Part shown: positions 1 through 46,716 of the stretch, piece by piece
How the letters are laid out: each line of letters starts with the position of its first letter
Position numbering within the stretch: the first letter of the stretch is position 1
NCBI GenBank assembly: GCA_018580065.1
Contig: GCA_018580065.1_4845.1
Length of the DNA stretch: 46,716 nucleotides
Source of the DNA: a phage
Direction: 5' to 3' (one strand)
The notes under the pieces: model-generated
What the model was told of the DNA's origin: nothing
The model's database searches: none
Seen by the model: only the letters and a program-made list of their open reading frames with translations
Program-made: the position numbers and the translations under genes

Positions 1-71
1 AAAAAAAAACTCCTGTCGGAAAGCGAGATGCGCATCTCTCCGATTTCTGTTAGTGGCGTGCGATTGCTCAT
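1..71 (-). CDS. 5' end of putative tail assembly chaperone gene (partial, runs off window start)
   Basis: ATG at 71..69 (minus) with AGGA about 8 nt upstream and an extended -10 at 101-109. The ORF is open to the window edge. If the window is circular it continues in frame into 46716..46080. Confidence 0.4.
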   Translation of the reverse strand, partial: MSNRTPLTEIGEMRISLSDRSFF

Positions 72-100
72 GTTTTGCATCCTGAATTTGACTGATGTTG

Positions 101-109
101 ATTATATCA
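101..109 (-). promoter_or_regulatory. late-type extended -10 promoter (TGATATAAT on minus strand)
   Basis: attatatca on plus strand is the reverse complement of TGATATAAT, about 30 nt upstream of the ATG at 71. Same 9-mer class precedes 8 other minus-strand genes. Confidence 0.45.
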
Positions 110-120
110 TCTCAGTGGTG

Positions 121-149
121 TTGACACCTGTGAGGCGGTGATGTAGATT
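121..149 (+). promoter_or_regulatory. sigma70-like promoter TTGACA-17-TAGATT
   Basis: TTGACA 121-126, 17-nt spacer, TAGATT 144-149. Drives the plus-strand cassette 185-1060. Contains the TGATGTAGATT motif. Confidence 0.6.
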
Positions 150-184
150 CAATTCATCGAAACGAGATATGAATGAGGTGAGTT

Positions 185-478
185 ATGAAAATTAAAATGT
201 TGATTGCATCTGCTTTACTGGTTTCTTCTTTTCCCGTCAGCGCAACTTCAGAGATGTGCAAAAACATCGGAGAAATTGCCATGAATACCGCCGATGTTCG
301 CGACAGCGGTATCAGTAAGAATCTTGCCGAGGTGGTAGTAAAAGGCTCTGCAAAAAACAACGAATCAGCAGAAATAATCGGCCTTGCTATCGTAGAAATG
401 GTTTATGCGCGCAAGGATATGACTAAAGAGCAATTGCGTGATGTGGCTGTTGCTTTGTGCGAAAAGAATGGCATGTAA
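185..478 (+). CDS. small secreted/periplasmic protein (signal peptide)
   Basis: 97-aa ORF. N-terminal MKIKMLIASALLVSSFPVSA is signal-peptide-like. GAGGTG RBS at 174-179. Confidence 0.7.
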   Translation: MKIKMLIASALLVSSFPVSATSEMCKNIGEIAMNTADVRDSGISKNLAEVVVKGSAKNNESAEIIGLAIVEMVYARKDMTKEQLRDVAVALCEKNGM

Positions 479-510
479 TATAAACAAGTTATTAACAGTT
501 GAGGTTAGCT

Positions 511-705
511 ATGGACGTTGTTATTTTGTTGCTTTTCGCTGGATTGGTTATATTTGCTTATCTTCTCCCGTCATTTGTGGCATTGCAAAGAAAGCACACA
601 AATGCGACCGCAATCTGTGTATTGAATATTCTTGTCGGATGGAGCTTTGTTGGGTGGGTTGCAGCACTTGTTTGGGCGTTAGTTAACAGTGGCGACAAGA
701 AATGA
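511..705 (+). CDS. superinfection-immunity (Imm_superinfect-like) inner membrane protein
   Basis: Motif YLLPSFVALQRKH...NILVGWSFVGWVAALVWA matches the signature of the small Imm superinfection family. Two TM segments. ATG 511 follows a GAGGT RBS. Confidence 0.7.
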   Translation: MDVVILLLFAGLVIFAYLLPSFVALQRKHTNATAICVLNILVGWSFVGWVAALVWALVNSGDKK

Positions 706-845
706 ACGAGCAAACAAAAGCAGACCTGATTTTCTACACTGATCTGTATGTCGATGCAGGTTACGACTATGAAGAAGCCGAACGCATGGCGAAAGATTTG
801 CTTCGTGTGATTGGTGTGATTTTTGAAGAGGATAAGGTCATATGA
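702..845 (+). CDS. hypothetical acidic 47-aa protein
   Basis: ATGA overlaps at both ends (702-705 and 842-845) suggest translational coupling. Below the ORF-track size cutoff; translated by hand. Confidence 0.5.
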   Translation: MNEQTKADLIFYTDLYVDAGYDYEEAERMAKDLLRVIGVIFEEDKVI

Positions 846-1060
846 AAATATCGCTAATTGATGACAAATGTGTATTAAATGCTGTAGGAAAGATGCTTCA
901 TGGAGAGCCTACATATTACATCAGAAACCTGCTTAGCTATACATATCCTGGGATTGACACGCCGTCAGTTCTTAGGAAGTTAAAATATATGGAAAAGAGA
1001 GGCTTAGTAAGAATGGTAAGAAGCCCAAACTTACTTAATAATATTAGCTGGACTAAGTAA
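842..1060 (+). CDS. hypothetical protein, possible winged-helix
   Basis: 72-aa ORF coupled to the upstream ORF. LRKLKYMEKRGLV segment is wHTH-like. Followed by a terminator. Confidence 0.6.
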   Translation: MKISLIDDKCVLNAVGKMLHGEPTYYIRNLLSYTYPGIDTPSVLRKLKYMEKRGLVRMVRSPNLLNNISWTK

Positions 1061-1062
1061 AC

Positions 1063-1088
1063 AAAGCCCCTTTCGGGGCTTTTTCTTT
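1063..1088. terminator. rho-independent terminator (bidirectional position)
   Basis: Stem AGCCCC/GGGGCT, loop TTTC, T-run. Lies between convergent genes 842-1060 (+) and 1090-1806 (-). Confidence 0.8.
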
Positions 1089-1089
1089 A

Positions 1090-1806
1090 TCATGATACGG
1101 TGCACGCCGTGCTGATGATAATTTCAGGGTCGGTAGATGAGTCCGTCACTGTGACTGTATACACGCCAGCAGTTGGGCTTGCCAGTGATGCGCCAGACTC
1201 ACCACCAACAACCACACCATCTTTGCGCCAAACGTAGGTGTATGGTGCGACACCACCTTCAACAGCAACAGTTAACTGGCTGCCAGTGCTGCCAGTTGAT
1301 TGCAGGTCGGTGGTGAACTTCAGTGGCTCAAGGCTTTCGACGGTAACGCTGTCAGAATCGTAAACCTTGAACTCAAGGCTGCCAGTGACGATGTCGTTCG
1401 TGCCACCTTCGTAGCTGATGCTGGTAATGTTGCAGTACGCGGTAACGATAGTTGCACCAGTCACCTCGCGTACCCACAAAGAAGGCTGGCGACGCGCTTT
1501 CAGTTCAGTGGCGTAAATCTCAACCAGACGATGGAAGCCAAACTCATCGCTCGGGTCATTCTTGCGGATTTCCACTTCTGCGCTGATGGTCATATCAGAG
1601 CTGGTAACGAGAGTGGAAACAAAACCTCCAGCGGTATCCGCTTCAGACGTGGTAGTCTGCGGAGAGTAGTCAACACCTTTGCTGGTGGTTGAACCTAAAT
1701 ACTTCCAGTCTTCTGCATCAGGAACTGCGTCACCGCACCCTTCAGCAAGGAACAGTCGGGTCATGCGACCGACCAGAGCACCCTTATCATTTGCACAAAT
1801 AGCCAT
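1090..1806 (-). CDS. major tail protein with C-terminal Ig-like domain
   Basis: 238 aa. The C-terminal ~70 aa (APYTYVWRKDG...YTVTVTD) looks like a Big_2/Ig-like domain typical of siphovirus major tail proteins. Position in the tail module. Confidence 0.8.
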   Translation of the reverse strand: MAICANDKGALVGRMTRLFLAEGCGDAVPDAEDWKYLGSTTSKGVDYSPQTTTSEADTAGGFVSTLVTSSDMTISAEVEIRKNDPSDEFGFHRLVEIYATELKARRQPSLWVREVTGATIVTAYCNITSISYEGGTNDIVTGSLEFKVYDSDSVTVESLEPLKFTTDLQSTGSTGSQLTVAVEGGVAPYTYVWRKDGVVVGGESGASLASPTAGVYTVTVTDSSTDPEIIISTACTVS

Positions 1807-1842
1807 TTCGATCTCCGAATTGTGTTAGCTGCTAACGTGGTG

Positions 1843-1851
1843 ATTATATCA
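1843..1851 (-). promoter_or_regulatory. late-type extended -10 promoter (TGATATAAT)
   Basis: Reverse complement GTGATATAAT, about 37 nt upstream of the major tail ATG (1806). Confidence 0.5.
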
Positions 1852-1857
1852 CAGGTG

Positions 1858-1886
1858 TTGACAGTGATTATTTTGTGGTGTAGATT
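1858..1886 (+). promoter_or_regulatory. sigma70-like promoter TTGACA-17-TAGATT
   Basis: TTGACA 1858-1863, 17-nt spacer, TAGATT 1881-1886. Near-duplicate of the promoter at 121-149. Confidence 0.6.
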
Positions 1887-1892
1887 TATATG

Positions 1893-2326
1893 CAACAGAG
1901 ATTTGTTCCCTGATTTCATTTAATTACAGCAAGTCCTTTAATTAAATTAGCGGTCGAGAGACGCCGGACGCGTAACCGGCACACAACAGGTGAGAGCATT
2001 TGGTGAATCGGCGATACTGCCCCACAAGCCCGTAGCCATCGATAGAGGTAGACAAGTGCTCTTTCCGTTGTGGTGAATGCGCAGGCTGATGCGCTAACTC
2101 GCGTGGGTTCCGGTGGTTTCACCGGGTAGACAGGGATTAACTGACCTGCCTCCGTAGATGAAAAGGCTAGCGGCCACAAGACACGGGGAATCATCAAGCC
2201 GGAAATCAGCACCGGCCACCACAACACTTAATATCCAGCATTATCGCAATCATATATAGGGGTATGTATGGGTTACGGGGCTGGATATTAAGAAAGCACG
2301 CTGGCAATGCTTAAACCAGCACTTAT
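1893..2326 (+). ncRNA. candidate structured non-coding leader RNA co-transcribed with the tRNA
   Basis: No plausible ORF on either strand (longest plus-strand ATG ORF 33 aa, no RBS). Local hairpins at 1963-1980, 2079-2094, 2110-2125 and 2198-2216. A 13-bp perfect inverted repeat at 2227-2239/2280-2292. Bracketed by a promoter and by the tRNA plus terminator. Confidence 0.35.
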
Positions 2327-2403
2327 GGACGCGTAGCTTAATTGGTTAAAGCAACCGACTCATAATCGGCTGATTGAAGGTTCAAATCCGTCCGTGTCCA
2401 CCA
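2327..2403 (+). tRNA. tRNA with anticodon CAT (elongator Met or Ile2-type), CCA encoded
   Basis: Hand-folded cloverleaf. Acceptor GGACGCG/CGTGTCC, D stem GCTT/AAGC, anticodon loop CTCATAA, T loop TTCAAAT, 3' ACCA. Mismatches A27-C43 and A51-G63 are typical of phage tRNAs. Confidence 0.85.
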
Positions 2404-2409
2404 AATTAA

Positions 2410-2437
2410 AAGCCGCTTCGTGCGGCTTTATTTATTT
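2410..2437. terminator. rho-independent terminator (works in both directions)
   Basis: Stem AGCCGC/GCGGCT, loop TTCGT, T-rich tail on plus strand and TTTTAATTT on minus strand. Confidence 0.75.
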
Positions 2438-2806
2438 CACAACCCGCAAAAGCAACTCATGCACAGGTCTTTTCTCTTCCGTCAGCATTGGCCTACCGAG
2501 CGGAGCCTGCAACTGGATGTAGTTAACGCATGAATCAATCGGATGGGTTTTGATGTATTCGATAATCTCATTGGCTTTAGCGTCAACATCAGCCACATTG
2601 TATTGTCCTTGTTTCCCAACAATGTACAACGAGAAATAGAAGTCACCACCGAGGTCGTCCATAACCTGCGTTCCACCGTTGGATTGCAGGACAATAAACT
2701 GCTCGTTTCCATCTCCGGTGTCATTCCAGAACTGCAACTGCGAAGTCCAGCCATTATACAACCCGGCATCCTGAAGATATGCGTCAACCAGTTCAAGCAT
2801 ATTCAC
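2432..2806 (-). CDS. tail terminator / tail completion protein (putative)
   Basis: 124-aa ORF, last of the connector gene string, overlapping the upstream gene. Assignment by position. Confidence 0.6.
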   Translation of the reverse strand: MNMLELVDAYLQDAGLYNGWTSQLQFWNDTGDGNEQFIVLQSNGGTQVMDDLGGDFYFSLYIVGKQGQYNVADVDAKANEIIEYIKTHPIDSCVNYIQLQAPLGRPMLTEEKRPVHELLLRVVK

Positions 2807-3204
2807 AGTTTCATCTCCTTCTTAATCACGCTGTCAACCAGGTCTTTTGTGCGTTGCGCCGCTTTGGTCAGAAATTGCGGCTCACCGCCCGGACTCCAAT
2901 ATGTGCCATTACCGTTGCTGCGCGGTTTGCCTGTAAGTTTTCCACTGGCGTTGTGGGCGTACAGCGCATATTTCGCAGAGTAGCCAACCTTACCAGTGAT
3001 TCGCGTTCCGCTAACTTCCACGGTATCAAACTGACTGTTAATCAGCGTTGATGTGTCAATTGGCGTTAGTGTGGCTGATTCGGTGCGGATGATGTATGTC
3101 GCCGATTTCAGAGCGCGCACAGCTTTCGTGGCGATTATCTCATCCACAATCTGCGATGTTCTTTCTACGGCCTGCCGGACGCCTCTTAATTTCGCTGGCA
3201 TCAT
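2803..3204 (-). CDS. HK97 gp10-like neck/tail completion protein
   Basis: 133 aa. Pattern and size resemble the HK97 gp10 family. Coupled overlaps on both sides. Confidence 0.65.
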   Translation of the reverse strand: MMPAKLRGVRQAVERTSQIVDEIIATKAVRALKSATYIIRTESATLTPIDTSTLINSQFDTVEVSGTRITGKVGYSAKYALYAHNASGKLTGKPRSNGNGTYWSPGGEPQFLTKAAQRTKDLVDSVIKKEMKL

Positions 3205-3542
3205 GTCACCAGTGCGAAATCAGGTGGCTCAGCGCGATTGAACGTATTGCCATAATTAATCACATTCAGAATCTGATTTGCGCCAGCAACCAGCGGGTCA
3301 GCTTCTGTCACCGTGCCAATCATGATGTAGTCGCCAGTCTTAGCACCAACATACTCAGTCCAGAACGTATTCTTCTGCACAATCTCATTGCCTTTCGCAT
3401 CGGTAGATACATCATCGTTAAAACCATAATCGCACATGATGCTCACTGGCTCATCAAAAGTCGGCTTGCCGTACTTGTCGGTTCCGGTCTTGTGCCAGAT
3501 AGTGCATGGCTGCGTGTAAGAAAACCGAGAGATTGAGGTCAT
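3201..3542 (-). CDS. head closure / head-tail adaptor protein (putative)
   Basis: 113-aa ORF in the connector string. Assignment by position and size. Confidence 0.6.
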   Translation of the reverse strand: MTSISRFSYTQPCTIWHKTGTDKYGKPTFDEPVSIMCDYGFNDDVSTDAKGNEIVQKNTFWTEYVGAKTGDYIMIGTVTEADPLVAGANQILNVINYGNTFNRAEPPDFALVT

Positions 3543-4168
3543 AAAACATTCCTATATGAACGATTTTTCTTGATGTGCTGGATAGCACCTTTAGACACGC
3601 CAAACTCATCAGCAAGTGATTGTGAGTGCTCTCCATTTGCTAGTCTGGTTCTCACCTCCCTAACCTGATCATCAGTTAATTTAGCGTGTTTTGGAGTCCT
3701 GCCGAACATTGGGTTTTTCTCGCCAATTCTTGATTGCGATATTTTCTTTCTTGTTTCTTCTGTTTTTGGACCCATAGAGCAAGGTGGTGTTTTCCCATAC
3801 CAGCAGTTATTCTTTCCCATCCTGCTTTTGCTCATTTTAGCTTTAGCCACATCTGTTGCCTGAACCCCCAAGCACGTACCAGCTATTTTTGCCACATTAT
3901 ATTGAGGACTTAGCTTGTCTATGTAGAATTGCTCTCTACTAAGCAGGATTGATTCATCGTTAACAATTTCAAGAATTGAAAATCTGAATAATGACTCGCC
4001 ATATTTTGCTCCATCATTATACAACCTGTGTGGGCTGTGCATGCCATTCCTCATTTTGTATCGATGCACAGCAATTCTATTGGTGTAGCTTATTGTTGAA
4101 CCAACATAAATCTCTTTAGTTATTGTATTTTCAATCTGATATACAGCCATCACTCTCTTCATTTGCAC
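3539..4168 (-). CDS. GIY-YIG homing endonuclease
   Basis: N-terminal VYQIEN...IYVGST...R..H GIY-YIG motif, repeated NUMOD-like K/G-rich modules, C-terminal HTH. AT-rich insert between connector genes. Confidence 0.85.
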   Translation of the reverse strand: MQMKRVMAVYQIENTITKEIYVGSTISYTNRIAVHRYKMRNGMHSPHRLYNDGAKYGESLFRFSILEIVNDESILLSREQFYIDKLSPQYNVAKIAGTCLGVQATDVAKAKMSKSRMGKNNCWYGKTPPCSMGPKTEETRKKISQSRIGEKNPMFGRTPKHAKLTDDQVREVRTRLANGEHSQSLADEFGVSKGAIQHIKKNRSYRNVL

Positions 4169-4551
4169 TTACTCCCACGAACAACCGCAAACCACGGTTT
4201 ACCGCTTCCGTCAGGGTCTTCCACTAAATCGCCAGTGCATCCGGCTGTATCCAGTAGCTTCATCTGATTGTACAGTGCCACCCACGGCTTGCTACCATAC
4301 GCGAATGATTGTGATGCGCCAGAAGGTGCGCTCTGCCTGGTGACGTAGCGCCCTGCGGTATTTGCGCTAATCAGGATGGAAGCCCACAGCATGATCGCAT
4401 TTTGTCGGCATTCATCATTTGGATAGTTCAGTTCAAGGCATTCGCTGATTGATGACACAAGGCACAGAATGCCAGACGCATCTGTCGTGGTGATGGTCAT
4501 CCCGCGCGACGCCATCTGACTGACCAGTTCTTCAGGTGTTGGTGCTGCCAT
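4159..4551 (-). CDS. head-tail connector protein (putative)
   Basis: ORF 4159-4587. Preferred start MAAPTPEEL at 4551 with GGGAG upstream. Position upstream of the adaptor genes. Confidence 0.6.
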   Translation of the reverse strand: MAAPTPEELVSQMASRGMTITTTDASGILCLVSSISECLELNYPNDECRQNAIMLWASILISANTAGRYVTRQSAPSGASQSFAYGSKPWVALYNQMKLLDTAGCTGDLVEDPDGSGKPWFAVVRGSKCK

Positions 4552-4816
4552 TTCTTTTCGACTCCCGTACCTTCCACCACATTTCAAACAGGTTCTTTAT
4601 TACCAGAGACAGAGCGCCGAGGATTGACGCTACTGCCGCCCACTCTGTCAGGCTGTGTGGAATCATAGCCTCAAAATAAGATTGCGTGACAGGTGCTTGT
4701 TCTGCAACTTTCAGACCGATACCGGTGCCAATAGAAGCGTATCCTGCCTTGTCAATCACCTGTCCTGTCGTTCCGCTTATAATCTGCTCTGCGACTTGCC
4801 TTAGTGTCCCGTTCAT
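4532..4816 (-). CDS. membrane protein, C-terminal TM plus charged tail
   Basis: 94 aa. TEWAAVASILGALSLVIKNLF hydrophobic segment followed by KVRESKR. Confidence 0.55.
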   Translation of the reverse strand: MNGTLRQVAEQIISGTTGQVIDKAGYASIGTGIGLKVAEQAPVTQSYFEAMIPHSLTEWAAVASILGALSLVIKNLFEMWWKVRESKRNGSTNT

Positions 4817-4848
4817 TGCGTGTCTCGCTGATGATATGTTTCCAGCAC

Positions 4849-5289
4849 TTATAGATTTGAATCAGCGAAAAAACAATGGCGACCACGCCAAGAATAATGT
4901 CCAATTTCGCCGCCCCATTTAAAAGTGATGGAAAGGATGAACAGATGGATGCCGATAATAATAAATGCGTACTGCACATGAAGCGGCGTTTCTACAGGCG
5001 TGATAAATTCCCATACGAATGACTCTATCGCAACCAGCCATTCGTAAAGGCTCATCGTCAGCACGCAAAGCGCCATCTTTGTACTTTTGCGCAGCGCAAT
5101 AGCCGGAAACAACCAGACCATAGACTGCGCAAGGTAATACAGATATTCGGCGGGAAATGAATCAACAAGCACCCATCCAAGATACACAGACATCACCATT
5201 GCCGGAATGAACACCAGAAACGCGAACATGCCTGTGCAGGCAAAACCCAGCACATACATGATCATGATGGTAACATCTGCGCCGAACAT
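4849..5289 (-). CDS. polytopic membrane protein (about 4 TM)
   Basis: 146-aa ORF with four long hydrophobic stretches. Start overlaps the upstream stop (TAATG). Confidence 0.6.
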   Translation of the reverse strand: MFGADVTIMIMYVLGFACTGMFAFLVFIPAMVMSVYLGWVLVDSFPAEYLYYLAQSMVWLFPAIALRKSTKMALCVLTMSLYEWLVAIESFVWEFITPVETPLHVQYAFIIIGIHLFILSITFKWGGEIGHYSWRGRHCFFADSNL

Positions 5290-5408
5290 TATTTTTTACC
5301 GCGTGATGGTGAGCGGGTGGAGCCGTTTGGTTTCACTGCGCCAGTTTTGCCGCCGGTTTTGGTGTTACCAGTAGCGCGTGAACGAGACGGACCGTTTGTT
5401 GAACCCAT
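5289..5408 (-). CDS. 39-aa highly basic, disordered peptide
   Basis: Hand translation MGSTNGPSRSRATGNTKTGGKTGAVKPNGSTRSPSRGKK. AGGAG RBS 7 nt upstream. TAATG coupling to the next gene. Confidence 0.5.
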   Translation of the reverse strand: MGSTNGPSRSRATGNTKTGGKTGAVKPNGSTRSPSRGKK

Positions 5409-5438
5409 GTTTAAATCTCCTGTTGTTTGATTAGCATG

Positions 5439-5447
5439 ATTTTAGCA
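5439..5447 (-). promoter_or_regulatory. late-type extended -10 promoter (TGCTAAAAT)
   Basis: Reverse complement ATGCTAAAAT, about 30 nt upstream of the ATG at 5408. Confidence 0.4.
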
Positions 5448-5455
5448 TATTCCTG

Positions 5456-5499
5456 TTGACGTAGATTGATGGTGTGTTTATAGTTAGTGACGTAGAAAC
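5456..5499 (+). promoter_or_regulatory. sigma70-like promoter TTGACG-17-TATAGT with two TGACGTAGA motifs
   Basis: TTGACG 5456-5461, TATAGT 5479-5484. Motif copies at 5457-5467 and 5488-5498, the second just downstream of the -10. Confidence 0.6.
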
Positions 5500-5524
5500 A
5501 ACAATAAATGTTAGAGGTGATGAA

Positions 5525-5785
5525 ATGTTTGATATTGATAACCCAAGTGATGACAAAGCCAAGCTGATTGATGCGGTCGCTTGCAGTTTCGCATCTTGCC
5601 AGACAGAAGGTGAATATCAGGTTGTGAAAATGTGCATTGTTGAGTTCTTCTCGGCAATCAACATTCCTGATGATGAGGCGGTTGATATTCTGCTGTGTGC
5701 CGCTGGGAGCTCCACTGAGGCGGACGAGTGCATTGATGAACTGGTTGAGGAGTTTGGCGGCATTTTCCAGGGTGATGAGGAGTAA
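5525..5785 (+). CDS. very acidic 86-aa early protein (DNA-mimic candidate)
   Basis: GAGGTGA RBS then ATG 5525. By hand count 22 D/E versus 3 K/R. First gene after the promoter. Confidence 0.7.
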   Translation: MFDIDNPSDDKAKLIDAVACSFASCQTEGEYQVVKMCIVEFFSAINIPDDEAVDILLCAAGSSTEADECIDELVEEFGGIFQGDEE

Positions 5786-5787
5786 TC

Positions 5788-5979
5788 ATGGCAAACATGT
5801 ACTACTGTATGTTCCGCAATACCGTGATTGATTTTCGTGATTGCGTTGATGCAATTGGTAATGCTGAGTCTATTGACGAGTTCAGCAATTCAGAACACAA
5901 GTCTGCCGAGCGCCTGTACCATCTGGCTAATGAGTACGTCGCATATTACGAGCAATTGTTAGAAGAAAGTGGTGAATGA
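5788..5979 (+). CDS. hypothetical acidic protein
   Basis: 63-aa ORF immediately following the previous gene. Confidence 0.6.
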   Translation: MANMYYCMFRNTVIDFRDCVDAIGNAESIDEFSNSEHKSAERLYHLANEYVAYYEQLLEESGE

Positions 5980-5980
5980 T

Positions 5981-6790
5981 ATGAAAACACTAAGCAAAAT
6001 CTATTCAGACAAAGAAACACGCAACGGCATCGCTGTTAACAAAACCTATCTCGTGCCAGTGGAGCAAATCTATCTGGAGCCGGGATATAACATCCGTGAA
6101 GCAGATGAGCAGCATGTTGAATATTTTGCGCAGTGCTGGGAGTCCGGCCAGCCATTACCAGCATTAACAGTTATTCCAGACGAGAAGGGAATCCGCATTC
6201 TTGATGGTCAGCATCGCTATCTCGGCGCATTGCGTGCCATTGAGCGCGGAGCACCAATCGTTCGAATTGAGTGCAAGGATTTCACTGGCGACGAGGCGGA
6301 CAAAATCGCCTTCATGGTGTCATCAAGTCAGGGTAAGCAGCTTGACCCGTTTGAGCGCGCAAAGGCTTACACGCGACTGAAAGGCTTCGGCTGGACGAAT
6401 GAAGAAATCGCAAAAAAGGTAGGGCGCTCAGTATCTGACGTGCAAATGCATCTGTCTCTTGGTGATGTTCCGGCGGAAGTAAAAGCGCGAATCAGCGCCG
6501 GGCAAATCAGCTATGCAAATGCCGTAGCAGTAACTCGTGAGCATGGTGACGATGCGGTAAAGGTTATCGACGAGGCGGTCGAGGAAGCCAAAGCGCAAGG
6601 TAAGGATAAGGTCACTGCGAAGGTGCTGAAGTCGAAAAAGATTAAGCCAGTAGACCGTCTGATTGAGTTATTGAAGCCAGCAGACCACGTGATTCTTCCT
6701 GCTGGTCATGTGGTGGCAGAGGATGAGGAATTTATCCAGATTCCTGTTGCTGACATTCACGAGGTTATGGCAATTCTGGAGAAGATGTGA
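5981..6790 (+). CDS. ParB-like N-terminal domain (ParB/Srx) protein with HTH
   Basis: YLEPGYNIRE and ILDGQHRYLGA motifs of the ParB N-terminal domain. WTNEEIAKKVGRSVSDV HTH. Confidence 0.8.
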   Translation: MKTLSKIYSDKETRNGIAVNKTYLVPVEQIYLEPGYNIREADEQHVEYFAQCWESGQPLPALTVIPDEKGIRILDGQHRYLGALRAIERGAPIVRIECKDFTGDEADKIAFMVSSSQGKQLDPFERAKAYTRLKGFGWTNEEIAKKVGRSVSDVQMHLSLGDVPAEVKARISAGQISYANAVAVTREHGDDAVKVIDEAVEEAKAQGKDKVTAKVLKSKKIKPVDRLIELLKPADHVILPAGHVVAEDEEFIQIPVADIHEVMAILEKM

Positions 6791-7281
6791 TGAACACAAC
6801 TAAAATAAATTGGGGTGATATTTTTCATTATGAAAATGGGGTGCTTAGGTGGAAGCACCAAAAAAGAAAAATGCTAAGTGGCTCTTTAGCTGGGACAATT
6901 GCAAATACAGGATATGTAATCATATGCGTTGATTACAAAAAATTCTTGGCTCACAGAATCATATGGGAGATGTTTAATGGACCAATCCCTGACGGGATGC
7001 AAATTGATCACATTAACCATATTCGTAATGATAACCGCATTGAAAACTTAAGGCTGGTAAGCCATATAGAGAACCATAGAAATCTTAGTAGGCAGAAAAA
7101 TAACAAATCAGGAAGAACTGGCGTTAGCTTTGACAGGAAGAGTGGGTTATGGAGGGCTTATGTATCAAAGATGCATATTGGTTTTTTTGCCAATAAAGAA
7201 GATGCAATATCCGCTAGAGAAAAAGCTGAAACTTCAACTGGGTATCACGAGAATCACGGAGTAAAAAGTGAACGTTTATGA
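6790..7281 (+). CDS. HNH homing endonuclease (HNH_3 plus AP2-like domain)
   Basis: LAHRIIWEMF...IDHINHIRNDNRIENLR...H..N motif, then GVSFD...WRAY AP2-like segment. AT-rich. Paralog of 17264-17749. Confidence 0.85.
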   Translation: MNTTKINWGDIFHYENGVLRWKHQKRKMLSGSLAGTIANTGYVIICVDYKKFLAHRIIWEMFNGPIPDGMQIDHINHIRNDNRIENLRLVSHIENHRNLSRQKNNKSGRTGVSFDRKSGLWRAYVSKMHIGFFANKEDAISAREKAETSTGYHENHGVKSERL

Positions 7282-7441
7282 TTTTCTCGTCAAGCAACTC
7301 CGCGCCAAGTTGCCTGACATTGACCAGATGGCAATTGATGCGGCGATTCAATATTACAAGCGCAATCAGAGCGCAAAGAAGGGTGGTATTTTTGAAGAAT
7401 GCCTGAAGGTTGCAAAACAGCACATGATTAAGGTGAAGTGA
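7268..7441 (+). CDS. hypothetical 57-aa protein (GTG start)
   Basis: Hand translation MNVYDFLVKQLRAKLPDIDQMAIDAAIQYYKRNQ... GGAG 7 nt upstream of the GTG. Stop overlaps the next ATG. Confidence 0.45.
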   Translation: MNVYDFLVKQLRAKLPDIDQMAIDAAIQYYKRNQSAKKGGIFEECLKVAKQHMIKVK

Positions 7442-7977
7442 TGAAACTAAAAATCAGCAAATTATTACTTGAGTCAGCATTAATATTTCAGGCGCGAAAC
7501 GATGTTCGCTACTACCTGAATGGCATCTGCTTCATGCCTGATGGTCGTATTGTCTCAACTGACGGTCATCGCGCATTCATTGGTGGCAGCCATGACAACA
7601 AGCTGACAGAGAATGTGATTATCAAGATGGTAAAGTCGCCAACAAAGCGATATGAATACGCCATAATTGATACCAAGTCGAAAATTGCAACGTATCATGA
7701 TGAAGCTGGCGTGATGGTTGGTACTGGTATCTGCGAAGAGATTGATGGTCGATTCCCTGATATTGATCGCGTCATTCCTAAGCAGACCTTGCCAACAGAG
7801 GAAATTGGCTTCAATGCTGGTTACCTTGTGGATATCGAGAAAGTGGCGAAGCTGTTTAACCCTAAATTCTGTGGGGTTAAGTTTGAACTGAATGGAAACA
7901 CAAATGCCGCAGTTTGCTGTCTTATCGCGCCATCTGGCGAGGCGGCGAAGATTGTTGTTATGCCTATGCGTCTGTAG
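7441..7977 (+). CDS. truncated DNA polymerase III beta-clamp (DnaN)-like protein
   Basis: Motifs VRYYLNG, STDGHR, DGRFPDIDRVIP, IGFNAGY and C-terminal VVMPMRL match E. coli DnaN domains II-III. Only 178 aa. Confidence 0.8.
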   Translation: MKLKISKLLLESALIFQARNDVRYYLNGICFMPDGRIVSTDGHRAFIGGSHDNKLTENVIIKMVKSPTKRYEYAIIDTKSKIATYHDEAGVMVGTGICEEIDGRFPDIDRVIPKQTLPTEEIGFNAGYLVDIEKVAKLFNPKFCGVKFELNGNTNAAVCCLIAPSGEAAKIVVMPMRL

Positions 7978-7981
7978 CAAT

Positions 7982-8010
7982 AAAAAACCCGCATAATGCG
8001 GGTTTTGTTT
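7982..8010. terminator. rho-independent terminator
   Basis: Stem ACCCGC/GCGGGT, loop ATAAT, flanked by an A-run and a T-run. Between convergent genes. Confidence 0.8.
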
Positions 8011-8206
8011 ACTCTGCTTTCTTTTTCTTTGTCGTCTTTTGTTGTGGTGTTGCGACTTCGAAAGACTTTTCCAGTTCTGGCATGATGCGCAATTTTGGTA
8101 GCAGATGCTCGTCTGGTTCGGTAATCACTTCGCCAAGCTGCAACTCACGAATCTTGCCTTTCTCTTTAACAAAGATTCCGCGTGCGATGACTTCGTATTT
8201 GGCCAT
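8009..8206 (-). CDS. hypothetical protein downstream of major capsid gene
   Basis: 65-aa ORF, GAGGTG RBS, lysine-rich C-terminus. Confidence 0.6.
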   Translation of the reverse strand: MAKYEVIARGIFVKEKGKIRELQLGEVITEPDEHLLPKLRIMPELEKSFEVATPQQKTTKKKKAE

Positions 8207-8224
8207 TATTCACCTCAAATTTAT

Positions 8225-8246
8225 AAAGGGGCTTTCGCCCCTTTTT
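8225..8246. terminator. stem-loop immediately after the capsid gene (attenuator/terminator)
   Basis: AAAGGGGC-TTTC-GCCCCTTT hairpin. The T-run is on the plus strand only, so termination on the minus strand is probably partial. Confidence 0.5.
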
Positions 8247-8247
8247 A

Positions 8248-9320
8248 TTACTGCGGAGTTTGCGTACCGTAGCCGTTAAATACTTTCGAACGACCAGCGA
8301 AATCCTTGCGTATCTGGATTCCGTAAGCAGACCATACCATAAAGTTAAAGTTATCGTGCGGGTTGACACGGGCTGCTGCGTAGGTGGAAACAGGCTGAGC
8401 AACACGCGGGCGGATGTACATGTCGTTGCGAACGTAGCCAACGAAATGGTTACCAGTCAGCAGGAAGTTGGTGCCAATCTTGCCGATGCGACCATTACCA
8501 AACTGCGTGATGTACTGCTCAACAGTGCCGCCTTTGAAACCTGCTGCATCAGAATACGGACGCATGAAGCTGCGACGCACTGCCGGGGAAACCCACAGGG
8601 TCACCTGCTCAAATACGTTCTGCGCATCCAGAATAGCCTGGAAATCCTGATTGAAGAAGGTCACGATTTCGTCTGGCGTTGCAGTTTGCAGGTCGATATT
8701 AAGGCCGCCGGAAGCATTCAGGTTAACCTGAACAGTGTTCGGGTGGTTGGTGATACCGTAACCAGTGTAAACGCCGTTCACGTTCAGAGTCTGGTCGCCA
8801 GTCAGCAGATACTGCGCCATGTCGGAACGCAGGTTGAAGGTGACGTTGGCCTGATCGTCCAGCAGTGGGTCGAAGCCTTCAGACTGCATACCCAGCAGTT
8901 CGCGCCATTCGCGGCTGTAGCCAGTCTTGAAGATTGGAATCACATCACCAGTGTAATCGTAGCGAGTTTTATCCAAATCTTCCGGTTCCTGACCAGACAG
9001 AGTGCGGACAACCTTGCCAGCATCGGAAGCAATGCGGCTGATTGCCACAGTCTTACCAATGTTGATGTTTGCCGCGATACCCATCAGGTCAGCCATCATG
9101 TCCTGACCAGCTTCATTGCGGAAAACTCGGGTGGTCACGTTATCCACGTCGCGCCAGTAATCTTTCGTTACCAGTGCGGTAGCGTTCACACCGTAAGTTT
9201 TCGCCAGTTCAGCTTCTGCATTGCAGAACACCTTACGGTCGATGGTGAGATGTTTCCACTGGTCAGCCACCACTGCGGAGTTGGCTACCAAATCTTTGGT
9301 AAAAATAATCTTTTCCATCA

Positions 9321-9321
<1 letters not shown>
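8248..9321 (-). CDS. major capsid protein
   Basis: 357-aa ORF between the decoration/scaffold genes and a post-gene hairpin. Strong codon regularity, which also generates a long antisense ORF. Assignment by position. Confidence 0.8.
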
Positions 9322-11200
<1,879 letters not shown>

Positions 11201-11216
11201 GGTTAACTCTCCACGG

Positions 11217-11339
11217 TTAGTTTGTGGTCGAATTATAACACAGGGAGATGTAGCACCATGAGGCGGTAGCCAGTGCAAATAATGGCGAATCGGTGAGTGC
11301 GTAGAGTGTGAGAAAGTAAGTGATAGGGATTATGTTCAT
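11217..11339 (-). CDS. 40-aa hydrophobic peptide
   Basis: Hand translation MNIIPITYFLTLYALTDSPLFALATASWCYISLCYNSTTN. AGGAGG RBS. Confidence 0.45.
   Translation of the reverse strand: MNIIPITYFLTLYALTDSPLFALATASWCYISLCYNSTTN
11232..11240 (-). promoter_or_regulatory. late-type extended -10 promoter (TGTTATAAT)
   Basis: Reverse complement CTGTGTTATAAT, about 32 nt upstream of the scaffold/protease ATG (11200). Confidence 0.45.
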
Positions 11340-11394
11340 GGGCTACCTCCTGATTAAATGATAGCAGCCCATGATGAATAAAAGATATACGGTG

Positions 11395-11541
11395 TTAGTC
11401 TGAAATTACATCATCCATGAATGCGAGAGCAGCACCTGTAAGACAAAACAGAGCGCCATAGCAAATCATCTGGTACAGAGTGTCAGCCTCAAATACCCTT
11501 GCGAATGCGTATGCTGATAATATCCACAGTAATGGAATCAT
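11395..11541 (-). CDS. 48-aa membrane peptide
   Basis: ATGA overlap with the upstream gene. Hand translation MIPLLWILSAYAFARVF...GALFCLTGAALAF. Confidence 0.45.
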   Translation of the reverse strand: MIPLLWILSAYAFARVFEADTLYQMICYGALFCLTGAALAFMDDVISD

Positions 11542-11726
11542 GGTCTACCCCTGTTTTCTTTGTAGAGTGCATCGCAGATTTTTTGATACTCCCTCTGAAA
11601 CCAGTCTATGTTCCTGTTGTAATCACTGCCTATTGCCTCAATCTTCTTTGTCGCCATTGCACTTGCTGCATTAATCAATGCAACCTGAACCTCAACAGGC
11701 AGCTCTGGAAATTTTGGGGTGTTCAT
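11538..11726 (-). CDS. hypothetical protein
   Basis: 62-aa ORF in a tightly coupled leftward operon. Confidence 0.6.
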   Translation of the reverse strand: MNTPKFPELPVEVQVALINAASAMATKKIEAIGSDYNRNIDWFQREYQKICDALYKENRGRP

Positions 11727-12049
11727 AACCCAGACTCCTGTTTTGCGCGATGCACGTATGACATAAACTTGCCAATCGGCATTTCCTTGCGGATTTGCGC
11801 CAGAATTGCTCCATGCAACATCCTTTCCTCACCAAAATACAGTTTATCAAGACGAGTTTTGATGAGTGCTCGCGTGCGCTTCATGTGGTCGCGCGCCTTA
11901 AGTGCCTTCTCATGCCAGATGCGGTCATTCTTCTTATCCGCATATTGAAGTTGGCGCTCAACGGTTTCGATTTCAAACGCAAGTTGCATGTCATAATCCT
12001 CAAGCTGAATGATGTCTGCTTTCATGATGTCGTTCAGTTGGATAATCAT
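11723..12049 (-). CDS. hypothetical coiled-coil protein
   Basis: 108-aa ORF, overlapping stop/start on both sides. Confidence 0.65.
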   Translation of the reverse strand: MIIQLNDIMKADIIQLEDYDMQLAFEIETVERQLQYADKKNDRIWHEKALKARDHMKRTRALIKTRLDKLYFGEERMLHGAILAQIRKEMPIGKFMSYVHRAKQESGL

Positions 12050-12438
12050 TTTTTCACCTTTAGTCCTGCACTGATAATTGCTTTCTCTGTCGCCATGACG
12101 CCATCGTTATAGCCTTGAGTCCATTCGTTATCATTATCACCGTCTCCGCATAGCCACGGCGTTGCAACTTCAATTGCTGCACGGGATGCCTGCCACGCCA
12201 TCCATGCAAGGTTTGTTTGATGGCATTTGTACTGCTGGTCATCCCATTCTGTCATTGGGTACTCCGTGCGCCATAAATCAAAGCCTGTTTCTTCCTTAAT
12301 CCACTCCTCAAACTGCTCTCTACTCGTCATCTTCACTTCCTCCACTATCCAGCCCATCTTTCTACGGTTATTGGCAATAAACTCATCCGATGTTACAAAC
12401 AGAGTTCTGCCTGATTTATGCTTAATAGCCCATCTCAT
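12046..12438 (-). CDS. hypothetical protein
   Basis: 130-aa ORF, coupled. Confidence 0.65.
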   Translation of the reverse strand: MRWAIKHKSGRTLFVTSDEFIANNRRKMGWIVEEVKMTSREQFEEWIKEETGFDLWRTEYPMTEWDDQQYKCHQTNLAWMAWQASRAAIEVATPWLCGDGDNDNEWTQGYNDGVMATEKAIISAGLKVKK

Positions 12439-12597
12439 TTAGTACATCCTCAGCAAGTTTGCGGAACATGATTTGCACTCTTGCCACCTTGCGCCACTCA
12501 GCCTCGGTGAGAATCACATCTTCCTGCCGCGGCATTCCTGACATTTCGCATGGCGGTAATGGCTCATACTCTTGCTTCTTGCGTTTGGACTTCCCCA
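12421..12597 (-). CDS. hypothetical 58-aa protein
   Basis: Hand translation MGKSKRKKQEYEPLPPCEMSG... AAGAGG RBS. Overlaps both neighbours. Confidence 0.4.
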
Positions 12598-13052
12598 TGA
12601 TGACCTCTTACATTGCGAAGAAGTGAATTAAACAGATTGCCGACGTTAACCTCCTGCTCACTCCATGAATAACGCCATATCTTCTTGTGGTGGTCATAGC
12701 TTCGCGTTACATCGCCGTTATGAAACATGATGCGAATGCGGCTTTTCACGATGCGGTAATCAATACCAGTGGCGGCGCTAATCTCTTTCACCTCTGCGCC
12801 AGCGTTATCAAGCATGTGGCACTTAATCGCATCATCAATACCTGCCGCATCATCAGATATAAAATATTTATACTGCCACTTCCCGCCACGAATCACTGAC
12901 TTCTCGCGGCGAATAAAGCCAAGCGCAAGCATCTCATGCAAACGATGCGTTGTGGTGCTTGAATGCTTTCCTCTGCAATGCTCCTCAATGTATGCACGCG
13001 TTGCGCCGGGATGCATCATAATCACGCGCATGATTTGCGATTTATAATCCAT
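12564..13052 (-). CDS. putative winged-helix DNA-binding protein
   Basis: 162 aa. N-terminal IMRVIMMHPGATRAYIEEH...LHEMLALGFIRRE resembles a MarR-type wHTH. Confidence 0.6.
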   Translation of the reverse strand: MDYKSQIMRVIMMHPGATRAYIEEHCRGKHSSTTTHRLHEMLALGFIRREKSVIRGGKWQYKYFISDDAAGIDDAIKCHMLDNAGAEVKEISAATGIDYRIVKSRIRIMFHNGDVTRSYDHHKKIWRYSWSEQEVNVGNLFNSLLRNVRGHHGEVQTQEARV

Positions 13053-13290
13053 GAGCGCGCTCCTCTACTGCCTGATTAAAGTCTTCGGCGATGTACAGAT
13101 GTCCGTTGCGGGTGTTCCATTTTTTAATTATGACTGATTTCTGTTGATACAAATCAGTTGCAATGCCACACCCCAAGCAAACAATTTGCGATAATCCATC
13201 CTCTCTATCCATTGTCGCATCTCCGCTACCACAGAACGGGCACTCAAGCAATCCTTCATCATTCATCATCGGCATATGTGGTGCGCTCAT
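13042..13290 (-). CDS. Lar-family restriction alleviation-like zinc-ribbon protein
   Basis: LLECPFCGSG...CLGCG...KKWNTR pattern typical of the Lar family. ATGA coupling at 13287-13290. Confidence 0.6.
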   Translation of the reverse strand: MSAPHMPMMNDEGLLECPFCGSGDATMDREDGLSQIVCLGCGIATDLYQQKSVIIKKWNTRNGHLYIAEDFNQAVEERAHGL

Positions 13291-13481
13291 TTCAACCATT
13301 CTCCAATGTTGTTAAATTTAGGCGCATCGCCAGACCAGTCGATGACATCTCTTTGCTGACTGCGCTTGCGTTGCAGACGGTTTCGCACCTCTCGCAGCTC
13401 ACATTCAAGCCATTCACGAGTGCGCTCAACTTCATTCAGTCGCCGGATTAGCGATTGTTCGTACAGTTCGTCATGCGCCAT
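13287..13481 (-). CDS. hypothetical coiled-coil protein
   Basis: 64-aa ORF. Confidence 0.55.
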   Translation of the reverse strand: MAHDELYEQSLIRRLNEVERTREWLECELREVRNRLQRKRSQQRDVIDWSGDAPKFNNIGEWLK

Positions 13482-13541
13482 TTGTAATTTCTCCCGTAGA
13501 ACTTAATAACAACGTGCTCAACGCACAGATAACCTTCGTCT

Positions 13542-13739
13542 TCAACCGTTACTGGTTGAACTATAAACCACCGCAGATATAAGTTCGTCAGCCTTTTCAC
13601 GACCAGCAACCTCCGCTTCAAGCGCCAGTGAACACATGGCAGTTTCCACATACTTAATGGTGTCCTCGCGTACGTTAAGTATTTCCATAACCTCGCGCAC
13701 CTCTTTCTGATATCTCGCTGCTATTTCTTTGTATCGCAT
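13542..13739 (-). CDS. hypothetical early protein
   Basis: Start MRYKEIAARY at 13739, preceded by AAAGGTGA. First gene of the leftward operon. Confidence 0.55.
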   Translation of the reverse strand: MRYKEIAARYQKEVREVMEILNVREDTIKYVETAMCSLALEAEVAGREKADELISAVVYSSTSNG

Positions 13740-13750
13740 TTCCACATCAC

Positions 13751-13814
13751 CTTTTACGTTGTGGTACAATCTACGTCAATAAGTATTGACTATGTGACGT
13801 AGAAACGTCAAGAT
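13751..13814. promoter_or_regulatory. divergent promoter pair with TGACGTAGA motifs
   Basis: Minus strand: TTGACG (13779..13774)-17-TAAAAG. Plus strand: TTGACT 13786-13791-17-CAAGAT. Motif copies at 13768-13778 (minus) and 13795-13805 (plus). Confidence 0.5.
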
Positions 13815-13837
13815 GTTTTCGAGAAGGAGTAGTAAAT

Positions 13838-14032
13838 ATGCCAAGACCACGACGCGAGCCGATGGACATTATCACCAGCATTGTGGAGAAGCGGCAGCCG
13901 CTGACACTCCGTGATGTTCGCTACTTTGCCCGTTGCTATGTGGCACTGGCTGATATGCCTAAAGATGAGATGTACCAGATGATTCGTGAGAATTTTAATG
14001 TTGATGAAAATAACCGGGTGACGATGAAATGA
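13838..14032 (+). CDS. hypothetical protein
   Basis: 64-aa ORF, GAAGGAG RBS. Confidence 0.65.
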   Translation: MPRPRREPMDIITSIVEKRQPLTLRDVRYFARCYVALADMPKDEMYQMIRENFNVDENNRVTMK

Positions 14033-14613
14033 AAAAATGGAAATATCTGAAAGGCTGTGAGGATGATTTTGCTGGCCATGACACGGCTTATCTTGTAGTT
14101 AAGTCAGGAAGTACTGGTGAGATTTTCTATCTAAGCATAGATTATGCTGGTCGCATTGAAGTGATTGAGGGTTGCGGGGATGTTGTTATTGCATACCGCG
14201 AGCCAATTACCGACGAGCAAGACCTCAATGATTGCATTGGTGCGCCGGAAGCAGATTTGAATCGAGGTGGCTTTATTCCCAACACCACATTTGTTGGCGG
14301 TTTCCTGCCTGAAGGATATCCGACCTTTGGTCACACCAATTGCCGATGCAAGTCAGTTAAAGTTGGCGAGACTCACATCGACGGGAAATGCCATGAGGCG
14401 CAACTTGGAAACAAATACCTGCACGAAATTAAGCCTGGTGTATTTGTTGACGTGTACGATGTGCTCATGGCGTGGAATGTCACAAATCCAGCGCTGCAGC
14501 ATCTGATTAAAAAGGCACTGCAGCCAGGCGAGCGCGGACACAAATCACGCGAACAGGATTTACAGGACATCATTGATAGCGCAATTCGCGCAAAAGAACT
14601 GGAGATTAAATAA
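14029..14613 (+). CDS. hypothetical protein with DUF3310-like C-terminal region
   Basis: 194 aa. The C-terminal VDVYDVLMAWNV...LIKKAL.PGERGHK...DLQD pattern resembles DUF3310. A central GHTNCRC motif is noted. Confidence 0.6.
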   Translation: MKKWKYLKGCEDDFAGHDTAYLVVKSGSTGEIFYLSIDYAGRIEVIEGCGDVVIAYREPITDEQDLNDCIGAPEADLNRGGFIPNTTFVGGFLPEGYPTFGHTNCRCKSVKVGETHIDGKCHEAQLGNKYLHEIKPGVFVDVYDVLMAWNVTNPALQHLIKKALQPGERGHKSREQDLQDIIDSAIRAKELEIK

Positions 14614-14921
14614 TGGCATTCTGCGACATCACCATCGCGCAACGAAACGCGAACTTTACCAACATTGCTGACACATCAGCGCAGCTGGTATCACTGAATA
14701 GCGACGGCAGTGCGGTGCTGAAAATCGGCACCGAAACAGCGCAATTCATTGTGCAGAATCTGTCACAGGCGAATGCAAAGCAGGTGCTGATTAGCACTGG
14801 CAGCGTGCTGTTTCTGGCTGGTAATTACAATGCGCCGAACCTTGAATGTTCACTGGTGCGCATCGTTGAAGCTGCGGTTGAGGAATCTGTTGATGAGCCA
14901 ACAACATTGCCAGCAGAGTGA
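14613..14921 (+). CDS. hypothetical protein
   Basis: 102-aa ORF, ATG overlapping the upstream stop. Confidence 0.6.
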   Translation: MAFCDITIAQRNANFTNIADTSAQLVSLNSDGSAVLKIGTETAQFIVQNLSQANAKQVLISTGSVLFLAGNYNAPNLECSLVRIVEAAVEESVDEPTTLPAE

Positions 14922-15048
14922 GCCACCAAAACCATCTGCATGGTGTGAGCAAATGGAACGCAATGCGAAGGATGGTGATGAGGCTTATACTTATTTCCAG
15001 CTGAAGCAAATGTGGAAGCAGAGAGAAAGTTCAGAGCAAGCCACTTAA
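14893..15048 (+). CDS. hypothetical 51-aa protein
   Basis: ATG 14893 after a GAGGA RBS. Followed by a terminator. Confidence 0.4.
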   Translation: MSQQHCQQSEPPKPSAWCEQMERNAKDGDEAYTYFQLKQMWKQRESSEQAT

Positions 15049-15053
15049 ACACA

Positions 15054-15076
15054 AGCCCCTTCACGGGGCTTTTTTA
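15054..15076. terminator. rho-independent terminator between convergent operons
   Basis: Stem GCCCC/GGGGC, loop TTCAC, T6 run. Confidence 0.8.
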
Positions 15077-15319
15077 TTGGAAGTTGTCACGATACCATCC
15101 CTGCCAATCGTAAATAGTCATCTTCCTTTTGGTAGCGCACTCCGTATTCTGGTTTTCTATAACAATGCTCTCATCGCTGTTTTTCGGTGCCACTTTCGAC
15201 AATTCGCACACCTCCCCCAACATTTCTGCTGACGGCTGAGTCTGCGTTGAGAGCTGATTGGCGCAACCGGATATAGTCATCATCAAAAGTGCAAACGGTA
15301 CGGTTCTGGTCGGAGACAT
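15074..15319 (-). CDS. o-spanin (Rz1-like outer membrane lipoprotein), overlapped architecture
   Basis: Lipobox LMMTISG-C after a hydrophobic leader. Starts inside the i-spanin gene in another frame and extends beyond it. Confidence 0.7.
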   Translation of the reverse strand: MSPTRTVPFALLMMTISGCANQLSTQTQPSAEMLGEVCELSKVAPKNSDESIVIENQNTECATKRKMTIYDWQGWYRDNFQ

Positions 15320-15560
15320 ATTTCACCACATCGCGATAAATGGTTTTGTATTTAGTTTCGGTCACCACGCGCACCTGTTGGGATTGCGCGGTTGACTTTG
15401 CCTGTTTGTTTTCTGCGTTCTGTTTGCGCTTGGCGGCATCAAGATTGACCTTATCACTATGAGCATACCATCCTTTCAGGTAGCCAGCGCCAAATAATAG
15501 CGAACCAATAGCAATGCCGGTCAATAGCAGAATTATAATTAATTTAACTTTTACCATCAT
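15171..15560 (-). CDS. i-spanin (Rz-like)
   Basis: N-terminal TM (LIIILLLTGIAIGSLLFGAG), then a charged coiled-coil periplasmic domain. Position after the holin. Confidence 0.75.
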   Translation of the reverse strand: MMVKVKLIIILLLTGIAIGSLLFGAGYLKGWYAHSDKVNLDAAKRKQNAENKQAKSTAQSQQVRVVTETKYKTIYRDVVKYVSDQNRTVCTFDDDYIRLRQSALNADSAVSRNVGGGVRIVESGTEKQR

Positions 15561-15780
15561 TGCGCAGCCTCCGGTTTTCCTTCCTCATGCCGTGCATCTT
15601 GCCGAGAATACCAACCAGCATGATTGAATAGCTCACACCTTTGACCACGATTGGCGGCAGCGCTGCTTTCAGGTCGTCCGGCATCATTACCCACACATGC
15701 ATCATTGCGTCAGGCCATAGTTGCAACAGTGAGCAGAACGAAATCCACGCGCCGAGCAGCCAGTTGCTTAGCTTTTTCAT
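15544..15780 (-). CDS. holin (two TM, class II-like)
   Basis: 78 aa, two hydrophobic segments, highly charged C-terminus RKENRRLRNDGKS. Adjacent to the endolysin. Confidence 0.75.
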   Translation of the reverse strand: MKKLSNWLLGAWISFCSLLQLWPDAMMHVWVMMPDDLKAALPPIVVKGVSYSIMLVGILGKMHGMRKENRRLRNDGKS

Positions 15781-16241
15781 GTCACAGCCCCGCCAGCATC
15801 CTTGTATACCTGAATCAGCTTATCCAGTTTCTGCTCATGCTGACCATAGCCAGCACCCGGCAATGAAGCCCAGCGGGAACGGCATTTATGGATGGCATCA
15901 GCAATGCGACCAGCCTCGATGTCGGTAGTGGCCTTGCATTCACGGATTAGCTGCATTGCAATGGCATCCTGTGATGCAGGAGAGAAGTCAGGCAGGCGCA
16001 GTTGCTTTTTGTATGCATCATAAAACTTAGCCAGCACCTGATAGCGCCCGGCGGCGGTGGATTTGATGCCCAGCCTAGGCAGACTAATCAGCTTGCGCGG
16101 GTGATCGGAATAGTCAGTAAACAGTGAGCCGCCAACGATCACATCATAACCATGATTATTGGTTTTCTGTCGCCCGTTATCAGTCCCCTCGCTGTACGCC
16201 AGCATATCCAGAAACGCCTTCATGTTTTTGCTAATAGCCAT
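15777..16241 (-). CDS. endolysin, lambda R-like lytic transglycosylase
   Basis: KAFLDMLAYSEGTDNGRQKTNNHGYDVIVGG.LFTDYSDHPR...AGRYQ...WASLPGAGYGQ closely parallels phage lambda R. Confidence 0.9.
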   Translation of the reverse strand: MAISKNMKAFLDMLAYSEGTDNGRQKTNNHGYDVIVGGSLFTDYSDHPRKLISLPRLGIKSTAAGRYQVLAKFYDAYKKQLRLPDFSPASQDAIAMQLIRECKATTDIEAGRIADAIHKCRSRWASLPGAGYGQHEQKLDKLIQVYKDAGGAVT

Positions 16242-16509
16242 ACCAGTAAACCTCTTTTTCAGCTTTGCGTTTTGCCTTATCACCAGTCTTCTCGCACCAC
16301 ACGATGAAATGCGCAACAGCACATGAGAAGCAGCGGAGATTGTGCTTCTTCAGAAGCGTTGATTTACGGAACACGTCAATGCCAATGTCAGTAGCAAGGC
16401 TCGTCAGCGCGTCGAACTGATTCTGTGTCGTCTTGGTAGTGATATAGGGCGATATATCTACGGCATCGGTGATTCCAAGGGTCTCTATGCCGCGTTGCGA
16501 TAGTTTCAT
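16231..16509 (-). CDS. GH24 (T4/P22-type) lysozyme-like remnant lacking the catalytic core
   Basis: QNQFDALTSLATDIGIDVFRKSTLLKK matches the GH24 helix region. The N-terminal E...D...T(IGYGH) catalytic segment is absent. 92 aa versus about 150 in intact enzymes. AGGAGG RBS retained. Confidence 0.55.
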   Translation of the reverse strand: MKLSQRGIETLGITDAVDISPYITTKTTQNQFDALTSLATDIGIDVFRKSTLLKKHNLRCFSCAVAHFIVWCEKTGDKAKRKAEKEVYWYGY

Positions 16510-16535
16510 CCTGCCTCCTGCTCAAATAATAACTA

Positions 16536-16544
16536 ATTCTATCA
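16536..16544 (-). promoter_or_regulatory. late-type extended -10 promoter (TGATAGAAT)
   Basis: Reverse complement GTGATAGAAT, about 27 nt upstream of the lysis cassette ATG (16509). Confidence 0.45.
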
Positions 16545-16553
16545 CAATGGCTA

Positions 16554-16593
16554 TTGACGTAGATTGAGCGGTGGTGCATAGTATCTACATCAA
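16554..16593 (+). promoter_or_regulatory. sigma70-like promoter TTGACG-17-CATAGT flanked by inverted motif copies
   Basis: TTGACGTAGAT (16554-16564) and ATCTACATCAA (16583-16593) form an inverted repeat bracketing the -10. Confidence 0.55.
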
Positions 16594-16614
16594 GTGATGA
16601 GTGAGGTGATGAAG

Positions 16615-16836
16615 ATGGAAATAAAACTTAACAAAGAAAGTAATATGCTAAGTCTTACCGGGCAGGGCGAGATGGTGTTCACAAGGCTAAAAAATGGAAA
16701 TGAAACCGCAATAACAATGATATGTGAAGGAGCGAAAACTTCTGTTTCAAATATGTATCTGGTCAATTTGAAAGAGAAAACAAGGGTTGGTAGATTTCTC
16801 TCTGCGCTGAAGCATGTGTGGATTCTTGCCAAATGA
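16615..16836 (+). CDS. hypothetical protein
   Basis: ATG 16615 lies 8 nt after GAGG. 73 aa. Confidence 0.6.
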   Translation: MEIKLNKESNMLSLTGQGEMVFTRLKNGNETAITMICEGAKTSVSNMYLVNLKEKTRVGRFLSALKHVWILAK

Positions 16837-16846
16837 AGGTGTAATT

Positions 16847-16990
16847 ATGGTAATGGTCAAATTCAAAGAAAACGGACGCTGCGGAGTGTTCGGTCTTGAA
16901 CAAATCAAAATCCGTCCGTGCGGTAAAGTGGTTGCACCATTTGGTCTGGTGCAGATGCGTGAATGTGAGATCGTGGAATATATTAAGTGA
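16847..16990 (+). CDS. hypothetical 47-aa protein
   Basis: Hand translation MVMVKFKENGRCGVFGLEQIKIRPCGKVV... AAGGTG RBS. Confidence 0.45.
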   Translation: MVMVKFKENGRCGVFGLEQIKIRPCGKVVAPFGLVQMRECEIVEYIK

Positions 16991-16998
16991 GGTTAGAA

Positions 16999-17277
16999 AT
17001 GACAAAACGCGAATTACACCAATTATTTAACAAATGGCTTGATTCTGTTGGTTTTGGCGACATGAATGATAGAGAGAAGGACTTGCTTTGGTTTGGGTTT
17101 TCTGTTGGATATTGCCACGACAATAACAAGACCATGCTCGCAGCACTCCAGCAGCTTCTGGAAATCTACGACGACCATTCAGGAAAAGCCTGGACAACAT
17201 CAAGCAAGCGTCGTGCTCTGGATAATGCGCGCGATGCGGTTAATAAAGCGCTGGGGGAGCGCAATGAAACAATGTGA
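16999..17277 (+). CDS. hypothetical protein
   Basis: 92 aa from MTKRELHQLF. GAGGT RBS. Confidence 0.65.
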   Translation: MTKRELHQLFNKWLDSVGFGDMNDREKDLLWFGFSVGYCHDNNKTMLAALQQLLEIYDDHSGKAWTTSSKRRALDNARDAVNKALGERNETM

Positions 17278-17749
17278 TCTTTTCCGTGTTCTTAGTTATA
17301 ACCCTGAATCTGGTGAATTCACGTGGATTAAATCAAGAAGACATGGGTTTAGCGGTCGAAAGGCTGGGTCGGTAAATGGGAAAGGGTACATACAGATCTG
17401 CATTGATGGAAAGCTTTATCTTGCGCACAGGCTTGCTCTTCTATACGTGACAGGAGAGATGCCAAAGGAGGTGGATCATATTAACAGGGTGAGAGATGAC
17501 AATAGATTATGCAACTTAAGGCCATGCACTTCATCTGAAAATAAGCACAACAAGGATATCACATCCAGAAACAAAACAGGGATGAAGGGCGTCAGCTGGT
17601 ATCCTGCCGGAAATTCATGGCGAGTAAGGATATGCGTAAATAAAACACAGATTCATCTGGGCTACTACGAAGACATTGAGCTGGCAGAGCTTGTGTCGCA
17701 AGAGGCGAGAATTAAATACGCAGGAGATTTTAATTATGAAGCTTATTGA
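17264..17749 (+). CDS. HNH homing endonuclease (HNH_3 plus AP2-like domain)
   Basis: LAHRLALLYVTGEMPKEVDHINRVRDDNRLCNLR...N motif plus GVSWY...WRVRI AP2-like segment. Paralog of 6790-7281. Confidence 0.85.
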   Translation: MKQCDLFRVLSYNPESGEFTWIKSRRHGFSGRKAGSVNGKGYIQICIDGKLYLAHRLALLYVTGEMPKEVDHINRVRDDNRLCNLRPCTSSENKHNKDITSRNKTGMKGVSWYPAGNSWRVRICVNKTQIHLGYYEDIELAELVSQEARIKYAGDFNYEAY

Positions 17750-18371
17750 TTTACTGGTTAAAGAATTACCTAAGCGTGGCGGGTGGCCTGAGGGTGCCGT
17801 TGAGTGTCAACGATTTGTTGATGAGGCAACCATTGATTTTTACGATGAAAATGGCAACTGGGATGATGACTGCTCACTTACTTACGGCTCGATAGCGGTG
17901 GAACTCGTCAGAAAGCAGACGTACCCTTGCGAGAGCGAGCAAGTAACTCGCAAGCAATACGAATCCGCACTTGCAGCATCTCAAAAGCCAGCATGGAACG
18001 GCGAAGGTCTTCCGCCAGTTGGTGAGAAAGTTGAGTTCTTCATTAATCCAAAACTCGGATACAGAAACGCCTGGAATCCTGATGCTGGCACTGAAATGGA
18101 AGTGGTTGCACACAAGACAACAACGGATGGCAATAATGTGGCAGTTTGTTATTGGGATGAGCGCGGCGCAGGAAGGTCACACTGCTTCGTACCAGAAAGC
18201 CTAAAACCACCACGCTCAGAAGCAGAGCGCAAGCGTCATGAGGCAGCAGAATCCATTGACTTTTATATGCCGGAATTTATTACCGATACGCCAAATGAGT
18301 TTTACCACGCCAAAAAGATTTACGACGCCATCGCGGCAGGTAAGATTCCCGGCGTGAAACTGGAGGATTGA
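17736..18371 (+). CDS. hypothetical protein
   Basis: 211 aa. CAGGAG RBS 9 nt upstream. Confidence 0.7.
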   Translation: MKLIDLLVKELPKRGGWPEGAVECQRFVDEATIDFYDENGNWDDDCSLTYGSIAVELVRKQTYPCESEQVTRKQYESALAASQKPAWNGEGLPPVGEKVEFFINPKLGYRNAWNPDAGTEMEVVAHKTTTDGNNVAVCYWDERGAGRSHCFVPESLKPPRSEAERKRHEAAESIDFYMPEFITDTPNEFYHAKKIYDAIAAGKIPGVKLED

Positions 18372-18372
18372 T

Positions 18373-18501
18373 ATGTGGTTATTCCCGTTTCTTCTCGGTA
18401 TTGCGTGGTTTGTGATGTATATGTTTGGTGGTAATGATTTCGACGTGGTGATTGCAAATATATGGATGGCGACTAGCTTCATGCTTGCTAACAATAAATA
18501 A
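18373..18501 (+). CDS. 42-aa membrane peptide
   Basis: Hand translation MWLFPFLLGIAWFVMYMFGG... Starts 2 nt after the upstream stop. Followed by a terminator. Confidence 0.45.
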   Translation: MWLFPFLLGIAWFVMYMFGGNDFDVVIANIWMATSFMLANNK

Positions 18502-18505
18502 AACC

Positions 18506-18530
18506 AAGCCCTCACTTAGAGGGCTTTTTG
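18506..18530. terminator. rho-independent terminator between convergent genes
   Basis: Stem GCCCTC/GAGGGC, loop ACTTA, T5 run. Confidence 0.8.
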
Positions 18531-19433
18531 TTATTGCTCTGGTTTTCCTCCGAGCTTTCTAATAATTTCTGCAGCAACGCACGGATCAACATTAAAAAAT
18601 TCAGTCGCCCCATCGAAACCTGACAACCCAGCATTTAAGTCCTTTAGCTTTCTATGCGCAGCGCCTTCCGCTTTCCTTGCTTTGTAATAGCTTTCGAATG
18701 AGAACTGACACAACAAAGATATAGAAAGACCTGATTTTTTAGTTAGTTGCTGAATCCTTAGAGGAACGTTATTTGATAACCCTATCTTTATCATTCCATT
18801 TGCTTCCAACAAATAAACCATAGTCTTTTTGAATGGGTTTCTTCCTGCGCATTTTGCACACCCGTGCCCCTTGGCGTGATGGCCAGCAAACTGGCGAAAA
18901 CTGCCATGAATAGGGCATATTATTTCAACCATGCTATTCATGCCACTAAAAACTACCTCATCATATGAATATTTCCCGCCATGGGCCTCTTTGCATCTTG
19001 CTATGAAGGATTCTGTATCCATGCCGCCCTTTCCACTGCAAACCCTGCACCCAATATTCCCTCTCAAGTGATCTCTTGCTATTTGCTGGAATTCACCATG
19101 TTTTTTGCACCTTATGGTTATCATTGACAGCATTCCAGAGTATTTGGTTGGTGAATAATCATAAATATCATGGTTTTTACTGGGAATCATATCCATAAAC
19201 TCATCATGACTGTACCCGTTATGCATTCCCCTGCCGGGCCTGCACTTTCTGCATCCGTTGCAACCGTTGAGGTGATCATTTGGCGTCTGTTTAAATAACA
19301 CATCATGCTTAATACATCTGATTATTACTGGCGATTTCCTTTTGATGTATTTAGTTTCTGAATAGTCAAATTTATCGCCGTGGATTAACTTAGCGCGTGA
19401 AATGAAATCTTCTGTGGTAGGTCTTTTTGCCAT
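18531..19433 (-). CDS. T5orf172-domain putative homing endonuclease with three tandem zinc-ribbon repeats
   Basis: Three ~58-aa repeats (F...A...HG.KYDYS...I.C..HG.F.Q....HL.G.GC..C), then the C-terminal VYLLEANGMIKIGLSNN...EFF T5orf172-like domain. AT-rich. Own promoter. Confidence 0.75.
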   Translation of the reverse strand: MAKRPTTEDFISRAKLIHGDKFDYSETKYIKRKSPVIIRCIKHDVLFKQTPNDHLNGCNGCRKCRPGRGMHNGYSHDEFMDMIPSKNHDIYDYSPTKYSGMLSMITIRCKKHGEFQQIARDHLRGNIGCRVCSGKGGMDTESFIARCKEAHGGKYSYDEVVFSGMNSMVEIICPIHGSFRQFAGHHAKGHGCAKCAGRNPFKKTMVYLLEANGMIKIGLSNNVPLRIQQLTKKSGLSISLLCQFSFESYYKARKAEGAAHRKLKDLNAGLSGFDGATEFFNVDPCVAAEIIRKLGGKPEQ

Positions 19434-19522
19434 TATTAACCCCGTAGCAGGTTCGTAGATTGAGGATTGCAGCAGGGTGTCTACGTTCACCTTTTCGTCT
19501 GGCCGGACTAGCTGCAATTGAG

Positions 19523-19531
19523 ATTATATCA
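19523..19531 (-). promoter_or_regulatory. late-type extended -10 promoter (TGATATAAT)
   Basis: Reverse complement AGTGATATAAT, overlapping the stop of the MuF-like gene, upstream of 19433. Confidence 0.4.
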
Positions 19532-20485
19532 CTTTGCCTTGTGAGCTGAAAGCCACTTATCTCTCGCTGATATCATCCTGTCAAGAGAAGATTCAAGCAT
19601 GATCACATTACCATTTTCATCTAATAGGCATGGCGTTTGACCACAATGGCACCGAAATCTATTTCCGTCCTTGCTGTAAAACTCCTCCACCTGTTCTGGC
19701 GAGTACGCCTTAGAGTGTCTGATGGCGTGAGTTTGTCTGGTTGTTGGTAATAGCGCCGACACCCAAAATAGGGCACTATTTAGCCCCAAAATAATCTTTG
19801 ATTCCTGAACTTCGTCAGACTGCGACTTGCGTAAAATGCCCGTAAGCTCGGTTTGGGCAATGTTTTTTGCTCGCGATTCACTTACACCAACGCGCTTAAT
19901 GATGTCTGATTCAATATCTCTCGGATTAGAACCAACAGCGATAGCATTCATGATCACCTGAGACAAATCATTACGTGCCGCGTCTCCAATTCCAACCCAA
20001 TCGCTGTAAGTGGAGGCATTGGCAATAGACAGGCGCTGCAAATATGGCTCAGAGTAAATAATGTCTGCAATTGAACGGCGCTCAGCATAGAGTGGAGACA
20101 TGGCTGCCAGTTGCTGTTGCGCCTCAACCGTACCAGCTGAATAGGCGTCAGAGACATAAATTGACATCCAGAACTGACCAGCATCCATTGGCTGAGTATC
20201 ATCAAGCAGTATTTCATCAATTAGCTGTTGCAGCGCCTCATTAAATTGAGCTGCCCTAGCGGCTGAAAAATCATACCTGTAACCATAGGCATCAATGGAG
20301 TTAATTGCGGCAACTGGAATTGACCTGAATAAGTCTATGACTGACGATTTAAGGCGCTTGTATCGCGCCTCAATCTGTTTGTTTGCCTTGCTTAGTCTCC
20401 TGTTAGCGCCAACAGGGTCTGTTTTGCTGGTTGGTATCTTCGGGCCAACCAGTCTGGCGCTAACCTTAAAGATTTTGATTTTCAT
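19529..20485 (-). CDS. head morphogenesis protein (SPP1 gp7 / Mu F-like)
   Basis: 318 aa from MKIKIFKV. Position immediately after the portal. Family-like C-terminal R.H...RCHCG region. Confidence 0.7.
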
Positions 20486-21869
20486 CGTCAGGATTACCCT
20501 CTGTGACGATCTGAATTTCTTCAATCGGCTCCATGCCAACCATGCCGCGAGCCTCATCGACAGTTAACAGCGCAGACTGACCAGCATCAAAGAATGACTT
20601 GTTCGCAGTGGCCAGTTTGGCTAGCAACTCCGCTTTATCCAGTTCCGATGGTGCCAGCAGGTCATCCCACTTAACTTTGTAGCCATTTTCTGGTGCTTTA
20701 TCGACAATGCCGAACTGAATCATGCGCTCAACAAACATTGAAATGACATAATCAACCCATGTTTCGCGGCGTTGTTTGGCGGTCATCGCCTCCTGCATCT
20801 TGTCTTCATCGCTTGCAAGGCGCCCTGTCTGCTGCCCGAAAATGACGGTGAACGGAAGCGCCATAGATGCAGCGAACTGGTTGGCAGCAACTTCCCATGT
20901 TGGTTTCGGATCGGCTGGCGCCACAGCGAGAACCTTTGCGTCAGCGCCCATTGTGAACATGGCGGCGTCGATGCCTGAGTTCAGCGCCTCAATGTTCTCA
21001 TTCATGATGTCGGTGAGTTCTTCGATGTCGACACCCATCGACTGAGCGAGACTTGCTGGTGTTACATTATCCTCCGTATAGTTAACAGCCAGTTGGCGGC
21101 TTGCATTCTTCAGGAATCCTTCTGCGGAGCTACCGGAAACCTTAGCCATGTCGATAAGGCTGTTGTAGCCAGCACGCAACATCGGGACGCCACTGAACAT
21201 GCTGCCGTCAAAGCTCCCCTCCGCCAGAATAATGATGCGGTCAGGGTGAATCTGCACGGAACGCTCAGGCTTGCCGTCGCTGTCGAAGTCTTCCACGGCG
21301 CTTTCCTGATATTCGTACATCTCAGGCATTCCGTAGTCTTCGCTGGTTTCGTCGTTATTCCACGCACTGACTTTGAGCTGCTCCTCCCATACCGGAATAA
21401 AGCGGACGATGGATTTATCTTTAATGCGGCGTGTTTTTGTGATGTCTACCGGTTCACTCCATTGCTTACCATCGCGGATTTGCAGGATGACGGCGGAATA
21501 GCGGTTGATGGCGTTGCGCTTGTCGGCCTCCTTGATGAACGGATAGGCACGCTTCATCATGCCGTTGATGGACAGTTCCCACGACGTAGAGTTCTTGTCA
21601 TCCTCGCCATCTTCGACCACCTCTGGGTACTTCTGCCAGCATTTATTAATAATGCGGTTAATGCCAGCTGCGGCGGCAGGATGTCGCTCGTAGGCGTAGC
21701 GGAACATCTCAGCGGTGATTTCCTGCGGGTAGCCGCATTCCGTCCAGAGTCTGTCGTGCTTCTGGTCAAGATTCTTCCCACCAGCACAAAGCCGTTGCTG
21801 CTGAATAGCCCGGTTATTGTTCGCCACGCGGTCGCGTATGTAGGCGTTTAAAGCATCAATTTTGGACAT
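20466..21869 (-). CDS. portal protein
   Basis: 467-aa ORF between the terminase region and the MuF-like gene. Size and acidic C-terminus typical of portals. Confidence 0.8.
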
Positions 21870-21880
21870 ATGTCACCAAT

Positions 21881-21905
21881 AAAAAAACCCATCACGTTGG
21901 ATGGG
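21881..21905 (-). terminator. rho-independent terminator upstream of portal gene
   Basis: On the minus strand: CCCATC-CAACGT-GATGGG followed by T7. Confidence 0.7.
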
Positions 21906-21914
21906 ATTATAGCA
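21906..21914 (-). promoter_or_regulatory. late-type extended -10 promoter (TGCTATAAT) abutting the terminator hairpin
   Basis: Reverse complement ATGCTATAAT. The predicted start site falls inside the hairpin at 21905-21888. Confidence 0.45.
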
Positions 21915-21919
21915 TGGTA

Positions 21920-22126
21920 TCAATAGTCGAAGGCTCGCCTGTGCATCGTGGCGTTACTGTGATGGAATACAACATTTTCCATCCTATCCCCTAGCACCAA
22001 CCCTCTGCATTTTGCGTAAATCTGATACTGCTTATTATTGAATTTATCATGACTATCAAACCAGATGCCCTCAAACCTTTTTCTAAGTTCAACAGCCATC
22101 TCGTGAAGATGTTTTCTGTCCATCAC
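21920..22126 (-). CDS. hypothetical protein
   Basis: 68-aa ORF, coupled to the upstream gene. Confidence 0.55.
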   Translation of the reverse strand: MMDRKHLHEMAVELRKRFEGIWFDSHDKFNNKQYQIYAKCRGLVLGDRMENVVFHHSNATMHRRAFDY

Positions 22127-22308
22127 TCCACCTTTTCCAGTTTATCAATGATAACGTCGTAGCCCTTTATTTCGTACTTTGCAACCAATTCGCAACCCAA
22201 AAACCAATCGAACGCTTCATTGGCGTTAGATGTCGTGGCTGTCGCGCAAACCTTGGTAACAACTTCACCACCATCAAGCACTTCAGCATGAATAAAATAA
22301 ACGCTCAT
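22123..22308 (-). CDS. hypothetical protein
   Basis: 61 aa from the ATG at 22308. TGATG overlap with the upstream ORF. Confidence 0.55.
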   Translation of the reverse strand: MSVYFIHAEVLDGGEVVTKVCATATTSNANEAFDWFLGCELVAKYEIKGYDVIIDKLEKVE

Positions 22309-22478
22309 CACTCAATCTCCTCACCATCAACCCAGCGTTGCAGGACTTCGATTAGCTGCATGGCTTGGTGTTTGTCAATAATAATAGCGTTATGACCCTG
22401 AGTAATCATTGGATTAAACTTGAAATCAACAGCTATTGTGCACATTGGCGTTTTTGTTTCGTCTTCAATAACAATCAT
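22308..22478 (-). CDS. hypothetical 56-aa protein
   Basis: Hand translation MIVIEDETKTPMCTIAVDFKFNPMITQGHNAIIID... Confidence 0.45.
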   Translation of the reverse strand: MIVIEDETKTPMCTIAVDFKFNPMITQGHNAIIIDKHQAMQLIEVLQRWVDGEEIE

Positions 22479-22487
22479 CACATCACC

Positions 22488-22895
22488 TCAACAAAGCTCA
22501 CCATCAGTTATCATCAATAACTTCTGCCATTTAGCTACCGGCTTGCACAACTCAGACTTCAACCTGCTTAACGAGCCTGTAATATCAGACCATTCGGCAA
22601 ACGGAACGAATCGCACAAACCGGTAGTCAGCTCCAGCCCAGTGCCAGCCAAGCGTGTAGTCGATGTATGTGCCGTCTGACTGCATGTTTATGTAATGTGC
22701 AGTCACAGACTTATCATCAATCACCACAACCTCAACCACTGCGCACGAACTTCCGTCACGCGCCCTGTTCACTGCATTCAGATGACAGGCGTGATTGTAC
22801 AGGCCAGTACCATCAATGAATGATATATCAATCTTTTTGGTGTATTTCTTATCCGCAGCGTCGCGGATTATTTTCTTTAATTTATCCCTGAACAT
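22488..22895 (-). CDS. hypothetical protein
   Basis: 135 aa from MFRDKLKKIIRD. Confidence 0.6.
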   Translation of the reverse strand: MFRDKLKKIIRDAADKKYTKKIDISFIDGTGLYNHACHLNAVNRARDGSSCAVVEVVVIDDKSVTAHYINMQSDGTYIDYTLGWHWAGADYRFVRFVPFAEWSDITGSLSRLKSELCKPVAKWQKLLMITDGELC

Positions 22896-23085
22896 GATTA
22901 ATCCACCATGCGGCAATGGCTGAGAAAATCCACAATCCGATAACAAGTCTGAAAACCTGCCAGTTTAGAATGTCATCAATGCTTGGTGCTTCCCATCTAA
23001 TCAACCAGATAAGCGGAAAAGCAATCGCTAGTGCAATGGTGTACTTAATACCAATAAACAGAAAATCTCTCACAAAATCTCTCAT
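22882..23085 (-). CDS. membrane protein (two TM)
   Basis: 67 aa with two hydrophobic segments. Confidence 0.6.
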   Translation of the reverse strand: MRDFVRDFLFIGIKYTIALAIAFPLIWLIRWEAPSIDDILNWQVFRLVIGLWIFSAIAAWWINHVQG

Positions 23086-23100
23086 ATCACCCTCTCAAAA

Positions 23101-23298
23101 TCAGTTAACCATATAGTAAATATCATCACGAGCAAACTCGTCAGCATCCTCCTGGCATTCAATTGCAACATCCTCATCGTAATATGATGCTAACTGCCGC
23201 GCCGTAGCTCTGCGTTTTTTCTTGCTATTGCGCATATCTCTGAACACGCACAGTTCTTTATCATAAGCCCGGACCATTCTTTTCATTATGCTTTTCAT
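23101..23298 (-). CDS. hypothetical protein, basic N-terminus and acidic C-terminus
   Basis: 65-aa ORF. Confidence 0.55.
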   Translation of the reverse strand: MKSIMKRMVRAYDKELCVFRDMRNSKKKRRATARQLASYYDEDVAIECQEDADEFARDDIYYMVN

Positions 23299-23302
23299 GT
23301 TT

Positions 23303-23509
23303 TCACCCTCTCAAAAAATCATTCTTGCAGCAGATACCTTTATATCCGCGCTTCTCTTGCAGGTTAACGAAAACATCATCAATAACACGCAGCAGAAAAT
23401 CCTCGTCAATATCATACCGACGACAAATCACATCATCAGGAACACCAGCTCGTGCCAGGGAATAAACCTGCTCTTTTTCCTCCTGTGTGAATCCTGCATA
23501 GCTGCGCAT
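23303..23509 (-). CDS. hypothetical protein, possible HTH
   Basis: 68 aa from MRSYAGFTQEEKEQVYSLARAGVPDDVICRRY. GGAG RBS. First gene of the leftward operon. Confidence 0.55.
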   Translation of the reverse strand: MRSYAGFTQEEKEQVYSLARAGVPDDVICRRYDIDEDFLLRVIDDVFVNLQEKRGYKGICCKNDFLRG

Positions 23510-23529
23510 AGTGATATCTCCGATAAACC

Positions 23530-23636
23530 TGATGTAGATTATACTATGCGCTCGGTGTAGATTGGTCAAGTGTGGTGATGCAGATTTATCAACAACAATA
23601 ATAAATGTTGACGTAGATATGTTGGTGACGTAGAAT
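23530..23636. promoter_or_regulatory. divergent control region with five direct copies of the TGAYGTAGAWW motif
   Basis: Copies at 23530, 23553, 23576, 23609 and 23626. Leftward TTGACC-17-TAGTAT (23569..23541) and rightward TTGACG-17-TAGAAT (23608-23636). Confidence 0.6.
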
Positions 23637-23670
23637 CATCTTATCGAAAAGAGATTAAGGAACAAGAGAA

Positions 23671-23826
23671 ATGTTTGAGACTAAAAAAGAATGCGAAGCG
23701 TACATTGCCGAAACTTATGGTGCTGACTACGTTAAATTTGGCATCGTTACCGCCCAGAAAGTTGGCTCAACAGTCGCCAAGATGCTTGGCATCAAAGAAG
23801 GTTACTACCCATCAAATGCCTACTAA
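23671..23826 (+). CDS. hypothetical 51-aa protein
   Basis: Hand translation MFETKKECEAYIAETYGADYVKFGIVTAQKVG... Different frame from the ORF-track ORF 23675-24028. Confidence 0.5.
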   Translation: MFETKKECEAYIAETYGADYVKFGIVTAQKVGSTVAKMLGIKEGYYPSNAY

Positions 23827-23830
23827 TTAC

Positions 23831-24028
23831 ATGCCAAGATGCCTTCGTGAAATACCGAAGTCGAAAGTGAAACCAAGTAATCAAGCGATAAGGGAGGCAA
23901 AGATTGAGGCTTTCAATATTGCCATTTCGATAATAAAAGACAGATGCAGAGATGAAAAGTCTGAGCGCGTTAAATCGAACATGTATGCAGCTGTGAGTGA
24001 TATATCCAGATTGAGAGATGAGCTTTAA
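23831..24028 (+). CDS. hypothetical protein
   Basis: 65 aa from MPRCLREIPK (alternative ATG at 23816). No clear RBS. Followed by a terminator. Confidence 0.45.
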   Translation: MPRCLREIPKSKVKPSNQAIREAKIEAFNIAISIIKDRCRDEKSERVKSNMYAAVSDISRLRDEL

Positions 24029-24054
24029 GCCCTCGATTGAGGGCTTTATTTTTA
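24027..24054. terminator. rho-independent terminator between convergent genes
   Basis: Stem AAGCCCTC/GAGGGCTT, loop GATT, T-rich tail. Confidence 0.8.
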
Positions 24055-25476
24055 TCGCCTGCGCCGGATTAGCATCCCGCTACCGCGCTGTACGATGTGG
24101 TCATTGAGTGCGTAGCGAACCGCATCCCAATAGTGGTTGTATGCATCAACAATATCAGTCAGCACATTCCCAGTCAGCTTATCAACCTTATAGCTGTACA
24201 TTGCAGCCTCATTCTGCATTTCCTTGCATCGCTCGTGGATGACAATGCTGTCACATCCGCGCAGCCATGTTACGCCATCTTCAACGCTACCCGGCCATTT
24301 TGTGCATGGATGAATATCAAATCCAGAGCGCTTAATATGGCTAATGGTTTCGGGTCGAGCACAGTCGGCATACCATCTTGCGCGTTTAGCCATCGGGAAT
24401 GATTGCTCCATCGCGGCTGGTGTATCGGTAATCTCAAGGCCAACCTTGCCATACTCGCGATTAATATAAATGTTGCGTCGTCCACCTGGTAATTCTTCAA
24501 TGTAAACCTCAACCATTGCGGTAGGATCGGTGGAAAACCCGAAGTCCATCCCGAAATATGGACCATGCCATTCAGGCTTAACCTCAAAGTTATCAATGCG
24601 CCATTTTCCGCCGAATACCTGCTCGTCGCTGCGTTTGTTGAATGCTCCCATCCAAATCCAGCGATAACGGTCGTAATCAGTTCGCTTCATTTGCTCCATA
24701 GCGGACGGCAGGGGAGTGTCCCAGAACCACGGGTTGTCTGAATAGTTACATTCGATAATCAGAATTTCATCGTTTTCGAATATGCCATCAACCATCTGCG
24801 AGTGATAAGGCGCAATCCAGTTTTTCCACGTCGGGTCTGTTTCCTTGTTTGGGTTGAATGAGCACCACAACTCGGAATTGGCGGCACGGATGGTAGGCAC
24901 AAGAATATCCCAGCTTGTCTGGCTGACGTTCTCTGCTTCCTCTACCCAACCAACGGTAATGCCAGCGAAGCCCTTAACGGTTGTCTGATTGCGATACAGC
25001 CCCTTGAAGCGAAACTTCGCTTTGGTCTTCTTGTGTGTTATCTCGTTGTTGATAACGCGAAACTCTGCCGATTCACCCTTCCGGGCTATCTCATCAACAA
25101 GTTCCTGATAGCTTGAATCCTCAATGGATTGCTGAATCTCACGAAAGCAAGCAAAGCGGTCAGGTCGAAACCTTGCGCGCTCGGTAAGGATAGTGATAAT
25201 TGTTCTCGTCTTCCCTGACCCACGGCCACCATAGACGAACTTGAATCGTTTGGGGTAAAGCAGTCGCTCCAGTTTTGCGGGAATCAGGTGGTCGGCATGA
25301 GTGGTTGCATTGGTCACGTCATCAACGCCAGTAGCGGTCATCCTTAACCGCTTGATGACGTTTTTCTGCATGTCGCAGATACCAAAGATGGCAGACTCTG
25401 CAACATCTGTCATTGCATCATCAATCTGCGCTTCCAGCTTTTCTATTGCCAGTGCAGAGAGGCGTTTACGAGCCAT
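24052..25476 (-). CDS. terL: terminase large subunit
   Basis: 474 aa from MARKRLSAL. Walker A YGGRGSGKT. C-terminal nuclease-like region. Follows the small subunit. Confidence 0.9.
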   Translation of the reverse strand: MARKRLSALAIEKLEAQIDDAMTDVAESAIFGICDMQKNVIKRLRMTATGVDDVTNATTHADHLIPAKLERLLYPKRFKFVYGGRGSGKTRTIITILTERARFRPDRFACFREIQQSIEDSSYQELVDEIARKGESAEFRVINNEITHKKTKAKFRFKGLYRNQTTVKGFAGITVGWVEEAENVSQTSWDILVPTIRAANSELWCSFNPNKETDPTWKNWIAPYHSQMVDGIFENDEILIIECNYSDNPWFWDTPLPSAMEQMKRTDYDRYRWIWMGAFNKRSDEQVFGGKWRIDNFEVKPEWHGPYFGMDFGFSTDPTAMVEVYIEELPGGRRNIYINREYGKVGLEITDTPAAMEQSFPMAKRARWYADCARPETISHIKRSGFDIHPCTKWPGSVEDGVTWLRGCDSIVIHERCKEMQNEAAMYSYKVDKLTGNVLTDIVDAYNHYWDAVRYALNDHIVQRGSGMLIRRRR

Positions 25477-25609
25477 TGGTTGGCTCCTGAAGAATGTCGG
25501 CCACCTCCTCATCACTCATTGACTCATCAAACACAACGTCTCGCTCATCTCCGCTGCGCAGAAGAATCACCTCATCACATCTTTGTTTATAATAAACTGA
25601 ATCATCCAT
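25466..25609 (-). CDS. hypothetical acidic 47-aa protein between terS and terL
   Basis: The ATG overlaps the terS stop codon region (ATG 25609..25607, stop 25604..25602). The ORF ends 11 nt inside terL. Confidence 0.45.
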   Translation of the reverse strand: MDDSVYYKQRCDEVILLRSGDERDVVFDESMSDEEVADILQEPTNGS

Positions 25610-26021
25610 TCTGCTGCTCCAGTAGTTTCTCCAGCCGCTCAAGTCTCGCGGCGAGTTCAGTAACTTCGGCAATATCCAGCCCTGTCCTGATAACCTCGGC
25701 AAATGTCTTACCAATGTCCACAGGTATAACACCAGCGGCTATACCTCGAATGACGGCGTCAATCTTCTGCACCGGAGTTCCGTCATCAGGGAAGTCCACC
25801 TCAAACACTGGGGCAACTGGTTTAGGTAGCGGACTGAATCGAACGATAAGCTCCTTCATCATTGCGGTGTCACGCTCAATCATTGCCATCTCAATGATGG
25901 TGTCATAGAGCTTTTCTTCGCTAAATCCCTTTCTCTCAAGAGCTTCAACAAGCAGCTTACGCTTATCTTTCCCGCGTTTGTTTTGTGGTTGATTTTCTTT
26001 ACTGAATAGCTTTTTAGCCAT
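25602..26021 (-). CDS. terS: terminase small subunit (putative)
   Basis: 139 aa. Basic N-terminus (KENQPQNKRGKDKRK), C-terminal coiled coil. Directly upstream of terL. Confidence 0.7.
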   Translation of the reverse strand: MAKKLFSKENQPQNKRGKDKRKLLVEALERKGFSEEKLYDTIIEMAMIERDTAMMKELIVRFSPLPKPVAPVFEVDFPDDGTPVQKIDAVIRGIAAGVIPVDIGKTFAEVIRTGLDIAEVTELAARLERLEKLLEQQNG

Positions 26022-26064
26022 AGATAAAACCTATCAATATTCCGCTATTTTTCCGTTATTCGAT

Positions 26065-26085
26065 ATTGTAACAGATTCTACACCA
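26065..26085 (-). promoter_or_regulatory. late-type extended -10 promoter (TGTTACAAT) preceded by a TGGTGTAGAAT motif
   Basis: Minus strand reads GGTGTAGAATCTGTTACAAT, about 44 nt upstream of the terS ATG. Confidence 0.45.
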
Positions 26086-26098
26086 TAGCGTTAATGGC

Positions 26099-26124
26099 AA
26101 AAAAAGAACCCGCACGGGGCGGGC
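26099..26124 (-). terminator. rho-independent terminator ending the leftward early operon
   Basis: Minus strand: CCCGC...GCGGG stem followed by TTCTTTTTTT. Confidence 0.7.
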
Positions 26125-26169
26125 CAAAGGTTGGGTGATGATATGAGGAAAGCAATGGTGGTTATGCGT

Positions 26170-26343
26170 TTATTGTACACCATGATTATCACGCTTGCCA
26201 GCATAGCACCACGCGTTTTCTGTTCTGGTCTGCACATGAACGATTTCAAGCGCATCAGGAAATGTTTTGGCGACCTTAGCGATAAAATCGTCCAGCTCGT
26301 GCTGTTTTGCGAGTTGCCAGACTTTCTGTTTAGTGGTTTGCAT
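26170..26343 (-). CDS. hypothetical 57-aa protein
   Basis: Start MQTTKQKVWQ at 26343. Confidence 0.5.
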   Translation of the reverse strand: MQTTKQKVWQLAKQHELDDFIAKVAKTFPDALEIVHVQTRTENAWCYAGKRDNHGVQ

Positions 26344-26509
26344 TAGCAAAAGCCCTCGTTGAGCACATACACTTAATGTCATGTACCCCAGTATCAGGAA
26401 CAACCTCAATGTAATTTCCGAGCTGAACCATCATGTAGTGACACGTCATGCCGCCGTCCCAGTAGCGTTTCCACATGAATTCCATTGCGGAGTTGATGTC
26501 ATTAAACAT
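26330..26509 (-). CDS. hypothetical 59-aa protein
   Basis: Start MFNDINSAMEF at 26509. Confidence 0.5.
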   Translation of the reverse strand: MFNDINSAMEFMWKRYWDGGMTCHYMMVQLGNYIEVVPDTGVHDIKCMCSTRAFANANH

Positions 26510-26609
26510 AATGCACAACTCCTGCAATAGCTGCCATCAGTGTCAGCACATAGACAGCAAGAAAGATTTTAGCGCCAGGGGTGTATCGGCTTCGTTGGTG
26601 TCTGGTCAT
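26502..26609 (-). CDS. 35-aa membrane peptide
   Basis: Hand translation MTRHQRSRYTPGAKIFLAVYVLTLMAAIAGVVHYV. GGAG RBS. Confidence 0.4.
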   Translation of the reverse strand: MTRHQRSRYTPGAKIFLAVYVLTLMAAIAGVVHYV

Positions 26610-26672
26610 TTGCATGTCTCCACTAAAGCGTGCGCCACGTAGAGCGCACTGATAATTAACATTAACGGGTAG

Positions 26673-26975
26673 CTATTCACTTTTAGCCAGGCTTTCGAAT
26701 TGCTGGTTGGTAGTGTCGAACTGAACCATCTTGACAACATCGTCGAACATGACAAATTCTCCTTCATGGTCTTCAGCCATGTCAGCACAGAAGTTCGGAC
26801 TTAATGGGTCGCAACCACCAGTATTAAGCTCGTATCGCTTCAGGTTTGCGATATTTGATAAATTCAGCGCCAGTACAGCAAGGTCATAAACCTCATCAGC
26901 GGTATACCCGGCACCATGCCCATACATTTCAATACGGGATATGATTTCTTCTACACGTTGTTTTGTGATTGTCAT
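26673..26975 (-). CDS. hypothetical protein
   Basis: 100-aa ORF. Confidence 0.65.
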   Translation of the reverse strand: MTITKQRVEEIISRIEMYGHGAGYTADEVYDLAVLALNLSNIANLKRYELNTGGCDPLSPNFCADMAEDHEGEFVMFDDVVKMVQFDTTNQQFESLAKSE

Positions 26976-27205
26976 ACCCTAACCCCCATAATTTCTTCGT
27001 AATAACCATCCTCTTCAAACTCAATCTTTGCGATTGTGAGCGCATCCTCATCAGTGATGTCAATCGCTTTGAATTTGCACTTTGCCAGCACTATGCATCC
27101 TGACAAGATTAGCCACTTATTCCACCATCGCACTCGCCTGATTGTTTTGCTGTCATACATTTTATTCTGCACTATCCAGAACTCGTATGTTTTTACTTTT
27201 GCCAT
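26972..27205 (-). CDS. hypothetical protein
   Basis: 77-aa ORF, coupled to the downstream gene. Confidence 0.6.
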   Translation of the reverse strand: MAKVKTYEFWIVQNKMYDSKTIRRVRWWNKWLILSGCIVLAKCKFKAIDITDEDALTIAKIEFEEDGYYEEIMGVRV

Positions 27206-27241
27206 ATCATCACCATTAAAAATAAGAATGCTGAATCGTGT

Positions 27242-27424
27242 TCAGAACACGATAATTAGCTCATCCATTACTCTTCGCTTACCTTCACCATTGAACACGC
27301 GCACAACGCGATTCACACGGATAGATTCCATTGCATTGCGTGCCTGCTTGCTCATAAAGTTCTGCGCGCCAACGCGACCGAGTTCTGGTTCCAGCTTCTC
27401 GCGACGATAGATAGTCTTTGCCAT
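27242..27424 (-). CDS. hypothetical basic protein
   Basis: 60-aa ORF. Confidence 0.55.
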   Translation of the reverse strand: MAKTIYRREKLEPELGRVGAQNFMSKQARNAMESIRVNRVVRVFNGEGKRRVMDELIIVF

Positions 27425-27427
27425 TTG

Positions 27428-27586
27428 TTATTTCTCCACGTGCGCCTGATACATTGCTTGCCAGATGAAAACAACAGTGTCACTCATCTCATCATCTGTC
27501 ATGCACTCAACATCAATATTTTCCATAAGTTCATGGATGCCAGCTTCAATCATTTCTTCTGTTGGTTGGATTGGTTTGTTGCTCAT
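27428..27586 (-). CDS. hypothetical acidic 52-aa protein
   Basis: Hand translation MSNKPIQPTEEMIEAGIHELMENIDVECMTDDEMS... GAGG RBS. Confidence 0.45.
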   Translation of the reverse strand: MSNKPIQPTEEMIEAGIHELMENIDVECMTDDEMSDTVVFIWQAMYQAHVEK

Positions 27587-27590
27587 TTTG

Positions 27591-27671
27591 TTAAGCCTCA
27601 TAAGAGTTAATGATTGCCTTGATGCGACGACGATACCACTGCATGATGTGTTCGTTATGCCAGTTACTCAT
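27591..27671 (-). CDS. 26-aa peptide
   Basis: Hand translation MSNWHNEHIMQWYRRRIKAIINSYEA. GGGAG RBS. Confidence 0.3.
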   Translation of the reverse strand: MSNWHNEHIMQWYRRRIKAIINSYEA

Positions 27672-27673
27672 TG

Positions 27674-27769
27674 TTACTCCCTATACCCTGATTTAGAAAC
27701 TGCCACTGCGATAATGATGAACGCCACGATAACCAGACTGGCGATAAGCTCGAATGATGCGCCTGTCAT
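27674..27769 (-). CDS. 31-aa membrane peptide
   Basis: Hand translation MTGASFELIASLVIVAFIIIAVAVSKSGYRE. ATGA coupling with the upstream gene. Confidence 0.35.
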   Translation of the reverse strand: MTGASFELIASLVIVAFIIIAVAVSKSGYRE

Positions 27770-27912
27770 TTACCTAACCCATACGCCGAGATTAAAGCCT
27801 GCATTGCTGCGTTCCAGAATGCTTCTGCAGGAATACTGTTATTTGTGCGCTCAACTGCAATGCGCGCCATAGCCTGTGCATCTTTAAATTCTTCGCGGTC
27901 TTTAATTTTCAT
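27766..27912 (-). CDS. hypothetical 48-aa protein, first gene of the leftward early operon
   Basis: Hand translation MKIKDREEFKDAQAMARIAVERTNNSIPAEAFW... GAAGGT RBS. Confidence 0.45.
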   Translation of the reverse strand: MKIKDREEFKDAQAMARIAVERTNNSIPAEAFWNAAMQALISAYGLGK

Positions 27913-27942
27913 ACCTTCACCCTCGTTTGTTTCGATGAGTTC

Positions 27943-27971
27943 AATCTACATCAGTTGTGATTCTACGTCAA
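27943..27971 (-). promoter_or_regulatory. sigma70-like promoter TTGACG-17-TAGATT (minus strand) with two motif copies
   Basis: Minus strand: TTGACGTAGAATCACAACTGATGTAGATT. Motif copies at 27960-27970 and 27943-27953. Confidence 0.6.
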
Positions 27972-28137
27972 CATGCAGAGAAAGAAAAAGCACTACCAAA
28001 TGTTAGTTAATGCTAGCCAACATATATAGTTACATATATTACTAATAGTAACCTTTGTTTATTACCTCTATAAAGTATATTAAGATCTTCTTTATATTTA
28101 TTGTAGATATTAATACCTTACGCTACAGAAACACGAA

Positions 28138-28164
28138 AACCAGCAGTTAAGCTGGTTATTTTTT
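28138..28164 (+). terminator. terminator-like hairpin at the edge of the putative origin
   Basis: Stem AACCAGC/GCTGGTT, loop AGTTAA, then A plus T6. No upstream CDS on the plus strand. Confidence 0.5.
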
Positions 28165-28185
28165 AGTGGTTTTTAGTGTTTTTTG

Positions 28186-28545
28186 GCTTCCCGCGCTTCC
28201 CTGAATTCCCTGGAAGCATTTTTTTCTTTGTTTTCAGTAGCTTCTGAGTGTTTTTTGTATCGCTTCCCGCCTCCCAAGAAAATAATTTTTGAATTTTAAA
28301 ACTCTCAATTTTTTTCGAAAATCTTCCCGGGAAGCGGGAAGTTGGGAAGCGACGACTTAAATAATTGATTTTCCTGTATTTTCGCTTCCCAAGCTGTTTT
28401 GGTTTTTTGGAAGCAAAGCTATTGAAAATAAAAGAAAAATTACCCCTCTGGTAAGCGTTATACTCCTGTTGGAGTGTGCTGTCAACCAGCCGCACGGAAC
28501 AAAGATCATCCCCGTGTAAATGTGTTTGACTAGCTTCCTTTTTCC
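28186..28545. repeat. iteron array GCTTCCC/GGGAAGC (putative replication origin)
   Basis: 7-mer or close variants at 28186, 28195, 28206, 28212(inv), 28262, 28269, 28322, 28329(inv), 28336(inv), 28344(inv), 28384, 28409(inv) and 28533. Interspersed T-tracts. AT-rich block 27990-28135 alongside. Directly upstream of the replication genes. Confidence 0.6.
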
Positions 28546-28554
28546 CTTTATTCT
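28526..28554 (+). promoter_or_regulatory. candidate promoter TTGACT-17-TATTCT for the replication operon
   Basis: TTGACT 28526-28531, TATTCT 28549-28554, upstream of 28582. Confidence 0.4.
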
Positions 28555-28581
28555 TTTTTTTATCAAACAAGAAGTGGAGAA

Positions 28582-28809
28582 ATGGCGATGAGCAAAGAAT
28601 ACCGATTTGGCAGTGCGATTGGCGAGGTCTGGGATTTTGTGCGTGATATGTTGGTTGGTGATCGTAAGGAGTTTAAATTTGATGAGTTTACCGCTAATGA
28701 AGGATTAAGGGGATTCAGAGTGAACCTTCATAAGGTTGCAGTGCGGAACGGATGGATGTTTAAAACGCGAGCTAAGGAGGGTGGCTTGTGGGTAAAACGG
28801 ATTAAGTGA
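28582..28809 (+). CDS. hypothetical small protein, paralog of the C-terminus of the next gene
   Basis: 75 aa (alternative ATG at 28588). Shares the pattern F.FD[DE]F...LR..L.[KR]V....F......V[KR][RV].K with 28821-29243. Confidence 0.65.
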   Translation: MAMSKEYRFGSAIGEVWDFVRDMLVGDRKEFKFDEFTANEGLRGFRVNLHKVAVRNGWMFKTRAKEGGLWVKRIK

Positions 28810-28820
28810 GGTGTTTGGAT

Positions 28821-29243
28821 ATGAAAAGGTACTACATTGAGGCAATTGGGGCTGATGGTAAAAAGTTATATGCCAGCGGTAGATGTGGTTTTCTGCATGA
28901 TTTTACCTATGCGAAGTTTTTCAAAACAATAGAGGAGGCTGAGGGGTATATGGCGTGGCGGAAGCCTCATCTCCCATGTGAAATAAAATGCAAGGAGCAA
29001 AGGGTAAAAAAACGGTCTGCGTCTCAGGTGGAACAAAAAACGACAATGGAGGGAGAAGCTAGAAACTTCGTCTACCGCCTTGGTTTGGATAAGGGAAAGC
29101 ATTTTGTGTTTGATGATTTTAAGTTGATAAAGAGCATTGATCAGTTGAGAACTTCCCTTGACAGGGTGGGTAAGAAGCTGCAAAAAAAATTCAGTGTCAA
29201 TATGGTTGCGCGTAATACCGCTTATGTGGTGAGGGTTAAATGA
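28821..29243 (+). CDS. hypothetical protein with C-terminal domain paralogous to 28582-28809
   Basis: 140 aa from MKRYYIEAIG. GAGGTG RBS. Confidence 0.65.
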   Translation: MKRYYIEAIGADGKKLYASGRCGFLHDFTYAKFFKTIEEAEGYMAWRKPHLPCEIKCKEQRVKKRSASQVEQKTTMEGEARNFVYRLGLDKGKHFVFDDFKLIKSIDQLRTSLDRVGKKLQKKFSVNMVARNTAYVVRVK

Positions 29244-31573
29244 TGATTGGTTATGAAGATTACCGCAAATGTGGCTTCCCTATTATTGGAATCCATGCGA
29301 TGGATATCGACCGAAATTGCACATGCGGTGATCCAGAGTGCAATGCTGCCGGTAAGCATCCGGTTATGAGCAACTGGCAGCTTGGAGTTATATGGGCTGA
29401 TGACCAGATTGAAAATATGGCTGAATATGGTCAGTTGCAGTCATTCGGTGTCCTTGTGAATGGTTATCTGGTCGTTGATATTGACCCACGCAACGGAGGT
29501 AATGATGGATATGAATCGCTTTGTGATGCCTTAGACGTAGAGCTTGCTGACGAAGCTGGTTTTACGGTCAAGACTGGTGGTGGTGGTCGCCACATCTATT
29601 ACAAACTTCCTGAAGGAATAAAGCTGCGCTCTCATGACAGAAGATTTAATGGTATTGACTTTAAATCATCTGGTTTTGTTGTTGGATGTGGTTCTTTTCA
29701 TAAAACTGGAAACTTTTATGAGGCCGAGCATGGATCCCCTTCAGAGATAACTGAATGTCCATCTGAACTTATTGAGCTTTTGTTGCGTCCTGAGAGAACG
29801 GAAGACGAGGTTTTCACGCTTGATAGTAAAAATTACAGCATTGCCGAAATGGAGGATATGCTCAAATACATCAAAGATGGTGATGAGTATGACCCATGGC
29901 TTCATGTAGGTATGGCTATCCACGAAGCTACAGAAGGCAATGGTTTTGAGCTTTGGGATAGATGGTCATCGCAGTTCAGCAAATACAGAGCTGAAGAGAT
30001 GGACGCAAAATGGCATTCCTTTGGAAAGGACGGCGTTAGCGAAAAGATAACAGAAGCAACGCTGGTTTATCTCGCGCAAGAGGGGGGGTGGGTAAGGCAA
30101 GTAACTTTTGAGGCTACGCCAGAGGAAATTGAGAAACTTGAGTCTTTCGAACGAGAGATGGCAATGGGTGTTGGTGAATGCCCTGTAGAGTACAAAAGTG
30201 TTGATGTCCGTTATCCGCCTGGATTTGTTGGTCGCCTTGCGGCGTGGATTAATAAGAACTGTGCAGAGAAGCGAGAGAATATTGCAGCACTTGCCGCATT
30301 GCATGCCGCATCCATGATTTGCGGTGCGTCATCTGATATTTACCTTACAAACAGGAAGGCTTTACCAAACCTTTTTGCTGTTGGTATCGCTGGTTCAGGT
30401 TCAGGTAAGGGTGATGTCCTTGCTGCGCTACAAAAGATAATTGATTGCTCAGGATTGAGTAAGACAGTTGCCGGTAAGATACGCTCAGAGCGTGCGATAT
30501 ATGAAGGTCTTTGCGCTAACCAGATGTTTAATATCATCATGGATGAGATTGGGATAAAACTTGGGAGTGTTGTTGGTCAGAAAGTAAGCGAGTACAACAT
30601 GGCAACCGCTGGTGCGATCATGGAGGCTTACACGTCAGAAGTTCTTTATTGTGACCAGCGGGTTACTGAGGATTTCATTAAGTCTTTTGAAAAAAGAAAG
30701 GCTATGCTGTTGATGGCTATTGAGGAAAATGAAATACAGGCAGACCCCGTTGACATTAAGTGTCAGTTTGATGATGTGATAAACAGAATTGACGGAGCTA
30801 TAAGGAATCCATTTTTTTCAATCTTTGGTGTATCTACTGATGATCAGTTTAAGCGCCTTATTACAGAAGAAAACATTAAGTCAGGCCTTATGGGTCGCGC
30901 AATGATTATGCAGGAGTTACAGGAGATTGCTGATGAAAACGAAAACGTAAACTACTGTGATCTACCTATGGATATGCAACTGACCATAAAAACAATAATA
31001 AATGGCGGAACGGCTGGGCACAAAAACTGGACAGACTCAATAATCAGTCAAAAAGAAAGACGGATTATAAAAGCCACGCCTGAAGTTTCTCAGCTCGCCA
31101 AGGAGTTCTTCTCATGGATTAAAACCGTTGCAAGAAAGCATGTAGAAAATGGTACTGGTTATCACCCATTGATAAACAGATGCGCCGTGAAGGTGGCAAA
31201 GATTGCTGGAATTCTCGCGTGCGATACTGGCGTCATAACCATGGAGCACTTGAGATATGCGGTAGCATTAACAATTAAATCAACAAGCGATCTGATGATG
31301 CGTGCCGACAGTATCGCCGGAGCGAAGTCTAAAGCTATGGAAGAGAGAATTGAAGGCATTTTCTCCATGGTTAAAGAATATGTGAAGCGAGGAATGACCA
31401 AAACAGCAATGGTTAGAGGGGTGGCAAAAGAAGGTGGTTATAAACGTGCTGATGTCGAGAGGTGCGTAGAGAAGTTGTTATCAGATGGTGTTATTTGCAT
31501 TGATGAAAATGCAAAAAGAACATCTCACAACGTAATAATTTACAAATTAACAAATGATGAGGTTGAGATATGA
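29240..31573 (+). CDS. bifunctional primase-polymerase (Prim-Pol) / PriCT-2 / P-loop helicase-like replication protein
   Basis: N-terminal C.CGDPEC..AGKHP...VVDIDPRNGG...GGGRHIYY Prim-Pol motifs. DEYDPWLHVGMAIH PriCT-2-like segment. Walker A GIAGSGSGKG. Confidence 0.85.
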   Translation: MMIGYEDYRKCGFPIIGIHAMDIDRNCTCGDPECNAAGKHPVMSNWQLGVIWADDQIENMAEYGQLQSFGVLVNGYLVVDIDPRNGGNDGYESLCDALDVELADEAGFTVKTGGGGRHIYYKLPEGIKLRSHDRRFNGIDFKSSGFVVGCGSFHKTGNFYEAEHGSPSEITECPSELIELLLRPERTEDEVFTLDSKNYSIAEMEDMLKYIKDGDEYDPWLHVGMAIHEATEGNGFELWDRWSSQFSKYRAEEMDAKWHSFGKDGVSEKITEATLVYLAQEGGWVRQVTFEATPEEIEKLESFEREMAMGVGECPVEYKSVDVRYPPGFVGRLAAWINKNCAEKRENIAALAALHAASMICGASSDIYLTNRKALPNLFAVGIAGSGSGKGDVLAALQKIIDCSGLSKTVAGKIRSERAIYEGLCANQMFNIIMDEIGIKLGSVVGQKVSEYNMATAGAIMEAYTSEVLYCDQRVTEDFIKSFEKRKAMLLMAIEENEIQADPVDIKCQFDDVINRIDGAIRNPFFSIFGVSTDDQFKRLITEENIKSGLMGRAMIMQELQEIADENENVNYCDLPMDMQLTIKTIINGGTAGHKNWTDSIISQKERRIIKATPEVSQLAKEFFSWIKTVARKHVENGTGYHPLINRCAVKVAKIAGILACDTGVITMEHLRYAVALTIKSTSDLMMRADSIAGAKSKAMEERIEGIFSMVKEYVKRGMTKTAMVRGVAKEGGYKRADVERCVEKLLSDGVICIDENAKRTSHNVIIYKLTNDEVEI

Positions 31574-31992
31574 TTAATTACAAGTATCTGGTGATGAGAG
31601 GTTTGTATGACTATTTTGAGTCAGAAAATCCTGAGCGCGCACATGATAACGCAATATCCATGATGACAGGAAAACACCTGATGGAAGTTTACTACTGGAA
31701 AATGCCAGTATTCCGCTGCAATATGGGTATCTGCATTGATGATGACGTACTGTTTTGTCGAATACAATATGAAAACAATGTAGGCATAGTGACAGCATCG
31801 TACAGGGATGTCGCAAGAAAATCCGGGAAATGGCATCCAAGCGAAGTATTTGCTGGTGACGCACTATTTAATTTCTGCAAGGCGTTTGGTGTTTTGTATG
31901 AGGATGTAAGCAAAGAGTATAGCGGAAGGCGTGAGAAAGATAGCTTGAGTTCCAAAGGCGTGACTAACTACAAGGATAAAAACCATGTGTAA
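31570..31992 (+). CDS. hypothetical protein
   Basis: 140-aa ORF, ATGA-coupled to the primase gene. Confidence 0.65.
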   Translation: MINYKYLVMRGLYDYFESENPERAHDNAISMMTGKHLMEVYYWKMPVFRCNMGICIDDDVLFCRIQYENNVGIVTASYRDVARKSGKWHPSEVFAGDALFNFCKAFGVLYEDVSKEYSGRREKDSLSSKGVTNYKDKNHV

Positions 31993-32188
31993 CACAATTA
32001 GAACAATATCAGGCGAACTTTGTCGCTCAGAAGGTTCATGGCATTTCAGGCCGCATGGTTATTCGACATGGTTTTTCTGGAGCGGGATTAACAAAGTATG
32101 GATTCGCTCTAATTACCACGTGCTTGATGATTACTGGCATAGATTTTGTGTTGGTTATGTTGATATTTCAAAATTGATGATTAAGTGA
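31985..32188 (+). CDS. hypothetical Trp-rich protein
   Basis: 67-aa ORF. Confidence 0.5.
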   Translation: MCNTIRTISGELCRSEGSWHFRPHGYSTWFFWSGINKVWIRSNYHVLDDYWHRFCVGYVDISKLMIK

Positions 32189-32198
32189 GGGCAAGGAA

Positions 32199-32450
32199 AT
32201 GGATGTGAAAGATAAGGTTTTGTACGTGATGAGAAAGAGAAAATCCATTGAGGAGGAGACCCTTGGGATTTGTCGAAAGTTCTCCGTTGCCCCGTGGAGT
32301 TTACGTCTATCGATGGTGAATGAATTTCCTGATGATGAATGGACGGCGGCAAAGTTACGGAAGGTTCTGGTTTCTCTTTGTAAGGAGAGCCTTGTATCAA
32401 AGGATTTAAATAACAGTCGCATTGGTAATTCAGTTTGGATTCTGGAGTAA
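32199..32450 (+). CDS. hypothetical protein, possible winged helix
   Basis: 83 aa. AAKLRKVLVSLCKESLV segment similar in style to 842-1060. Confidence 0.55.
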   Translation: MDVKDKVLYVMRKRKSIEEETLGICRKFSVAPWSLRLSMVNEFPDDEWTAAKLRKVLVSLCKESLVSKDLNNSRIGNSVWILE

Positions 32451-32455
32451 AACTG

Positions 32456-32761
32456 ATGGCTAACTTGCAACTTGCCGTCAAAGGCGAATACTTCGACGCC
32501 ATGATTCGTGGAGAGAAAACGGAAGAGTATCGCCTTTTTAATGACTACTGGAAGAAACGCCTTATTAACTTTAAAGATAGCGGACAGATTGGAAGGAAGT
32601 ACGAAAGGTTAATTATCACAAAAGGATATCCAAAGAAGGACGATAAATCCAGGCGCATTGACATCCCATATAATGGATGGACGGTTAAAACCATCACGCA
32701 CCTGCACTTCGGTCCTGACCCAGTGGAAGTGTTCGCAATAAAAGTTAACATCAAAGCATAA
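32456..32761 (+). CDS. ASCH domain protein
   Basis: LQLAVKGEYFDAMIRGEKTEEYR... and ITKGY pattern typical of the ASC-1 homology domain. 101 aa. Confidence 0.6.
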   Translation: MANLQLAVKGEYFDAMIRGEKTEEYRLFNDYWKKRLINFKDSGQIGRKYERLIITKGYPKKDDKSRRIDIPYNGWTVKTITHLHFGPDPVEVFAIKVNIKA

Positions 32762-32765
32762 CAAA

Positions 32766-32790
32766 AAGCCCGCAAACGCGGGATTTATTA
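32766..32790. terminator. rho-independent terminator between convergent genes
   Basis: Stem CCCGC/GCGGG, loop AAAC, T-rich tail. Confidence 0.7.
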
Positions 32791-33030
32791 TTTAACAATC
32801 CATTTTGTAACGGCTGGCCTTAAATCTTCCTTTCTGAAAACGCCACCAGTAAGTCTCTCGGCATCAATTGCTGCTGTAGCGCTAATTCTTCCTCTTGACA
32901 CCCACTGATTGACAGCCTGTTTTGACACACCAAGAAACCTTGCCAGTTGTGATTGCCCTCCAACATAATCAATCAGCTCTGACAGCTTCGTCTGTTCCAT
33001 TTCTCTTATCTGTTCTGCGATGCTTTTCAT
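32788..33030 (-). CDS. Cro/YdaS-like HTH transcriptional regulator
   Basis: 80 aa from MKSIAEQ. GGQSQLARFLGVSKQAVNQWVSRGRIS HTH and ...TGGVFRKEDLRP resemble the YdaS/Cro family. Confidence 0.75.
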   Translation of the reverse strand: MKSIAEQIREMEQTKLSELIDYVGGQSQLARFLGVSKQAVNQWVSRGRISATAAIDAERLTGGVFRKEDLRPAVTKWIVK

Positions 33031-33059
33031 GTGTTTACCTCTGCTATCTGTATGCAGCA

Positions 33060-33088
33060 ATAATGAACTCAAAAAAAATTTTCGTCAA
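33060..33088 (-). promoter_or_regulatory. promoter TTGACG-17-CATTAT for the Cro-like gene
   Basis: Minus strand: TTGACG (33088..33083), 17-nt A/T spacer, CATTAT (33065..33060). Confidence 0.5.
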
Positions 33089-33164
33089 GGTATTGTGTTT
33101 ACCATCACGTTGACGTATCTTTAAGTCACACCAGCGATATGCTGAGTTAAATCGAGGGGACACT

Positions 33165-34007
33165 ATGAGCTTATCAATGATTCAAAAACCAAAACCAGCA
33201 GCGCCAATCATAACATTGGTTGGTACTCCAGGTGTAGGCAAGACAACTCTTGCGGCGCTATTCCCAAACCCAGTGTTTATTCAGGCTGAAGAGATCACTG
33301 GTGTTTTTGATGACTGGGATGATGAAAAGAAACCTGATTCATTTCCTGTTCTGAAGCGCGCTGACGTTAAACGCAAAACAAGCACAAAGGATGATTTGCT
33401 GTCACAGCTACGCGCATTAATTACTGAGGAACATAATTACAAAACGCTTGTAATTGACTCAATCACAAGCCTGCATTCAATGTTTGAGCATGAGGTTTGT
33501 GAAAATTACGGTGTTGACAACGTAGGTTCTGCGGCTGGTGGTTACAACAAAGGATATATTGTTGTTTCTGAAATGCACGCTGAAATAATAAATGCATGTA
33601 AGTATCTTCGCAAAGAAAAAGGGATGAGCATTATTTATCTTGCACACGCAGGTGTTAAAAAGATGAAGAATCGCCCTGATGCTGATGAATACACTGTTTA
33701 CACACTTGACATGCATGACGCTTCAGTTTCTGGTTATGTGAATCTGAGTGATGCTGTTATTTACATCAGGAATGAGGAGTTCGTGAAAGGAACTGAGACT
33801 GATAAGAAAGGTCAGGTGACCAAGTTTGGAAAGGTTGTTCAGACTGGTCAGCGAGTTCTTATCACCTCTGGTGATGGTCGGGTTGGGTATGTTAATGCAA
33901 AAAACAGATATAACCTTGAACCTGAAATTCCTTTTGAAAAAGGTGAGAATCCACTTTTGAGTGAGATTAAATATTATGCATCTCTACGAGATAACCAAAC
34001 AGCTTAA
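33165..34007 (+). CDS. AAA_24 / Sak4-like RecA-type ATPase
   Basis: Walker A LVGTPGVGKTTLA, Walker B LVIDSIT. Typical partner of Gp157-like and SSB genes. Confidence 0.8.
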   Translation: MSLSMIQKPKPAAPIITLVGTPGVGKTTLAALFPNPVFIQAEEITGVFDDWDDEKKPDSFPVLKRADVKRKTSTKDDLLSQLRALITEEHNYKTLVIDSITSLHSMFEHEVCENYGVDNVGSAAGGYNKGYIVVSEMHAEIINACKYLRKEKGMSIIYLAHAGVKKMKNRPDADEYTVYTLDMHDASVSGYVNLSDAVIYIRNEEFVKGTETDKKGQVTKFGKVVQTGQRVLITSGDGRVGYVNAKNRYNLEPEIPFEKGENPLLSEIKYYASLRDNQTA

Positions 34008-34455
34008 TGAACTGCTGGCGATGGAGGATATTCCACGGGAGCAGATTGAAGATACCATAAATCTTATTGAAGAGGAGTTTGAAGGAAAGGCTGAAATGGT
34101 TGCTGCTTACATTCGTGAGCTTGAAGCTGATGATGCCGGACTTAAGTCCGAGATTGACCGTCTTTCTGAGCGTAAGCGTGTTTTAGTTGCGAAGATTGAT
34201 AACCTTAAAGATTATCTTCGTCAAAACATGATGGCGTCAGGAAAGACAGATATCAAAGGTAAGTTGTTCAGTATCACTCTTGGCAAACCGTCACCAGTTC
34301 TTGATGTGTTTGTCCCTGTTGAGCAGCTTCCTGAGCAGTACCGGGTTGTGAAAGTGTCGGCAGATAACGCAGCAATTAAAAATGCGATAAAAGCCGGGAT
34401 TGAAATTAATGGTTGTGCCATCACCGACGGCAAACCAAAACTGATCATCAAATAA
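33976..34455 (+). CDS. Siphovirus Gp157-like protein
   Basis: 159 aa. N-terminal coiled coil plus C-terminal ...P.Y......D...I..A......I.G pattern. Position between Sak4 and SSB as in Gp157 modules. Confidence 0.6.
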   Translation: MHLYEITKQLNELLAMEDIPREQIEDTINLIEEEFEGKAEMVAAYIRELEADDAGLKSEIDRLSERKRVLVAKIDNLKDYLRQNMMASGKTDIKGKLFSITLGKPSPVLDVFVPVEQLPEQYRVVKVSADNAAIKNAIKAGIEINGCAITDGKPKLIIK

Positions 34456-34472
34456 ATCGAGAGGACACAAAA

Positions 34473-34994
34473 ATGGGTTTCTGGAATCTTTCTGACGGTA
34501 AAGCTGTTGAGTCTAAATCTGAATTTGAACTGGGTGGTGGTTTCGAAGTAATTCCTGATGGCAGCCGTGTTCTTGCTGCCGTTGAAGAATGTAAAGACGA
34601 TCAGTGGGAAGGTGAGCGATTCTTCAATCTTAAGTGGCGAATCCTTGAGGGTGATTATAAAAATCGCATCATCTTCCAGAAGCTGAAAGTATTTAGCTCA
34701 AAAGAAAAGCAGCGCGACAATGCTATCACTATGCTTGCAGCAATTGACGCAAACGCCGGTGGCAAGCTGATGGCTTCAGGTAAAGAGCCGACTGATTTTG
34801 CTATTGCTAGTGCGCTTGCAAATCGCCCAATGATTCTTCTTCTTCGCGTTTGGGAGTCTGAGGATAAGCAAAAAACTGGTAACTATGTGGCTGGTGTTTT
34901 CAGTCGTCAACAGACAAAAGCATCACCTACTACTAAGCAATCAGCGCCGTCTAACGAGCCGCCGATGGACTTTGACTCTGACGTGCCGTTTTAA
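34473..34994 (+). CDS. DUF669-type phage ssDNA-binding protein with SSB-like acidic C-terminal tip
   Basis: 173 aa. Ends SNEPPMDFDSDVPF, matching the bacterial SSB C-terminal tip motif. Confidence 0.75.
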   Translation: MGFWNLSDGKAVESKSEFELGGGFEVIPDGSRVLAAVEECKDDQWEGERFFNLKWRILEGDYKNRIIFQKLKVFSSKEKQRDNAITMLAAIDANAGGKLMASGKEPTDFAIASALANRPMILLLRVWESEDKQKTGNYVAGVFSRQQTKASPTTKQSAPSNEPPMDFDSDVPF

Positions 34995-35016
34995 TGACTT
35001 GATATTTATTTAAATA

Positions 35017-35040
35017 AAGCCCCTTAACGGGGCTTTTAAT
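35017..35040 (+). terminator. rho-independent terminator
   Basis: Stem GCCCC/GGGGC, loop TTAAC, T4. Confidence 0.65.
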
Positions 35041-35051
35041 TGGTGGTTTAT

Positions 35052-35426
35052 ATGTACGAAGTTATCTGTGATTACTGCAATATTGCGACAAGACTAGCCA
35101 AAGGGAGTGAAATTTACCCACACAGACCAGACCTTTCGTCTCTTAATTTTTATCTGTGTGATTCTTGTGGTGCTTATGTTGGTTGCCATAAAAATGGTGA
35201 TGGTAAAAGGCCACTTGGGCGTGTGGCTAATGAAGAATTAAGGAAGGCAAAAAGCAAAGCCCATGCTGCATTTGATCCATTATGGAAATCAGGAAAAATG
35301 TCAAGAGGCTCTGCTTATTCTGCATTAGCTAGTTCGATGGGAATAAGAAAAGAGAAGTGTCACATAGGAATGTTTGATGTTAAGCAGTGCGAGCATGTTG
35401 TCGAGTGGTGCAAGGAGTTTGACTGA
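35052..35426 (+). CDS. DUF3268-like zinc-finger protein
   Basis: CDYC...YLCDSCGAYVGCH...PLGRVAN.ELR.AK..AH..FD.LW pattern. Confidence 0.6.
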   Translation: MYEVICDYCNIATRLAKGSEIYPHRPDLSSLNFYLCDSCGAYVGCHKNGDGKRPLGRVANEELRKAKSKAHAAFDPLWKSGKMSRGSAYSALASSMGIRKEKCHIGMFDVKQCEHVVEWCKEFD

Positions 35427-37291
35427 TGAAATACACACTAAGGCCATACCAACAGGAAGCTGTTGATTCAGCTATGGCACACATTCGCAGCACAATCTCA
35501 TCATGCGTTATCATCCTGCCTACAGGTGCAGGAAAATCTATGGTTGTAGCAGAACTTGCATCTCGTATTTATGGTATGAGCAAAAAGCGAGTTTTGTGCA
35601 TTGCTCCCACGGCGGAACTCGTCACACAAAATCGCGCTAAATATCTTCTCACCGGAGAACCAGCCAGCATGTTCAGTGCAAAGGCTGGCCCCAAAAACCT
35701 GCGTCATCCGGTGGTGTTTGGTTCACCAGTTACAATCAAGAACTCAATAGAGATGTTTGGTGATAAGTATGGTGCTGTCATTATTGATGAGTGCGATGGA
35801 ATAACACCAACCATTAAATTTATTATTAATGAAATGAAGCGTCGCAATCCAAAACTGCGTGTTATTGGAATGACCGCTACGCCTTATCGCCTTGGAACTG
35901 GATACATCTACAAAGAGCATTACCTCGACGGTCCTACAGATGAAGAAACAGCCATAGACCCATATTACGACAAAGTCGTTTATGAGCTTGAGGCGAAATT
36001 CCTCATTGAAAACGGATACCTTACGCCTCCAGTAACAGAGCCTGTTTTTGACGAGTATGATACGTCTTGTCTTGAAAAAGATAAGTTGGGTCGGTACACG
36101 ACGGCTTCAGTGGAAAAGGCGATGGTTGGCAAAGGAAGGAAAACATCACGTATTGTTGAAGATATTATCCGTCGCTCTGTTAATCGGCGCGGAACGATGA
36201 TTTTTGCCAGCACCAAAAAACACGCTATGGAGATAATGGAGTCACTTCCTCCCGGTTCTTATAGTTATGTTTTTGGTGACATGCCGACAGCTGAACGCAA
36301 TAAGGCAATATCAGACTTCAAGGCGCAAAAAGTTAAATACATCGTTAACCAAAATATACTTACTGTAGGGGTTGATGTTCCTCATTGTGATCACATAGCA
36401 GTAATGAGAGCCACAGAATCACCAAGGCTCTATCAGCAAATAATTGGCAGGGGGACGCGTCTTTATGAAGGAAAGGAAGACTTTCTTGTCAGCGATTACG
36501 CAGGCAACATTCAGCGCCACTTTTCTGAGACTGGGGACTTGTTCACTCCAGAAATAAAAGCAACAAGGAAAAAACCATCCGTGCCAATGGATGTCAAATG
36601 CCCTCTTTGTGGCTTTATTAATGAATTTGGTGTGCGCCCAAATCCTGAAAATCTTGAAGTTGACAAGGAAGGTTACTGGCTGGATTTGGCGGGTGACAGA
36701 GTAATGATTGATATTTTTGATAAGTCAGGTGAAAAGATTGGAAGCAAGCCTATGCCTGCTCATTTTGGTAGGCGGTGTAAAAACTACGTTATGCATGGAC
36801 CACTAAGGGAAATGCATAGGTGTACTTATAAATGGTCGGTAAAGGAGTGTCCTGATTGTGGGTTTGAAAATGATATAGCGGCAAGAAACTGCACATCATG
36901 CGGAGCTGAAATCATTGACCCCAACCAAAAGCTAAAAGAAGAAGCTGACAGGCTTGATTCCTCTCCTTATGCAACCAAGCAATCAAACGTAACCATGATG
37001 AACATCATGAAGCATTACGTTTCAAGCGGTGAAGATTTGGTACACGTAAAATTTGCTATTGAACATAAACCATTTTTTGTTAGTAAGTTCTACAATCCAA
37101 ACTCTGAGAAGGGATGGATGAAGAAGGAGTGGGAAGAATTTTGTGAGAAGTGCTTTGGTGAACATAACATGTCAATTGATGATGCAATAGCAAAAAGAGA
37201 TGAGGCTGTCGCGCCATCAGTGATTATGTTCAGAAGAGACAAGGGTAGTAAATATTTCAACGTTAAAGGCATGTATTGGGGGGTATTATGA
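35426..37291 (+). CDS. SF2 DEAD/DEAH-box DNA helicase with C-terminal zinc ribbons
   Basis: RPYQ, PTGAGKS (Walker A), DECD, TATP motifs. CPLCG and CPDCG...CTSCG ribbons. Confidence 0.9.
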   Translation: MKYTLRPYQQEAVDSAMAHIRSTISSCVIILPTGAGKSMVVAELASRIYGMSKKRVLCIAPTAELVTQNRAKYLLTGEPASMFSAKAGPKNLRHPVVFGSPVTIKNSIEMFGDKYGAVIIDECDGITPTIKFIINEMKRRNPKLRVIGMTATPYRLGTGYIYKEHYLDGPTDEETAIDPYYDKVVYELEAKFLIENGYLTPPVTEPVFDEYDTSCLEKDKLGRYTTASVEKAMVGKGRKTSRIVEDIIRRSVNRRGTMIFASTKKHAMEIMESLPPGSYSYVFGDMPTAERNKAISDFKAQKVKYIVNQNILTVGVDVPHCDHIAVMRATESPRLYQQIIGRGTRLYEGKEDFLVSDYAGNIQRHFSETGDLFTPEIKATRKKPSVPMDVKCPLCGFINEFGVRPNPENLEVDKEGYWLDLAGDRVMIDIFDKSGEKIGSKPMPAHFGRRCKNYVMHGPLREMHRCTYKWSVKECPDCGFENDIAARNCTSCGAEIIDPNQKLKEEADRLDSSPYATKQSNVTMMNIMKHYVSSGEDLVHVKFAIEHKPFFVSKFYNPNSEKGWMKKEWEEFCEKCFGEHNMSIDDAIAKRDEAVAPSVIMFRRDKGSKYFNVKGMYWGVL

Positions 37292-37743
37292 TTTTTCCAG
37301 AAGGCGTTAAGGTATATGGTGATTTAGATTACAGAAACAAAAAGTGCCCGTCAGAAGATGCTGAGCTTGAGACTTTTGTGAATCAGATAAGGAAGCTATA
37401 TCCTGACTTTGCAAGAGTTATGATTCATGTACCAAATGAAGGAAAGCGTAAAGGGTATGAAGTTGAAAACCTGAAGAAAAAAGGCGCGCTAAACTTCGGG
37501 GCGTCAGACATCATTATCATCGGAAAGCAATCATTCGTTATGGAGATGAAAAGAATGGATCATACTTTATCAAAATGGCAGCCCGGTCAAATGGCATACC
37601 TAAAGGCGGCAAAAGAATTAGGTTCCTTCGCGTGTGTATGCCTTGGCTGGGAAGCTGCAATGATGGCATTTAACGACTGGAGAGCAATGAATTACCCAAA
37701 CTATAAGAAACCATCAGAGCCATTGATATTTGATGGTTTTTAG
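37288..37743 (+). CDS. VRR-NUC domain nuclease
   Basis: 151 aa. GASDIIIIGK...VMEMKR (D...E.K) PD-(D/E)xK core typical of VRR-NUC. ATGA coupling to the helicase gene. Ends at TAG 37741-37743. Confidence 0.8.
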   Translation: MIFPEGVKVYGDLDYRNKKCPSEDAELETFVNQIRKLYPDFARVMIHVPNEGKRKGYEVENLKKKGALNFGASDIIIIGKQSFVMEMKRMDHTLSKWQPGQMAYLKAAKELGSFACVCLGWEAAMMAFNDWRAMNYPNYKKPSEPLIFDGF

Positions 37744-37860
37744 CAACCACGCCAGCAATCAGGCCAACAACCGCAAAGACAACAGCAGCCACCAAAACAA
37801 CAAAGACCACAAGGAGGCAATGAGCCTCCGATTGACTTCGACGATTCGATACCCTTCTAG
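37744..37860 (+). other. in-frame SSB C-terminal tail coding segment downstream of the VRR-NUC TAG stop
   Basis: Same frame as VRR-NUC. Translates QPRQQSGQQPQRQQQPPKQQRPQGGNEPPIDFDDSIPF-stop. No in-frame start codon. Lies before the terminator. Confidence 0.6.
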
Positions 37861-37865
37861 ATGAT

Positions 37866-37897
37866 AAAACCAACCCCGCCGAAGCGGGGTTGGTTTT
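37866..37897. terminator. strong bidirectional rho-independent terminator
   Basis: 14-bp perfect stem AAAACCAACCCCGC/GCGGGGTTGGTTTT, loop CGAA. Confidence 0.9.
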
Positions 37898-37986
37898 CCA
37901 TTGTTTAATCACCATCCATTCGCCAACAAGCGGGTCAGTTACGGAGAGATAAGCCACAGTCAGCCCATGAATATCCACACTAAGCA

Positions 37987-39897
37987 TTAAGCGCCCTTCA
38001 TCACAGCATACTGGCCCAGGGAGGCACGCACCACCGTGAACTCCGCAGCAGACAGGGGTGGAATAGCATACGGGTTATTAACTCCAAGGCCCAGAATCTG
38101 CTGCCCAATCACAGGGTAGACGTTCACAGTGTGCGCTGTACCATTATAAATAATCACACTGTAACCATCACCTGCATCAGTAGTACTGGTAAGTTTAACA
38201 CCAGTACCGGCGCTCCCTGATTCCACAAACACGCGACTAGCGGTATTACCATACCCAGTAGCAGTTGCCTGATCACCACCTGCCGCTGTAACTACGGCAA
38301 TGGGTACATTGTCAGCTTTAACCACTTTACGCACAATCTGAGCTTTACCGCCGGATACAACCACGTCCAGATCATCCGTAGCATGTGGAGTGCCCTGCAC
38401 TGCTACGTGCGTAGTGCTAGCGGTATAGCCTCGGATACGAATACTATTGTAACCGGCGCTATCCCCTACGTACAGCGTGCCACCATCTTGACCATTAGCG
38501 ATACAGTCAATCACGGAGCCAGACACACCACCAAAGCCTCCGGCCAGTTGCACACCAATCGCCGGTGGTAGACCAATTCCTTTGTACTCCTCACCGATGT
38601 AGCAGGATATGCGAGCGTTAGAGCCTGCTAGGACAATGTTTGCACCGGACCACGGGTAGTAGACCTTACAGGACTCACTCAGGGTAAAGTTGTTAGCCTC
38701 TACAAATACGTTTGTATCAGCTCCCTCGAAGTGTGAGGTGTCGAACTCATTACCCTCTGCTGGGCGGGATACCTTGAGAGCATACTTAGAACGAGCATCA
38801 TCAGCACTAGTCCAGCAGTGTACGCCTGACCAACGGGCATTACCGCGCTCAAGCCACAGACCGGAGTAGGTGCTAGCCGTATTCTGACCGGAGCTGATAA
38901 TAATGATATCGGAGCACACACTGTCATGTGGTCCTGCAAAGCGCCATCCGTCCTCGCCAGATTTATCAATAAGAATATTTTTGAAGGAGCCCTCCATACC
39001 ACCGCTGGCGTTACCTGAGTCGGCCCACTCGGTGCGCATACCGTTACGACCGCAGTTGATGATATTGACGCCCTCTACGCGGATACGGAAGCCATACAGG
39101 GCGATACCAGAACCGGTAGCATTGTTGGCCTTGTTCCCGTCGATGGTGAGGTTCTTAATGATAGTACCATCTACACCACCCAGGGACTGTGTGCCCCACA
39201 GGGCATCAGCACCATCGCTGTAGATACAGGCTGCGTTAGTCCCGTTCTTCAGCTTCAGGAACGAGCGCTCCTGCCCAACACCTTGGATAGTAGTCTTGGA
39301 GTAAACAGTCAGCCTGCCAACCAGAGTAGTACCCTCTGGTACACGGCAGGGTTTACCTGTAAGTTTGTTCTCATTAATGGCAGCCTGGAAGTTAGCGGTA
39401 TCGTCGGTTACACCATCACACTTACAACCCCACCCGCGAATATCACCCTCATCACGCCAGCGTTGAATCTGAATTGATGGAATCAGTTTATAACCATCGT
39501 TTGATGCCAATTCCGTTCTCAATGATGCATCACCAACACTAATCCACGCGCCAAAACCAACTCCGCCGGAATTTTCAGGAGTTGAAGCGGCAGAAACGGT
39601 TTTAGGAAATTCACCATCCCAGCGGTAATATTCTCCAGTGGATTCGTATCGCAATACCTGATTAGGCAATGTCAGCGTTGCGCCATCCTCGAAGCTATCC
39701 ATTGTGATATATCCATAGTTACGAATAGCTTCTTCTGCTGTGTATTGGAACCCAGCAATTGTCCAGCGGCGCACTCCGAATCTGTCGGTATAGTAATGCG
39801 CGTCAGATGTCACTACCTCGTCAATCTTACCAGCATTAAATTTCAGGTCGCGCGGGTCTTCTGACGGAATTGGTTTATTCGTTGGTGTGGTAGCCAT
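37987..39897 (-). CDS. tailspike, pectate-lyase-like beta-helix
   Basis: 636 aa. GWGCKCDGVTDDTANFQAAIN motif of the pectate_lyase_3 type. Gly/Ser/Thr-rich repeats. Conserved-looking N-terminal adaptor domain. Confidence 0.85.
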   Translation of the reverse strand: MATTPTNKPIPSEDPRDLKFNAGKIDEVVTSDAHYYTDRFGVRRWTIAGFQYTAEEAIRNYGYITMDSFEDGATLTLPNQVLRYESTGEYYRWDGEFPKTVSAASTPENSGGVGFGAWISVGDASLRTELASNDGYKLIPSIQIQRWRDEGDIRGWGCKCDGVTDDTANFQAAINENKLTGKPCRVPEGTTLVGRLTVYSKTTIQGVGQERSFLKLKNGTNAACIYSDGADALWGTQSLGGVDGTIIKNLTIDGNKANNATGSGIALYGFRIRVEGVNIINCGRNGMRTEWADSGNASGGMEGSFKNILIDKSGEDGWRFAGPHDSVCSDIIIISSGQNTASTYSGLWLERGNARWSGVHCWTSADDARSKYALKVSRPAEGNEFDTSHFEGADTNVFVEANNFTLSESCKVYYPWSGANIVLAGSNARISCYIGEEYKGIGLPPAIGVQLAGGFGGVSGSVIDCIANGQDGGTLYVGDSAGYNSIRIRGYTASTTHVAVQGTPHATDDLDVVVSGGKAQIVRKVVKADNVPIAVVTAAGGDQATATGYGNTASRVFVESGSAGTGVKLTSTTDAGDGYSVIIYNGTAHTVNVYPVIGQQILGLGVNNPYAIPPLSAAEFTVVRASLGQYAVMKGA

Positions 39898-39932
39898 TAT
39901 AATAAATGCTCCTTTGTGAATTTGATGTATAT

Positions 39933-43737
<3,805 letters not shown>

Positions 43738-43738
<1 letters not shown>

Positions 43739-46080
43739 TATTCGGTTGCTCTCCGGTTTGCGTTATAGTTTCTGCCAATACTTTGCCCGATTGGTCCATT
43801 GTTCTCAATGTCGCTAACAATGGTCTCAATTGTCACGCTGCCGTCACCATTATCTCTGGCGCTGCTGCTAACCTGCGCTGAGCTGTTATTGATGATGCTA
43901 TTATAAACCACGACGCCACTACCACCTCCGGTAATGTCTTTGTTGCTGATAACGCGACCACTATCGCCCGGTATCATGTACTGGTGACCGTTTGATGCCC
44001 GGAATATCTCAGGCAGGTTATTCTCTCCGACACGGTACATTGAACCTTCCTGTGCGGGGCCACCGTTTTTAAGCGCGCCAGCAATGGATAGTGTTTTTGC
44101 AAGACCAACTGTTGCTGACATTCCTGCCATAGCTGGTGCTGAGTTTGTACCTGCGGTGGCGAGAGAAGTCATTGCTGCTGCTGGAGCCATCGCGGCTGAT
44201 ATCGCTGCCGCCTGAGCCATTGTTGCTGCTGATGCTGCTGCCATTCCAGCCTGACCCATGATTACTGACTGCGCCCACTGGATACCCATTTGAACGAAAG
44301 CATTAATAACGCTGGACAGGATGTTTGAACCAACTGAACGAAGCGCATCTGATACAGACATTGAGCCAGTGAGGATGCCAGTAAGCGCATTTCCAGCGGT
44401 CTGCCCAAAAGCATCAAACGCCGCAGCGGCCGCCTGTGTTGCTGCATTCTGTTGCGACCACTCAGACCACATAGCCTCAAGTCGTTTTTGTCTGTATTGT
44501 TCTTCAATGGTGGCTCTTGTTTGCTGTATCTCTGCCATTTTTTGCGGATACGCCTTGGCATACGCATCCAAATCAGCCATATCTTTTTGATATGACGTTT
44601 CAACAGCAAACATTGGTGAGGTTTGTGATTTTAATGCGCTGTAACCTTTTACTGCATCTATCCTTTTCTTCTCAGCCGCTGCCTGCTCCTTCAGTGCATT
44701 CTTCTGGTCCCAAATCTTAGCGGCGTACTCACCAGCCAGTTTTATTTGCTCCTGAGTGGCGGCCTTGCCAAGCGATTGCTGCGCGTTGAGGATTGCCTGT
44801 TCGCGGGATAACTCGCTGGTAGATGTGGCATTGAGCATGGTTTGCTGGCGTAATTTCTCCAGCTTTTCAGCTACTGATTCAGCTTGTCTTTCTTCGGCGC
44901 TTTTGCCCTTTCCTTTTCCTTTTTTGTCTTTGGTTGGTGCTTGTGCAATCTTCAGGTGTTTTGTTGCTTCAGCCTGTTTCTTTGTCTGCTCGTAACCTTC
45001 TGCTGATGCCTTAACGAATCGCTCAACCTGATCGTTATATTGTTTTTGCTTTTCAATATCGTCATCACCAAAAAGCGCATCAACTCCCATTTGCGCCCAC
45101 GCACCCGGATTTAACTTCGATATAACCGTGGCGAGAGATAAAACCTTATCGCTTGTGCTGGTCGATTTATCACCAAGAAAATCAATGTATTTTGCTAGCT
45201 GGTCGATAATCTCTACCGCTGTTTTTGATGCGCCAGTCGCATCGTTAACAGCAACCACAAGTTTGGAGAATGAAACCTCGAGAGAGCCTACGGCCTGATC
45301 CATTGTGCGAGGAAGTTTTTCAAACTCAGCATTGACGACGCTTGTTCTGTCCTGAATGGCATTTAGCGCATCTTCTGCTGTCAGTTTGCCATCGAGCATT
45401 CTGGCTCGAAGCTCACCCATTGAAATGCCAAGCCCCGCCGCAATTTGGCGTGCAAGTTCAGGCATCTGCTCAAGGATGGAGTTGAACTCTTCCGCACGTA
45501 TTGTGCCAGATGCGATTGACTGACCGAACTGACGTAATGCGTTCGCCATTTCTTCGGTTGATGACCCACCGATTCGACCTATTTTTTGCAGGGTGTCTGT
45601 AAGGTTAAGAACTTGCGCATTTGTTGCGCCAGCCTCTTTCAGTGATGATGTTAATGTCTCCCACAGCTTCGTGGTGTCACTGAGGCTTGCGCCAGTTGTT
45701 GAGGCGATATTTGCCAGTGTGCTGAATGTTTCGTTCGCGGTTTTCGCATCAGTTGACAAGCGAGCAATCCTTGCCTGAAGTTGTGTCATGTTATCGGCAA
45801 CCTCAAGGAATCGCTTTCCCCATTCGATAATCAGTGACACGGATATTGCGCCAGCCAGCATCGACATACTGGTCTTGAGTCCTGAAGCTGCGCCGCCAGC
45901 ATTCTTCATTCCGCTGCCAGCATTTCTGGCGTTTTTATCCAGCTTACCAAGCGCGCTTGTGGTTTTGTTGGTTGATGATTCAAGGTCATCTAAAGTCTTA
46001 TTGGCTGTTGTCGCGCCAGCTTTCAGGCCTTTAACATCCATCCCGACTTCATAGACAATTCCGCCGACTTCTTCAGCCAT
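43738..46080 (-). CDS. tail tape measure protein
   Basis: 780 aa, Ala/Gln/Gly-rich, long helical segments, hydrophobic GMAAASAATMAQAAAISAAMAPAAAM stretch. Confidence 0.9.
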
Positions 46081-46716
46081 TATGTATTCCTCGCTTTTTT
46101 CGCTTTGCGTTCAGCCAGTGCCTTCATGCGCTCACGGTCTGCTTTAGCCTGATCGTACTCTGCCGCGCGCTCTTCTTTCGTTAACCCTTTCGGCTCTGGA
46201 TATTTATTCTTAATCATCATCTGAAACTCTGTCATGGACAGGTTTTCTGCCTCATCGCGCGTCATGTCGAAATGCGTGCGTGCTGAGATAATGTATTGCG
46301 ACGCATGAAACTCATTTGTGGTTTTCTTGCCCTGCTCTTCCAGACGCTCAGGTACTTTGAGTGGTGACTTGCCAATGATGCCATGCTGCATCAGGTTGCG
46401 CGCAATAATAATAATGTCGCTCACTGGCATGATGCCGGGAACGTATCGCACGCCGCGCGGCGTTGGCTTCCAGCCACCAATCAGCACAGAAATATCATCT
46501 TCACAGCATGACTGCATTACGATATAGGCCGCACTCAGTACATGGCGACCATACACTGGTTTGCTGATTGTCTTCATAACCTGCATCTGCGCGCCAAATG
46601 GCAGGTATTCGACGTGCTGCAGCGGCGCAACATAATCAATGCCATTGAGCTTAGCGTATACCTCAACGATTTCCTTTGGTGTGCCAATTTCATTCATTGC
46701 GCGAAATGATGGCTTG
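46080..46716 (-). CDS. tail assembly chaperone (putative); ORF open to window end
   Basis: Directly upstream of the tape measure gene (TAATG overlap). The reading frame stays open from 46697 to 46716 and matches the frame of 71..1 if the sequence is circular. Confidence 0.6.
   Translation of the reverse strand, partial: KPSFRAMNEIGTPKEIVEVYAKLNGIDYVAPLQHVEYLPFGAQMQVMKTISKPVYGRHVLSAAYIVMQSCCEDDISVLIGGWKPTPRGVRYVPGIMPVSDIIIIARNLMQHGIIGKSPLKVPERLEEQGKKTTNEFHASQYIISARTHFDMTRDEAENLSMTEFQMMIKNKYPEPKGLTKEERAAEYDQAKADRERMKALAERKAKKARNT

Follow-up and report, generated by a model that had tools for sequence, protein, structure and literature searches.

Four short open reading frames (ORFs) on the plus strand interrupt a tail operon that is read from the minus strand in a Skate-like phage, and the locus raises the question of what such an insert does for the phage and whether two of its products, an exported protein and a membrane protein of the superinfection-immunity family, work as a pair in the manner of the Sp and Imm proteins of phage T4. 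The window (the whole stretch of DNA analysed, 46,716 nucleotides) was a complete, circularly permuted Skatevirus-type genome of a phage of the Salmonella/E. coli group, the joined ends of which were colinear with phage Skate; relatives are reported as lytic. The reading that is favoured below, and that we hold to be moderately probable, is that of a modular accessory cassette lying antisense within the tail operon of a siphophage that is virulent, with ORF2 as an exclusion protein of the Imm type and the tape measure protein as its target.

The cassette and its transcription signals

The features of the locus, with their positions in the window, were as follows.

1..71, continuing 46716..46080 across the permuted ends, minus strand: 5' end and remainder of the tail assembly chaperone gene; the translation matches the 235-aa Skate protein
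72-1090, plus strand: cassette of four ORFs, in a slot bounded by the major tail protein gene on one side and by the chaperone and tape-measure genes on the other, both flanks being on the minus strand
100..112, plus strand: conserved box GATTATATCATCT, preceding the -35 element
121..149, plus strand: sigma-70-type promoter TTGACA-17-TAGATT, predicted by promoter scan and hexamer conservation
185..478, plus strand: ORF1, 97 aa, exported by prediction; mature part modelled as a four-helix domain
511..705, plus strand: ORF2 (imm), 64 aa, predicted inner-membrane protein of the PF14373 family; ribosome-binding site GAGG 6 nt upstream of the ATG at 511
702..845, plus strand: ORF3, 47 aa, pI 4.1, predicted acidic cytoplasmic protein; start codon and ORF2 stop overlap in ATGA
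842..1060, plus strand: ORF4, 72 aa, predicted stand-alone winged-helix protein; start codon and ORF3 stop overlap in ATGA
1063..1088, both strands: predicted bidirectional intrinsic terminator, common to the cassette (plus) and the major tail protein gene (minus)
1090..1806, minus strand: major tail protein gene, which flanks the slot upstream when read along the tail operon; relatives have it annotated as a major tail or tail tube protein
43738..46080, minus strand: tape measure protein gene (Pfam TMP_3, E = 2e-55)

The chaperone gene was found to start at base 71, not 72, and on the circular map imm lay about 1.1 kb from the tape-measure gene. Both promoter hexamers were invariant and the spacer was variable when 19 related loci were aligned with the window, and the exact form of the promoter occurred twice in the genome against 0.03 occurrences expected; a second copy of the promoter type was located at 1858-1886. 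The box GATTATATCATCT was present upstream of this second copy as well, and also upstream of ORF1 homologs in Klebsiella phages. Generic scans returned 3 promoter-like sites (4.3 expected) and 3 terminator-like sites (3.0 expected), so that neither count was above chance. The terminator consisted of a G+C-rich hairpin at 1063-1082 (8-bp stem with 5 G-C pairs) followed by a T tract to 1088, was scored on both strands, and coincides with two terminators in the annotation of phage Skate. Since a promoter of the type used by host RNA polymerase is combined with a bidirectional terminator, the cassette would be expressed separately from the late tail transcript; early expression is suggested by the promoter type.

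The G+C content was 40.2% in the cassette and 35.2% in ORF4, compared with 45.9% in the genome. The term 'moron' was originally coined for genes expressed from prophages; the properties that define a moron were found here in the form of a conserved promoter, a terminator, a lowered G+C content and genes that are present in some relatives and absent from others. The first-pass annotation had described a plus-strand cassette with its own promoter (121-149) and terminator (1063-1088) interrupting the minus-strand tail operon, and the ORFs and flanking genes, the invariant hexamers and the scored hairpin agreed with this description. It had also offered the cassette as a discovery, which did not hold, as the genes are already annotated in Skate, Bas81 and Sf11. 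Skate (CPT_Skate_057-060), Bas81, Sf11, Sa179lw and KFS-SE2 have the same slot, promoter and terminator, and ORF1 ('Export Related?'), imm ('superinfection immunity protein') and ORF3 are found there at 85-100% protein identity. The difference lies in the fourth gene, which in these phages and their relatives is a DUF551 gene or other small genes; the winged-helix ORF4 was absent from 34/34 Skatevirus-like loci.

As a separate observation, region 1893-2326 was considered as a candidate for a conserved structured RNA; it was predicted to fold well (z = -3.7); its middle part is mosaic among relatives, and no Rfam family was matched by this region.

The products of the four genes

ORF2 was assigned to the family of T4 Imm by several comparisons. 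Against Pfam PF14373 it scored 64.4 bits (E = 8.5e-18, cut-off 27.9) over model positions 2-42 of 42, on which T4 Imm itself scored 58.2 bits; it matched phrog_1039 ('immunity to superinfection') with E = 1.4e-23, and BLASTP aligned it with T4 Imm over 62 residues at 31% identity and 52% positives (E = 3e-11). The signature reads Y17-L-L-P20 ... G43-W-S-F-V-G-W49 ... A-L-V-W-A56, and by a hydropathy heuristic two hydrophobic segments (residues about 1-26 and 32-60) are separated by a basic QRKH loop. Residues R27 and W44 align with R33 and W50 of T4 Imm and were invariant in a five-sequence alignment; mutation of R33 or W50 weakens exclusion by T4 Imm (bioRxiv 10.64898/2026.03.06.709160). A sequence search of ORF2 against PDB chains gave no significant match, and the PADLOC 2TM-TIR model was matched weakly (E = 0.0045). 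By sequence homology ORF2 is thus a genuine member of the family of T4 Imm, as the first-pass annotation had proposed for 511-705 on the strength of its motif; the call is a routine homology annotation that is already carried by many relatives in GenBank. An exclusion function of ORF2 would follow by homology.

Both ORF2 and T4 Imm are small hydrophobic inner-membrane proteins by prediction or description, and the motifs Y-x-x-P, R and G-W...G-W are kept in ORF2. They differ in length (64 aa against 83 aa), ORF2 being without the 13-residue C-terminal tail and 5 N-terminal residues of the T4 protein. The genes differ in position, since imm here is antisense in a siphovirus tail operon whereas in T4 it is flanked by genes 42 and 43, and in status, imm being facultative among close relatives of this phage and known here from its sequence. 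T4 imm is an early gene (bioRxiv 10.64898/2026.03.06.709160); the sigma-70-type promoter would give early expression here as well.

ORF1 carries an N-terminus with the n/h/c pattern of a signal peptide, made up of the n-region MKIK, a 12-residue hydrophobic core and the cleavage motif VSA|TS, and the near-identical N-terminus of VIP0031, its homolog in Vi II-E1, is annotated with a SignalP-predicted signal peptide; the 97-aa protein at 185-478 had been given a signal peptide in the first-pass annotation, and these two lines of evidence supported it. Being small, exported and periplasmic is a character common to many unrelated proteins. The family has two invariant cysteines (C25 and C92) and the motif A-x-x-R-D-x-G, matches phrog_2315, which is labelled function unknown, and is very narrow, with 10 representative clusters among 1.84 billion proteins. 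The AlphaFold2 model (mean pLDDT 84, 65 residues with pLDDT of at least 90, blocks from residue 31 averaging 85-98) contained helices at 18-40, 45-55, 60-75 and 81-94 and was similar to no solved fold, and a sequence search against PDB chains gave no significant match. Comparison with T4 Sp gave no similarity by BLASTP (E = 21), and when the family profile was aligned with Sp by hhalign only 18 signal-peptide columns were aligned (probability 19.7%); the lack of sequence similarity to Sp that had been remarked on at first reading was thereby verified, and the modelled fold is unlike that of T4 Sp. Two other candidates were rejected. An antiholin like T4 RI was not matched by hhalign, and a lipoprotein of the Cor/Llp type does not fit, since the invariant cysteine is 4-5 residues past the predicted cleavage site with charged residues before it, so that ORF1 has no lipobox. 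The neighbourhoods of two distant homologs, one on a 3-kb contig that carries a VWA gene and the other in a bacterial chromosome, gave no functional hint.

ORF3 matched phrog_17424 (E = 1e-35) and was the most constant gene of the slot, being detected in 34/34 relatives; in Klebsiella phage KP591P3 a recognisable ORF3 homolog follows imm. ORF4 forms the variable 3' end of the cassette, and homologs with 59-75% identity were found in other genera of Salmonella and Klebsiella phages. Its AlphaFold2 model (pLDDT 90.3) had the order helix-helix-helix-hairpin, with helices at 8-14, 24-31 and 40-52 and strands at 57-60 and 68-71, and Foldseek matched it to DNA-binding domains of Nur, Fur, PerR, Zur and MarR (TMq 0.63-0.72, probability 1.00, best E = 1.7e-3). 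Pfam MarR matches were below threshold, and a sequence search against PDB chains gave a weak, non-significant match to the Fur-like protein 3eyy. The model supports a winged-helix fold, with DNA binding as a putative activity. The ATGA overlaps, together with the ORF4 model and its Foldseek matches, agree with the initial description of two coupled small ORFs, the last of them resembling a winged helix-turn-helix protein.

ORF1 and imm among relatives

For the census, the loci of 34 Skatevirus-like relatives were anchored on the major tail protein, which is 91-98% identical across them. ORF1 and imm were both present in 13 loci, imm was present without ORF1 in 13 and ORF1 without imm in 8. Loci with neither gene numbered 0/34, with 3.1 expected under independence, which is a weak deviation (Poisson p about 0.045) in a calculation that ignores shared ancestry. 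Presence or absence of imm corresponded to a clean indel of 214 nt, bounded by the stop of ORF1 and the start of ORF3, and in relatives without ORF1 the absence was equally clean, imm being placed directly behind the same promoter and 5'UTR. At about 40 loci of Klebsiella phages, a homolog of ORF1 adjoins the endolysin gene and is preceded by the same promoter type, being transcribed divergently from the lysis genes, while imm and ORF3 remain in the tail slot; the 40 kb examined of phage ZCEC08 yielded no member of the ORF1 family. ORF1 and imm are independent modules that have been gained and lost separately among close relatives.

The first-pass annotation had seen in the two genes an echo of the T4 Sp/Imm division of labour, with ORF1 as a periplasmic, Sp-like layer of exclusion and Imm as a second layer at the inner membrane. 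Like ORF1, T4 Sp (spackle, gp61.3) is a 97-aa precursor with an N-terminal signal peptide; the two differ in that ORF1 is without sequence similarity to Sp and is not co-inherited with imm. In this phage ORF1 and imm share a transcript, by prediction one product is exported and the other membrane-bound, and the lack of loci with neither gene would fit functions of one kind that are interchangeable or additive, weak as that observation is. Neighbours of Imm-family genes that resemble exported proteins by a crude signal-peptide heuristic were also slightly above background in a set of 55 diverse viral loci (6/51 against 38/652), a weak excess. Because ORF1 and imm are independent modules, as the 13/13/8 census and the unlinked Klebsiella homologs show, the two-layer idea is nevertheless unsupported, and similarity to Sp was confined to the signal peptide. 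The known target of T4 Sp is the gp5 tail lysozyme, and a Pfam scan of the tape measure protein found TMP_3/PhageMin_Tail domains only, with no tail lysozyme domain and no gp5 counterpart in that protein. ORF1 is neither an obligate partner of Imm nor, by the tests applied here, an analogue of Sp, and we regard two-layer exclusion by this pair as unlikely.

The tape measure protein as candidate target

With ORF2 read as an Imm-type exclusion protein, the following course of events is proposed. Host RNA polymerase would read the cassette from 121-149 and stop at 1063-1088; Imm, made early, would block DNA entry mediated by the tape measure protein at the inner membrane and would keep phages that arrive later from opening their DNA conduit, most probably by attaching, as T4 Imm does, to the membrane-active part of the tape measure protein of the incoming phage, and ORF1, ORF3 and ORF4 would be separate accessory genes within the one transcription unit. 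The structure of the genes, their family membership, the conserved promoter and the modular pattern of presence and absence are shown directly; when the cassette is expressed, that ORF2 excludes other phages and what it targets are what we infer here. T4 Imm co-purifies with the helical-bundle domain of its tape measure protein and has been imaged bound to it (bioRxiv 10.64898/2026.03.06.709160). The tape measure protein of the present phage has a long hydrophobic C-terminal region, in which residues about 560-690 are rich in Ala, Gly and Met. In several other siphovirus lineages, Imm-family genes were antisense and no more than about 1.2 kb away from the tape-measure gene; among the 55 diverse viral loci most were away from tape-measure genes and a minority were near them.

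A comparable arrangement is provided by the gp15 moron of HK97 (a YebO-like superinfection exclusion protein), in which a small inner-membrane protein is likewise encoded by an insert that is transcribed independently within the tail operon, beside the tape-measure gene. Its block to genome entry depends on the tail region of the incoming phage, as seen in swaps of this region between HK97 and HK022 (PMC3594210), and gp15 is described as interacting with the tape measure protein (bioRxiv 10.64898/2026.03.06.709160). The architecture, and likely the logic, of the two loci is analogous. They differ in that gp15 belongs to an unrelated protein family, that HK97 is temperate and expresses gp15 from the prophage, and that its insert separates the chaperone gene from the tape-measure gene, the insert here separating the major tail protein gene from the chaperone gene; in the Nonanavirus Bas82, imm occupies the HK97-like slot.

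Distances between Imm proteins and between tape measure proteins were compared in 23 relatives. With a mean distance of 0.34, the tape measure protein varied far more than Imm did (0.07), and the two did not covary (Mantel r = -0.08, p = 0.74), the result being flat for the whole protein and for 100-column windows. A specific, linked and co-evolving pair of Imm and tape measure protein is therefore not supported and was rejected; for the tape measure protein to be the target, Imm would have to recognise a conserved feature of it. The flat result also fits a role of ORF2 other than the exclusion of incoming DNA: it might be a generic small membrane module that acts on membrane physiology, or it might block something else than the tape measure protein. 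The PF14373 family is broad, many of its members in bacteria and phages being uncharacterised and set in widely differing gene neighbourhoods, and PF14373-like modules with two transmembrane segments occur outside exclusion contexts, to which the weak 2TM-TIR match may be added. Yet the sole characterised member, T4 Imm, is an exclusion protein, the residues that it needs are conserved in ORF2, and imm recurs beside tape-measure genes in several siphovirus lineages, so that such a role appears distinctly unlikely to us.

A similarly low probability is given to the wider proposal that the slot between the major tail protein and the chaperone is a hot spot for genes that interfere with entry, with the ORF1 family as a periplasmic exclusion factor interchangeable with or additive to Imm; it is suggested by the finding that 34/34 relatives keep at least one of ORF1 and imm behind the same promoter. 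If it were true, the extreme variability of the tape measure protein (34% mean divergence, compared with about 3% in its neighbours) would represent an arms race with factors of this kind. That ORF1 acts from the periplasm in the lytic cycle of the phage itself, for example as a regulator of lysis timing or of the cell wall, and is merely co-transcribed with imm, is the least probable of these alternatives, for although about 40 loci of Klebsiella phages have its homolog immediately next to the endolysin gene and preceded by this promoter type, and export and two invariant cysteines are what a stable periplasmic protein would be expected to have, the homologs are divergent from the lysis genes and outside their unit, the gene is dispensable, being absent from 13/34 Skatevirus-like loci and from the part of ZCEC08 covered, and similarity to the T4 RI antiholin or to a solved fold was not found.

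The Sp/Imm-like pairing, which was the more original part of the first reading, fails. What is favoured is the modular cassette with ORF2 as its probable exclusion gene. A mechanism for T4 Imm has been given only recently, and homologs in small siphoviruses would show whether it is general beyond contractile-tailed phages. Relatives of this phage have been proposed for biocontrol of Salmonella and E. coli and as therapy candidates, and exclusion genes affect the mutual interference of phages within a cocktail. The Skate-like phages constitute a natural experiment, in which imm only, ORF1 only or both genes are placed behind one promoter with a hypervariable tape-measure gene adjacent.

Genome context and layout of the cassette

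The window (46,716 bases) is the complete, circularly permuted genome of a small siphovirus of the Skatevirus type. Region 1-1200 was matched by 191 phage records, the best matches (88-94% identity) being Escherichia phages Bas81 and Sa179lw, Shigella phage Sf11 and Salmonella phage Skate. Because Skate aligns colinearly and gaplessly across the joined end and start of the window, the gene for the tail chaperone was read as 71..1 followed by 46716..46080 (minus strand). Skatevirus-type phages are O-antigen-dependent siphoviruses of 46-48 kb (BASEL paper, PMC11990801), and relatives of the window phage are called lytic in several papers. The cassette lies in the slot between the chaperone gene and the major tail protein gene (1090-1806, minus strand) and contains:

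121-149, plus strand: cassette promoter, TTGACA-17-TAGATT
185-478, plus strand: ORF1, 97 aa
511-705, plus strand: ORF2 (imm), 64 aa
702-845, plus strand: ORF3, 47 aa
842-1060, plus strand: ORF4, 72 aa
1063-1082, both strands: G+C-rich hairpin, with a T tract, scored as a terminator either way

All features listed in the first-pass annotation (promoter, terminator, ORFs and coupled small ORFs) were present, with ATGA overlaps at both the ORF2/ORF3 and ORF3/ORF4 junctions, and the cassette is shown to be an antisense unit with a separate promoter and terminator. Its G+C content is 40.2% (genome, 45.9%). Generic promoter and terminator scans gave counts not above chance; the cassette promoter is credible because its exact form occurs in 2 copies in the genome (0.03 expected) and because both hexamers were invariant while the spacer varied at several positions when 19 related loci were aligned with the window. 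The cassette is not new, being annotated already in public relatives.

A second promoter of the cassette type (GATTATATCA box, TTGACA-17-TAGATT) lies at 1858-1886 (plus strand), antisense to structural genes, and is followed by 434 nt of non-tRNA sequence, then tRNA-Met(CAT) (2327-2403) and a terminator (2409-2429). The 434-nt stretch folds much better than its shuffles (-145.5 kcal/mol, z = -3.7) and matched no Rfam family. Among relatives, conservation is confined to two parts of it: the initial 80 nt, and the ~100 nt immediately upstream of the tRNA, which contain a 13-bp hairpin. Between them the sequence is mosaic, and small minus-strand ORFs have been placed there by other annotators.

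Two adjacent lysozyme-like ORFs were also seen at 15777-16509 (minus strand): a 92-aa ORF (16231-16509), which matches just the C-terminal half of the Klebsiella-phage endolysin, precedes an endolysin-like ORF of full length (15777-16322; start probably near 16244). The pair may represent a split or partly replaced endolysin. Holin-like (15544-15780), Rz-like (15171-15560) and lipobox-bearing Rz1-like (15074-15319) ORFs were also recorded.

ORF2 is an Imm-family gene

The family placement proposed for ORF2 on first reading held in HMM searches, with 64.4 bits against Pfam PF14373 (cut-off 27.9) and a match to phrog_1039 ('immunity to superinfection'). T4 Imm, its sequence taken from the T4 record, scored 58.2 bits on the PF14373 model and aligned with ORF2 at 31% identity across 62 residues (E = 3e-11), although ORF2 is shorter, being without the first 5 and last 13 T4 residues. 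T4 Imm R33 and W50 aligned with ORF2 R27 and W44, both invariant in a five-sequence alignment; R33A and W50A are reported to abolish T4 Imm activity, and T4 Imm is reported to co-purify with the helical-bundle domain of its own phage's tape measure protein and to have been imaged bound to it (2026 preprint, bioRxiv 10.64898/2026.03.06.709160). ORF2 is a genuine member of the Imm family, and the residues important for function are conserved in it. The family call itself is not new: the gene is already labelled superinfection immunity protein in relatives, and an Imm-like protein of a Jerseyvirus has been interpreted in print in the same way, from phrog_1039 (PMC9409062).

Modules of the tail slot

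Slot content was recorded in 34 related IMG/VR loci, sampled with the major tail protein as neutral anchor. ORF1, imm and ORF3 occurred together in 13 loci, imm and ORF3 in 13, and ORF3 with either ORF1 or an ORF1-like gene of the Vi II-E1 type in 8; none (0/34) had neither ORF1 nor imm. Module boundaries were clean: imm-less phages lack a 214-nt segment (imm RBS and gene) exactly from the ORF1 stop to the ORF3 ATG, and in ORF1-less phages the same promoter, 5'UTR and RBS directly precede imm. In ~40 related Klebsiella-phage loci an ORF1 homolog with the same promoter architecture lies elsewhere, divergent from the endolysin gene. No ORF1 family member was found in the 40 kb examined of phage ZCEC08. 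ORF1 and imm are independent modules, both facultative in the slot, and of all the results this one bears most on how the cassette is to be read. That no locus lacks both genes (3.1 loci expected, ancestry uncorrected) is the only hint, and a weak one, that the two might serve a similar need. The first position of the slot takes a further form in one imm-carrying relative (L077), where ORF1 is replaced by a 93-aa ORF (5607-5888, plus strand) that is unrelated to it and has a hydrophobic anchor at its C-terminus.

ORF1 is exported, as first annotated: its signal peptide is classical (MKIK, a hydrophobic core of 12 residues, VSA|TS), and the Vi II-E1 homolog VIP0031, near-identical at the N-terminus, is annotated with a SignalP-predicted one. 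The mature protein was modelled as a confident four-helix domain (AlphaFold2; 65 residues at pLDDT >= 90). The family is very narrow, with only 10 clusters at E <= 0.001 among the 1.84 billion representative proteins scanned; a word-indexed search returned close relatives only, on contigs up to ~51 kb. C25, A36, R39, D40, G42 and C92 are invariant and Y74 nearly so. ORF1 showed no relationship to RI, the antiholin of T4. ORF1 is not like the T4 spackle protein Sp, and in view of this, the census and the unlinked Klebsiella-phage homologs, the Sp/Imm-style pairing of ORF1 and ORF2 suggested earlier is not supported.

ORF3 is the constant gene of the slot, since ORF1 and imm come and go around it. 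In Vi II-E1 its homolog (89% identity; L051, 5352-5495) is overlapped by an annotated minus-strand 'hypothetical membrane protein', VIP0030 (L003, 2846-3025; L003 and L051 are the same genome), and the published annotation probably has the strand wrong here. ORF4 was absent from all 34 loci; homologs (59-75% identity) occur in other genera of Salmonella and Klebsiella phages, annotated variously as ArsR-like, MarR-like or Fur-like. Its AlphaFold2 model (pLDDT 90.3) is a textbook winged helix matching Fur/PerR/Zur/MarR DNA-binding domains (TM ~0.7), in agreement with the wHTH-like call made from sequence. At 35% G+C, ORF4 has the look of a mosaic gene acquired recently at the cassette's variable 3' end, a position that is filled in relatives by DUF551 or other small genes. 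Like ORF1 and ORF3, ORF4 is an independent accessory gene.

Imm and the tape measure protein

By homology, ORF2 most likely acts like T4 Imm. The cassette would be transcribed by host RNA polymerase, probably early; Imm would insert into the inner membrane and, as T4 Imm does, stop DNA delivery by later-arriving phages, by interfering with the membrane-active region of their tape measure protein. In the window's own tape measure protein the C-terminal part includes a long hydrophobic stretch rich in Ala, Gly and Met, as would be expected of a segment that inserts into membranes.

This protein (43738-46080, minus strand) is hypervariable among otherwise near-identical relatives (L069-L093; 778-1097 aa, maximum pairwise distance 0.63), whose neighbouring chaperone and major tail proteins diverge by only ~3-4%; mean amino-acid distances were 0.34 for the tape measure protein versus 0.026 (chaperone), 0.039 (major tail protein) and 0.072 (Imm). 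Imm variants did not track tape-measure variants in 23 relatives (Mantel r = -0.08, p = 0.74), so Imm, if it targets this protein, must recognise a conserved feature rather than co-evolve with it. A long form (816-1097 aa) was seen in 6/6 imm-less relatives (L012, L014, L017, L022, L025 and L026), and the 778-792-aa type in 17/24 imm-carrying ones (L069-L093); the association of imm absence with length (one-sided Fisher p ~0.003) compares samples anchored differently and ignores phylogeny.

The HK97 gp15 moron, which encodes a small inner-membrane exclusion protein in the tail operon and adjoins the tape-measure gene, resembles the cassette in arrangement, but its protein is unrelated to Imm (PMC3594210). 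In the Nonanavirus Escherichia phage Bas82 (L149, 4489-4668), from a group distinct from Skatevirus, an Imm-family gene and an endonuclease gene lie antisense between the chaperone and tape-measure genes, the position of the HK97 moron. An Imm-family gene fills the tail slot in Klebsiella phage KP591P3, followed there by a recognisable ORF3 homolog, and in Vibrio Roufvirus pYD38-A, and lies antisense and close to the tape-measure gene in a few metagenomic contigs. Most of 55 diverse Imm-family loci had unrelated neighbours (e.g. helicase, terminase, integrase and methylase genes); linkage to the tape-measure gene is recurrent, not general. Relatives with imm only, ORF1 only or both genes, beside a hypervariable tape-measure gene, form a natural set in which the T4-derived mechanism could easily be tested in siphoviruses.

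Follow-up and report, generated by a model that had tools for sequence, protein, structure and literature searches.

A conserved modular RNA unit with a tRNA-shaped core between the tail genes of a phage

Positions 1858 to 2437 on the plus strand of the phage contig analyzed here (GCA_018580065.1_4845.1, 46,716 nucleotides; the window) form one unit, in which a promoter is followed by an ORF-free structured stretch (approximately 1893 to 2326), a tRNA with the anticodon CAU and a terminator. The RNA has a definite anatomy, with conservation, covariation and modular exchange among its homologues, it does not depend on the tRNA or on a partner gene, and it is widely distributed. We consider it fairly likely that the unit is an autonomous modular non-coding RNA gene with a two-state tRNA-shaped core, acting in trans through its tRNA-like shape, in which case it would work as a tRNA mimic or scaffold.

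The unit sits between minus-strand tail genes, those of a major tail protein (1090 to 1806; phrog_853, E = 8e-86) and of a tail-completion or Neck1 protein (2803 to 3204), and overlaps coding sequence by a few bases at the terminator and nowhere else. An earlier note on this DNA, made from the sequence alone, had listed its features, all of which were present at the coordinates given there or within one or two bases. The near-consensus promoter is of the sigma-70 type (TTGACA-17-TAGATT, 1858 to 1886, plus strand), matches the consensus at 10 of 12 positions and is identical in phages Skate and PSH-1; TTGACA-17-TAGATT also occurs in phage ECO95 1-6-1 and in Klebsiella phage 6991. Judging from the promoter, transcription would start near 1893. 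The separate promoter claimed for the major tail gene (at 1843 to 1851) fits an extended -10 element, TGaTATAAT, which can be read directly from the minus strand at 1844 to 1852. This element lies outside the RNA and completes a divergent promoter cassette, the same cassette being present again at 101 to 149. At the other end of the unit, an intrinsic terminator (2409 to 2437, plus strand) consists of an 8-bp stem with five G-C pairs (2409 to 2429) and a T-rich run, and it is kept in relatives. The note had called it bidirectional (2410 to 2437); our terminator scan, which lists the plus strand only, recovers the plus-strand half of that claim.

The tRNA (2327 to 2403, plus strand), with an encoded CCA end, starts 6 nt after the end of the structured RNA and was found by both ARAGORN and the Rfam tRNA model (63.4 bits), in agreement with the earlier reading. 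The gene probably encodes a lysidine-dependent tRNA-Ile2 and not a tRNA-Met. Its sole E. coli relatives (85% identity) carry a tRNA-Ile annotation, and the Skate counterpart has the anticodon AAU.

The stretch upstream of the tRNA had been described as having no credible ORF, and our searches agree: the four longest ORFs in 1764 to 2307 have no PHROGs or Pfam match, and the middle of the region is swapped in relatives for unrelated sequence of different length, so that no reading frame is conserved. In phage records the unit usually goes unannotated or is covered by small "hypothetical protein" predictions; phage Skate is an example of the latter. The fold has a minimum free energy (MFE) of -145.5 kcal/mol (z = -3.08), better than that of each of 100 shuffles. 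The G+C content reaches 0.50 to 0.56 over 1901 to 2300, versus 0.415 in the promoter-bearing interval 1801 to 2000 and 0.445 to 0.465 downstream. The stretch is thus richer in G+C than these flanks, as had been noticed, but no richer than the neighboring tail genes, which makes the argument from composition a weak one.

The core of the RNA is a tRNA-shaped module (2067 to 2225, plus strand) delimited by the MFE fold and covariation. Its acceptor-like stem pairs 2069 to 2075 with 2217 to 2223 (7 bp) and is extended here to 9 bp (2067 to 2075 with 2217 to 2225), the contiguous stem lengths in homologous units peaking at 7 to 9 bp. Past A2076 and A2077, at the module junction, comes a D-like hairpin (GCGCA-GGCUGA-UGCGC, 2079 to 2094, plus strand), whose stem is 98.5% paired and shows double changes in four of its five pairs. 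The acceptor-like stem is closed on its other side by a T-like hairpin (GCCGG-AAAUCAGCA-CCGGC, 2198 to 2216, plus strand) with a stem that is 93.1% paired, also with double changes. The 7-bp acceptor-like stem, with its covariation, and the 5-bp T-like stem make up a 12-bp arm of the tRNA type (107 units). The D-like 20-mer is kept in species far outside Enterobacterales, even when the search is anchored on the other hairpin, and the T-like 22-mer is present in 65 species-representative genomes. The two loops are complementary (GCUGA at 2085 to 2089 and UCAGC at 2206 to 2210), a candidate kissing interaction. Pairing in this loop-loop helix reaches 98.5%, 12 of the cells being G.U, and the case for it comes mostly from conservation, together with a single doubly compensated variant (GUCGA/UCGAC, in unit L047).

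The module is not a tRNA by the usual detectors, since ARAGORN and the Rfam tRNA model (E up to 10) did not detect 2067 to 2225 and found only 2327 to 2403. A T-like loop of 9 nt (AGAUCAGCA) and AA at positions 8 and 9 are both unlike tRNA, and a CCA at the canonical offset is found in just 10 of 159 units, the window module not being one of them. These three traits make recognition by RNase P or by the CCA-adding enzyme uncertain.

In place of the anticodon and variable arms, the module carries a payload of 103 nt (2095 to 2197, plus strand) that holds a local hairpin (2110 to 2125). Homologous units contain 155 distinct payloads of 24 to 178 nt, and close relatives differ by wholesale payload replacement. 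The payloads have no common seed and no shared feature pointing to a ligand, the shortest of them, inspected for an anticodon arm, show no consistent stem-loop, and that of the window has no match among the E. coli matches listed. Of the local hairpins pointed out earlier, those at 1963 to 1980, 2079 to 2094 and 2198 to 2216 therefore turn out to be conserved family elements, and the one at 2110 to 2125 belongs to the variable payload.

Upstream of the module, the MFE fold gives a 5' domain formed by an A+U-rich hairpin (1897 to 1937, plus strand; outer stem 1900 to 1907 with 1928 to 1935), with compensatory differences among the window, Skate and PSH-1 (GAUUUGUU/AGCAAGUC versus GAUUGGCU/AGCCAGUC; alignment A1, three sequences only). 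It is followed on the same strand by a mini-hairpin (GUC-GAGA-GAC, 1953 to 1962) and by a hairpin that directly abuts the hub (GCCGG-ACGCGUAA-CCGGC, 1963 to 1980). Homologues always have a hairpin before CACACAAC, with stems that vary (CCGG/CCGG, CUCC/GGAG, CCUG/CAGG, CCAC/GUGG), and the module GGTCGARAGACGCCGGA..GTAACCGGC is found again in phage Magnus and others.

The next element, which we call the anti-acceptor hairpin H1 (1982 to 2072, plus strand), pairs S1 (1982 to 1998) with S2 (2057 to 2072) and encloses insert 1 (1999 to 2056). The base of its helix, CACAAC (1982 to 1987) with GUUGUG (2067 to 2072), takes six nucleotides of the 5' strand of the extended 9-bp acceptor. Because S1 and the acceptor 3' strand, both of them conserved, compete for the acceptor 5' strand and cannot pair with it at once, the module would be either masked or closed into its tRNA-like form. 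The S1-S2 duplex of the window has a predicted energy of -25.4 kcal/mol (RNAduplex). Across the family these helices are near-perfect, with 18 to 22 bp, and unrelated in sequence between lineages; the position pair 1992/2063 alternates among A-U, G.U and G-C in homologues, and insert 1 is approximately 85% identical to the insert of the phage-plasmid L127, with a compensatory change from CUGCC/GGUAG to CUGAC/GUCAG. The best upstream duplex spans all 7 acceptor nucleotides in 80 of 102 units, and in 46 of the 102 the upstream duplex is more than 3 kcal/mol better than the best of 20 shuffles. The anti-acceptor helix is missing in about 30 of the 102 units, so the two-state design is not universal. 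The masked and closed states are predicted to be nearly isoenergetic (median difference of -0.8 kcal/mol, in a comparison that takes no account of pseudoknots or co-transcriptional folding). In their MFE folds, 39 units adopt the closed state and 49 the masked one.

On the 3' side, the module is followed by a domain made of a long hairpin (2227 to 2292, plus strand), with an outer 13-bp stem (2227 to 2239 with 2280 to 2292) and an inner 9-bp stem (2250 to 2258 with 2263 to 2271). RNAalifold analysis of 10 distinct Skate-like sequences, a set of limited diversity, gave two compensatory pairs and several G.U transitions for this domain. A small hairpin just 5' of the tRNA (GCUGG-(11 nt)-CCAGC, 2300 to 2320, plus strand) is nearly invariant, and covariation is hardly informative there.

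To evaluate covariation over the family, pairs were counted on a fixed-register alignment (A2) of 107 distinct homologous units. Overall, 93.5% of the cells were paired versus 87.1% in shuffles, none of 500 shuffles reaching the observed value, and double compensatory cells numbered 137 against 30.7 expected from the shuffles; related sequences inflate these shuffle statistics. When the partners were slid by 1 to 3 columns as a control, pairing was only 26 to 50%. In the acceptor-like 7-bp stem, five pairs vary with 27, 26, 19, 8 and 4 double changes (107 units); in the two beside the junction only one of the partners changes. Read on the opposite strand, about 60 G.U cells would turn into A.C mismatches, a strand specificity that points to a plus-strand RNA. 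Exact blocks of 20 to 22 nt are kept from Enterobacterales to Burkholderiales and Xanthobacter. The homologues were gathered with exact-match anchors, so the invariance of the anchor segments is partly built in. On this sequence evidence, the RNA is under strong purifying selection. Conservation and covariation reach well beyond the tRNA and no coding frame is conserved, the opposite of the comparative outcomes that the earlier note had set against a structured RNA.

The scaffold is carried by Skate-like, P22-like (HK620, in the late leader) and Ackermannviridae phages and by phage-plasmids. It is present in 640 of 5,426 complete E. coli genomes (about 1 in 8) and in representative genomes of about 50 further species, mostly alpha-, beta- and gammaproteobacteria. 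IMG/VR contains more than 120 contigs per anchor sequence, and the scaffold appears as a CRISPR spacer in two arrays. Units are regularly found just downstream of strong or constitutive promoters, and their orientation with respect to promoters, tRNAs and terminators is constant among the units examined. The HK620 module is located after pR'/qut and before the late terminator, without any tRNA; pR' is a constitutively active promoter, and this placement implies expression from the prophage. The CPS-53 prophage of E. coli K-12, checked for a copy with a named small RNA, has none. Clustering of the neighbors of 52 genomic copies revealed no protein family in more than 4 of the 52 loci, and neither a TROVE (Ro60) nor a reverse-transcriptase domain was found among the 10 long window ORFs scanned.

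The Rfam search that the earlier note had proposed gave no match to the unit on the plus strand (Rfam 15; the whole window and 34 homologous loci at the gathering threshold, and 1750 to 2500 at E ≤ 10). A minus-strand resemblance to Xanthomonas sX7 at 2076 to 2168 (24.5 bits versus a threshold of 55) was rejected as that of a G+C-rich hairpin. ARAGORN found no tmRNA in the window or in loci L001 to L006, and the window has no Rfam match to self-cleaving ribozymes or group I or II introns. No description of the RNA turned up in literature searches on its conserved sequences themselves, on YrlA, on GOLLD/ROOL and the DUF3800 motifs, and on tRNA-like phage RNAs and small RNAs of lambdoid late regions. 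The Pas small RNAs (bioRxiv 2026.05.13.724894) were set aside as short Hfq-type RNAs, the paper showing no tie to the window RNA.

Several known systems are nevertheless instructive. YrlA and the other bacterial Y RNAs are tRNA-mimicking partners of the Ro60 orthologue Rsr, with a GNCGAAN0-1G motif near the 5' end and near-invariant canonical T and D arms (PMC4201824). Like the window RNA, YrlA is non-coding and occurs in phages, is sometimes co-transcribed with tRNAs and has a tRNA-like domain of acceptor-, D- and T-like elements, and the window order of hairpin, closed acceptor-like stem-loop (H1) and D-like hairpin resembles the T-AS-D order of YrlA. At 1952 to 1960, GGUCGAGAG is loosely similar to the YrlA motif, one position off when set beside the published motif description only, and phage Magnus has GGUCGAAAG at this motif-like site. 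Unlike YrlA, the window RNA has a non-canonical T-like loop, an elbow predicted to be a Watson-Crick kissing helix and hypervariable payloads, and an Rsr/TROVE gene is neither among the 10 scanned window ORFs nor recurrent in the 52-locus neighborhoods. GOLLD and ROOL are large ornate RNAs of phages and prophages, often beside tRNAs (PMC5737381, PMC12286853), and share with the window RNA their length, multiple domains, phage or prophage linkage, frequent tRNA adjacency and lack of an obligatory partner gene. However, their models match neither the window (gathering threshold and E ≤ 10) nor the 34 homologous loci (gathering threshold), and they come from Firmicutes and from lake or rumen samples, as opposed to Proteobacteria. 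The window RNA is also smaller (about 430 nt) and tRNA-shaped, with exchangeable modules instead of one conserved fold.

A tRNA-like fold that serves both as a processing signal and as a stabilizing chassis for unrelated RNA is known from mascRNA at the MALAT1 3' end and from the tRNA scaffolds used for recombinant RNA expression in E. coli (PMC3753655); those are eukaryotic or synthetic, whereas the window RNA is natural, phage-encoded and equipped with a competing anti-acceptor helix. The DUF3800-associated and other prophage RNA motifs (Weinberg et al. 2017, PMC5737381) are likewise unexplained structured RNAs of prophage intergenic regions, among which several unrelated structures seem to be interchangeable, and in Stutzerimonas (L243) a DUF3800-VII RNA lies directly downstream of a unit. 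Their models match neither the window nor the scaffold, however, and no link to a DUF3800 gene was seen in the 52 loci. The C4 RNA of phages P1 and P7 and the CI RNA of satellite P4 are antisense immunity RNAs matured by RNase P. They resemble the window RNA as phage regulatory RNAs in which a structured frame, excised in their case by tRNA-processing enzymes, displays specificity loops. They differ in architecture, the Rfam C4 and c4-a1b1 models do not match, no target repeats for the window RNA were found in the phage genome, and it has no encoded CCA.

Among the readings to be weighed against a trans-acting RNA gene, the simplest would make the structured stretch a long 5' leader that serves only the expression or maturation of the downstream tRNA. 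The RNA is indeed co-transcribed with a tRNA that lies just 6 nt away, and some relatives carry tRNAs beside the module. However, two Skate-like relatives (L010 and L089) retain the whole RNA and the terminator without the tRNA, so that leader, the word used for the structured stretch in the earlier note, is wrong. Most genomic copies of the scaffold are also tRNA-free within about 4 kb, the HK620 late leader has no tRNA at all, and the scaffold is conserved over several proteobacterial classes. The leader-only reading is thus close to refuted and very unlikely to be right: the tRNA is an optional companion of the RNA, which is the main product. What the note had proposed beyond a tRNA leader, a structured phage RNA, is upheld by the conservation and covariation of the homologues and by these tRNA-less relatives. 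Its other candidate, a decayed tRNA array made of functionless pseudogenes of former tRNA genes, accounts for the tRNA shape of the core. The same slot is occupied in Skate by a body whose D arm (GCUC..GAGC) and T arm (GGUUCGAUUCC) are canonical, with similar bodies in L039 and L124, and in the phage-plasmid L127 the module lies between tRNA-Thr and tRNA-Ser of an Asn-Tyr-Thr-Ser array, with spacers of at most a few bases. These cases make descent of the module from a tRNA plausible. Decay, on the other hand, would not keep exact blocks of 20 to 22 nt across orders, stems maintained by compensatory changes, a non-tRNA kissing loop, a 7-bp stem and an anti-acceptor helix. Under such strong purifying selection the module is not decaying, and we regard decay as highly improbable. 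A further possibility is a DNA-level feature, that is, junctions for recombination and cassette exchange or single-stranded DNA hairpins, with incidental RNA folds. Modules do shuffle exactly at the conserved blocks, and insert 1 is shared by units with different payloads and different 5' domains, but the plus-strand-specific G.U pairs, the constant orientation and the covariation, which includes the loop-loop interaction, make this reading extremely unlikely; recombination at the conserved blocks probably does occur, as a consequence of their conservation.

The remaining alternatives give the RNA itself a role. A cis-acting element of the put-like or boxA-containing kind, allowing transcription through terminators, would suit the position of the units, always just downstream of promoters, and S2 contains UGCUCUUU, which we take to resemble boxA. 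Yet the window unit is closed by its own terminator, modules also occur inside tRNA arrays, and the boxA-like sequence is missing in many lineages and buried in a helix. In HK620, moreover, the late terminator that follows the module depends on Q, for which an autonomous antiterminator at this place would leave no need. All of this renders a cis role very improbable. Two other readings are sub-cases of the explanation that we prefer. In one of them, the RNA would act in trans for antisense control or immunity, in the manner of P1/P7 C4 and P4 CI, with a tRNA-like frame processed by RNase P and payload loops that pair with phage or host mRNAs, and the diversity of payloads would reflect heteroimmunity or diversity of targets. 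The wholesale swapping of hypervariable payloads on a constant frame is what one would expect of it, as is prophage expression implied by the HK620 placement, and the gene neighborhood is suggestive: a superinfection-immunity moron neighbors the unit in the window, under the same promoter type, and ECO95 1-6-1 has an insertion of a Rha/KilAC antirepressor gene immediately upstream. Nevertheless, no complementarity of at least 14 nt was found anywhere in the phage's own genome (the longest is one 13-mer, near chance by estimate), the payloads, at 24 to 178 nt, lack a common seed and the Rfam C4 model is unmatched, so that we judge this sub-case unlikely. The unit does run against the late genes, as the earlier note said in calling it antisense, but in view of the lack of a complementary target the word is wrong. 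The other sub-case, which seems to us rather unlikely, is that of a decoy or sponge for tRNA-targeting defenses or toxins, such as anticodon nucleases or acceptor-end modifiers, with the tRNA replacing the depleted species. Phage tRNAs are known to counter tRNA-cleaving defenses, and the tRNA-like geometry, the links to phage tRNA genes and arrays and the arms-race-like exchange of modules all agree with such a role, as does the absence of a recurrent partner gene, which implies a conserved host target. Against it, the payloads have no conserved anticodon-like loop, no CCA end is encoded, and prophages, for which an anti-defense role is less obvious, carry the RNA as well.

If the unit is an RNA gene acting in trans, its transcript would comprise the 5' hairpin domain, the anti-acceptor hairpin with a variable tip, the tRNA-shaped module, the 3' domain, the optional tRNA and the terminator. 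The acceptor-like stem would stack on the 5-bp T-like hairpin, giving a tRNA arm of 12 bp when the stem has the 7 bp typical of the family, pairing between the D-like and T-like loops would replace the tRNA elbow and the hypervariable payload would take the position of the anticodon arm. The RNA would probably be matured together with the tRNA by host enzymes that process tRNA and double-stranded RNA; the geometry suggests a cut by RNase P near 2066 to 2069 and possibly one by RNase III on the long helix (18 to 22 bp). The resulting stable chassis could offer variable payloads to a conserved host component, as a decoy for tRNA enzymes or as a carrier of regulatory RNA, with the conserved scaffold providing processing, stability and a binding surface and the payload providing specificity.

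Somewhat more speculatively, and as a possibility that we hold less probable than the reading above, the RNA may be the first recognized member of an undescribed, Proteobacteria-wide class of phage RNAs, with a bistable tRNA-shaped chassis and a kissing-loop elbow, a universally conserved host target and no dedicated protein partner. Phages would use such a chassis as an RNA-level cassette system for expressing and displaying interchangeable payloads. Were the unit indeed an RNA gene, a sequence that usually goes unannotated would be a conserved gene in several unrelated phage lineages, and annotations would have to be corrected in candidate genomes for phage therapy. The masked or closed acceptor would represent a testable, conserved RNA conformational switch, and the constant frame with exchangeable payloads, which parallels the synthetic tRNA scaffolds, might be turned into a tool. 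Conservation of the scaffold in enterobacterial phages and as far afield as Burkholderiales and alphaproteobacterial prophages would imply a very conserved host target, probably within tRNA biology, which phages exploit and which could be sought by pull-down.

The RNA is an independently transcribed, modular, structured molecule whose core has the shape of a tRNA; purifying selection acts on it, and phages swap it as cassettes, with no dedicated protein partner. The window itself seems to represent an all but complete genome of a Skate/E1-like siphophage, encoding terminase, portal, tape measure, tailspike and primase, and it is most closely related to Skatevirus-type phages of Salmonella and Escherichia. 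The plus-strand unit described in the earlier note was confirmed between the minus-strand genes of the major tail protein (1090-1806, phrog_853) and the head-tail connector block (2432-3542, including a Neck1-type tail-completion protein). It consists, all on the plus strand, of a promoter (TTGACA-17-TAGATT, 1858-1886), about 430 nt without a supported ORF, a tRNA with anticodon CAU (2327-2403) and a terminator stem (2409-2429) followed by a T-rich run. The 430-nt stretch outfolded all 100 dinucleotide-preserving shuffles (z = -3.08), and its interpretation as structured RNA in that note is supported and considerably extended here. The idea that the tail gene has a separate promoter is also reasonable, because an extended -10 element (TGaTATAAT, 1844-1852, minus strand) lies upstream of it.

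A GIY-YIG-type homing endonuclease gene (3539-4168, minus strand, phrog_314 and phrog_5123) is inserted amid the connector and tail genes, and in Escherichia phage ECO95 1-6-1 the tail-gene and RNA promoters are separated by an inserted Rha/KilAC antirepressor gene (L002, 1640-2302) that has a promoter of its own, leaving the RNA unit intact. A divergent promoter cassette of about 50 bp, in which the minus-strand extended -10 (TGaTATAAT) stands back to back with the plus-strand TTGACA-17-TAGATT, is present twice in the window (101-149 and 1840-1886), both copies driving a plus-strand unit amid minus-strand late genes. The first leads into a cluster of small plus-strand genes (185-1082), with a superinfection-immunity protein homologue (499-705, phrog_1039) and a closing hairpin terminator readable on both strands (1063-1082), that looks like a moron operon paralleling the RNA unit.

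The best phage match in the GenBank collection covers at most 68% of the RNA region because the middle has been replaced in relatives. When the window was aligned with Skate and PSH-1, the promoter, tRNA and terminator were ~90 to 100% identical, as were the opening ~115 nt and closing ~110 nt of the stretch; the middle was swapped among the three for unrelated sequence of different length. The breakpoints are fixed junctions, and a search with the junction sequences found them also outside Skate-like phages, as a hub with the sequence CACACAAC-AGG-U-AAGAGCA [insert 1] UGCUCUU-U-CC-GUUGUGGUG-AA-[body]-CACCACAAC. The same hub is carried by Klebsiella phage Magnus (Ackermannviridae) and by Klebsiella siphophage 6991, where it stands behind the same promoter type and adjoins the putative major tail gene, which is unannotated and has the same position as in the window. 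In the P22-like phage HK620, the hub is flanked by the late promoter pR'/qut on one side and the late terminator tQ on the other, and the whole untranslated late leader of ~600 nt (L004, ~1080-1610) is made of these RNA modules; pR' is constitutively active, so an HK620 lysogen should make the RNA continuously. Some phages have an extra module or two tandem hubs 180 to 215 nt apart (PSH-1, L003, ~1160-1400; also L022, L043, L077 and L105), which indicates that the RNA can grow by unit addition. Following the scaffold unit of phage 6991 (L006, 1640-1675) is a sequence similar to the 3' half of a tRNA (ACAGGUUCUAAUCCUGU CGCGGGA ACCA), in which ARAGORN found no tRNA.

The core module, or body (2067-2225, plus strand), of the window belongs to the commonest type. 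Among 107 distinct units extracted in fixed register, standard pairs filled 93.5% of cells versus 87.1% in column shuffles (none of 500 reached the observed value), and both sides had changed in 137 cells versus 30.7 expected; sliding the 3' partners by one to three columns left merely 26 to 50% paired. The covarying acceptor-like stem has 7 bp (2069-2075 with 2217-2223), with 27, 26, 19, 8 and 4 double changes in its five varying pairs, one-sided variation only in the two junction-side pairs and two further pairs in about half of the members, the window included. Inside it are a D-like hairpin (GCGCA-GGCUGA-UGCGC, 2079-2094) and a T-like hairpin (GCCGG-AAAUCAGCA-CCGGC, 2198-2216), each with a 5-bp stem, whose loops form a helix of five pairs (GCUGA/UCAGC, 2085-2089 with 2206-2210) that is 98.5% paired; in one member both kissing loops have changed jointly to GUCGA/UCGAC. 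The 7-bp stem adjoining a 5-bp hairpin gives a tRNA-like 12-bp arm, and the kissing loops occupy the place of the contact between D and T loops in a tRNA. This reading is supported by same-slot bodies in Skate, PSH-1 and others with a canonical D arm (GCUC..GAGC) and T arm (GGUUCGAUUCC), those of L039 and L124 having even U8 and a GG-containing D loop, and by the phage-plasmid L127, where, within a tRNA array, the module has tRNA-Thr on one side and tRNA-Ser on the other, with flanking spacers of at most a few bases.

A true tRNA is nevertheless ruled out: neither ARAGORN nor the Rfam tRNA model detected the core, an encoded CCA end is absent as a rule (present in 10 of 159 units) and the anticodon arm is replaced by a payload of 24 to 178 nt, whose 155 distinct versions have no stem-loop in common. 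The reverse complement of the D-like hairpin accounts for most of a weak Rfam match to the Xanthomonas small RNA sX7 (2076-2168, minus strand, 24.5 bits versus a threshold of 55), which is probably a coincidence.

Upstream of the body, an anti-acceptor hairpin (1982-1998 with 2057-2072, plus strand) surrounds insert 1. Its base, CACAAC/GUUGUG, ties up six nucleotides of the acceptor 5' strand in the extended, 9-bp form of that stem, and this helix therefore competes with the acceptor stem. In units with other acceptor sequences (e.g., CGUGAUGGUG, GUGUUGGUG and GAUGCAGUG), the upstream strand is altered to match, forming near-perfect helices of 18 to 22 bp unrelated in sequence between lineages. 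The best upstream duplex spans all seven acceptor nucleotides in 80 of 102 units and beats the best of 20 shuffles by >3 kcal/mol in 46; about 30 units have no such helix, some beginning directly after a -10 box. Since the acceptor 3' strand covaries with the same 5' nucleotides, these have two partners, both maintained by selection. The RNA may thus switch between a masked state (5' strand paired upstream) and a closed one (paired with the 3' strand). In a thermodynamic model that leaves out pseudoknots, their energies under constrained folding are nearly equal (median difference, -0.8 kcal/mol), with the closed state better by 4.3 kcal/mol in the window; 39 units have a closed minimum free energy fold and 49 a masked one. 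The downstream strand of the hairpin (2057-2064 in the window, and in many homologues) often reads UGCUCUUU or CGCUCUUU, presumably resembling the boxA sequence bound by NusB/NusE; this motif is buried in the helix and missing from many lineages.

The remaining modules are also structured. Insert 1 (1999-2056) has a ~85% identical copy in L127 and a near-identical one in L093, in differing contexts, with compensatory changes (CUGCC/GGUAG to CUGAC/GUCAG). A 5' hairpin (1900-1907 with 1928-1935) likewise differs in a compensatory manner among three phages, and the hub is invariably preceded by a hairpin (1963-1980 in the window) with a variable stem. The 3' domain, on the plus strand, is common to 11 distinct Skate-like sequences and has two compensated pairs; it is built from an outer stem of 13 bp (2227-2239 with 2280-2292), an inner stem and, at 2300-2320, a small hairpin. 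In two of these Skate-like relatives (L010 and L089), the domain runs straight into the terminator with the tRNA absent, and this establishes that the RNA, previously labeled a leader, is not one. The tRNA of the window would more likely be a lysidine-dependent tRNA-Ile2 reading AUA than a tRNA-Met, because its Skate orthologue (L001, 1998-2074), with one anticodon base different (AAU versus CAU), and its sole E. coli relatives (85% identity) are annotated as tRNA-Ile. An AAU anticodon is unusual in bacterial-type tRNA-Ile.

The family is widespread. A 19-nt anchor matched >120 IMG/VR contigs, giving 116 distinct variants, and a second anchor at least 120 more; 640 of 5,426 complete E. coli genomes have a copy, on chromosomes and plasmids (some of ~110 kb). 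A 22-nt anchor from the T-like hairpin was found in 65 species-representative genomes, about 50 of them with a D-like hairpin 55 to 185 nt upstream (mostly ≤5 mismatches from consensus) and a matching 7-nt 5' strand. These ~50 belong to Enterobacterales, Pseudomonadales, Oceanospirillales, Xanthomonadales, Burkholderiales, Alphaproteobacteria and a few metagenome bins assigned to other phyla; chance or coding sequence probably explains the handful of matches lacking the partner hairpin. Most genomic copies have no tRNA nearby, and neighboring genes, by our reading of their translations, seem typical of prophages (putative lysozyme, RecT and YqaJ-type exonuclease), with no protein family recurring in more than 4 of 52 loci. 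In Marinospirillum alkaliphilum (L246, 3551-3886) and an Alcanivorax metagenome bin (L303, 7786-7940), the 22-mer is a spacer in arrays with a period of 61, as is usual for CRISPR of type I-E. This identity between a spacer and the conserved T-like hairpin indicates that hosts target this gene. In Stutzerimonas stutzeri (L243), a DUF3800-VII RNA (2879-2963; Rfam, 50.5 bits) follows the scaffold unit by a few bases and an int-alpA RNA (2008-2072) lies ~800 nt upstream, placing several unexplained prophage RNA motifs in tandem.

Rfam 15 has no family for this RNA, and in RefSeq nothing is annotated under almost all of the E. coli copies listed, the exceptions being an adjoining tRNA-Thr and one hypothetical protein. 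A literature search with literal sequences and related concepts found no description, although one may exist outside the literature covered. Among the closest known RNAs are C4 and CI RNAs, which are processed by RNase P, and tRNA-like modules for processing such as mascRNA. Others are YrlA/Y RNAs (PMC4201824) and GOLLD and ROOL (PMC5737381, PMC12286853), and our RNA falls outside each of these groups by the defining features that could be compared.

The 12-bp arm and the placement in a tRNA array suggest that maturation would involve RNase P and 3'-end tRNA processing enzymes, and helices of ~20 bp suggest that RNase III may act on the RNA. Because the scaffold is conserved across proteobacterial classes and has no partner gene, its target may be a conserved host component connected with tRNA biology. 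Payloads turn over wholesale and may therefore be what confers specificity, by analogy with immunity RNAs or anti-defence decoys; as the specific role, that of a decoy is improbable, and the same low probability applies to an antisense regulator. We are highly confident that this is a functional structured RNA of the family described, and consider the wider account, with tRNA-like processing and action in trans, somewhat favored. We regard it as a tRNA-mimicking non-coding RNA, with a substantial chance that it merits a class of its own.

Follow-up and report, generated by a model that had tools for sequence, protein, structure and literature searches.

A strongly acidic four-helix protein at an exchangeable first-gene slot of a Skatevirus-like siphovirus, a candidate early decoy

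Small acidic early proteins form a familiar class in phages. T7 Ocr (gp0.3), a small, helical and elongated protein of 117 aa that acts as a dimer, is the product of the first gene transcribed by host RNA polymerase. ArdA, carried by plasmids and transposons, is acidic as well and is made early on entry of these mobile elements. T4 Arn, an acidic DNA mimic of about 90 aa directed against McrBC that also binds H-NS, is encoded by an accessory early gene. On the lambda gene map ral lies immediately after N, and Ral acts by stimulating modification. Here we describe an 86-aa phage protein that shares features with each of these systems. An earlier note on the same DNA had proposed it as a DNA-mimic or anti-restriction candidate with Ocr and ArdA as precedents. 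The window, by which we mean the whole stretch of 46,716 nucleotides that was analysed, carries the gene in a region whose DNA is 90-93% identical to Skatevirus-like siphoviruses of Salmonella, Shigella and E. coli. These relatives include BS5, DS8, 64795_sal3, LPST10, seszw and the BASEL phage Bas77, and by this sequence relationship the window is a Skatevirus-like siphovirus.

The gene extends from its ATG to the end of its stop codon on the plus strand (Table 1) and encodes the sequence MFDIDNPSDDKAKLIDAVACSFASCQTEGEYQVVKMCIVEFFSAINIPDDEAVDILLCAAGSSTEADECIDELVEEFGGIFQGDEE. The composition first reported for it, 22 Asp/Glu and 3 Lys/Arg in 86 aa, was reproduced: the protein contains 11 Asp, 11 Glu, 3 Lys and 5 Cys, with neither Arg nor His, and has a computed pI of about 4.05 and a charge of about -19.5 at pH 7. 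At -0.22 charge per residue it tops the acidity ranking of the window's 133 ORFs that reach 60 aa or more, the second rank being held by the adjoining downstream gene. Comparison with orthologues gave dN/dS values of 0.03-0.10, indicating strong purifying selection, and between BS5 and Bas77 the gene has accumulated 19 synonymous and 0 non-synonymous changes. The ORF is therefore a real gene. Its start at 5525 is favoured over an upstream GTG at 5474 by the family alignment. In two metagenomic relatives (P0005 and P0013) the 86-aa protein is fused in frame to the C-terminal part of its 63-aa acidic neighbour; one of them retains 78 residues of the 86-aa protein, and in the other its first 46 residues are joined at a shared 'AI' motif. 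Judged from these fused sequences, there are hints that the two genes may be functionally or structurally related. No paralogue of the 86-aa protein was found within the window. The candidate ORF 185-478, which matched at E 0.065 only and has a signal peptide, was rejected.

Table 1. Coordinates of the acidic protein gene, its operon and the associated regulatory signals. Positions refer to the window; (-) marks copies on the minus strand.
Feature	Position	Strand	Basis
Sigma-70-type promoter, TTGACG (5456-5461), 17-nt spacer, TATAGT (5479-5484)	5456..5484	+	Promoter scan, 10/12 consensus positions
Operator-like TGACGTAGA, copy 1, overlaps the -35	5457..5465	+	Exact motif copy
Operator-like TGACGTAGA, copy 2, just 3' of the -10	5488..5496	+	Exact motif copy
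Shine-Dalgarno AGAGGTGA, GAGG ends 7 nt 5' of the ATG	5513..5520	+	Read from sequence
Acidic four-helix 86-aa protein gene, phrog_14587 family	5525..5785	+	Composition, PHROG match, AlphaFold, dN/dS
Second gene, 63 aa, acidic (net -9), phrog_8760	5788..5979	+	PHROG match
ParB/KorB-like DNA-binding protein (predicted)	5981..6790	+	phrog_1033 E 5e-91; Pfam HTH_ParB, KorB
HNH homing endonuclease gene	6787..7281	+	Pfam HNH_3 E 3e-22
57-aa gene	7268..7441	+	ORF list
179-aa gene, last in operon	7438..7977	+	Weak Pfam beta-clamp match, E 0.009
Bidirectional intrinsic terminator ending the operon	7984..8006	.	Terminator prediction; annotated terminator in phage Skate
Exact copies of TGACGTAGA, whole window	5457, 5488, 13770(-), 13795, 16555, 23609, 23626, 27962(-)		Motif search
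One-mismatch copies of TGACGTAGA, whole window	139, 16584(-), 23530, 27945(-)		Motif search

The protein matches the phrog_14587 profile with residues 1-82 over the 82-position profile (E 1.2e-43), and HK446 gp36 as well as distant members match it too. In PHROGs this family is labelled 'anti-restriction protein', and the label has been copied into RefSeq and Pharokka records; GenBank submitters and NCBI name the members hypothetical. In a search for a published source, no paper naming the PHROG was found, and the genome papers merely repeat the annotation. Neither an experiment nor a homology could be traced as its basis, and the label is to be read as unverified. Searches of Pfam and NCBIfam gave no match to the 86-aa protein, in Pfam up to E 10, or to any of 28 family members, and PDB sequences gave none in single-sequence or profile searches; what turned up across these searches was at chance level, for example von Willebrand factor, RAP80 UIM and UBA. 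The family is small: when 1.8 billion representative proteins were searched exhaustively with the profile, only 32 relatives emerged. Almost all of them measure 68-90 aa; two truncated fragments fall outside this range, as does a repeat protein of 1,583 aa that lies at the E-value limit.

All 28 aligned family members are acidic, with net charges of -7 to -20, and their alignment displays a hydrophobic core pattern, a near-invariant Cys25 and an invariant Gly61. Among these 28 sequences, D67 is conserved as an acidic position in 100%, E40, E51 and D71 in 93%, and D49, D50, D54, E65, E68 and E72 in 64-82%. The conserved acidic positions alternate with the hydrophobic core pattern along helices 3-4. 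AlphaFold2 returned a four-helix bundle (helices 7-23, 28-44, 49-59 and 64-78; mean pLDDT 81.6), and a second AlphaFold2 run on a more diverse alignment gave the identical four helices (pLDDT 85.4). In the model, helices 3 and 4 are predicted to be amphipathic with acidic exposed faces. Several conserved acids are placed at helix N-termini (around 28-30, 49-51 and 65-67), and part of the conservation may therefore reflect structural capping rather than an interface. Comparison of the 86-aa model with solved structures, Ocr, ArdA and Arn included, found no relation.

The operon headed by the gene is flanked by structural genes of opposite orientation and encodes, in order, the 86-aa acidic protein, the 63-aa acidic protein, the ParB/KorB-like protein, the HNH endonuclease and proteins of 57 and 179 aa, before ending at the bidirectional terminator. 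The 63-aa gene is present in BS5, Bas77 and SeSz-2 and missing from seszw. An alternative GTG start is possible for the ParB/KorB-like gene at 5969. The HNH insert is missing from several close relatives, and its slot is occupied by a DNA methyltransferase in Bas77-80 and by a second phrog_14587 paralogue in SeSz-2. This SeSz-2 protein (gp60, 74 aa, net charge -10), located by fold search and then confirmed by sequence, is a diverged phrog_14587-type paralogue encoded at 30294-30518 (-), after the ParB-like gene of the same operon. Homing-endonuclease-type genes at 3539-4168 (-) and 6787-7281 (+) break otherwise conserved gene orders in the window, and the former is putatively GIY-YIG-like, judging from its sequence. 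The last gene of the operon bears conflicting labels: RefSeq names it a 'RusA-like Holliday junction resolvase', whereas GenBank entries give 'DNA polymerase III beta clamp'. Elsewhere in the window a separate Lar-family gene is found at 13042-13299 (-) (Pfam Lar_restr_allev PF14354, E 2e-11; 61% identity to SeSz-2 gp50), downstream of a TGACGTAGA motif promoter. A nominal restriction-alleviation gene is therefore already present in the phage.

The acidic gene had also been described as the first behind a near-consensus promoter with two operator-like motifs, and this description is accurate (Table 1). Across eight related phages the promoter hardly varies, even where the first gene is a different one. 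The second TGACGTAGA copy is kept in seven of eight aligned relatives, Skate differing by one substitution (TGCCGTAGA), and the Shine-Dalgarno region up to the start codon is invariant among the aligned relatives. Eight exact copies of TGACGTAGA occur in the window where 0.15 are expected, a number reached in 0 of 100 shuffles, and all of them fall in promoter-like intergenic regions. The motif is often embedded as TTGACGTAGA, making a -35, and its copies are mostly found in pairs 17 or 31 bp apart, or inverted. When one-mismatch copies are included, it marks at least six promoter-like regions, each leading a cluster of small genes (48-97 aa); at least six promoters of the window, that of the acidic gene among them, are alike. 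From the distribution of the motif, these sites look like a phage-wide regulon under one regulator. We infer that the 86-aa gene is expressed early, as the first of its operon. Just 5' of the -35, TTAGCAT is directly repeated (5431-5437 and 5442-5448, 11 bp apart), with no variation in any of the eight aligned relatives; the repeat may serve as an UP element, a further operator or part of the divergent leftward promoter.

The slot following this promoter is polymorphic, with at least four unrelated cassettes exchanged exactly at the ATG among near-identical phages. The first gene encodes 123 aa in Skate, a 207-aa 'EaC' in Akira and Bas79, and 114 aa in Bas78 and Bas80, and none of these alternative products is strongly acidic. 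In the same five phages the flanks of the slot are 88-100% covered at 92-99% identity. Upstream, the promoter, both operators, the leader and the ribosome-binding site align as essentially invariant, and the sequences diverge exactly from the start codon. Unrelated genes substitute here between conserved flanks, which is the accessory-region criterion of Silas et al. Bas77 carries a homologue 95% identical to the window protein, from which it differs at 4 loop residues. In the lambdoid phage HK446 the homologue gp36 is located between N and cIII; in Edwardsiella phage Edno5 a family member lies immediately 3' of the N gene, and in a metagenomic temperate phage one heads the leftward early operon, with ERF and YqaJ downstream of it. 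A Klebsiella Jedunavirus carries a member after a primase/helicase gene, and a large phage has one within a group of small early genes, close to a PARP gene and a weak Gad2-like Pfam match. A SieB-like identity of the neighbour of the HK446 homologue was considered, and no confirmation was obtained. The HK446-type gene is present in 58 of 5426 complete E. coli genomes (about 1%). Plasmids gave 2 matches in 72,556 records, both identical to the prophage gene, and an ArdA-like plasmid leading-region ecology was rejected on these counts. Taken together, the exchange at the slot and the contexts of the homologues are typical of an early gene with an accessory or host-interaction role.

Genome reduction of seszw provides a further view of the gene. 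According to PMC9825161, hypothetical genes were targeted by Cas9-based genome reduction over 300 transfers, and 53 of the 81 seszw genes were removable. The full ORF (seszw gene 19) is retained in all 70 seszw-lineage records of the phage collection. Among the seszw records listed, the shortest, seszw_290L (36.5 kb), keeps gene 19 and the ParB-like gene 18 while genes 20, 17 and 16 are lost. Sampled seszw mutants carry the substitutions C19G (P7A, recurrent) and C142T (P48S) in the gene, each of which destroys a CCN PAM, and only 14% of the gene positions lie inside GG or CC dinucleotides. The destruction of CCN PAMs suggests that escape from Cas9 took place by point mutation and not by the deletion on offer. 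A viable mutant, 230L, carries a 47-bp deletion between TGATGG repeats (approximately positions 5469-5516 of the window) that removes the -10 box, operator 2 and the Shine-Dalgarno sequence and keeps the ORF. Moreover, the known dispensable T7 gene 0.3 is missing from the set scored as removable by this method in that study. Because of these two observations the argument from retention is weak. The gene is possibly fitness-relevant in seszw; we do not claim essentiality.

Several features would suit a DNA mimic of the Ocr or ArdA type that blocks type I R-M and possibly BREX. The charge density is Ocr-like, the gene occupies the first position behind a strong host-type promoter, its family carries the 'anti-restriction protein' label in PHROGs, RefSeq and Pharokka records, the lambdoid homologue sits right after N in a position analogous to that of lambda ral, and BREX lies outside the systems tested in BASEL. 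We nevertheless consider such a role improbable. The absence of any Pfam, NCBIfam or PDB sequence match and of an experimental origin for the PHROG label speaks against it, as does hhalign of the family profile, which gave a probability of 0.2% against Ocr and Arn alike. Plating data are available for Bas77-80 (PMC11990801, S1 Data). The EOP of Bas77, which carries the gene, is 0.04-0.1 on EcoKI and 6e-4 to 1e-3 on EcoCFT_I (type I), 1e-5 to 5e-5 on EcoRI, 9e-8 to 2e-6 on EcoRV, and 1e-6 to 7.5e-6 on EcoCFT_II and 1e-5 to 5e-5 on EcoP1 (type III) (PMC11990801). The EOPs of Bas78, Bas79 and Bas80, which lack the gene, equal those of Bas77 within about one order of magnitude in a comparison that is not isogenic, and the BASEL paper calls these phages 'markedly sensitive to RM systems'. 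Since Ocr-like activity is expected to abolish type I restriction, the restriction of Bas77 by type I systems disfavours an Ocr-like role. A screen of 200 accessory genes in wild ECOR strains with 8 phages (Silas et al., bioRxiv 10.1101/2023.04.06.535777) bears on the same question. Ocr, Ral and ArdA emerged from it both as inhibitors of R-M and as triggers of cell death. In that library the HK446 homologue (AFH20664.1), which shares about 40% identity with the 86-aa protein, is entry UDP0194, or orf194; the entries for ocr, arn, ral and ardA served to verify the numbering. For those strains and phages, the genes reported to have a counter-defence or cell-death phenotype do not include orf194. 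BREX and most newer defence systems lie outside the scope of both BASEL and this screen. Of the proposal made in the earlier note, what stands is a real, extremely acidic first gene behind a host-type promoter with operators. Together with the swapping of the gene as an accessory cassette and the location of homologues after N, this would suit a protein of host takeover or counter-defence. The Ocr/ArdA-type role lacks a sequence or fold link and fits poorly with a Bas77 restricted like Bas78-80 and an orf194 with no listed phenotype. The target is probably not among the classical restriction enzymes of types I, II and III.

A factor acting within the phage, one that normal lytic growth would require, also deserves consideration; it could serve the ParB/KorB-like protein, or phage transcription or replication, as a modulator or chaperone. 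In Skatevirus genomes the acidic gene is always directly 5' of the ParB-like gene and co-oriented with it, the two are kept together in seszw_290L, and an acidic protein is a plausible partner of a DNA-binding protein. We regard such a function as unlikely, however, given that close relatives with the same ParB-like gene have unrelated, non-acidic first genes, that no ParB-like gene adjoins the homologues in HK446, Edno5 and the metagenomic temperate phage, and that mutant 230L tolerates the loss of the -10 box and Shine-Dalgarno sequence of the gene. Inhibition of a RecBCD-type nuclease, by analogy with T7 gp5.9 or lambda Gam, would agree with a small, acidic, helical and early protein, with the linear double-stranded ends that the phage presumably exposes, and with the partial Old sensitivity of Skatevirus phages, as RecBCD inhibitors trigger Old. 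This sensitivity fails to track the gene: on P2 Old the EOP is about 1 for Bas80 and 0.001-0.07 for Bas79, both without the gene, and an intermediate 0.05-0.5 for Bas77, which has it (PMC11990801). Among these near-identical phages the response to Old does not go with the acidic gene, so its trigger or inhibitor must lie in a different variable gene. HK446 already has Abc2 and the trigger gp33 in the same operon, and the fold comparison shows no similarity to Gam, so that RecBCD inhibition appears very improbable. A link to Old or RecBCD through the HK446 paper was pursued and abandoned, as gp33 and gp27, and not gp36, are identified there; the HK446 Old study cloned only genes of the recombination locus (gp33, Erf, gp31 and Abc2) as triggers, a set to which gp36 does not belong.

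The explanation that we tentatively favour, and that we judge slightly short of an even chance, is an early acidic decoy or inhibitor that binds the basic surface of a protein of the host or of a competing element, with a target probably outside the type I-III R-M enzymes. Host RNA polymerase would probably transcribe the gene from the operator-controlled promoter heading the 2.5-kb operon. The product would be a small soluble four-helix bundle whose predicted exposed faces, those of helices 3 and 4 especially, bear conserved carboxylates. Through stoichiometric binding, this acidic surface would occupy a basic, probably nucleic-acid-binding, surface of the target and so neutralise it early in infection. 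The target might belong to a defence or abortive-infection system other than R-M; a nuclease, or a nucleoid protein such as H-NS, would be further candidates. The gene would be one of several interchangeable accessory cassettes at this position, in a family that also occurs right after N in lambdoid pL operons. In favour of the decoy we count the acidity rank, the conserved acids, both AlphaFold runs, the purifying selection, the ATG-exact swaps and the lambdoid contexts, together with the SeSz-2 paralogue, the retention in seszw and the independent choice of the HK446 homologue as an 'accessory gene' by Silas et al.; against it we count the lack of a reported phenotype for that homologue in ECOR strains, the possible capping role of some conserved acids and the weakness of the retention argument. 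A bolder form of the decoy hypothesis is possible, if doubtful: phrog_14587 might be a new-fold family of acidic decoys, shared by lytic Skatevirus and lambdoid prophages, that neutralises an unrecognised non-R-M factor of the host or a prophage and matters so much in Salmonella that Cas9 reduction never removed it. If this were true, the factor would be a defence or abortive-infection system, or else a nuclease or nucleoid protein that binds DNA through a basic surface, and the SeSz-2 paralogue pair would reflect diversification against variant targets.

What is new here is an uncharacterised member of a known protein class. Skatevirus-type phages are widely proposed for Salmonella biocontrol, and their genome reports carry the 'anti-restriction protein' label. 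Because this label is untraceable and the plating data that are available contradict it, its correction is important for annotation. The locus is also a clean natural cassette-exchange site, where promoter, operators and ribosome-binding site are fixed and the first gene is exchanged at the ATG, and its cassettes are common to lambdoid pL accessory regions. Knowing what this conserved acidic protein targets could bring to light a new interaction in counter-defence or host takeover, for which Bas77 together with Bas78, Bas79 and Bas80 provides ready near-isogenic material.

Comparison with the known systems places the protein near several of them and within none. The likeness to ArdA lies in acidity, presumed early timing on entry and carriage on mobile elements. 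Unlike ArdA, the family is essentially missing from plasmids, the Pfam ArdA domain is absent from all 28 members scanned, the fold is not that of ArdA, and ArdA scored in the screen of Silas et al. whereas orf194 did not. The small size and the accessory early position recall T4 Arn, which is less acidic (-0.10 per residue) and is unrelated in the profile comparison given above. With lambda Ral and Rac Lar the resemblance is one of place, the lambdoid homologue filling the slot that ral has in lambda. The Ral sequence, in contrast, is rich in Cys and Lys/Arg and has no similarity to the 86-aa protein, which gave no match to the Pfam Lar_restr_allev or Ral domains. T7 Ocr differs in being an elongated dimer where a four-helix bundle is predicted for the 86-aa protein, in profile and fold, and in that carriers of the 86-aa gene seem unprotected from type I or III R-M. 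The two proteins share small size, a helical structure and probably a first position under host RNA polymerase, and their charge per residue is similar, -0.24 for Ocr (sequence checked against the supplement of Silas et al.) and -0.22 for the 86-aa protein.

Follow-up and report, generated by a model that had tools for sequence, protein, structure and literature searches.

The window analysed here is a 46,716-nucleotide stretch of phage DNA (GenBank assembly GCA_018580065.1) that is related, at ca. 93% nucleotide identity, to Shigella phage DS8 (Deseoctovirus), Salmonella phages LPST10, BS5 and Akira and BASEL phages Bas77-81. A plus-strand operon in this window encodes, in order, an anti-restriction-like protein (5474-5785; PHROG 14587, E = 2e-43), a ParB-HTH/KorB-like DNA-binding protein (5969-6790; PF17762 and PF08535; 99% identical in DS8), an HNH endonuclease (6787-7281; PF13392), a predicted 57-aa protein (7268-7441; PHROG 4439) and, as its last gene, a short homologue of the bacterial beta sliding clamp (7441-7977), hereafter the mini-clamp, which is a member of PHROG 3007. 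At the head of the operon lies a sigma-70-type promoter-like site on the same strand (TTGACG, 17 nt, TATAGT; 5456-5484), which is a consensus match only (10 of 12 positions). The mini-clamp ORF is intact, with an ATG at 7441, 178 codons and a TAG stop at 7975-7977, and a preliminary description of this DNA had given its position and length correctly and had rightly noted a ParB-like protein beside it in a plus-strand gene group. A Shine-Dalgarno sequence (AAGGTG, 7430-7435) lies 5 nt upstream of the ATG, with which the TGA stop codon of the 57-aa ORF overlaps (TGATG). Downstream, a bidirectional intrinsic terminator (7984-8006) separates the gene from the convergent capsid operon and is common to both; its hairpin has a predicted energy of -17.2 kcal/mol (z = -4.4 against shuffled sequences).

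The order ParB, variable insert, small ORF and mini-clamp, facing the capsid genes, is constant in ca. 45 loci of the window's clade. The small ORF is the constant upstream neighbour of the mini-clamp in this clade, ending 3 nt before the clamp match in ca. 36 of the ca. 45 loci and up to ca. 220 nt before it in the rest. The HNH endonuclease is probably a homing-endonuclease insertion. Its region is missing from many close relatives (only 80% of the query at 6500-9000 was covered), and other loci of the clade carry variable inserts between ParB and the small ORF. The replication module of the window is located at 29-38 kb and comprises a Prim-Pol/PriCT-2/DUF3987 primase-helicase (29240-31573), a Sak4-like ATPase, Gp157, a DUF669 single-stranded DNA-binding protein (SSB) and an SF2 helicase. 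No dedicated DNA polymerase was found among all window ORFs of at least 450 aa, which agrees with the earlier statement that this phage has no polymerase of its own.

A phmmer search of the 178-aa protein against PDB sequences retrieved enterobacterial beta clamps (E = 2e-13 to 7e-12). When a family profile built from 130 short relatives was aligned with Escherichia coli DnaN using hhalign (probability 99.6%, E = 2.9e-24), the match spanned DnaN residues 127 to 366, that is, up to the C-terminus, with a single gap at ca. 254-312. The mini-clamp thus aligns only to DnaN 127-253 and 313-366, and by this alignment it comprises the counterparts of domain II and of the second half of domain III, separated by a single clean deletion of ca. 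58 residues (178 aa in total as against about 366 in DnaN). Residues 1-101 (7441-7743) are equivalent to domain II (DnaN about 127-237); residues 102-121 (7744-7803) form the connector DGRFPDIDRVIP, followed by the junction at which DnaN ca. 254-312 is gone; and residues 122-178 (7804-7974) are equivalent to the second half of domain III (DnaN 317-366), consisting of one beta-alpha-beta-beta-beta unit that ends in VVMPMRL. The preliminary description was therefore right on the anatomy, in which the protein begins with domain II, reaches the genuine C-terminus and keeps the pocket while lacking domain I and the first half of domain III, and all five motif pairs quoted there are real (VRYYLNG in both proteins, STDGHRA/ATDGHRL, DGRFPDIDRVIP/DGRFPDYRRVLP, IGFNAGYLVD/IGFNVSYVLD and the terminal VVMPMRL). 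The mini-clamp scored 32.1 bits with TIGR00663 (cut-off, 137.65) and 16.7 with PF02767 (cut-off, 27), and had no Pfam match to PF00712 or PF02768. The short clamp form is not represented by any Pfam, NCBIfam or PADLOC model, and a PADLOC search gave no defence-system match for the mini-clamp.

The two subsites of the pocket that binds clamp-binding motifs, as well as the residues of the dimer interface, have been defined for the E. coli clamp (PMC11139829). We mapped 18 of the 19 pocket positions in that list, V344 being the one that could not be placed, and the mini-clamp has the E. coli beta residue at 17 of them, the sole difference being L177, which is replaced by A45. R23, L26, T40, G42, H43 and R44 are contributed by the domain II equivalent (residues 1-101), P106, R110 and V111 by the connector (residues 102-121), and N125, Y128, V172, M174, P175, M176 and R177 by residues 122-178; every pocket residue listed in the preliminary description is present in the alignment. 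As judged from this alignment, the retained segments are exactly those that build the hydrophobic pocket for QLxLF-type clamp-binding motifs, and the conservation of the pocket suggests that the mini-clamp may bind such peptides. By contrast with the pocket, the published dimer-interface residues all lie in segments without a mini-clamp counterpart: domain I holds I78, R103 and F106, and the first half of domain III holds I272, L273, E298 and E304. With neither domain I nor the interface half of domain III present, ring closure by the head-to-tail mode is excluded, and the earlier claim that the protein cannot form the canonical dimer stands. Most of the direct DNA contacts of beta (Q15, G23, R24, R73 and R80) also sit in domain I, and of its DNA contacts only the Q149 loop is kept in the mini-clamp. 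It has also been described that the beta pocket can bind the single-stranded part of a primed template.

The fold was modelled with AlphaFold2 (AF2) in two runs, using 34 and 134 sequences, respectively, both of which contained only relatives of at least 56% identity. The model of the first run (pLDDT 70.6, pTM 0.55) was poor in its C-terminal part; the alignments were shallow, as the profile searches returned the window's own subfamily (at least 56% identity). The second run gave a pLDDT of 72.9 and a pTM of 0.72, with values below 50 only in the connector (residues 105-123) and the last three residues. The pLDDT was about 63-93 across residues 1-101, and 63-82 for most of residues 122-178 in the second model. 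In both models, the regions of lowest confidence include the connector, which bears three of the pocket residues. Only two helices, at residues 7-15 and 126-139, were predicted in either model, and a short loop (residues 64-72) is predicted to take the place of the second of the domain II helices that line the channel (DnaN about 197-208). The AF2 model superposes on real beta clamps over 142-150 of the 178 residues. Foldseek searches with the models, which the preliminary description had proposed as a check, returned sliding clamps as the only matches, with the herpesvirus proteins UL42 and UL44 as weaker structural neighbours. According to the models, therefore, the mini-clamp has the predicted DNA clamp fold, built of beta-alpha-beta-beta-beta repeats.

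An exhaustive search over 1.84 billion representatives yielded 2130 matches, the best 150 of which were examined (50% identity clusters). Among these best 150 of the 2130, 130 representatives were 150-225 aa long, and only two were full-length clamps. Relatives of the mini-clamp are encoded in at least 508 IMG/VR viral contigs and at least 283 GenBank phage records. The architecture is uniform. The spacing from P106 to Y128 is 22 residues in the window protein and has a family median of 23 (range, 21-26), compared with 81 in E. coli beta; the chain ends four residues past the MP motif, as in beta; and the true N- and C-termini are conserved across the family (more than 130 clusters at 50% identity). 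In the 130 representatives, which share 27-50% identity with the query, the mean frequency of the most common residue was 0.75 in pocket columns versus 0.36 elsewhere. Of the 18 positions with at least 80% conservation, 11 were pocket or pocket-motif positions (R23, Y25, L26, T40, G42, H43, P106, Y128, M174, P175 and R177). The dN/dS of the mini-clamp gene against its DS8 counterpart was 0.11, indicating purifying selection, although it is the least constrained gene of the operon (ParB, 0.007; small ORF, 0.017; capsid protein, 0.049; all against DS8). The occurrence in at least 508 contigs, the uniform architecture, the best conservation in the pocket and the dN/dS value argue against reading the gene as a remnant. 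These results show that the mini-clamp is a selected, widespread and non-canonical clamp derivative.

The family also differs from beta in its charge. Its median pI is 8.25, with 67% of the members above 7, whereas the same region of E. coli beta has a pI of 5.57, and the full-length clamp matches have pIs of 4.8-4.9. Lysine or arginine occurs in 50-80% of the members at four places: the first helix, R19, R70 and K134/K137/K142. R19 adjoins the Q149 DNA loop, R70 is in the loop that replaces the lost helix, and K134, K137 and K142 are on or after the retained domain III helix.

In DS8, a mini-clamp 90% identical to that of the window is found within a ParB/HNH/capsid block of 95-99% identity. 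The replication module of DS8, however, consists of a DnaG-type primase, a DnaB-type helicase, Erf and ExoVIII, and the window's Prim-Pol, Sak4, Gp157 and DUF669 SSB had no tblastn match in DS8. The presence of this near-identical block in a phage without the Prim-Pol module indicates that the mini-clamp is independent of Prim-Pol, and the earlier suggestion that it bridges the host polymerase to the phage Prim-Pol is not borne out. Bcep781 and the Dhillonvirus TheodorHerzl carry the mini-clamp together with a DNA Pol I of their own, and in both it is the lone opposite-strand gene within the head-morphogenesis cluster. Thus, the connection drawn in the preliminary description between the gene and the lack of a phage polymerase applies to the window but does not extend to the family.

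More distant loci (a sample of 40, with clamps less than 67% identical to that of the window) mostly had a lambdoid layout. In 31 of the 40, the order was cI, cII, mini-clamp, initiator and helicase or loader, with a divergent cI (HTH plus S24 peptidase), Phage_rep_O or another initiator, and a DnaB or DnaC/IstB-like protein. Lambdoid phages replicate with the host Pol III holoenzyme. In E. coli prophages with homologous cII-initiator-DnaB modules, the clamp gene is absent and the match is ca. 557 bp shorter. The mini-clamp gene is thus an accessory insertion, since homologous modules exist without it, and this accessory status implies that its product is not a core part of the replisome. The gene also adjoins ParB in Serratia phage Eta; the small ORF and ParB are missing near the clamp in Dhillonvirus, Bcep781 and the lambdoids, and no neighbour is kept family-wide. 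We also searched for possible partners encoded by the phages. None of the window ORFs contains a strict QLxLF-type motif; the ParB HTH includes one relaxed clamp-binding hexamer, no more than expected by chance. Neither the PolA of TheodorHerzl nor that of Bcep781 contains a clamp-binding motif, and such motifs are not enriched in the neighbouring initiators and helicases (22 kb-equivalents). These observations show that the mini-clamp is independent of any particular phage replisome and that its gene sits among early or replication genes.

The homology itself is already known from databases and one survey. Depositors have named members 'DNA polymerase III beta subunit', 'beta clamp domain protein' (DS8) and 'putative beta-clamp protein' (Serratia phage Eta), and Bcep781 gp15 is recorded in GenBank as 'DNA Pol III b subunit fragment'. 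In 2011, Kazlauskas and Venclovas listed 'shorter' phage homologues of polIII-beta, which appear to be of the same kind as the mini-clamp, and set them aside; horizontally acquired clamps were considered probably dispensable there (PMC3201878). The preliminary description had missed both the existing beta-clamp-fragment annotation and this catalogue. The earlier sources on short clamps give the homology only, referring to 'second and third domains', and the half-domain deletion, the conservation of the pocket, the charge shift and the genomic contexts are not in them; no functional study of short phage clamps was found in the literature. What is new here is the reading of the protein as a pocket without a ring, the size and uniformity of the family, the charge shift and the genomic contexts.

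Comparison with known systems places the mini-clamp as follows. It shares with the bacterial beta clamp (DnaN; PF00712/PF02767/PF02768, TIGR00663) the same predicted fold, a near-identical pocket and the VVMPMRL tail, but it lacks domain I, the first half of domain III, the interface and most of the DNA-contact residues, is basic instead of acidic, is predicted to have lost one channel helix and scores below the curated cut-offs. The proteins of Bcep781 (gp15), Eta and DS8 belong to the same family and length class (33-90% identity). E. coli itself has a natural clamp without domain I, namely beta*, a shortened DnaN produced from an internal start and reportedly described by Skaliter et al. 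and Paz-Elizur et al. in J Biol Chem in 1996; it begins around M135, keeps the whole of domain III (about 26 kDa) and is reported to be active as an oligomeric clamp. The start of the mini-clamp is near that of beta*, K7 being aligned with DnaN K136, but the mini-clamp additionally lacks half of domain III and the interface. UL42 (a monomer) and UL44 (a C-shaped dimer) of herpesviruses are non-ring, positively charged factors with the clamp fold that bind DNA directly (PMC9690074). The mini-clamp has a predicted clamp fold, lacks the ring elements and belongs to a basic family, and might bind DNA and tether a polymerase in a comparable way; UL42 and UL44, by contrast, have two full domains, serve the virus's own polymerase and show no detectable sequence relationship to it. 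Finally, Gp168 of Staphylococcus phage Twort (PDB 7evp) shows that phages do target the clamp hub of the host, but proteins of this type are small binders of the host clamp, whereas the mini-clamp is a phage-borne copy of the docking site itself.

Based on these results, we hypothesise that the mini-clamp is a functional, non-ring derivative of beta that captures or diverts host clamp clients, a reading to which we assign a probability of about 0.5. Under this hypothesis, the pocket would capture host proteins that normally dock on the host clamp, diverting them from the host chromosome; candidate clients are Pol III alpha and epsilon, the clamp-loader subunit delta, Hda, Pol I, II, IV and V, ligase and MutS/MutL. 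The mode we favour within it is a loader-independent tether, in which the client would be held on phage DNA through the basic, helix-bearing face, by analogy with UL42 and UL44. The gene is presumably transcribed here with early or host-takeover-type genes, and in most of the family it opens a lambdoid replication module. A tethering or redirecting role is favoured by the charge shift, the position in replication modules and the fact that most sampled carriers depend on host Pol III. The clients are more likely to come from the host than from the phage, since near-identical clamps accompany unrelated replication modules, no strict motif occurs in the phage ORFs or PolAs examined, and neighbouring proteins show no motif enrichment. 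That host clamp-binding proteins are sequestered or redirected, as the preliminary description had proposed, is plausible from the sequence; peptide binding, the identity of the clients, DNA binding and the oligomeric state are all points that we infer. Several facts weigh against the hypothesis. The AF2 model is only moderate (pLDDT 73), and the formation of the pocket in it is a prediction; indiscriminate sequestration would harm a phage that relies on host Pol III; the gene is accessory and the least constrained of its operon; and, because the deletion of domain I removed most DNA contacts and the models predict the loss of one channel helix, a DNA-binding tether rests mainly on the charge shift.

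Ranked close behind the tether among the readings, though on its own somewhat improbable, is a pure decoy or inhibitor, a soluble pocket that would titrate host clamp clients such as delta, Pol III alpha, Hda and mismatch-repair and translesion factors without any DNA tether, and would thereby shut down or reprogramme host replication and repair. It draws on the same 17 of 18 pocket identities, and delta is known to bind monomeric beta about 50-fold more tightly than the dimer (PMC11139829). The presence/absence distribution, which is typical of host-takeover genes, and the co-transcription with an anti-restriction gene would fit such a role, and carriers with their own PolA would not suffer from a shut-off of Pol III. 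The window phage, DS8 and the lambdoid carriers, however, lack a polymerase and rely on the host Pol III holoenzyme, clamp loading included, and a decoy leaves the basic shift and the conserved lysines on the retained helices unexplained. An alternative ring or arc, which we regard as unlikely, would use the protein as a protomer of three half-domains, four of which, or pairs whose half domains III complete each other by two-fold pairing, could rebuild a 12-half-domain ring or a C-shaped clamp and so keep a role in processivity. The clamp fold has an internal pseudo-two-fold symmetry. The lone half-domain exposes a surface that is normally covered, AF2 was least sure of the C-terminal unit of the monomer, as expected if a partner is needed, and both the C-shaped viral dimer UL44 and beta*, reported to be active as a clamp, offer precedents. 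Against this assembly, all known ring-closing residues are deleted, one of the three channel helices it would require is predicted to be lost, no phage clamp loader is present, and the gene is dispensable in related replication modules.

The pocket might instead serve a phage protein with a non-canonical motif, the mini-clamp acting as an adaptor for the translationally coupled 57-aa protein, the ParB-like protein, an initiator or a factor of late transcription. In T4 (gp45) and Mu (MuC), late transcription is known to depend on a clamp, the coupling with the small ORF is constant in the window's clade, ParB adjoins the clamp both here and in Serratia phage Eta, and initiators adjoin it in the lambdoids. 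This version also seems improbable to us, since none of these neighbours is conserved family-wide (the small ORF and ParB being lost from the vicinity in Dhillonvirus, Bcep781 and the lambdoids), the neighbours show no enrichment of clamp-binding motifs, and a pocket near-identical to that of the host argues for host-type ligands. As for the view that the gene is a decaying, functionless fragment of a captured dnaN or encodes a RusA-like resolvase, the 'fragment' annotation in Bcep781, the assumption of dispensability in the 2011 survey and the label attached to PHROG 3007 would speak for it. Against it stand an architecture that is uniform across more than 130 clusters (50% identity) and keeps the true termini, the dN/dS of 0.11 and the conservation of the pocket, and the conservation and fold data effectively exclude it, leaving it a very small probability.

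Bacterial replication and repair converge on the beta clamp as their central hub, and antibiotics can be aimed at its pocket. Should the function proposed here be confirmed, a widespread phage protein would reproduce only this pocket, without ring or loader, and phages would have an uncharacterised way to compete for, redirect or neutralise parts of the host replisome. Most of the sampled carriers (the lambdoids, the window phage and DS8) have no polymerase and depend on host Pol III. It is a tentative and rather doubtful proposal that the family constitutes a loader-independent 'pocket module' in many phage lineages, serving either as a tether that draws host Pol III and other clamp clients onto phage DNA (a counterpart of UL42) or as a decoy for clamp-directed host factors, which might include toxins of abortive-infection or toxin-antitoxin systems that target the clamp. 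Were this true, the mini-clamp would be a takeover factor of a new class, directed at the host replisome, and would mimic, as a natural monomer, a target site of antibiotics. The protein could also be used in ligand screening as a small, soluble and possibly monomeric stand-in for the pocket.

With respect to annotation, the PHROG 3007 profile matches the mini-clamp over its full length (E = 5.9e-63), and through PHROG 3007 RefSeq phage records carry the label 'RusA-like Holliday junction resolvase'. A RusA identity was rejected, as there was no RusA Pfam match and all structural matches were clamps; Bcep781, moreover, has a separate Rus gene (gp22). The RusA label of PHROG 3007 is an annotation error, and the mis-annotation propagated from PHROG 3007 to RefSeq is hereby corrected. 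In a profile scan of genome contigs for prophage hosts, the matches were mostly chromosomal dnaN genes of Betaproteobacteria, and a single match of the short type was obtained, in Trabulsiella.

A 57-aa ORF (7268-7441, plus strand; PHROG 4439) precedes the mini-clamp gene, and its TGA stop codon and the ATG of the mini-clamp overlap as TGATG. Across the approximately 45 loci of the clade formed by the mini-clamp subfamily of the window, this ORF was always the immediate upstream neighbour of the mini-clamp, and the gap between its end and the clamp match was 3 nt in ca. 36 of them. The dN/dS value of the 57-aa ORF, computed against Shigella phage DS8, was 0.017, indicating very strong purifying selection. 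The ORF was not present in the Eta-like, Dhillonvirus, Bcep781, and lambdoid mini-clamp carriers. The 57-aa ORF could be a clade-specific partner of the mini-clamp.

The operon containing the mini-clamp opens with a gene (5474-5785, plus strand) that was matched to PHROG 14587, a family of anti-restriction proteins (E = 2e-43), and this match points to the entire operon being an early host-takeover unit. Between the ParB-like gene and the 57-aa ORF lies an HNH or homing-endonuclease-like ORF (6787-7281, plus strand), which looks like a mobile insertion since many close relatives lack it. It is one of four such ORFs dispersed along the genome, the others being located at 3539-4168 (minus strand), 17066-17749 (plus strand), and 18531-19517 (minus strand).

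The mini-clamps of the window and DS8 differ by 17 amino acid replacements, as compared to two in the flanking ParB-like protein and one in the 57-aa ORF product. These replacements include R104I within the DGRFPD motif, V111A at a pocket position, and a cluster at residues 115-119 in the connector; either a relaxation of constraint or an adaptation to other host clients may account for them. While the two phages are otherwise ca. 93% identical, the entire replication/recombination module was exchanged between them (27000-38000 in the window versus 14900-24100 in DS8). The module of the window comprises Prim-Pol, Sak4, Gp157, and a DUF669 SSB, whereas that of DS8 comprises a DnaG-type primase, DnaB helicase, Erf, ExoVIII, and an OB-fold SSB, an SF2 helicase (26% identity) being the only, distant, element in common.

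For the clamp homolog, the name 'RusA-like Holliday junction resolvase', carried by PHROG 3007, has spread through many phage genomes from RefSeq (NC_054650, NC_054645-47, NC_054651, and others) or annotated with Pharokka, and the DS8 RefSeq record gives this product name alongside a note describing a beta clamp. The resolvase name is an annotation error for the clamp homolog and needs to be fixed at source.

In two unrelated virulent phage groups, represented by Dhillonvirus TheodorHerzl (5007-5525 of its locus) and Bcep781 (10433-11014), the mini-clamp is wedged in as a single gene on the strand opposite to the surrounding head-morphogenesis cluster, with portal or MuF-like minor capsid genes on one side and scaffold or major capsid genes on the other. 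The mini-clamp of the window likewise adjoins the capsid operon, the capsid-gene neighbourhood being a recurrent one. In lambdoid temperate phages (IMG/VR loci L054-L083), the mini-clamp is an insertion that separates cII from the replication initiator, an order shown by 31 of the 40 distant loci sampled and exemplified by L066 (8619-12996) and L073 (8575-14213). No mini-clamp was found in E. coli prophages with homologous modules. L073 also carries a LAGLIDADG-like insert inside its DnaB-type helicase and a T5orf172 domain on its O protein.

Follow-up and report, generated by a model that had tools for sequence, protein, structure and literature searches.

GH24 phage lysozymes, among them T4 gpe, P22 gp19 and phage 21 R (PF00959), are homologous to the protein described here in their C-lobe and first helix, but the latter is without the 50-residue N-lobe carrying the Glu/Asp/Thr residues and without the GKxxxGL loop, and another endolysin is always present beside it. 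The C-terminal subdomain of T4 lysozyme, consisting of the N-terminal helix and the C-terminal helices, folds autonomously when isolated; it is an engineered fragment, whereas the short ORF of this study is a natural gene under selection. In mycobacteriophage Ms6, the small protein gp1 is encoded by a gene overlapping the endolysin gene from upstream, is non-essential for plaque formation and assists the export of the endolysin. The short ORF resembles gp1 in its position, overlap, small size and non-essentiality for plaques, but there is no homology between the two, and an export role is neither shown nor predicted for the short protein. Non-lytic reuse of a GH24 domain is found in the SpmX muramidase domain of Caulobacterales, which is among the matches of the short ORF (6h9d, NF051871); SpmX, however, keeps the whole two-lobe domain within a larger bacterial membrane protein, while the short protein is a free 10-kDa C-lobe. 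TcdL of the Clostridioides difficile pathogenicity locus, described as a homologue of lambda R (bioRxiv 10.1101/2025.09.22.677799), is likewise a truncated, catalytically inactive endolysin relative conserved beside a phage-type holin, but it belongs to a bacterial toxin locus and has no sequence relationship to the short protein.

The window, the whole stretch of 46,716 nucleotides of phage DNA that was analysed (GenBank assembly GCA_018580065.1), contains a lysis operon on the reverse strand with the following features.

16536..16563, reverse strand: conserved element TCTACGTCAA-N9-TGaTAGAAT, extended -10-like, from the comparison of loci
16514..16519, reverse strand: AGGAGG, Shine-Dalgarno sequence for the short ORF, whose ATG at 16509 follows after 4 nt
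16231-16509, reverse strand: short GH24-derived gene, first gene of the lysis operon, 92 aa
16231..16241, reverse strand: 11-nt overlap between the stop of the short ORF (TAG 16233-16231) and the start of the endolysin gene (ATG 16241-16239)
15777..16241, reverse strand: lambda-R-type (GH104) lytic transglycosylase, the catalytic endolysin, 154 aa, complete
15544..15780, reverse strand: class II holin, DUF7940, 78 aa (PF25612, E=1e-9; phrog_13249, E=3e-51)
15171..15560, reverse strand: i-spanin, Rz-like, 129 aa (phrog_2536, E=4e-31)
15074..15319, reverse strand: embedded o-spanin, Rz1-like lipoprotein with lipobox ISGC (phrog_5672, E=1.9e-5)
15053..15071, no strand assigned: terminator-like hairpin closing the operon, 7-pair stem with a T-run on the plus strand

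The preliminary description of this DNA had reported an AGGAGG ribosome-binding site, an 11-nt overlap with the endolysin gene and a complete lambda R-like transglycosylase, and all three were recovered. The hexamer was read at 16519-16514 and the overlap from the stop and start positions given above. The endolysin could be aligned along its whole length with lambda lysozyme R (3d3d/1am7, E=1.7e-61, residues 3-153), including the catalytic SEGT stretch ('AYSEGTDNGRQKT' aligned to 'AWSEGTDNGRQKT' of lambda R), and matched phrog_90 with an E-value of 7e-57. A G-rich Shine-Dalgarno sequence, either AGGAGG or a one-base variant (such as GGGAGG, AGGGGG or CGGAGG), was present at equal distance in the 42 loci compared. 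The AAGAGG ribosome-binding site of the endolysin gene sits within the short ORF, at codons 84-86, and the stop/start overlap measured 11, 14 and 4 nt in loci of types A, B and C respectively, the three lineages of the short protein. Translation of the short ORF thus appears to be coupled to that of the endolysin.

A generic sigma-70 scan of the upstream region gave nothing above chance; the extended -10-like element emerged from a comparison between loci. Its composite pattern occurred twice in the window (0 expected) and its core, AATCTACGTCAA, 17 times (3.8 expected). The same element precedes the GH24 or pseudo-GH24 gene in Salmonella phage D10, Klebsiella phage 6991 and loci L038 and L062, and lies directly upstream of a GH108 gene in L141, while in the type C loci only the extended -10-like part was visible in the 60 nt inspected. 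The element is probably the promoter of the lysis operon. At the other end of the operon, the record of phage Skate has an annotated terminator at the position equivalent to the hairpin.

The product of the short ORF (92 aa, 10.5 kDa, pI 9.05, no transmembrane segments) is made up of the N-terminal helix and the C-terminal lobe of a T4-type lysozyme, the catalytic lobe being gone. Its proposed GH24 homology was borne out by a match to PF00959 (Phage_lysozyme) that exceeded the gathering score (E=2.1e-10) and covered profile positions 55-114 of 125 only, and by solved GH24 lysozymes matching residues 19-80 (6et6, E=1.8e-9; P22 2anv; R21 3hde). In PHROGs the product falls into its own family, phrog_10457. 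The stretch with the catalytic Glu, Asp and Thr, described earlier as missing, was delimited by alignment with full-length GH24s as a 50-residue gap directly after M1-G7, corresponding to residues 8-57 of the lysozyme that phage D10 has in the syntenic position (146 aa). E15, D24 and T33 of the D10 enzyme all lie within this block, so that the region homologous to the GH24 catalytic Glu-x8-Asp/Cys-x5-Thr arrangement (helix A and the N-lobe beta-hairpin) is deleted from the short ORF. The same alignment showed a further gap of 5-6 residues before the 'RRR' helix. All short lineages have lost the 'GKVMNGL' loop, and in the conserved [FY]-N-[IV]-G segment they carry another residue in place of the Asn. 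A split enzyme was rejected, as a search of the whole window with the D10 and Klebsiella 6991 lysozymes gave no N-lobe match better than E=0.7. Literature searches returned no prior description of the truncation.

The AlphaFold model of the short protein (pLDDT 93.5) has six helices and no beta-sheet lobe, in agreement with the autonomous folding of the T4 subdomain. The top Foldseek matches were all GH24 structures, with a TM-score on the query of 0.70-0.82, and the alignments covered their C-lobe and first helix; the two-lobe fold with an active-site cleft between the lobes is absent from the model. Residues H56, C60 and C63 never vary, either among the short lineages or within the active clade resident at this locus, and are missing from other GH24s. 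In the model, helix 61-75 follows immediately on C60 and has C63 in its opening turn. With regard to antiholins and known regulators, the maximal 19-residue Kyte-Doolittle mean of the short ORF was 0.82, compared with 1.73 for the holin, and Pfam, PHROGs and NCBIfam gave lysozyme families only and no described lysis-regulator family. The absence of a membrane segment and of regulator homology may still be compatible with a new soluble regulator.

In Salmonella phage D10, Klebsiella phage 6991 and 35 IMG/VR loci, a single intact GH24 of 144-149 aa occupies the same spot, with the upstream element on one side and the holin on the other as in the window, from which it follows that the short gene descends from the resident endolysin. 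The DNA of the window and that of D10, a phage of the same genus, are homologous upstream of the ORF and into its first 26 nt; the match then breaks off and returns exactly with base 1 of the holin gene. The upstream element and the first 21 nt of the ORF are identical in the two phages, and the holin of the window is 97% identical to that of D10, which has the intact GH24 instead. The syntenic GH24s are also the nearest full-length relatives of the short ORF (46-56% identity) and have the clade-specific K-H-N-x2-C-x2-C motif in common with it.

The short protein was found in three deep lineages, types A, B and C, which are 54-60% identical and share both deletions. Relatives of type C were obtained from a protein database and a metagenome scan; there were none in IMG/VR. 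The short gene precedes a lambda-R-like gene in the window and in L154, a GH108+PG_binding_3 gene in L065 and L068-L071, and a second, full GH24 gene in L152. Alleles A and B, despite their distance, circulate among otherwise ~95%-identical cassettes, type B alleles being paired with type-A-like R and holin genes. A full-length relative in front of a GH108 gene, P0207/L070, has its catalytic Glu replaced by Tyr and its Thr by Arg and is a catalytically substituted intermediate. The short ORF was never alone in this phage group, a bona fide endolysin always being alongside. The reverse does occur, with GH108 and no short gene in the cassette of L141. An obligate partnership with the DUF7940 holin is contradicted by L137-139, where such holins work with an unrelated PF11860 muramidase and a membrane protein, and no GH24-like gene is present. 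Among the other short GH24 matches in a search of 1.84 billion proteins, P0078, a lone truncated lysozyme resembling P22 gp19 and encoded in a lambdoid cassette of prophage type, is a true relic whose internal deletion is similar to that of the short ORF, and P0131 is a frameshift-split lysozyme gene. The remaining matches were start-codon or contig-edge artefacts, and the context of P0099 was uninformative.

The short ORF was intact, with ATG and Shine-Dalgarno sequence, in 42 of 42 loci. Its pooled pN/pS was 0.137 (bootstrap CI 0.079-0.213), compared with 0.185 for the holin and 0.048 for R. Codons 13-80 gave values of 0.08-0.14 (0.059 for the C-lobe of the active enzymes), and constraint was strongest at codons 81-92 (0.047), some of which is accounted for by the embedded ribosome-binding site and the start of the downstream gene. 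Since dS is high (0.37), the constraint acts on the protein. The short ORF was present in about 140 GenBank phages of several genera, a number near-equal to the 143 records with R-like genes at 80% identity or more. The designation of the ORF as a relic in the preliminary description was therefore abandoned, in view of its intactness, its pN/pS and the deep lineages that share both deletions and persist through partner swaps. The accompanying view of a snapshot of endolysin replacement held for the origin by exchange of an endolysin module, as indicated by the synteny with D10 and the homology breakpoints, but not for the snapshot. A conserved short ORF unrelated to lysozymes in the relatives had been named as evidence against the relic; the relatives do carry a conserved ORF, but it is lysozyme-related. 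The fallback offered at the time, a dead fragment kept for another role, for which wall binding or lysis regulation had been suggested, is the better reading.

In two viable CiPGr mutants, seszw_30L and seszw_100L, codon 57 of the homologue is frameshifted by the loss of 1 nt, as read from the GenBank records of PMC9825161; an apparent 46-nt deletion in R is also recorded for 100L. Judging from these records, the short gene would be dispensable for plaques, and so not required for lysis as an endolysin is. The gene was kept in 67 of the 69 mutant seszw genomes, a count that is informative only if the CRISPR library targeted it. In mutant 30L the frameshift reads through into the R frame, giving a fusion. 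A programmed frameshift into the endolysin frame was also considered, the R frame having no stop over the 36, 54 or 68 codons that precede its ATG, yet it was unsupported, with stops 7 and 10 codons upstream in two loci, a chance probability of ~0.04-0.18 and no slippery site.

The short protein is, on balance, best regarded as a non-catalytic, lysozyme-derived accessory lysis protein, or pseudoenzyme. It is under selection in well over 100 related phages and always stands just before a working cell-wall enzyme of one type or another, hence a non-enzymatic lysis helper is the probable function. In the proposed sequence of events, a foreign endolysin gene would have been placed directly downstream of the resident GH24 in an ancestor. 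GH24 catalysis would then have been lost, with the active-site loop gone, the catalytic residues substituted and the catalytic lobe later deleted, while the C-lobe would have been kept because it has additional, non-catalytic work to do, for which foreign endolysins offer no substitute. This work presumably concerns lysis and would be performed by the resident full-length GH24 within the same protein. The short protein would be translated, in coupling with the endolysin, from the promoter-proximal message that also encodes endolysin, holin and spanins, and would improve the timing or efficiency of lysis without being required for it. The gene can be lost, as in L141 and in the plaque-forming 30L and 100L mutants, which tells against this reading, and the benefit may therefore be small or conditional.

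It is rather unlikely that the frame is kept only so that translating ribosomes deliver initiation at the endolysin gene, the peptide itself being functionless. Such a leader ORF would fit the overlap and the embedded AAGAGG or GAGAGG in every locus, the peak of constraint at codons 81-92, the viability of the 30L read-through mutant and the arrangement in L141, where GH108 follows immediately on the promoter and has a ribosome-binding site of its own. Coupling, however, requires an open frame only, yet codons 13-80 are constrained at a dS of about 0.4, and the fold-determining residues held in common with active GH24s are invariant across lineages of 54-60% identity. The Y-x-Y-G-Y tail is kept in type C as well, where the next start codon does not overlap it, and the product is predicted to fold with high confidence. 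The variants P0029 and P0034, with compensated frameshifts, were not accepted as proof that only the frame matters; they were treated as artefacts, because the neighbouring genes on their indel-rich contigs, L162 and L163, are fragmented.

The C-lobe is unlikely to have been recruited to a job unrelated to lysis, for instance opposing a host defence, serving as a decoy or sensing redox state or metals through H-x3-C-x2-C, with the gene merely riding in the operon. The restriction of the invariant H56, C60 and C63 to the short lineages and the resident clade would suit such a job, as would the divergent A and B alleles in near-identical cassettes, a pattern also known from arms-race genes; ordinary mosaic recombination explains this allele mixing equally well. 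Against it, the gene is always within the lysis operon, overlapping the endolysin gene, and the matches in Pfam, PHROGs and NCBIfam include no defence or anti-defence family.

A second, active endolysin, a minimal muramidase as the gene is presented in GenBank and PHROGs, in the Skate record ('endolysin/glycosidase, has Ex5Dx8T motif') and for the swi2 homologue 'lysin2', is very improbable. The PF00959 and phrog 'endolysin' matches agree with such an enzyme, and a literal E9-x8-D18-x5-T24 string is present in 35 of the 36 type A loci, including this phage, which counts against the non-catalytic reading as far as the letters go. By register with the full-length relatives (TLG...AVD...T...QNQFDAL), however, these residues correspond to D59, G68 and T74 of D10, non-catalytic positions in the inter-lobe helix (helix C). 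The string is missing from types B and C, where the N-terminal Glu, D15 and T24 are unconserved, and the full-length clade member P0207 has lost its catalytic Glu and Thr. The entire N-terminal lobe, which forms one wall of the GH24 cleft, is absent, and a bona fide endolysin always accompanies the short ORF. For swi2 lysin2, about 1 log of killing was reported (PMC8185280), which contradicts the non-catalytic reading if muralytic activity is its cause; the protein was a 52-kDa trigger-factor fusion, the same small effect was seen for both proteins with and without EDTA, and there was no peptidoglycan assay (PMC8185280).

The main reading of the preliminary description, a pseudogene in decay after the endolysin was recently replaced, agrees with the deleted catalytic region, the intact GH24 of the sister phages and the genuine relics P0078 and P0131 found elsewhere, but is scarcely credible for a gene that is intact in every locus, with an upper bootstrap bound for pN/pS of 0.21, that is kept through partner swaps in three deep lineages and about 140 phages of several genera, and whose high dS disfavours an overlapping gene on another frame as the source of the substitution pattern.

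For the accessory lysis protein preferred here, a more specific role can be put forward tentatively: the C-lobe of the GH24s of this clade might have a further part in controlling lysis, such as governing the triggering of the holin or the release of the endolysin, perhaps by way of the aromatic tail Y-x-Y-G-Y and the invariant residues of H-x3-C-x2-C. If this control must be supplied separately once the endolysin has been replaced by a GH104, a GH108 or another GH24, half a lysozyme would be kept as the first gene of the cassette for that reason.

This gene is called a second endolysin in about 140 deposited phage genomes, in a PHROG family and in the experimental literature (at least one paper), an annotation that is corrected here. 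Several of these phages have been proposed for biocontrol of Salmonella or E. coli, and the evidence cautions against cloning the short gene as an enzybiotic. The family provides a natural series from enzyme to pseudoenzyme, running from active lysozymes through full-length proteins with dead catalytic residues to N-terminally truncated and internally deleted forms. The regulator role is open to direct testing in easily handled virulent phages and, if lysis control proves true, a soluble endolysin-derived regulator would join the holin-endolysin-spanin scheme as a new class of phage lysis regulator.

The window, about 46.7 kb and thus of genome size, comes from a virulent siphophage that belongs to the Skatevirus/Akiravirus group; its DNA is 88–92% identical to that of Salmonella phages Akira, Skate and KFS-SE2, Escherichia phages Bas77-80 and others. 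A compact lysis operon is located on its minus strand:

16231-16509, minus strand, short ORF of 92 aa (the short gene)
15777-16241, minus strand, lambda-R-type enzyme of 154 aa
15544-15780, minus strand, DUF7940 class II holin of 78 aa
15171-15560, minus strand, i-spanin
15074-15319, minus strand, o-spanin, embedded in the i-spanin gene
15053-15071, terminator-like hairpin

The short gene is promoter-proximal, its stop overlaps the endolysin start and the ribosome-binding site of the endolysin lies inside it; it is presumably expressed together with the catalytic endolysin and coupled to it in translation. Each feature given in the preliminary description was seen in the sequence: the AGGAGG, which lies four bases before the ATG of the short gene, the 11-nt overlap, the lysozyme segment QNQFDAL...FRKSTLLKK and the lysozyme-like N-terminus, which reads MKLSQRG. 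The endolysin frame is open for 36 codons upstream of its ATG within the short gene (window 16242-16349, minus strand), probably by chance. In a second lineage of the gene (type B; the copy in the window is type A), the open stretch measures 54 or 68 codons, but in two loci the frame is closed by stops at 7 and 10 codons. The viable fusion mutant 30L uses this frame. The spanin module is mosaic: the 129-aa i-spanin of the window (phrog_2536) is >90% identical only in the relative loci L032 and L033 and about 50% in L041-43. Skate, Akira, Salmonella phage D10 and most others have a 163-165-aa spanin at this position, behind a near-identical holin, which is DUF2514-type where domain calls were recorded (e.g. 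L062-L064).

A repeated, extended −10-like element, TCTACGTCAA-N9/10-TGnTAnAAT, was found at 16536-16563 and 5439-5465 of the window, both on the minus strand. This composite is present in two copies versus 0 expected, and its 12-mer core TCTACGTCAA in 17 copies versus 3.8 expected, among others:

13768-13779, plus strand, core copy
23608-23619, minus strand, core copy
27960-27971, plus strand, core copy

Distant relatives keep the element ahead of their lysis cassettes irrespective of the first gene; it probably represents a class of phage promoter or regulator sites.

The short protein matched Pfam Phage_lysozyme (E=2.1e-10) over the second half of the profile only (positions 55-114 of 125) and solved GH24 lysozymes over residues 19-80; its dedicated PHROGs family (phrog_10457, 95 positions) is labelled ‘endolysin’. 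Alignment with full-length GH24 relatives defined the deletion proposed earlier as a 50-residue gap directly after Gly7. The register with the 146-aa lysozyme of D10 is ungapped (I8=L58, S20=S70, T24=T74, QxQFDA=QxQFDA), so that the gap corresponds to residues 8-57 of the latter, a block holding Glu15, Asp24 and Thr33. A second gap of 5-6 residues aligned with ‘GKVMNGL’ of active enzymes, before the Arg-rich helix. No copy of the missing N-lobe is encoded elsewhere in the window. An AlphaFold2 model of the 92 residues (mean pLDDT 93.5, pTM 0.87) contained six helices, and all significant Foldseek matches were GH24 lysozymes (TM-score on query 0.70-0.82), with alignments taking in both the first helix and the C-lobe. 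The model and its matches identify the short protein as a T4-type lysozyme C-terminal lobe with the N-terminal helix still attached, forming a soluble, basic, helical domain of 10.5 kDa without membrane segment.

At the same place, D10 (also Skatevirus), Klebsiella phage 6991 and L041-43 carry a single intact GH24 of 144-149 aa, directly followed by holin and spanins and without a lambda-R-like gene. At the DNA level, the window matches D10 over the upstream region and into the short ORF as far as nt 26 (88.6%); the homology is then lost and sets in again with the holin gene, from its first base (94%). The first seven codons of the short gene and the D10 lysozyme gene are identical. Among full-length proteins, these syntenic GH24s are nearest to the short protein, with 46-56% identity over the shared part versus 33-44% for other GH24s, and have the clade-specific motif K-H-N-x2-C-x2-C in common with it. 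As judged from these sequences, the short gene descended from the endolysin resident at the locus. A set of 79 IMG/VR loci, retrieved via the holin, comprised 36 with the short GH24 and lambda-R, 35 with an intact GH24 alone, three with an unrelated PF11860 muramidase and a membrane protein before it, one with GH108 alone, and four remote or partial matches. The intact-GH24 and short plus lambda-R layouts act as modules that can be exchanged, with the flanks conserved on both sides. Near the lysis cassettes, HNH/AP2-type homing-endonuclease-like genes occur in scattered positions: one lies just past the divergent genes of the window (17066-17749, plus strand), with HNH_3 matches at equivalent places, and another is inserted between GH108 and holin in L141 (1840-2499). 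These genes may drive lysis module exchange.

The preliminary description regarded the short ORF as a relic of endolysin replacement. The short form was intact in 42 of 42 loci, with an ORF of 279 or 282 nt that starts with ATG behind a G-rich Shine-Dalgarno sequence and overlaps the next gene. Selection was measured within the 36 type-A loci by the Nei-Gojobori method.

Selection on lysis genes within 36 type-A loci (dN/dS; pooled pN/pS with bootstrap 95% CI)
Short gene: 0.11; 0.137 (0.079-0.213)
Holin: 0.13; 0.185 (0.122-0.263)
Lambda-R-like gene: 0.035; 0.048 (0.030-0.071)

Without its last 33 nt, the short gene had a pN/pS of 0.116, and values were 0.14, 0.08 and 0.12 for codons 13-28, 29-58 and 59-80; only codons 1-12 were relaxed (0.58). 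The constraint extends beyond the part carrying the ribosome-binding site of the next gene and, since synonymous divergence is high (dS 0.37), selection acts on the protein. For comparison, pN/pS was 0.059 for the C-lobe of active enzymes. The 93-aa type B protein, 54-60% identical to type A, has both deletions and the derived motifs ‘VDIS’, ‘TSLAT-IGI[DE]-F’ and a ‘Y-x-Y-G-Y’ tail in common with it, and adjoins lambda-R and holin genes 94-97% identical to those of the window. The intact ORFs, the purifying selection and this divergent lineage contradict a relic; of the replacement idea, descent from the resident endolysin and exchange between conserved flanks are retained. A P22-gp19-like lysozyme of 98 aa (P0078; L156, 2501-2797) has lost its catalytic lobe by an internal deletion much like that of the short gene; in a cassette of lambdoid prophage type, it sits alone, flanked by holin and Rz. 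This single-contig case looks like a true relic, in contrast to the short gene. Apparently frame-scrambled short proteins in L162 and L163 (P0034 and P0029; ENA contigs ERZ1948697/ERZ1948695) were rejected as real variants, as neighbouring genes are also fragmented and assembly indel errors are likely; caution is needed when mining the family from these assemblies.

The homologue in the Skate record is labelled ‘endolysin/glycosidase, has Ex5Dx8T motif’, and type A has E9-x5-D15-x8-T24 as well as a string of canonical spacing, E9-x8-D18-x5-T24 (35 of 36 loci). An active enzyme would agree with this string and with the approximately 1 log killing reported for ‘lysin2’, a trigger factor fusion of the homologue from phage swi2 (PMC8185280), whose lysis cassette is 90% identical to that of the window. 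By register with full-length proteins, however, E9, D18 and T24 fall on D59, G68 and T74 of D10, which are positions of the inter-lobe helix (‘IETLGITDAVDISPYITT’ may be compared with ‘IKTLGKYESAVDSFVTA’ in protein P0041), the E-x8-D-x5-T string is absent from types B and C, and all short lineages have lost both the GKxxxGL loop and the Asn within the conserved segment [FY]-N-[IV]-G, for which reasons the string was treated as coincidence. Killing by lysin2, which may or may not reflect enzymatic activity, equalled that by the lambda-R-like ‘lysin1’, with or without EDTA, in a killing assay and not a peptidoglycan assay (PMC8185280). Enzymatic activity of the short protein is considered highly improbable.

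Catalytic partners of the gene vary. A third lineage, type C (P0055, P0204-6), precedes a 171-aa GH108+PG_binding_3 endolysin, not lambda-R, in syntenic contigs of 45-48 kb; a type-C gene lies ahead of a lambda-R-like gene in L154, and a type-B-like gene ahead of a second, full-length GH24 with hydrophobic N-terminus in L152. The most telling case for a partner change with the lysozyme-derived gene kept is P0207 (L070), a full-length type C member of 147 aa upstream of GH108, in which the catalytic Glu is replaced by Tyr and the catalytic Thr by Arg, and which already has the loop deletion and a YYYGY tail. Short type-C forms are without the N-lobe in two different ways, a 98-aa version and a 90-aa version also without the first helix. 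In the most economical history, a second endolysin would have arrived downstream of the resident GH24, which would then have been remodelled at its C-terminus and have lost its catalytic residues; the useless catalytic lobe would have been removed, probably more than once, and the partner exchanged later. Since the short gene survives partner swaps under purifying selection, it has a function of its own. In L137-L139 (~1530-2504), from related phages whose holin is of the same family, a PF11860 N-acetylmuramidase serves as endolysin, and the first cassette gene encodes a 129-131-aa protein with one hydrophobic segment, a charged tail and no Pfam match, which may be another lysis accessory in the same ‘first gene’ slot.

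For Skatevirus seszw, 69 genomes of viable mutants reduced by CRISPR are deposited in GenBank (PMC9825161). The 279 nt of the short gene are present in every one of them with an identity of at least 99.6%, even in a genome reduced to 36 kb. In clones 30L and 100L, a 1-nt deletion at codon 57 replaces residues 57-92 and joins residues 1-56 to the endolysin via the open upstream part of its frame; as both are viable, the intact short protein is unneeded for plaque formation in the laboratory. L141, where GH108 lies directly behind the conserved upstream element without a short gene, agrees with this. Lysis-timing accessories are usually dispensable in the laboratory; a gene without any function would be so as well. 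Besides the frameshift, 100L (L160, MZ375313.1, 901-1586; compare 30L, L161) has a 46-nt deletion that cuts the lambda-R-like protein off after residue 44, though the clone is viable; its lysis might rest on complementation between fragments or on a different muralytic protein, or the assembly may be at fault.

The short protein would have a non-catalytic task, one that the full-length resident GH24 would fulfil together with catalysis in a single protein; this would account for the presence of the short gene precisely where cutting is left to a foreign enzyme. Invariant H56, C60 and C63 and the aromatic tail are candidate functional determinants; in the AlphaFold2 model, C60 immediately precedes helix 61-75 and C63 belongs to the first turn of this helix, a predicted geometry that appears typical of redox-active or metal-binding CxxC sites. 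Peptidoglycan binding seems less likely because the cleft residues have degenerated, and holins of this family function in the absence of GH24-like genes too, which makes an obligate partnership with the holin unlikely.

The short gene is already annotated in many genomes, as endolysin or lysozyme; in the literature searched, no paper was found describing it as truncated, catalytically disabled, conserved or partner-independent. Endolysin-derived non-enzymes are known from other settings, namely TcdL, adjoining the TcdE holin of C. difficile, and the SpmX muramidase domain, and by this analogy the short gene is not categorically new. The analysis corrects its widespread endolysin/lysozyme annotation, offers a clean natural series of enzyme-to-pseudoenzyme steps, and nominates the short protein as a testable candidate for a new lysis accessory, dispensable in the laboratory.

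Follow-up and report, generated by a model that had tools for sequence, protein, structure and literature searches.

A recurrent 11-nt word in the promoters of a Skatevirus/Swiduovirus-like siphophage is a candidate operator for a phage regulator

The intergenic region at positions 23530-23636 of the window (the whole stretch of DNA analysed, 46,716 nucleotides) separates two divergent operons and carries the densest cluster of the 11-nt word TGAYGTAGAWW, five direct copies with spacings of 23, 23, 33 and 17 nt, as given in a preliminary description and confirmed here from the sequence. The cluster consists of a rightward dual-copy promoter and three copies over the leftward promoter of the p68 operon, inverted relative to the latter. 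In the rightward promoter, TTGACG-17-TAGAAT (23608-23636, plus strand), the copy at 23609-23619 is the -35 and that at 23626-23636 the -10; this promoter drives 23671-24028. The other three copies (23530-23586, plus strand) are direct and 23 bp apart, that at 23530 being exact, that at 23553 (CGGTGTAGATT) having two mismatches and that at 23576 (TGATGCAGATT) one. They overlie the promoter TTGACC-17-TAGTAT (23569 to 23541, minus strand), with one copy each over +1, within the spacer and immediately 5' of the -35. The first gene of this leftward operon (23303-23509, minus strand) encodes p68, an acidic three-helix protein of 68 amino acid residues.

The window falls among the Swiduovirus/Skatevirus-like siphophages, which include swi2, C1, SeSz-2, DS8, LPST10, Bas81 and seszw, with ~87-95% identity over the shared parts (megablast). 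A gene of the tail operon is split over the window ends, with its start codon at 78-80 (minus strand) and the remainder at 46083-46715, and the 46.7-kb window is genome-sized and contains the gene modules of the clade; it is therefore read as a complete, circularly permuted Skatevirus/Swiduovirus-like genome. The minus strand carries the structural and lysis genes, and both strands are interspersed with many short operons made up of small genes. The replication module (~28.5-37.7 kb), with Prim-Pol/PriCT-2, AAA_24, Gp157, DUF669, a helicase and a Cro/YdaS-like gene, is not in swi2 or Bas81 and is window-specific among the relatives compared. An Rfam scan detected tRNA only. No integrase or immunity/CI-type repressor is annotated in swi2 (37-kb part), Bas81, Citrobacter phage K1M or Klebsiella phage MK54, and relatives are termed lytic in the titles of papers. 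Three of the genomes used for comparison are Bas81, a member of the published BASEL collection; seszw_290L, a viable reduced mutant of 36.5 kb from the CiPGr study (PMC9825161); and Erwinia phage 59, a temperate lambdoid phage with structural genes related to those of the window. Literature searches found no description of the motif (searches for the literal motif turned up nothing but primers and unrelated uses), no study of promoters or transcriptomes in the clade genera (searches by genus name) and no binding, start-site, RNA-seq or timing data for the clade.

In the whole window, TGAYGTAGAWW has 12 exact matches versus 0.22 expected, a number reached by none of 100 shuffles, and 24 matches with up to one mismatch versus 6.2 expected. 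On a gene map made by tblastn of the annotated Bas81 and swi2 proteins, together with long ORFs, 8.3% of the window is non-coding. All 12 exact copies lie in this fraction (binomial P ~1e-13), as do 17 of the 24 matches with up to one mismatch, the seven within genes being the number expected by chance. Chance is excluded as the origin of the enrichment. The word is also recovered without supervision, as GACGTAGA/CTACGTCA ranks first in a count of 8-mers in non-coding DNA, with eight of the ten genomic copies of GACGTAGA non-coding. Its two halves are joined far beyond expectation: TTGACG occurs 32 times in the window and is followed directly by TAGA in five (~0.13 expected), while TAGAWT occurs 30 times and has TGRYG directly before it in ten (~0.12 expected). 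The preliminary description listed 16 copies, all intergenic. Twelve of these are exact and four deviate from the IUPAC string, by one mismatch at 1876, 23576 and 26075 and by two at 23553; degenerate copies at 93-103 (plus strand, TGATGTTGATT) and 13739-13749 (minus strand, TGATGTGGAAA) had been overlooked. The intergenic location holds for all 12 exact and all six degenerate copies, and the word is not equally frequent inside genes, the finding that had been named in advance as speaking against an operator.

Every copy could be placed relative to a sigma-70-like promoter (17-bp spacer). The T+TGACG of the motif forms the -35 at 5457, 13768 (minus), 16555, 23609 and 27960 (minus) (class A), and its TAGAWT forms the -10 at 139, 1876, 23626 and 27943 (minus) (class B). 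Copies right after the -10, over the expected start, are direct at 5488 and 13739 (minus) and inverted at 16582 (minus) and 23530 (class C), and those at 23553, 23576, 13795 and 26075 (minus) are located in the spacer or upstream (class D). Nine motif sites fit TTGACN-17-(T/C)ANNN(T/G), and six were also found in a consensus scan of 13000-29000. In two promoters (23608-23636 and 27971-27943) the starts of the copies are exactly 17 bp apart, one copy being the -35 and the other the -10. The motif does not itself constitute an extended -10, the TG being out of register at -17/-16 and, in the TGATG form, -14/-13. Motif copies that overlap a -35 or -10 hexamer, those shortly after the -10 and the inverted pair at 16554-16593 had all been reported before and are upheld here.

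At the left end of the window the degenerate copy at 93-103 (plus strand, one mismatch) overlaps the -10/+1 region of TGATATAAT (101-109, minus strand), the extended -10 promoter that points leftward into the tail operon. The adjacent promoter TTGACA-17-TAGATT (121-149, plus strand), with the copy at 139-149 (TGATGTAGATT) as its -10, drives 185-1060, which contains small membrane and superinfection-immunity-type genes according to the homology map. The same hexamers and spacing are found at 1858-1886 (plus strand), where the -10 is the copy at 1876-1886 (TGGTGTAGATT, one mismatch) and the promoter is directed towards tRNA-Met (2327-2403). The promoter TTGACG-17-TATAGT (5456-5498, plus strand) has the copy at 5457-5467 as its -35 and a second direct copy at 5488-5498 (TGACGTAGAAA) over the predicted start, and drives an operon of anti-restriction-like, ParB-like, HNH and RusA genes. 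The divergent promoter region at 13739-13814 (both strands) contains three copies. On the minus strand, that at 13768-13778 is the -35 of the leftward TTGACG-17-TAAAAG and the degenerate copy at 13739-13749 is downstream of the -10 TAAAAG; on the plus strand, that at 13795-13805, which forms part of the palindrome TGACGTAGAAACGTCA, is in the spacer of TTGACT-17-CAAGAT, the rightward promoter. At the head of the rightward unit is the gene (13838-14032, plus strand) for p64, a basic protein of 64 amino acid residues (pI 9.0) with a predicted winged-helix fold. In the promoter TTGACG-17-CATAGT (16554-16592, plus strand) the copy at 16555-16565 is the -35 and the inverted copy at 16582-16592 (minus strand) abuts the -10. 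The dual-copy promoter TTGACG-17-TAGATT (27943-27971, minus strand), with 27960-27970 as its -35 and 27943-27953 as its -10, drives the leftward small-gene operon 27912-26173.

A different set of sites matches TGNTA[T/G]AAT, an extended -10 without a -35 and without the motif. There are seven matches, all on the minus strand, six of which, on the structural-gene strand, are in or beside short gaps just upstream of structural or lysis genes. These are at 101-109 (tail operon), 1843-1851 (major tail), 11232-11240 (head, inside a conserved 40-residue ORF), 16536-16544 (lysis), 19523-19531 (gene ending at 19517) and 21906-21914 (portal). Several are back to back with motif promoters, and L006, a distant locus from IMG/VR, likewise has TGTGATAGAAT. 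The terminase-operon promoter, TTAACG-18-TACAAT with an upstream TG (TGtTACAAT; 26065-26094, minus strand), is of the extended -10 type but has a motif copy (26075-26085, TGGTGTAGAAT, one mismatch) in its spacer; it is just downstream of a terminator hairpin (26107-26125). The motif thus appears to mark a -35/-10 class that drives the non-structural operons, so the label 'early-type' used in the preliminary description seems apt in spirit. That every early-type promoter carries the word did not hold. The predicted promoters of the window's replication module (28526-28554 and a divergent pair at ~33080-33140) lack it despite their TTGACG -35s, and the copy at 26075 belongs to the terminase operon, whose function is not early. 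Where relatives have the usual replication module, the motif is present at the promoters of that module.

Judged from sequence, the word imitates a -35 with its left half (T+TGACG) and a -10 with its right half (TAGATT); the same word could therefore be used on either hexamer, on the start site or in the spacer. The unused halves in dual promoters have no partner hexamers at 16-18 bp and form no overlapping promoter. The motif bases outside the hexamers sit at ~-29 to -25 and -17 to -13, positions at which sigma-70 polymerase has little base preference. The integrity of the motif is kept at the -35, at the -10, over +1 and in the spacer, whether direct or inverted, and the +1 copies, which read TAGAAA and offer no usable -10, yet keep TGACGTAGA. 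Copies that do not serve as a -10 often have GTGGA for GTAGA, a change of A7 to G (TGATGTGGATT, TGACGTGGATT, TGAAGTGGATA and TGATGTGGAAA), whereas in copies that do serve as a -10 A7 is never lost in the window and the relatives compared; this difference argues for a reader besides RNA polymerase. Such a pattern would be expected if two readers constrain the word, sigma-70 at the hexamers and something else everywhere.

Exact copies number 13 in swi2 (37-kb part), 12 in Bas81, 13 in K1M, 9 in MK54 and 11 in seszw_290L, with ~0.2 expected in each. They are found at orthologous intergenic promoter sites, with conservation down to ~50% protein identity. In eight promoter regions taken together, conservation is 0.91 for motif columns versus 0.79 for other non-coding columns (Mann-Whitney p = 3e-10). 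At 5456-5498, 16554-16592 and 27943-27971 both copies and the -10 show little or no variation in up to six genomes, while the 6-11 nt between them differ. Both copies at 5456-5498 are invariant in six genomes except for one substitution in Bas81 (TGGCGTAGAAA), with a variable spacer, and both copies at 27943-27971 are invariant around a variable 6-nt spacer. The integrity at any promoter position, the conservation with variable spacers and the drift from GTAGA to GTGGA together bear out the earlier suggestion of more than RNA polymerase recognition.

The dual-copy promoter pattern matches 79 IMG/VR stretches, about three-quarters of which are on contigs of 44-51 kb, the genome-size range of this clade, the rest being shorter and presumably partial. 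Further away, in L006 (p68 homologue ~33% identical) and in Yersinia phage P400 (31%), only the right part of the motif is found. The repeated word there is (C/G)GGTAGATT, mostly at the -10 and often followed by the leader (T)CATCGAAAC; L006 has eight GGTAGATT in 20 kb versus 0.7 expected. As these two keep only the right part, the deepest layer appears to be the -10 G+TAGATT with its leader, and the full 11-mer to belong to the Skatevirus/Roufvirus branch. A scan of the Erwinia phage 59 genome found zero copies of the motif.

Copies at promoters all round the genome make a pac site, an array of replication-origin iterons or a centromere unlikely. An RNA-level element is likewise unlikely, as a copy at the -35 lies outside the transcript of its own promoter and Rfam gives tRNA only.

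Two small proteins stand out as candidate readers. p64, found in 207 phage records, and p68, found in 206, have the same distribution as the motif, and their genes are the first downstream of motif pairs or clusters in every lineage examined. p64 has an invariant N-terminal MPRPRR arm and gave no match in Pfam or NCBIfam; its model is a confident winged helix with the order H1-S1-H2-H3-S2-wing-S3, a fold shared by some proteins without DNA-binding activity, for example in cullin WHB domains. p68 is at least 95% identical in ~150 of the 206 records and 50-66% identical in the Klebsiella, Citrobacter and Aeromonas branch, and its family is tiny, with 15 clusters among 1.8 billion representatives in an exhaustive representative search. 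Motif copies are always just upstream of its gene, as three direct copies here and as inverted pairs in L006 (CCGGTAGATTGCGGTAAACTACCGG upstream of the p68 homologue) and P400 (CCTATCTACCC-N24-GGGTAGATAGG). It has no Pfam or NCBIfam family and no PDB sequence match, and Foldseek returned nothing significant, the best non-significant matches being HTH domains. The preliminary description had proposed p68 as a winged-HTH binder. The model is instead a confident three-helix bundle without a wing (pLDDT 83), and the protein is acidic (pI 5.0, with helices rich in Asp/Glu in all homologues); by position and co-occurrence it stays a candidate, either as binder or as an RNA-polymerase-directed factor. 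p64, which is the better-fitting candidate, was not among the proteins listed earlier. Of the two, p64 is ranked first as the most likely binder, with p68 second or as a partner. The two cannot be separated by computation because both track the phylogeny of the clade. Covariation cannot assign the binder either: a search for distant relatives gave one locus, L006, and only two motif variants, a TGAYG type and a GG type, with which both candidates and everything else co-vary.

The Cro/YdaS-like protein (32791-33030), also put forward earlier as a binder, is a real HTH protein, but it is encoded in the swapped-in, window-specific module. It is excluded by the absence of a homologue from Bas81, K1M, MK54, seszw_290L and swi2 (37-kb part), all of which have 9-13 exact copies.

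From its sequence context, the 11-mer, written TGAYGT(A/G)GAWW to include the variant at position 7, is a putative cis-regulatory site common to the Skatevirus/Swiduovirus/Roufvirus-like clade, located in the core of sigma-70-type promoters. The promoter-wide integrity, the conservation with variable spacers and the drift of the non -10 copies make the operator of a phage regulator the best reading, and we give about an even chance to the proposal that the word is bound by a phage DNA-binding protein that blocks these promoters. The statistics of the motif, its geometry within promoters, its conservation and the phyletic patterns are shown by the data; protein binding, the identity of the binder and the repressive effect are what we infer. 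On entry of the phage, host sigma-70 polymerase would fire the motif promoters unaided, and a small sequence-specific DNA-binding protein would be made from one of them. This protein, most likely p64, with p68 as alternative or partner, would then occupy the 11-mers; as these lie on the -35, on the -10 or over the start site, occupancy would exclude the polymerase. The expected result is a coordinated shut-down of some ten operons and autoregulation of the regulator's own operon, while the structural and lysis genes, with extended -10 promoters that lack the site, would escape control and continue to be expressed.

A simpler possibility, which we hold to be rather unlikely, is that the word has no separate reader and is merely how the clade writes strong sigma-70 promoters (TTGACG, G+TAGATT), made uniform by shared ancestry, by the duplication of promoter cassettes and by selection for binding of the polymerase. 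The motif is on a hexamer in nine promoters that fit TTGACN-17-TANNNT, almost every copy can be taken as part of a good sigma-70 promoter with the ideal 17-bp spacing, and TAGATT can function as a -10, as in lambda PRM. The G+TAGATT at the -10 followed by the leader, common to the window, L006 and P400, suggests that whole promoter-plus-leader cassettes were inherited. Cassette copying would, however, carry the spacers along, whereas these vary while the copies are fixed, and polymerase binding leaves unexplained the TAGAWW after the -35, the TGAYG before the -10, the copies over +1, in the spacer and inverted, the three extra copies on the p68 promoter and the tolerance of A7 to G confined to non -10 copies. 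Since the deepest conserved part is G+TAGATT at the -10, part of the motif signal is no more than the -10 that the clade prefers. It is unlikely that the word serves positive control or sigma appropriation of the kind exerted by MotA and AsiA of T4, as a specificity element for a phage factor that recruits or redirects the host RNA polymerase. The motif promoters would then be middle or dual early/middle promoters, with p64 as a DNA-binding activator and p68 as a polymerase- or sigma-directed factor. The copies that overlap the -35 span ~-35 to -25 and are centred near -30, the position of the T4 MotA box, but those at the -10, over +1 and inverted misfit an activator at -30, and a near-consensus -35 is already present, unlike in T4 middle promoters. 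Two small signature proteins, one a basic winged helix and the other acidic and helical, do co-occur with the motif; neither has a sequence match to MotA, AsiA or any other Pfam/NCBIfam family, and the MotA N-terminal domain is only a non-significant Foldseek match (rank 14, E 0.77). The -35-independent extended -10 promoters of the structural operons would also suit such control, promoters of this type surviving the block of sigma region 4 by T4 AsiA. A combined form is conceivable and distinctly unlikely: monomeric p64 would compete with sigma-70 at either hexamer of a composite operator (-35 mimic plus -10 mimic), and acidic p68 would disable -35 recognition like AsiA, together switching transcription from the -35/-10 promoters to the extended -10 structural promoters.

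It is highly improbable that the reader is another protein, whether the ParB/KorB-like protein (5981-6787) in the role of a global repressor like KorB, the MarR-like protein or a transcription factor of the host. Pfam detects HTH_ParB and KorB domains above threshold in the ParB-like protein, which shows 81-100% identity within the clade and is encoded in an operon under a two-copy promoter, and a precedent exists in KorB of plasmid RK2, which controls about a dozen dispersed operators. The motif is asymmetric, unlike KorB and parS sites, and the phyletic pattern is against this protein in both directions: P400 has the GGTAGATT core at promoters and neither a ParB-like nor a MarR-like homologue, while Erwinia phage 59 has a ParB-like protein (46% identical) and no motif. 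The MarR-like protein (12564-13052, 162 residues), a candidate binder in the preliminary description, is conserved in most relatives, but it is dispensable, its gene having been deleted from the viable seszw_290L with its 11 exact copies, and it is unlikely to be the general reader. As for the host, we know of no enterobacterial factor with this consensus.

The Skatevirus-like and Roufvirus-like phages are widely isolated as candidates for biocontrol or therapy against Salmonella, E. coli, Shigella and Klebsiella, and one relative, seszw, has already been genome-reduced. The analysis provides a testable map, with about ten sigma-70 promoters that carry the motif (non-structural genes), a class of extended -10 promoters (structural and lysis genes) and p64/p68 as a possible switch. 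If confirmed, the operator reading would explain the temporal control of the clade and offer a compact repressor/operator pair with graded promoters for phage engineering. The composite operator with p64/p68, if true, would be a T4-type sigma-directed temporal switch that evolved independently in small siphoviruses.

Among known systems, the C1 operators of the temperate phage P1 are asymmetric 17-bp sites dispersed over the genome, and C1 is the immunity repressor. Like these, the motif is short and non-palindromic, recurs more than ten times in the genome of an enterobacterial phage and overlaps the promoters of many operons singly or in pairs and in either orientation; its 12 exact and six degenerate copies are confined to promoter/intergenic DNA. 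In contrast to P1, the clade is described as lytic, the sequence of the site is unrelated and the candidate binders have no sequence link to named repressor families. Prophage immunity does not fit, as no integrase or CI-type repressor is annotated in swi2 (37-kb part), Bas81, K1M or MK54 and the window-specific module is replicative (Prim-Pol, AAA_24, Gp157). The gp71 stoperators of mycobacteriophage L5 are asymmetric 13-bp sites in a temperate phage, where their main action is to block elongation within operons. They share with the motif the asymmetry, a -35-like TTGAC core, many intergenic repeats and an orientation mostly with transcription, and one L5 operator copy overlaps a promoter hexamer. 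Here, by contrast, nearly every copy is in a promoter core and none is in the short gaps inside operons, and the host, sequence and protein differ. T4 middle promoters resemble the motif promoters in having a word centred near -30, in a lytic phage, in promoters that keep the sigma-70 -10, with small phage proteins as candidate readers. The motif promoters are not MotA-box middle promoters: they have a consensus -35, the word is also found at the -10, over +1 and inverted, and no MotA or AsiA homologue was found. With KorB/OB of RK2 they share about a dozen dispersed promoter operators and a ParB/KorB-domain protein encoded in the genome, but OB is a palindrome and the motif is not, and the distribution of the motif does not track the ParB-like gene. 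The P1 C1 and L5 gp71 operators are the closest in logic, with KorB/OB and the T4 MotA boxes more loosely similar.

A second promoter class is present in the window, namely an extended -10 element (TGNTA[T/G]AAT) without a -35. On the minus strand, these elements lie directly upstream of the tail (101-109), major-tail (1843-1851), head (11232-11240), lysis (16536-16544) and portal (21906-21914) operons and of the operon running leftward from 19517 (19523-19531). The TGTGATAGAAT form of this class is also found near 18380 in L006, a distant IMG/VR locus. Several of the extended -10 promoters are back to back with motif promoters, which carry the 11-mer TGAYGTAGAWW. The portal and terminase operons begin immediately after terminator-like hairpins (21888-21905, region 21870-21919, and 26107-26125, region 26095-26130, respectively), so that neither would be expressed without read-through or the extended -10 promoter next to it. 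A tail-operon gene (Bas81_0070 homologue, DUF6246-like) is split over the window ends (1-80 and 46083-46716), and the window is thus a circular permutation of the whole genome; the true intergenic region at its start is 81-184, not 1-184.

At several paralogous promoters, the -10 TAGATT is followed by a conserved putative transcript start or leader, (T)CATCGAAAC(AAAC)GAG (150-170, 23637-23660 and 27915-27942), which is also conserved in distant relatives (535-560 in L006, and 4715-4745 and 23890-23925 in a further locus, L008). One possibility is that these promoters have a 5′ leader or translation signal in common; inheritance of promoter cassettes is another. The motif promoter at 1858-1886 is directed at tRNA-Met, approximately 440 nt away (region 1858-2403). 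The sole conserved ORF between the two (1916-2227) is on the opposite strand, which suggests that a long leader or antisense transcript is produced from this promoter. The motif copy at 13795 is included in a perfect palindrome, TGACGT-AGAA-ACGTCA (13795-13810), that was also called as a hairpin in the terminator scan; the palindrome is not conserved, as relatives carry TGATGTAGATTGGTCAA at this position.

The genome-reduced mutant seszw_290L (L005, MZ375351.1; published, 36.5 kb), set against the window, retains the candidate motif binders p68 (23303-23509) and p64 (13838-14029) and the ParB-like gene (5981-6787), and has lost the MarR-like gene (12564-13052). The mutant keeps 11 exact motif copies, and a deletion at the promoter orthologous to 16554-16582 has taken out the spacer together with a portion of the first motif copy.

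The predicted promoters of the replication module (28582-37743; Prim-Pol/PriCT-2/DUF3987, AAA_24, Sipho_Gp157, DUF669, DUF3268, helicase and Cro/YdaS-like) are without the 11-mer. The heptamer GCTTCCC/GGGAAGC occurs at least nine times directly upstream of this window-specific module, at 28160-28400 within a 669-nt non-coding gap (27913-28581). Its copies are found in either orientation, with T-rich spacers between them; all five copies of CGCTTCCC in the window are non-coding. The arrangement of this array looks iteron-like, as at a replication origin. The Prim-Pol module takes the place of the primase/helicase/exonuclease VIII/recombinase module found in the close relatives swi2, Bas81 and seszw. 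The more distantly related Yersinia phage P400 has a Prim-Pol module resembling that of the window.
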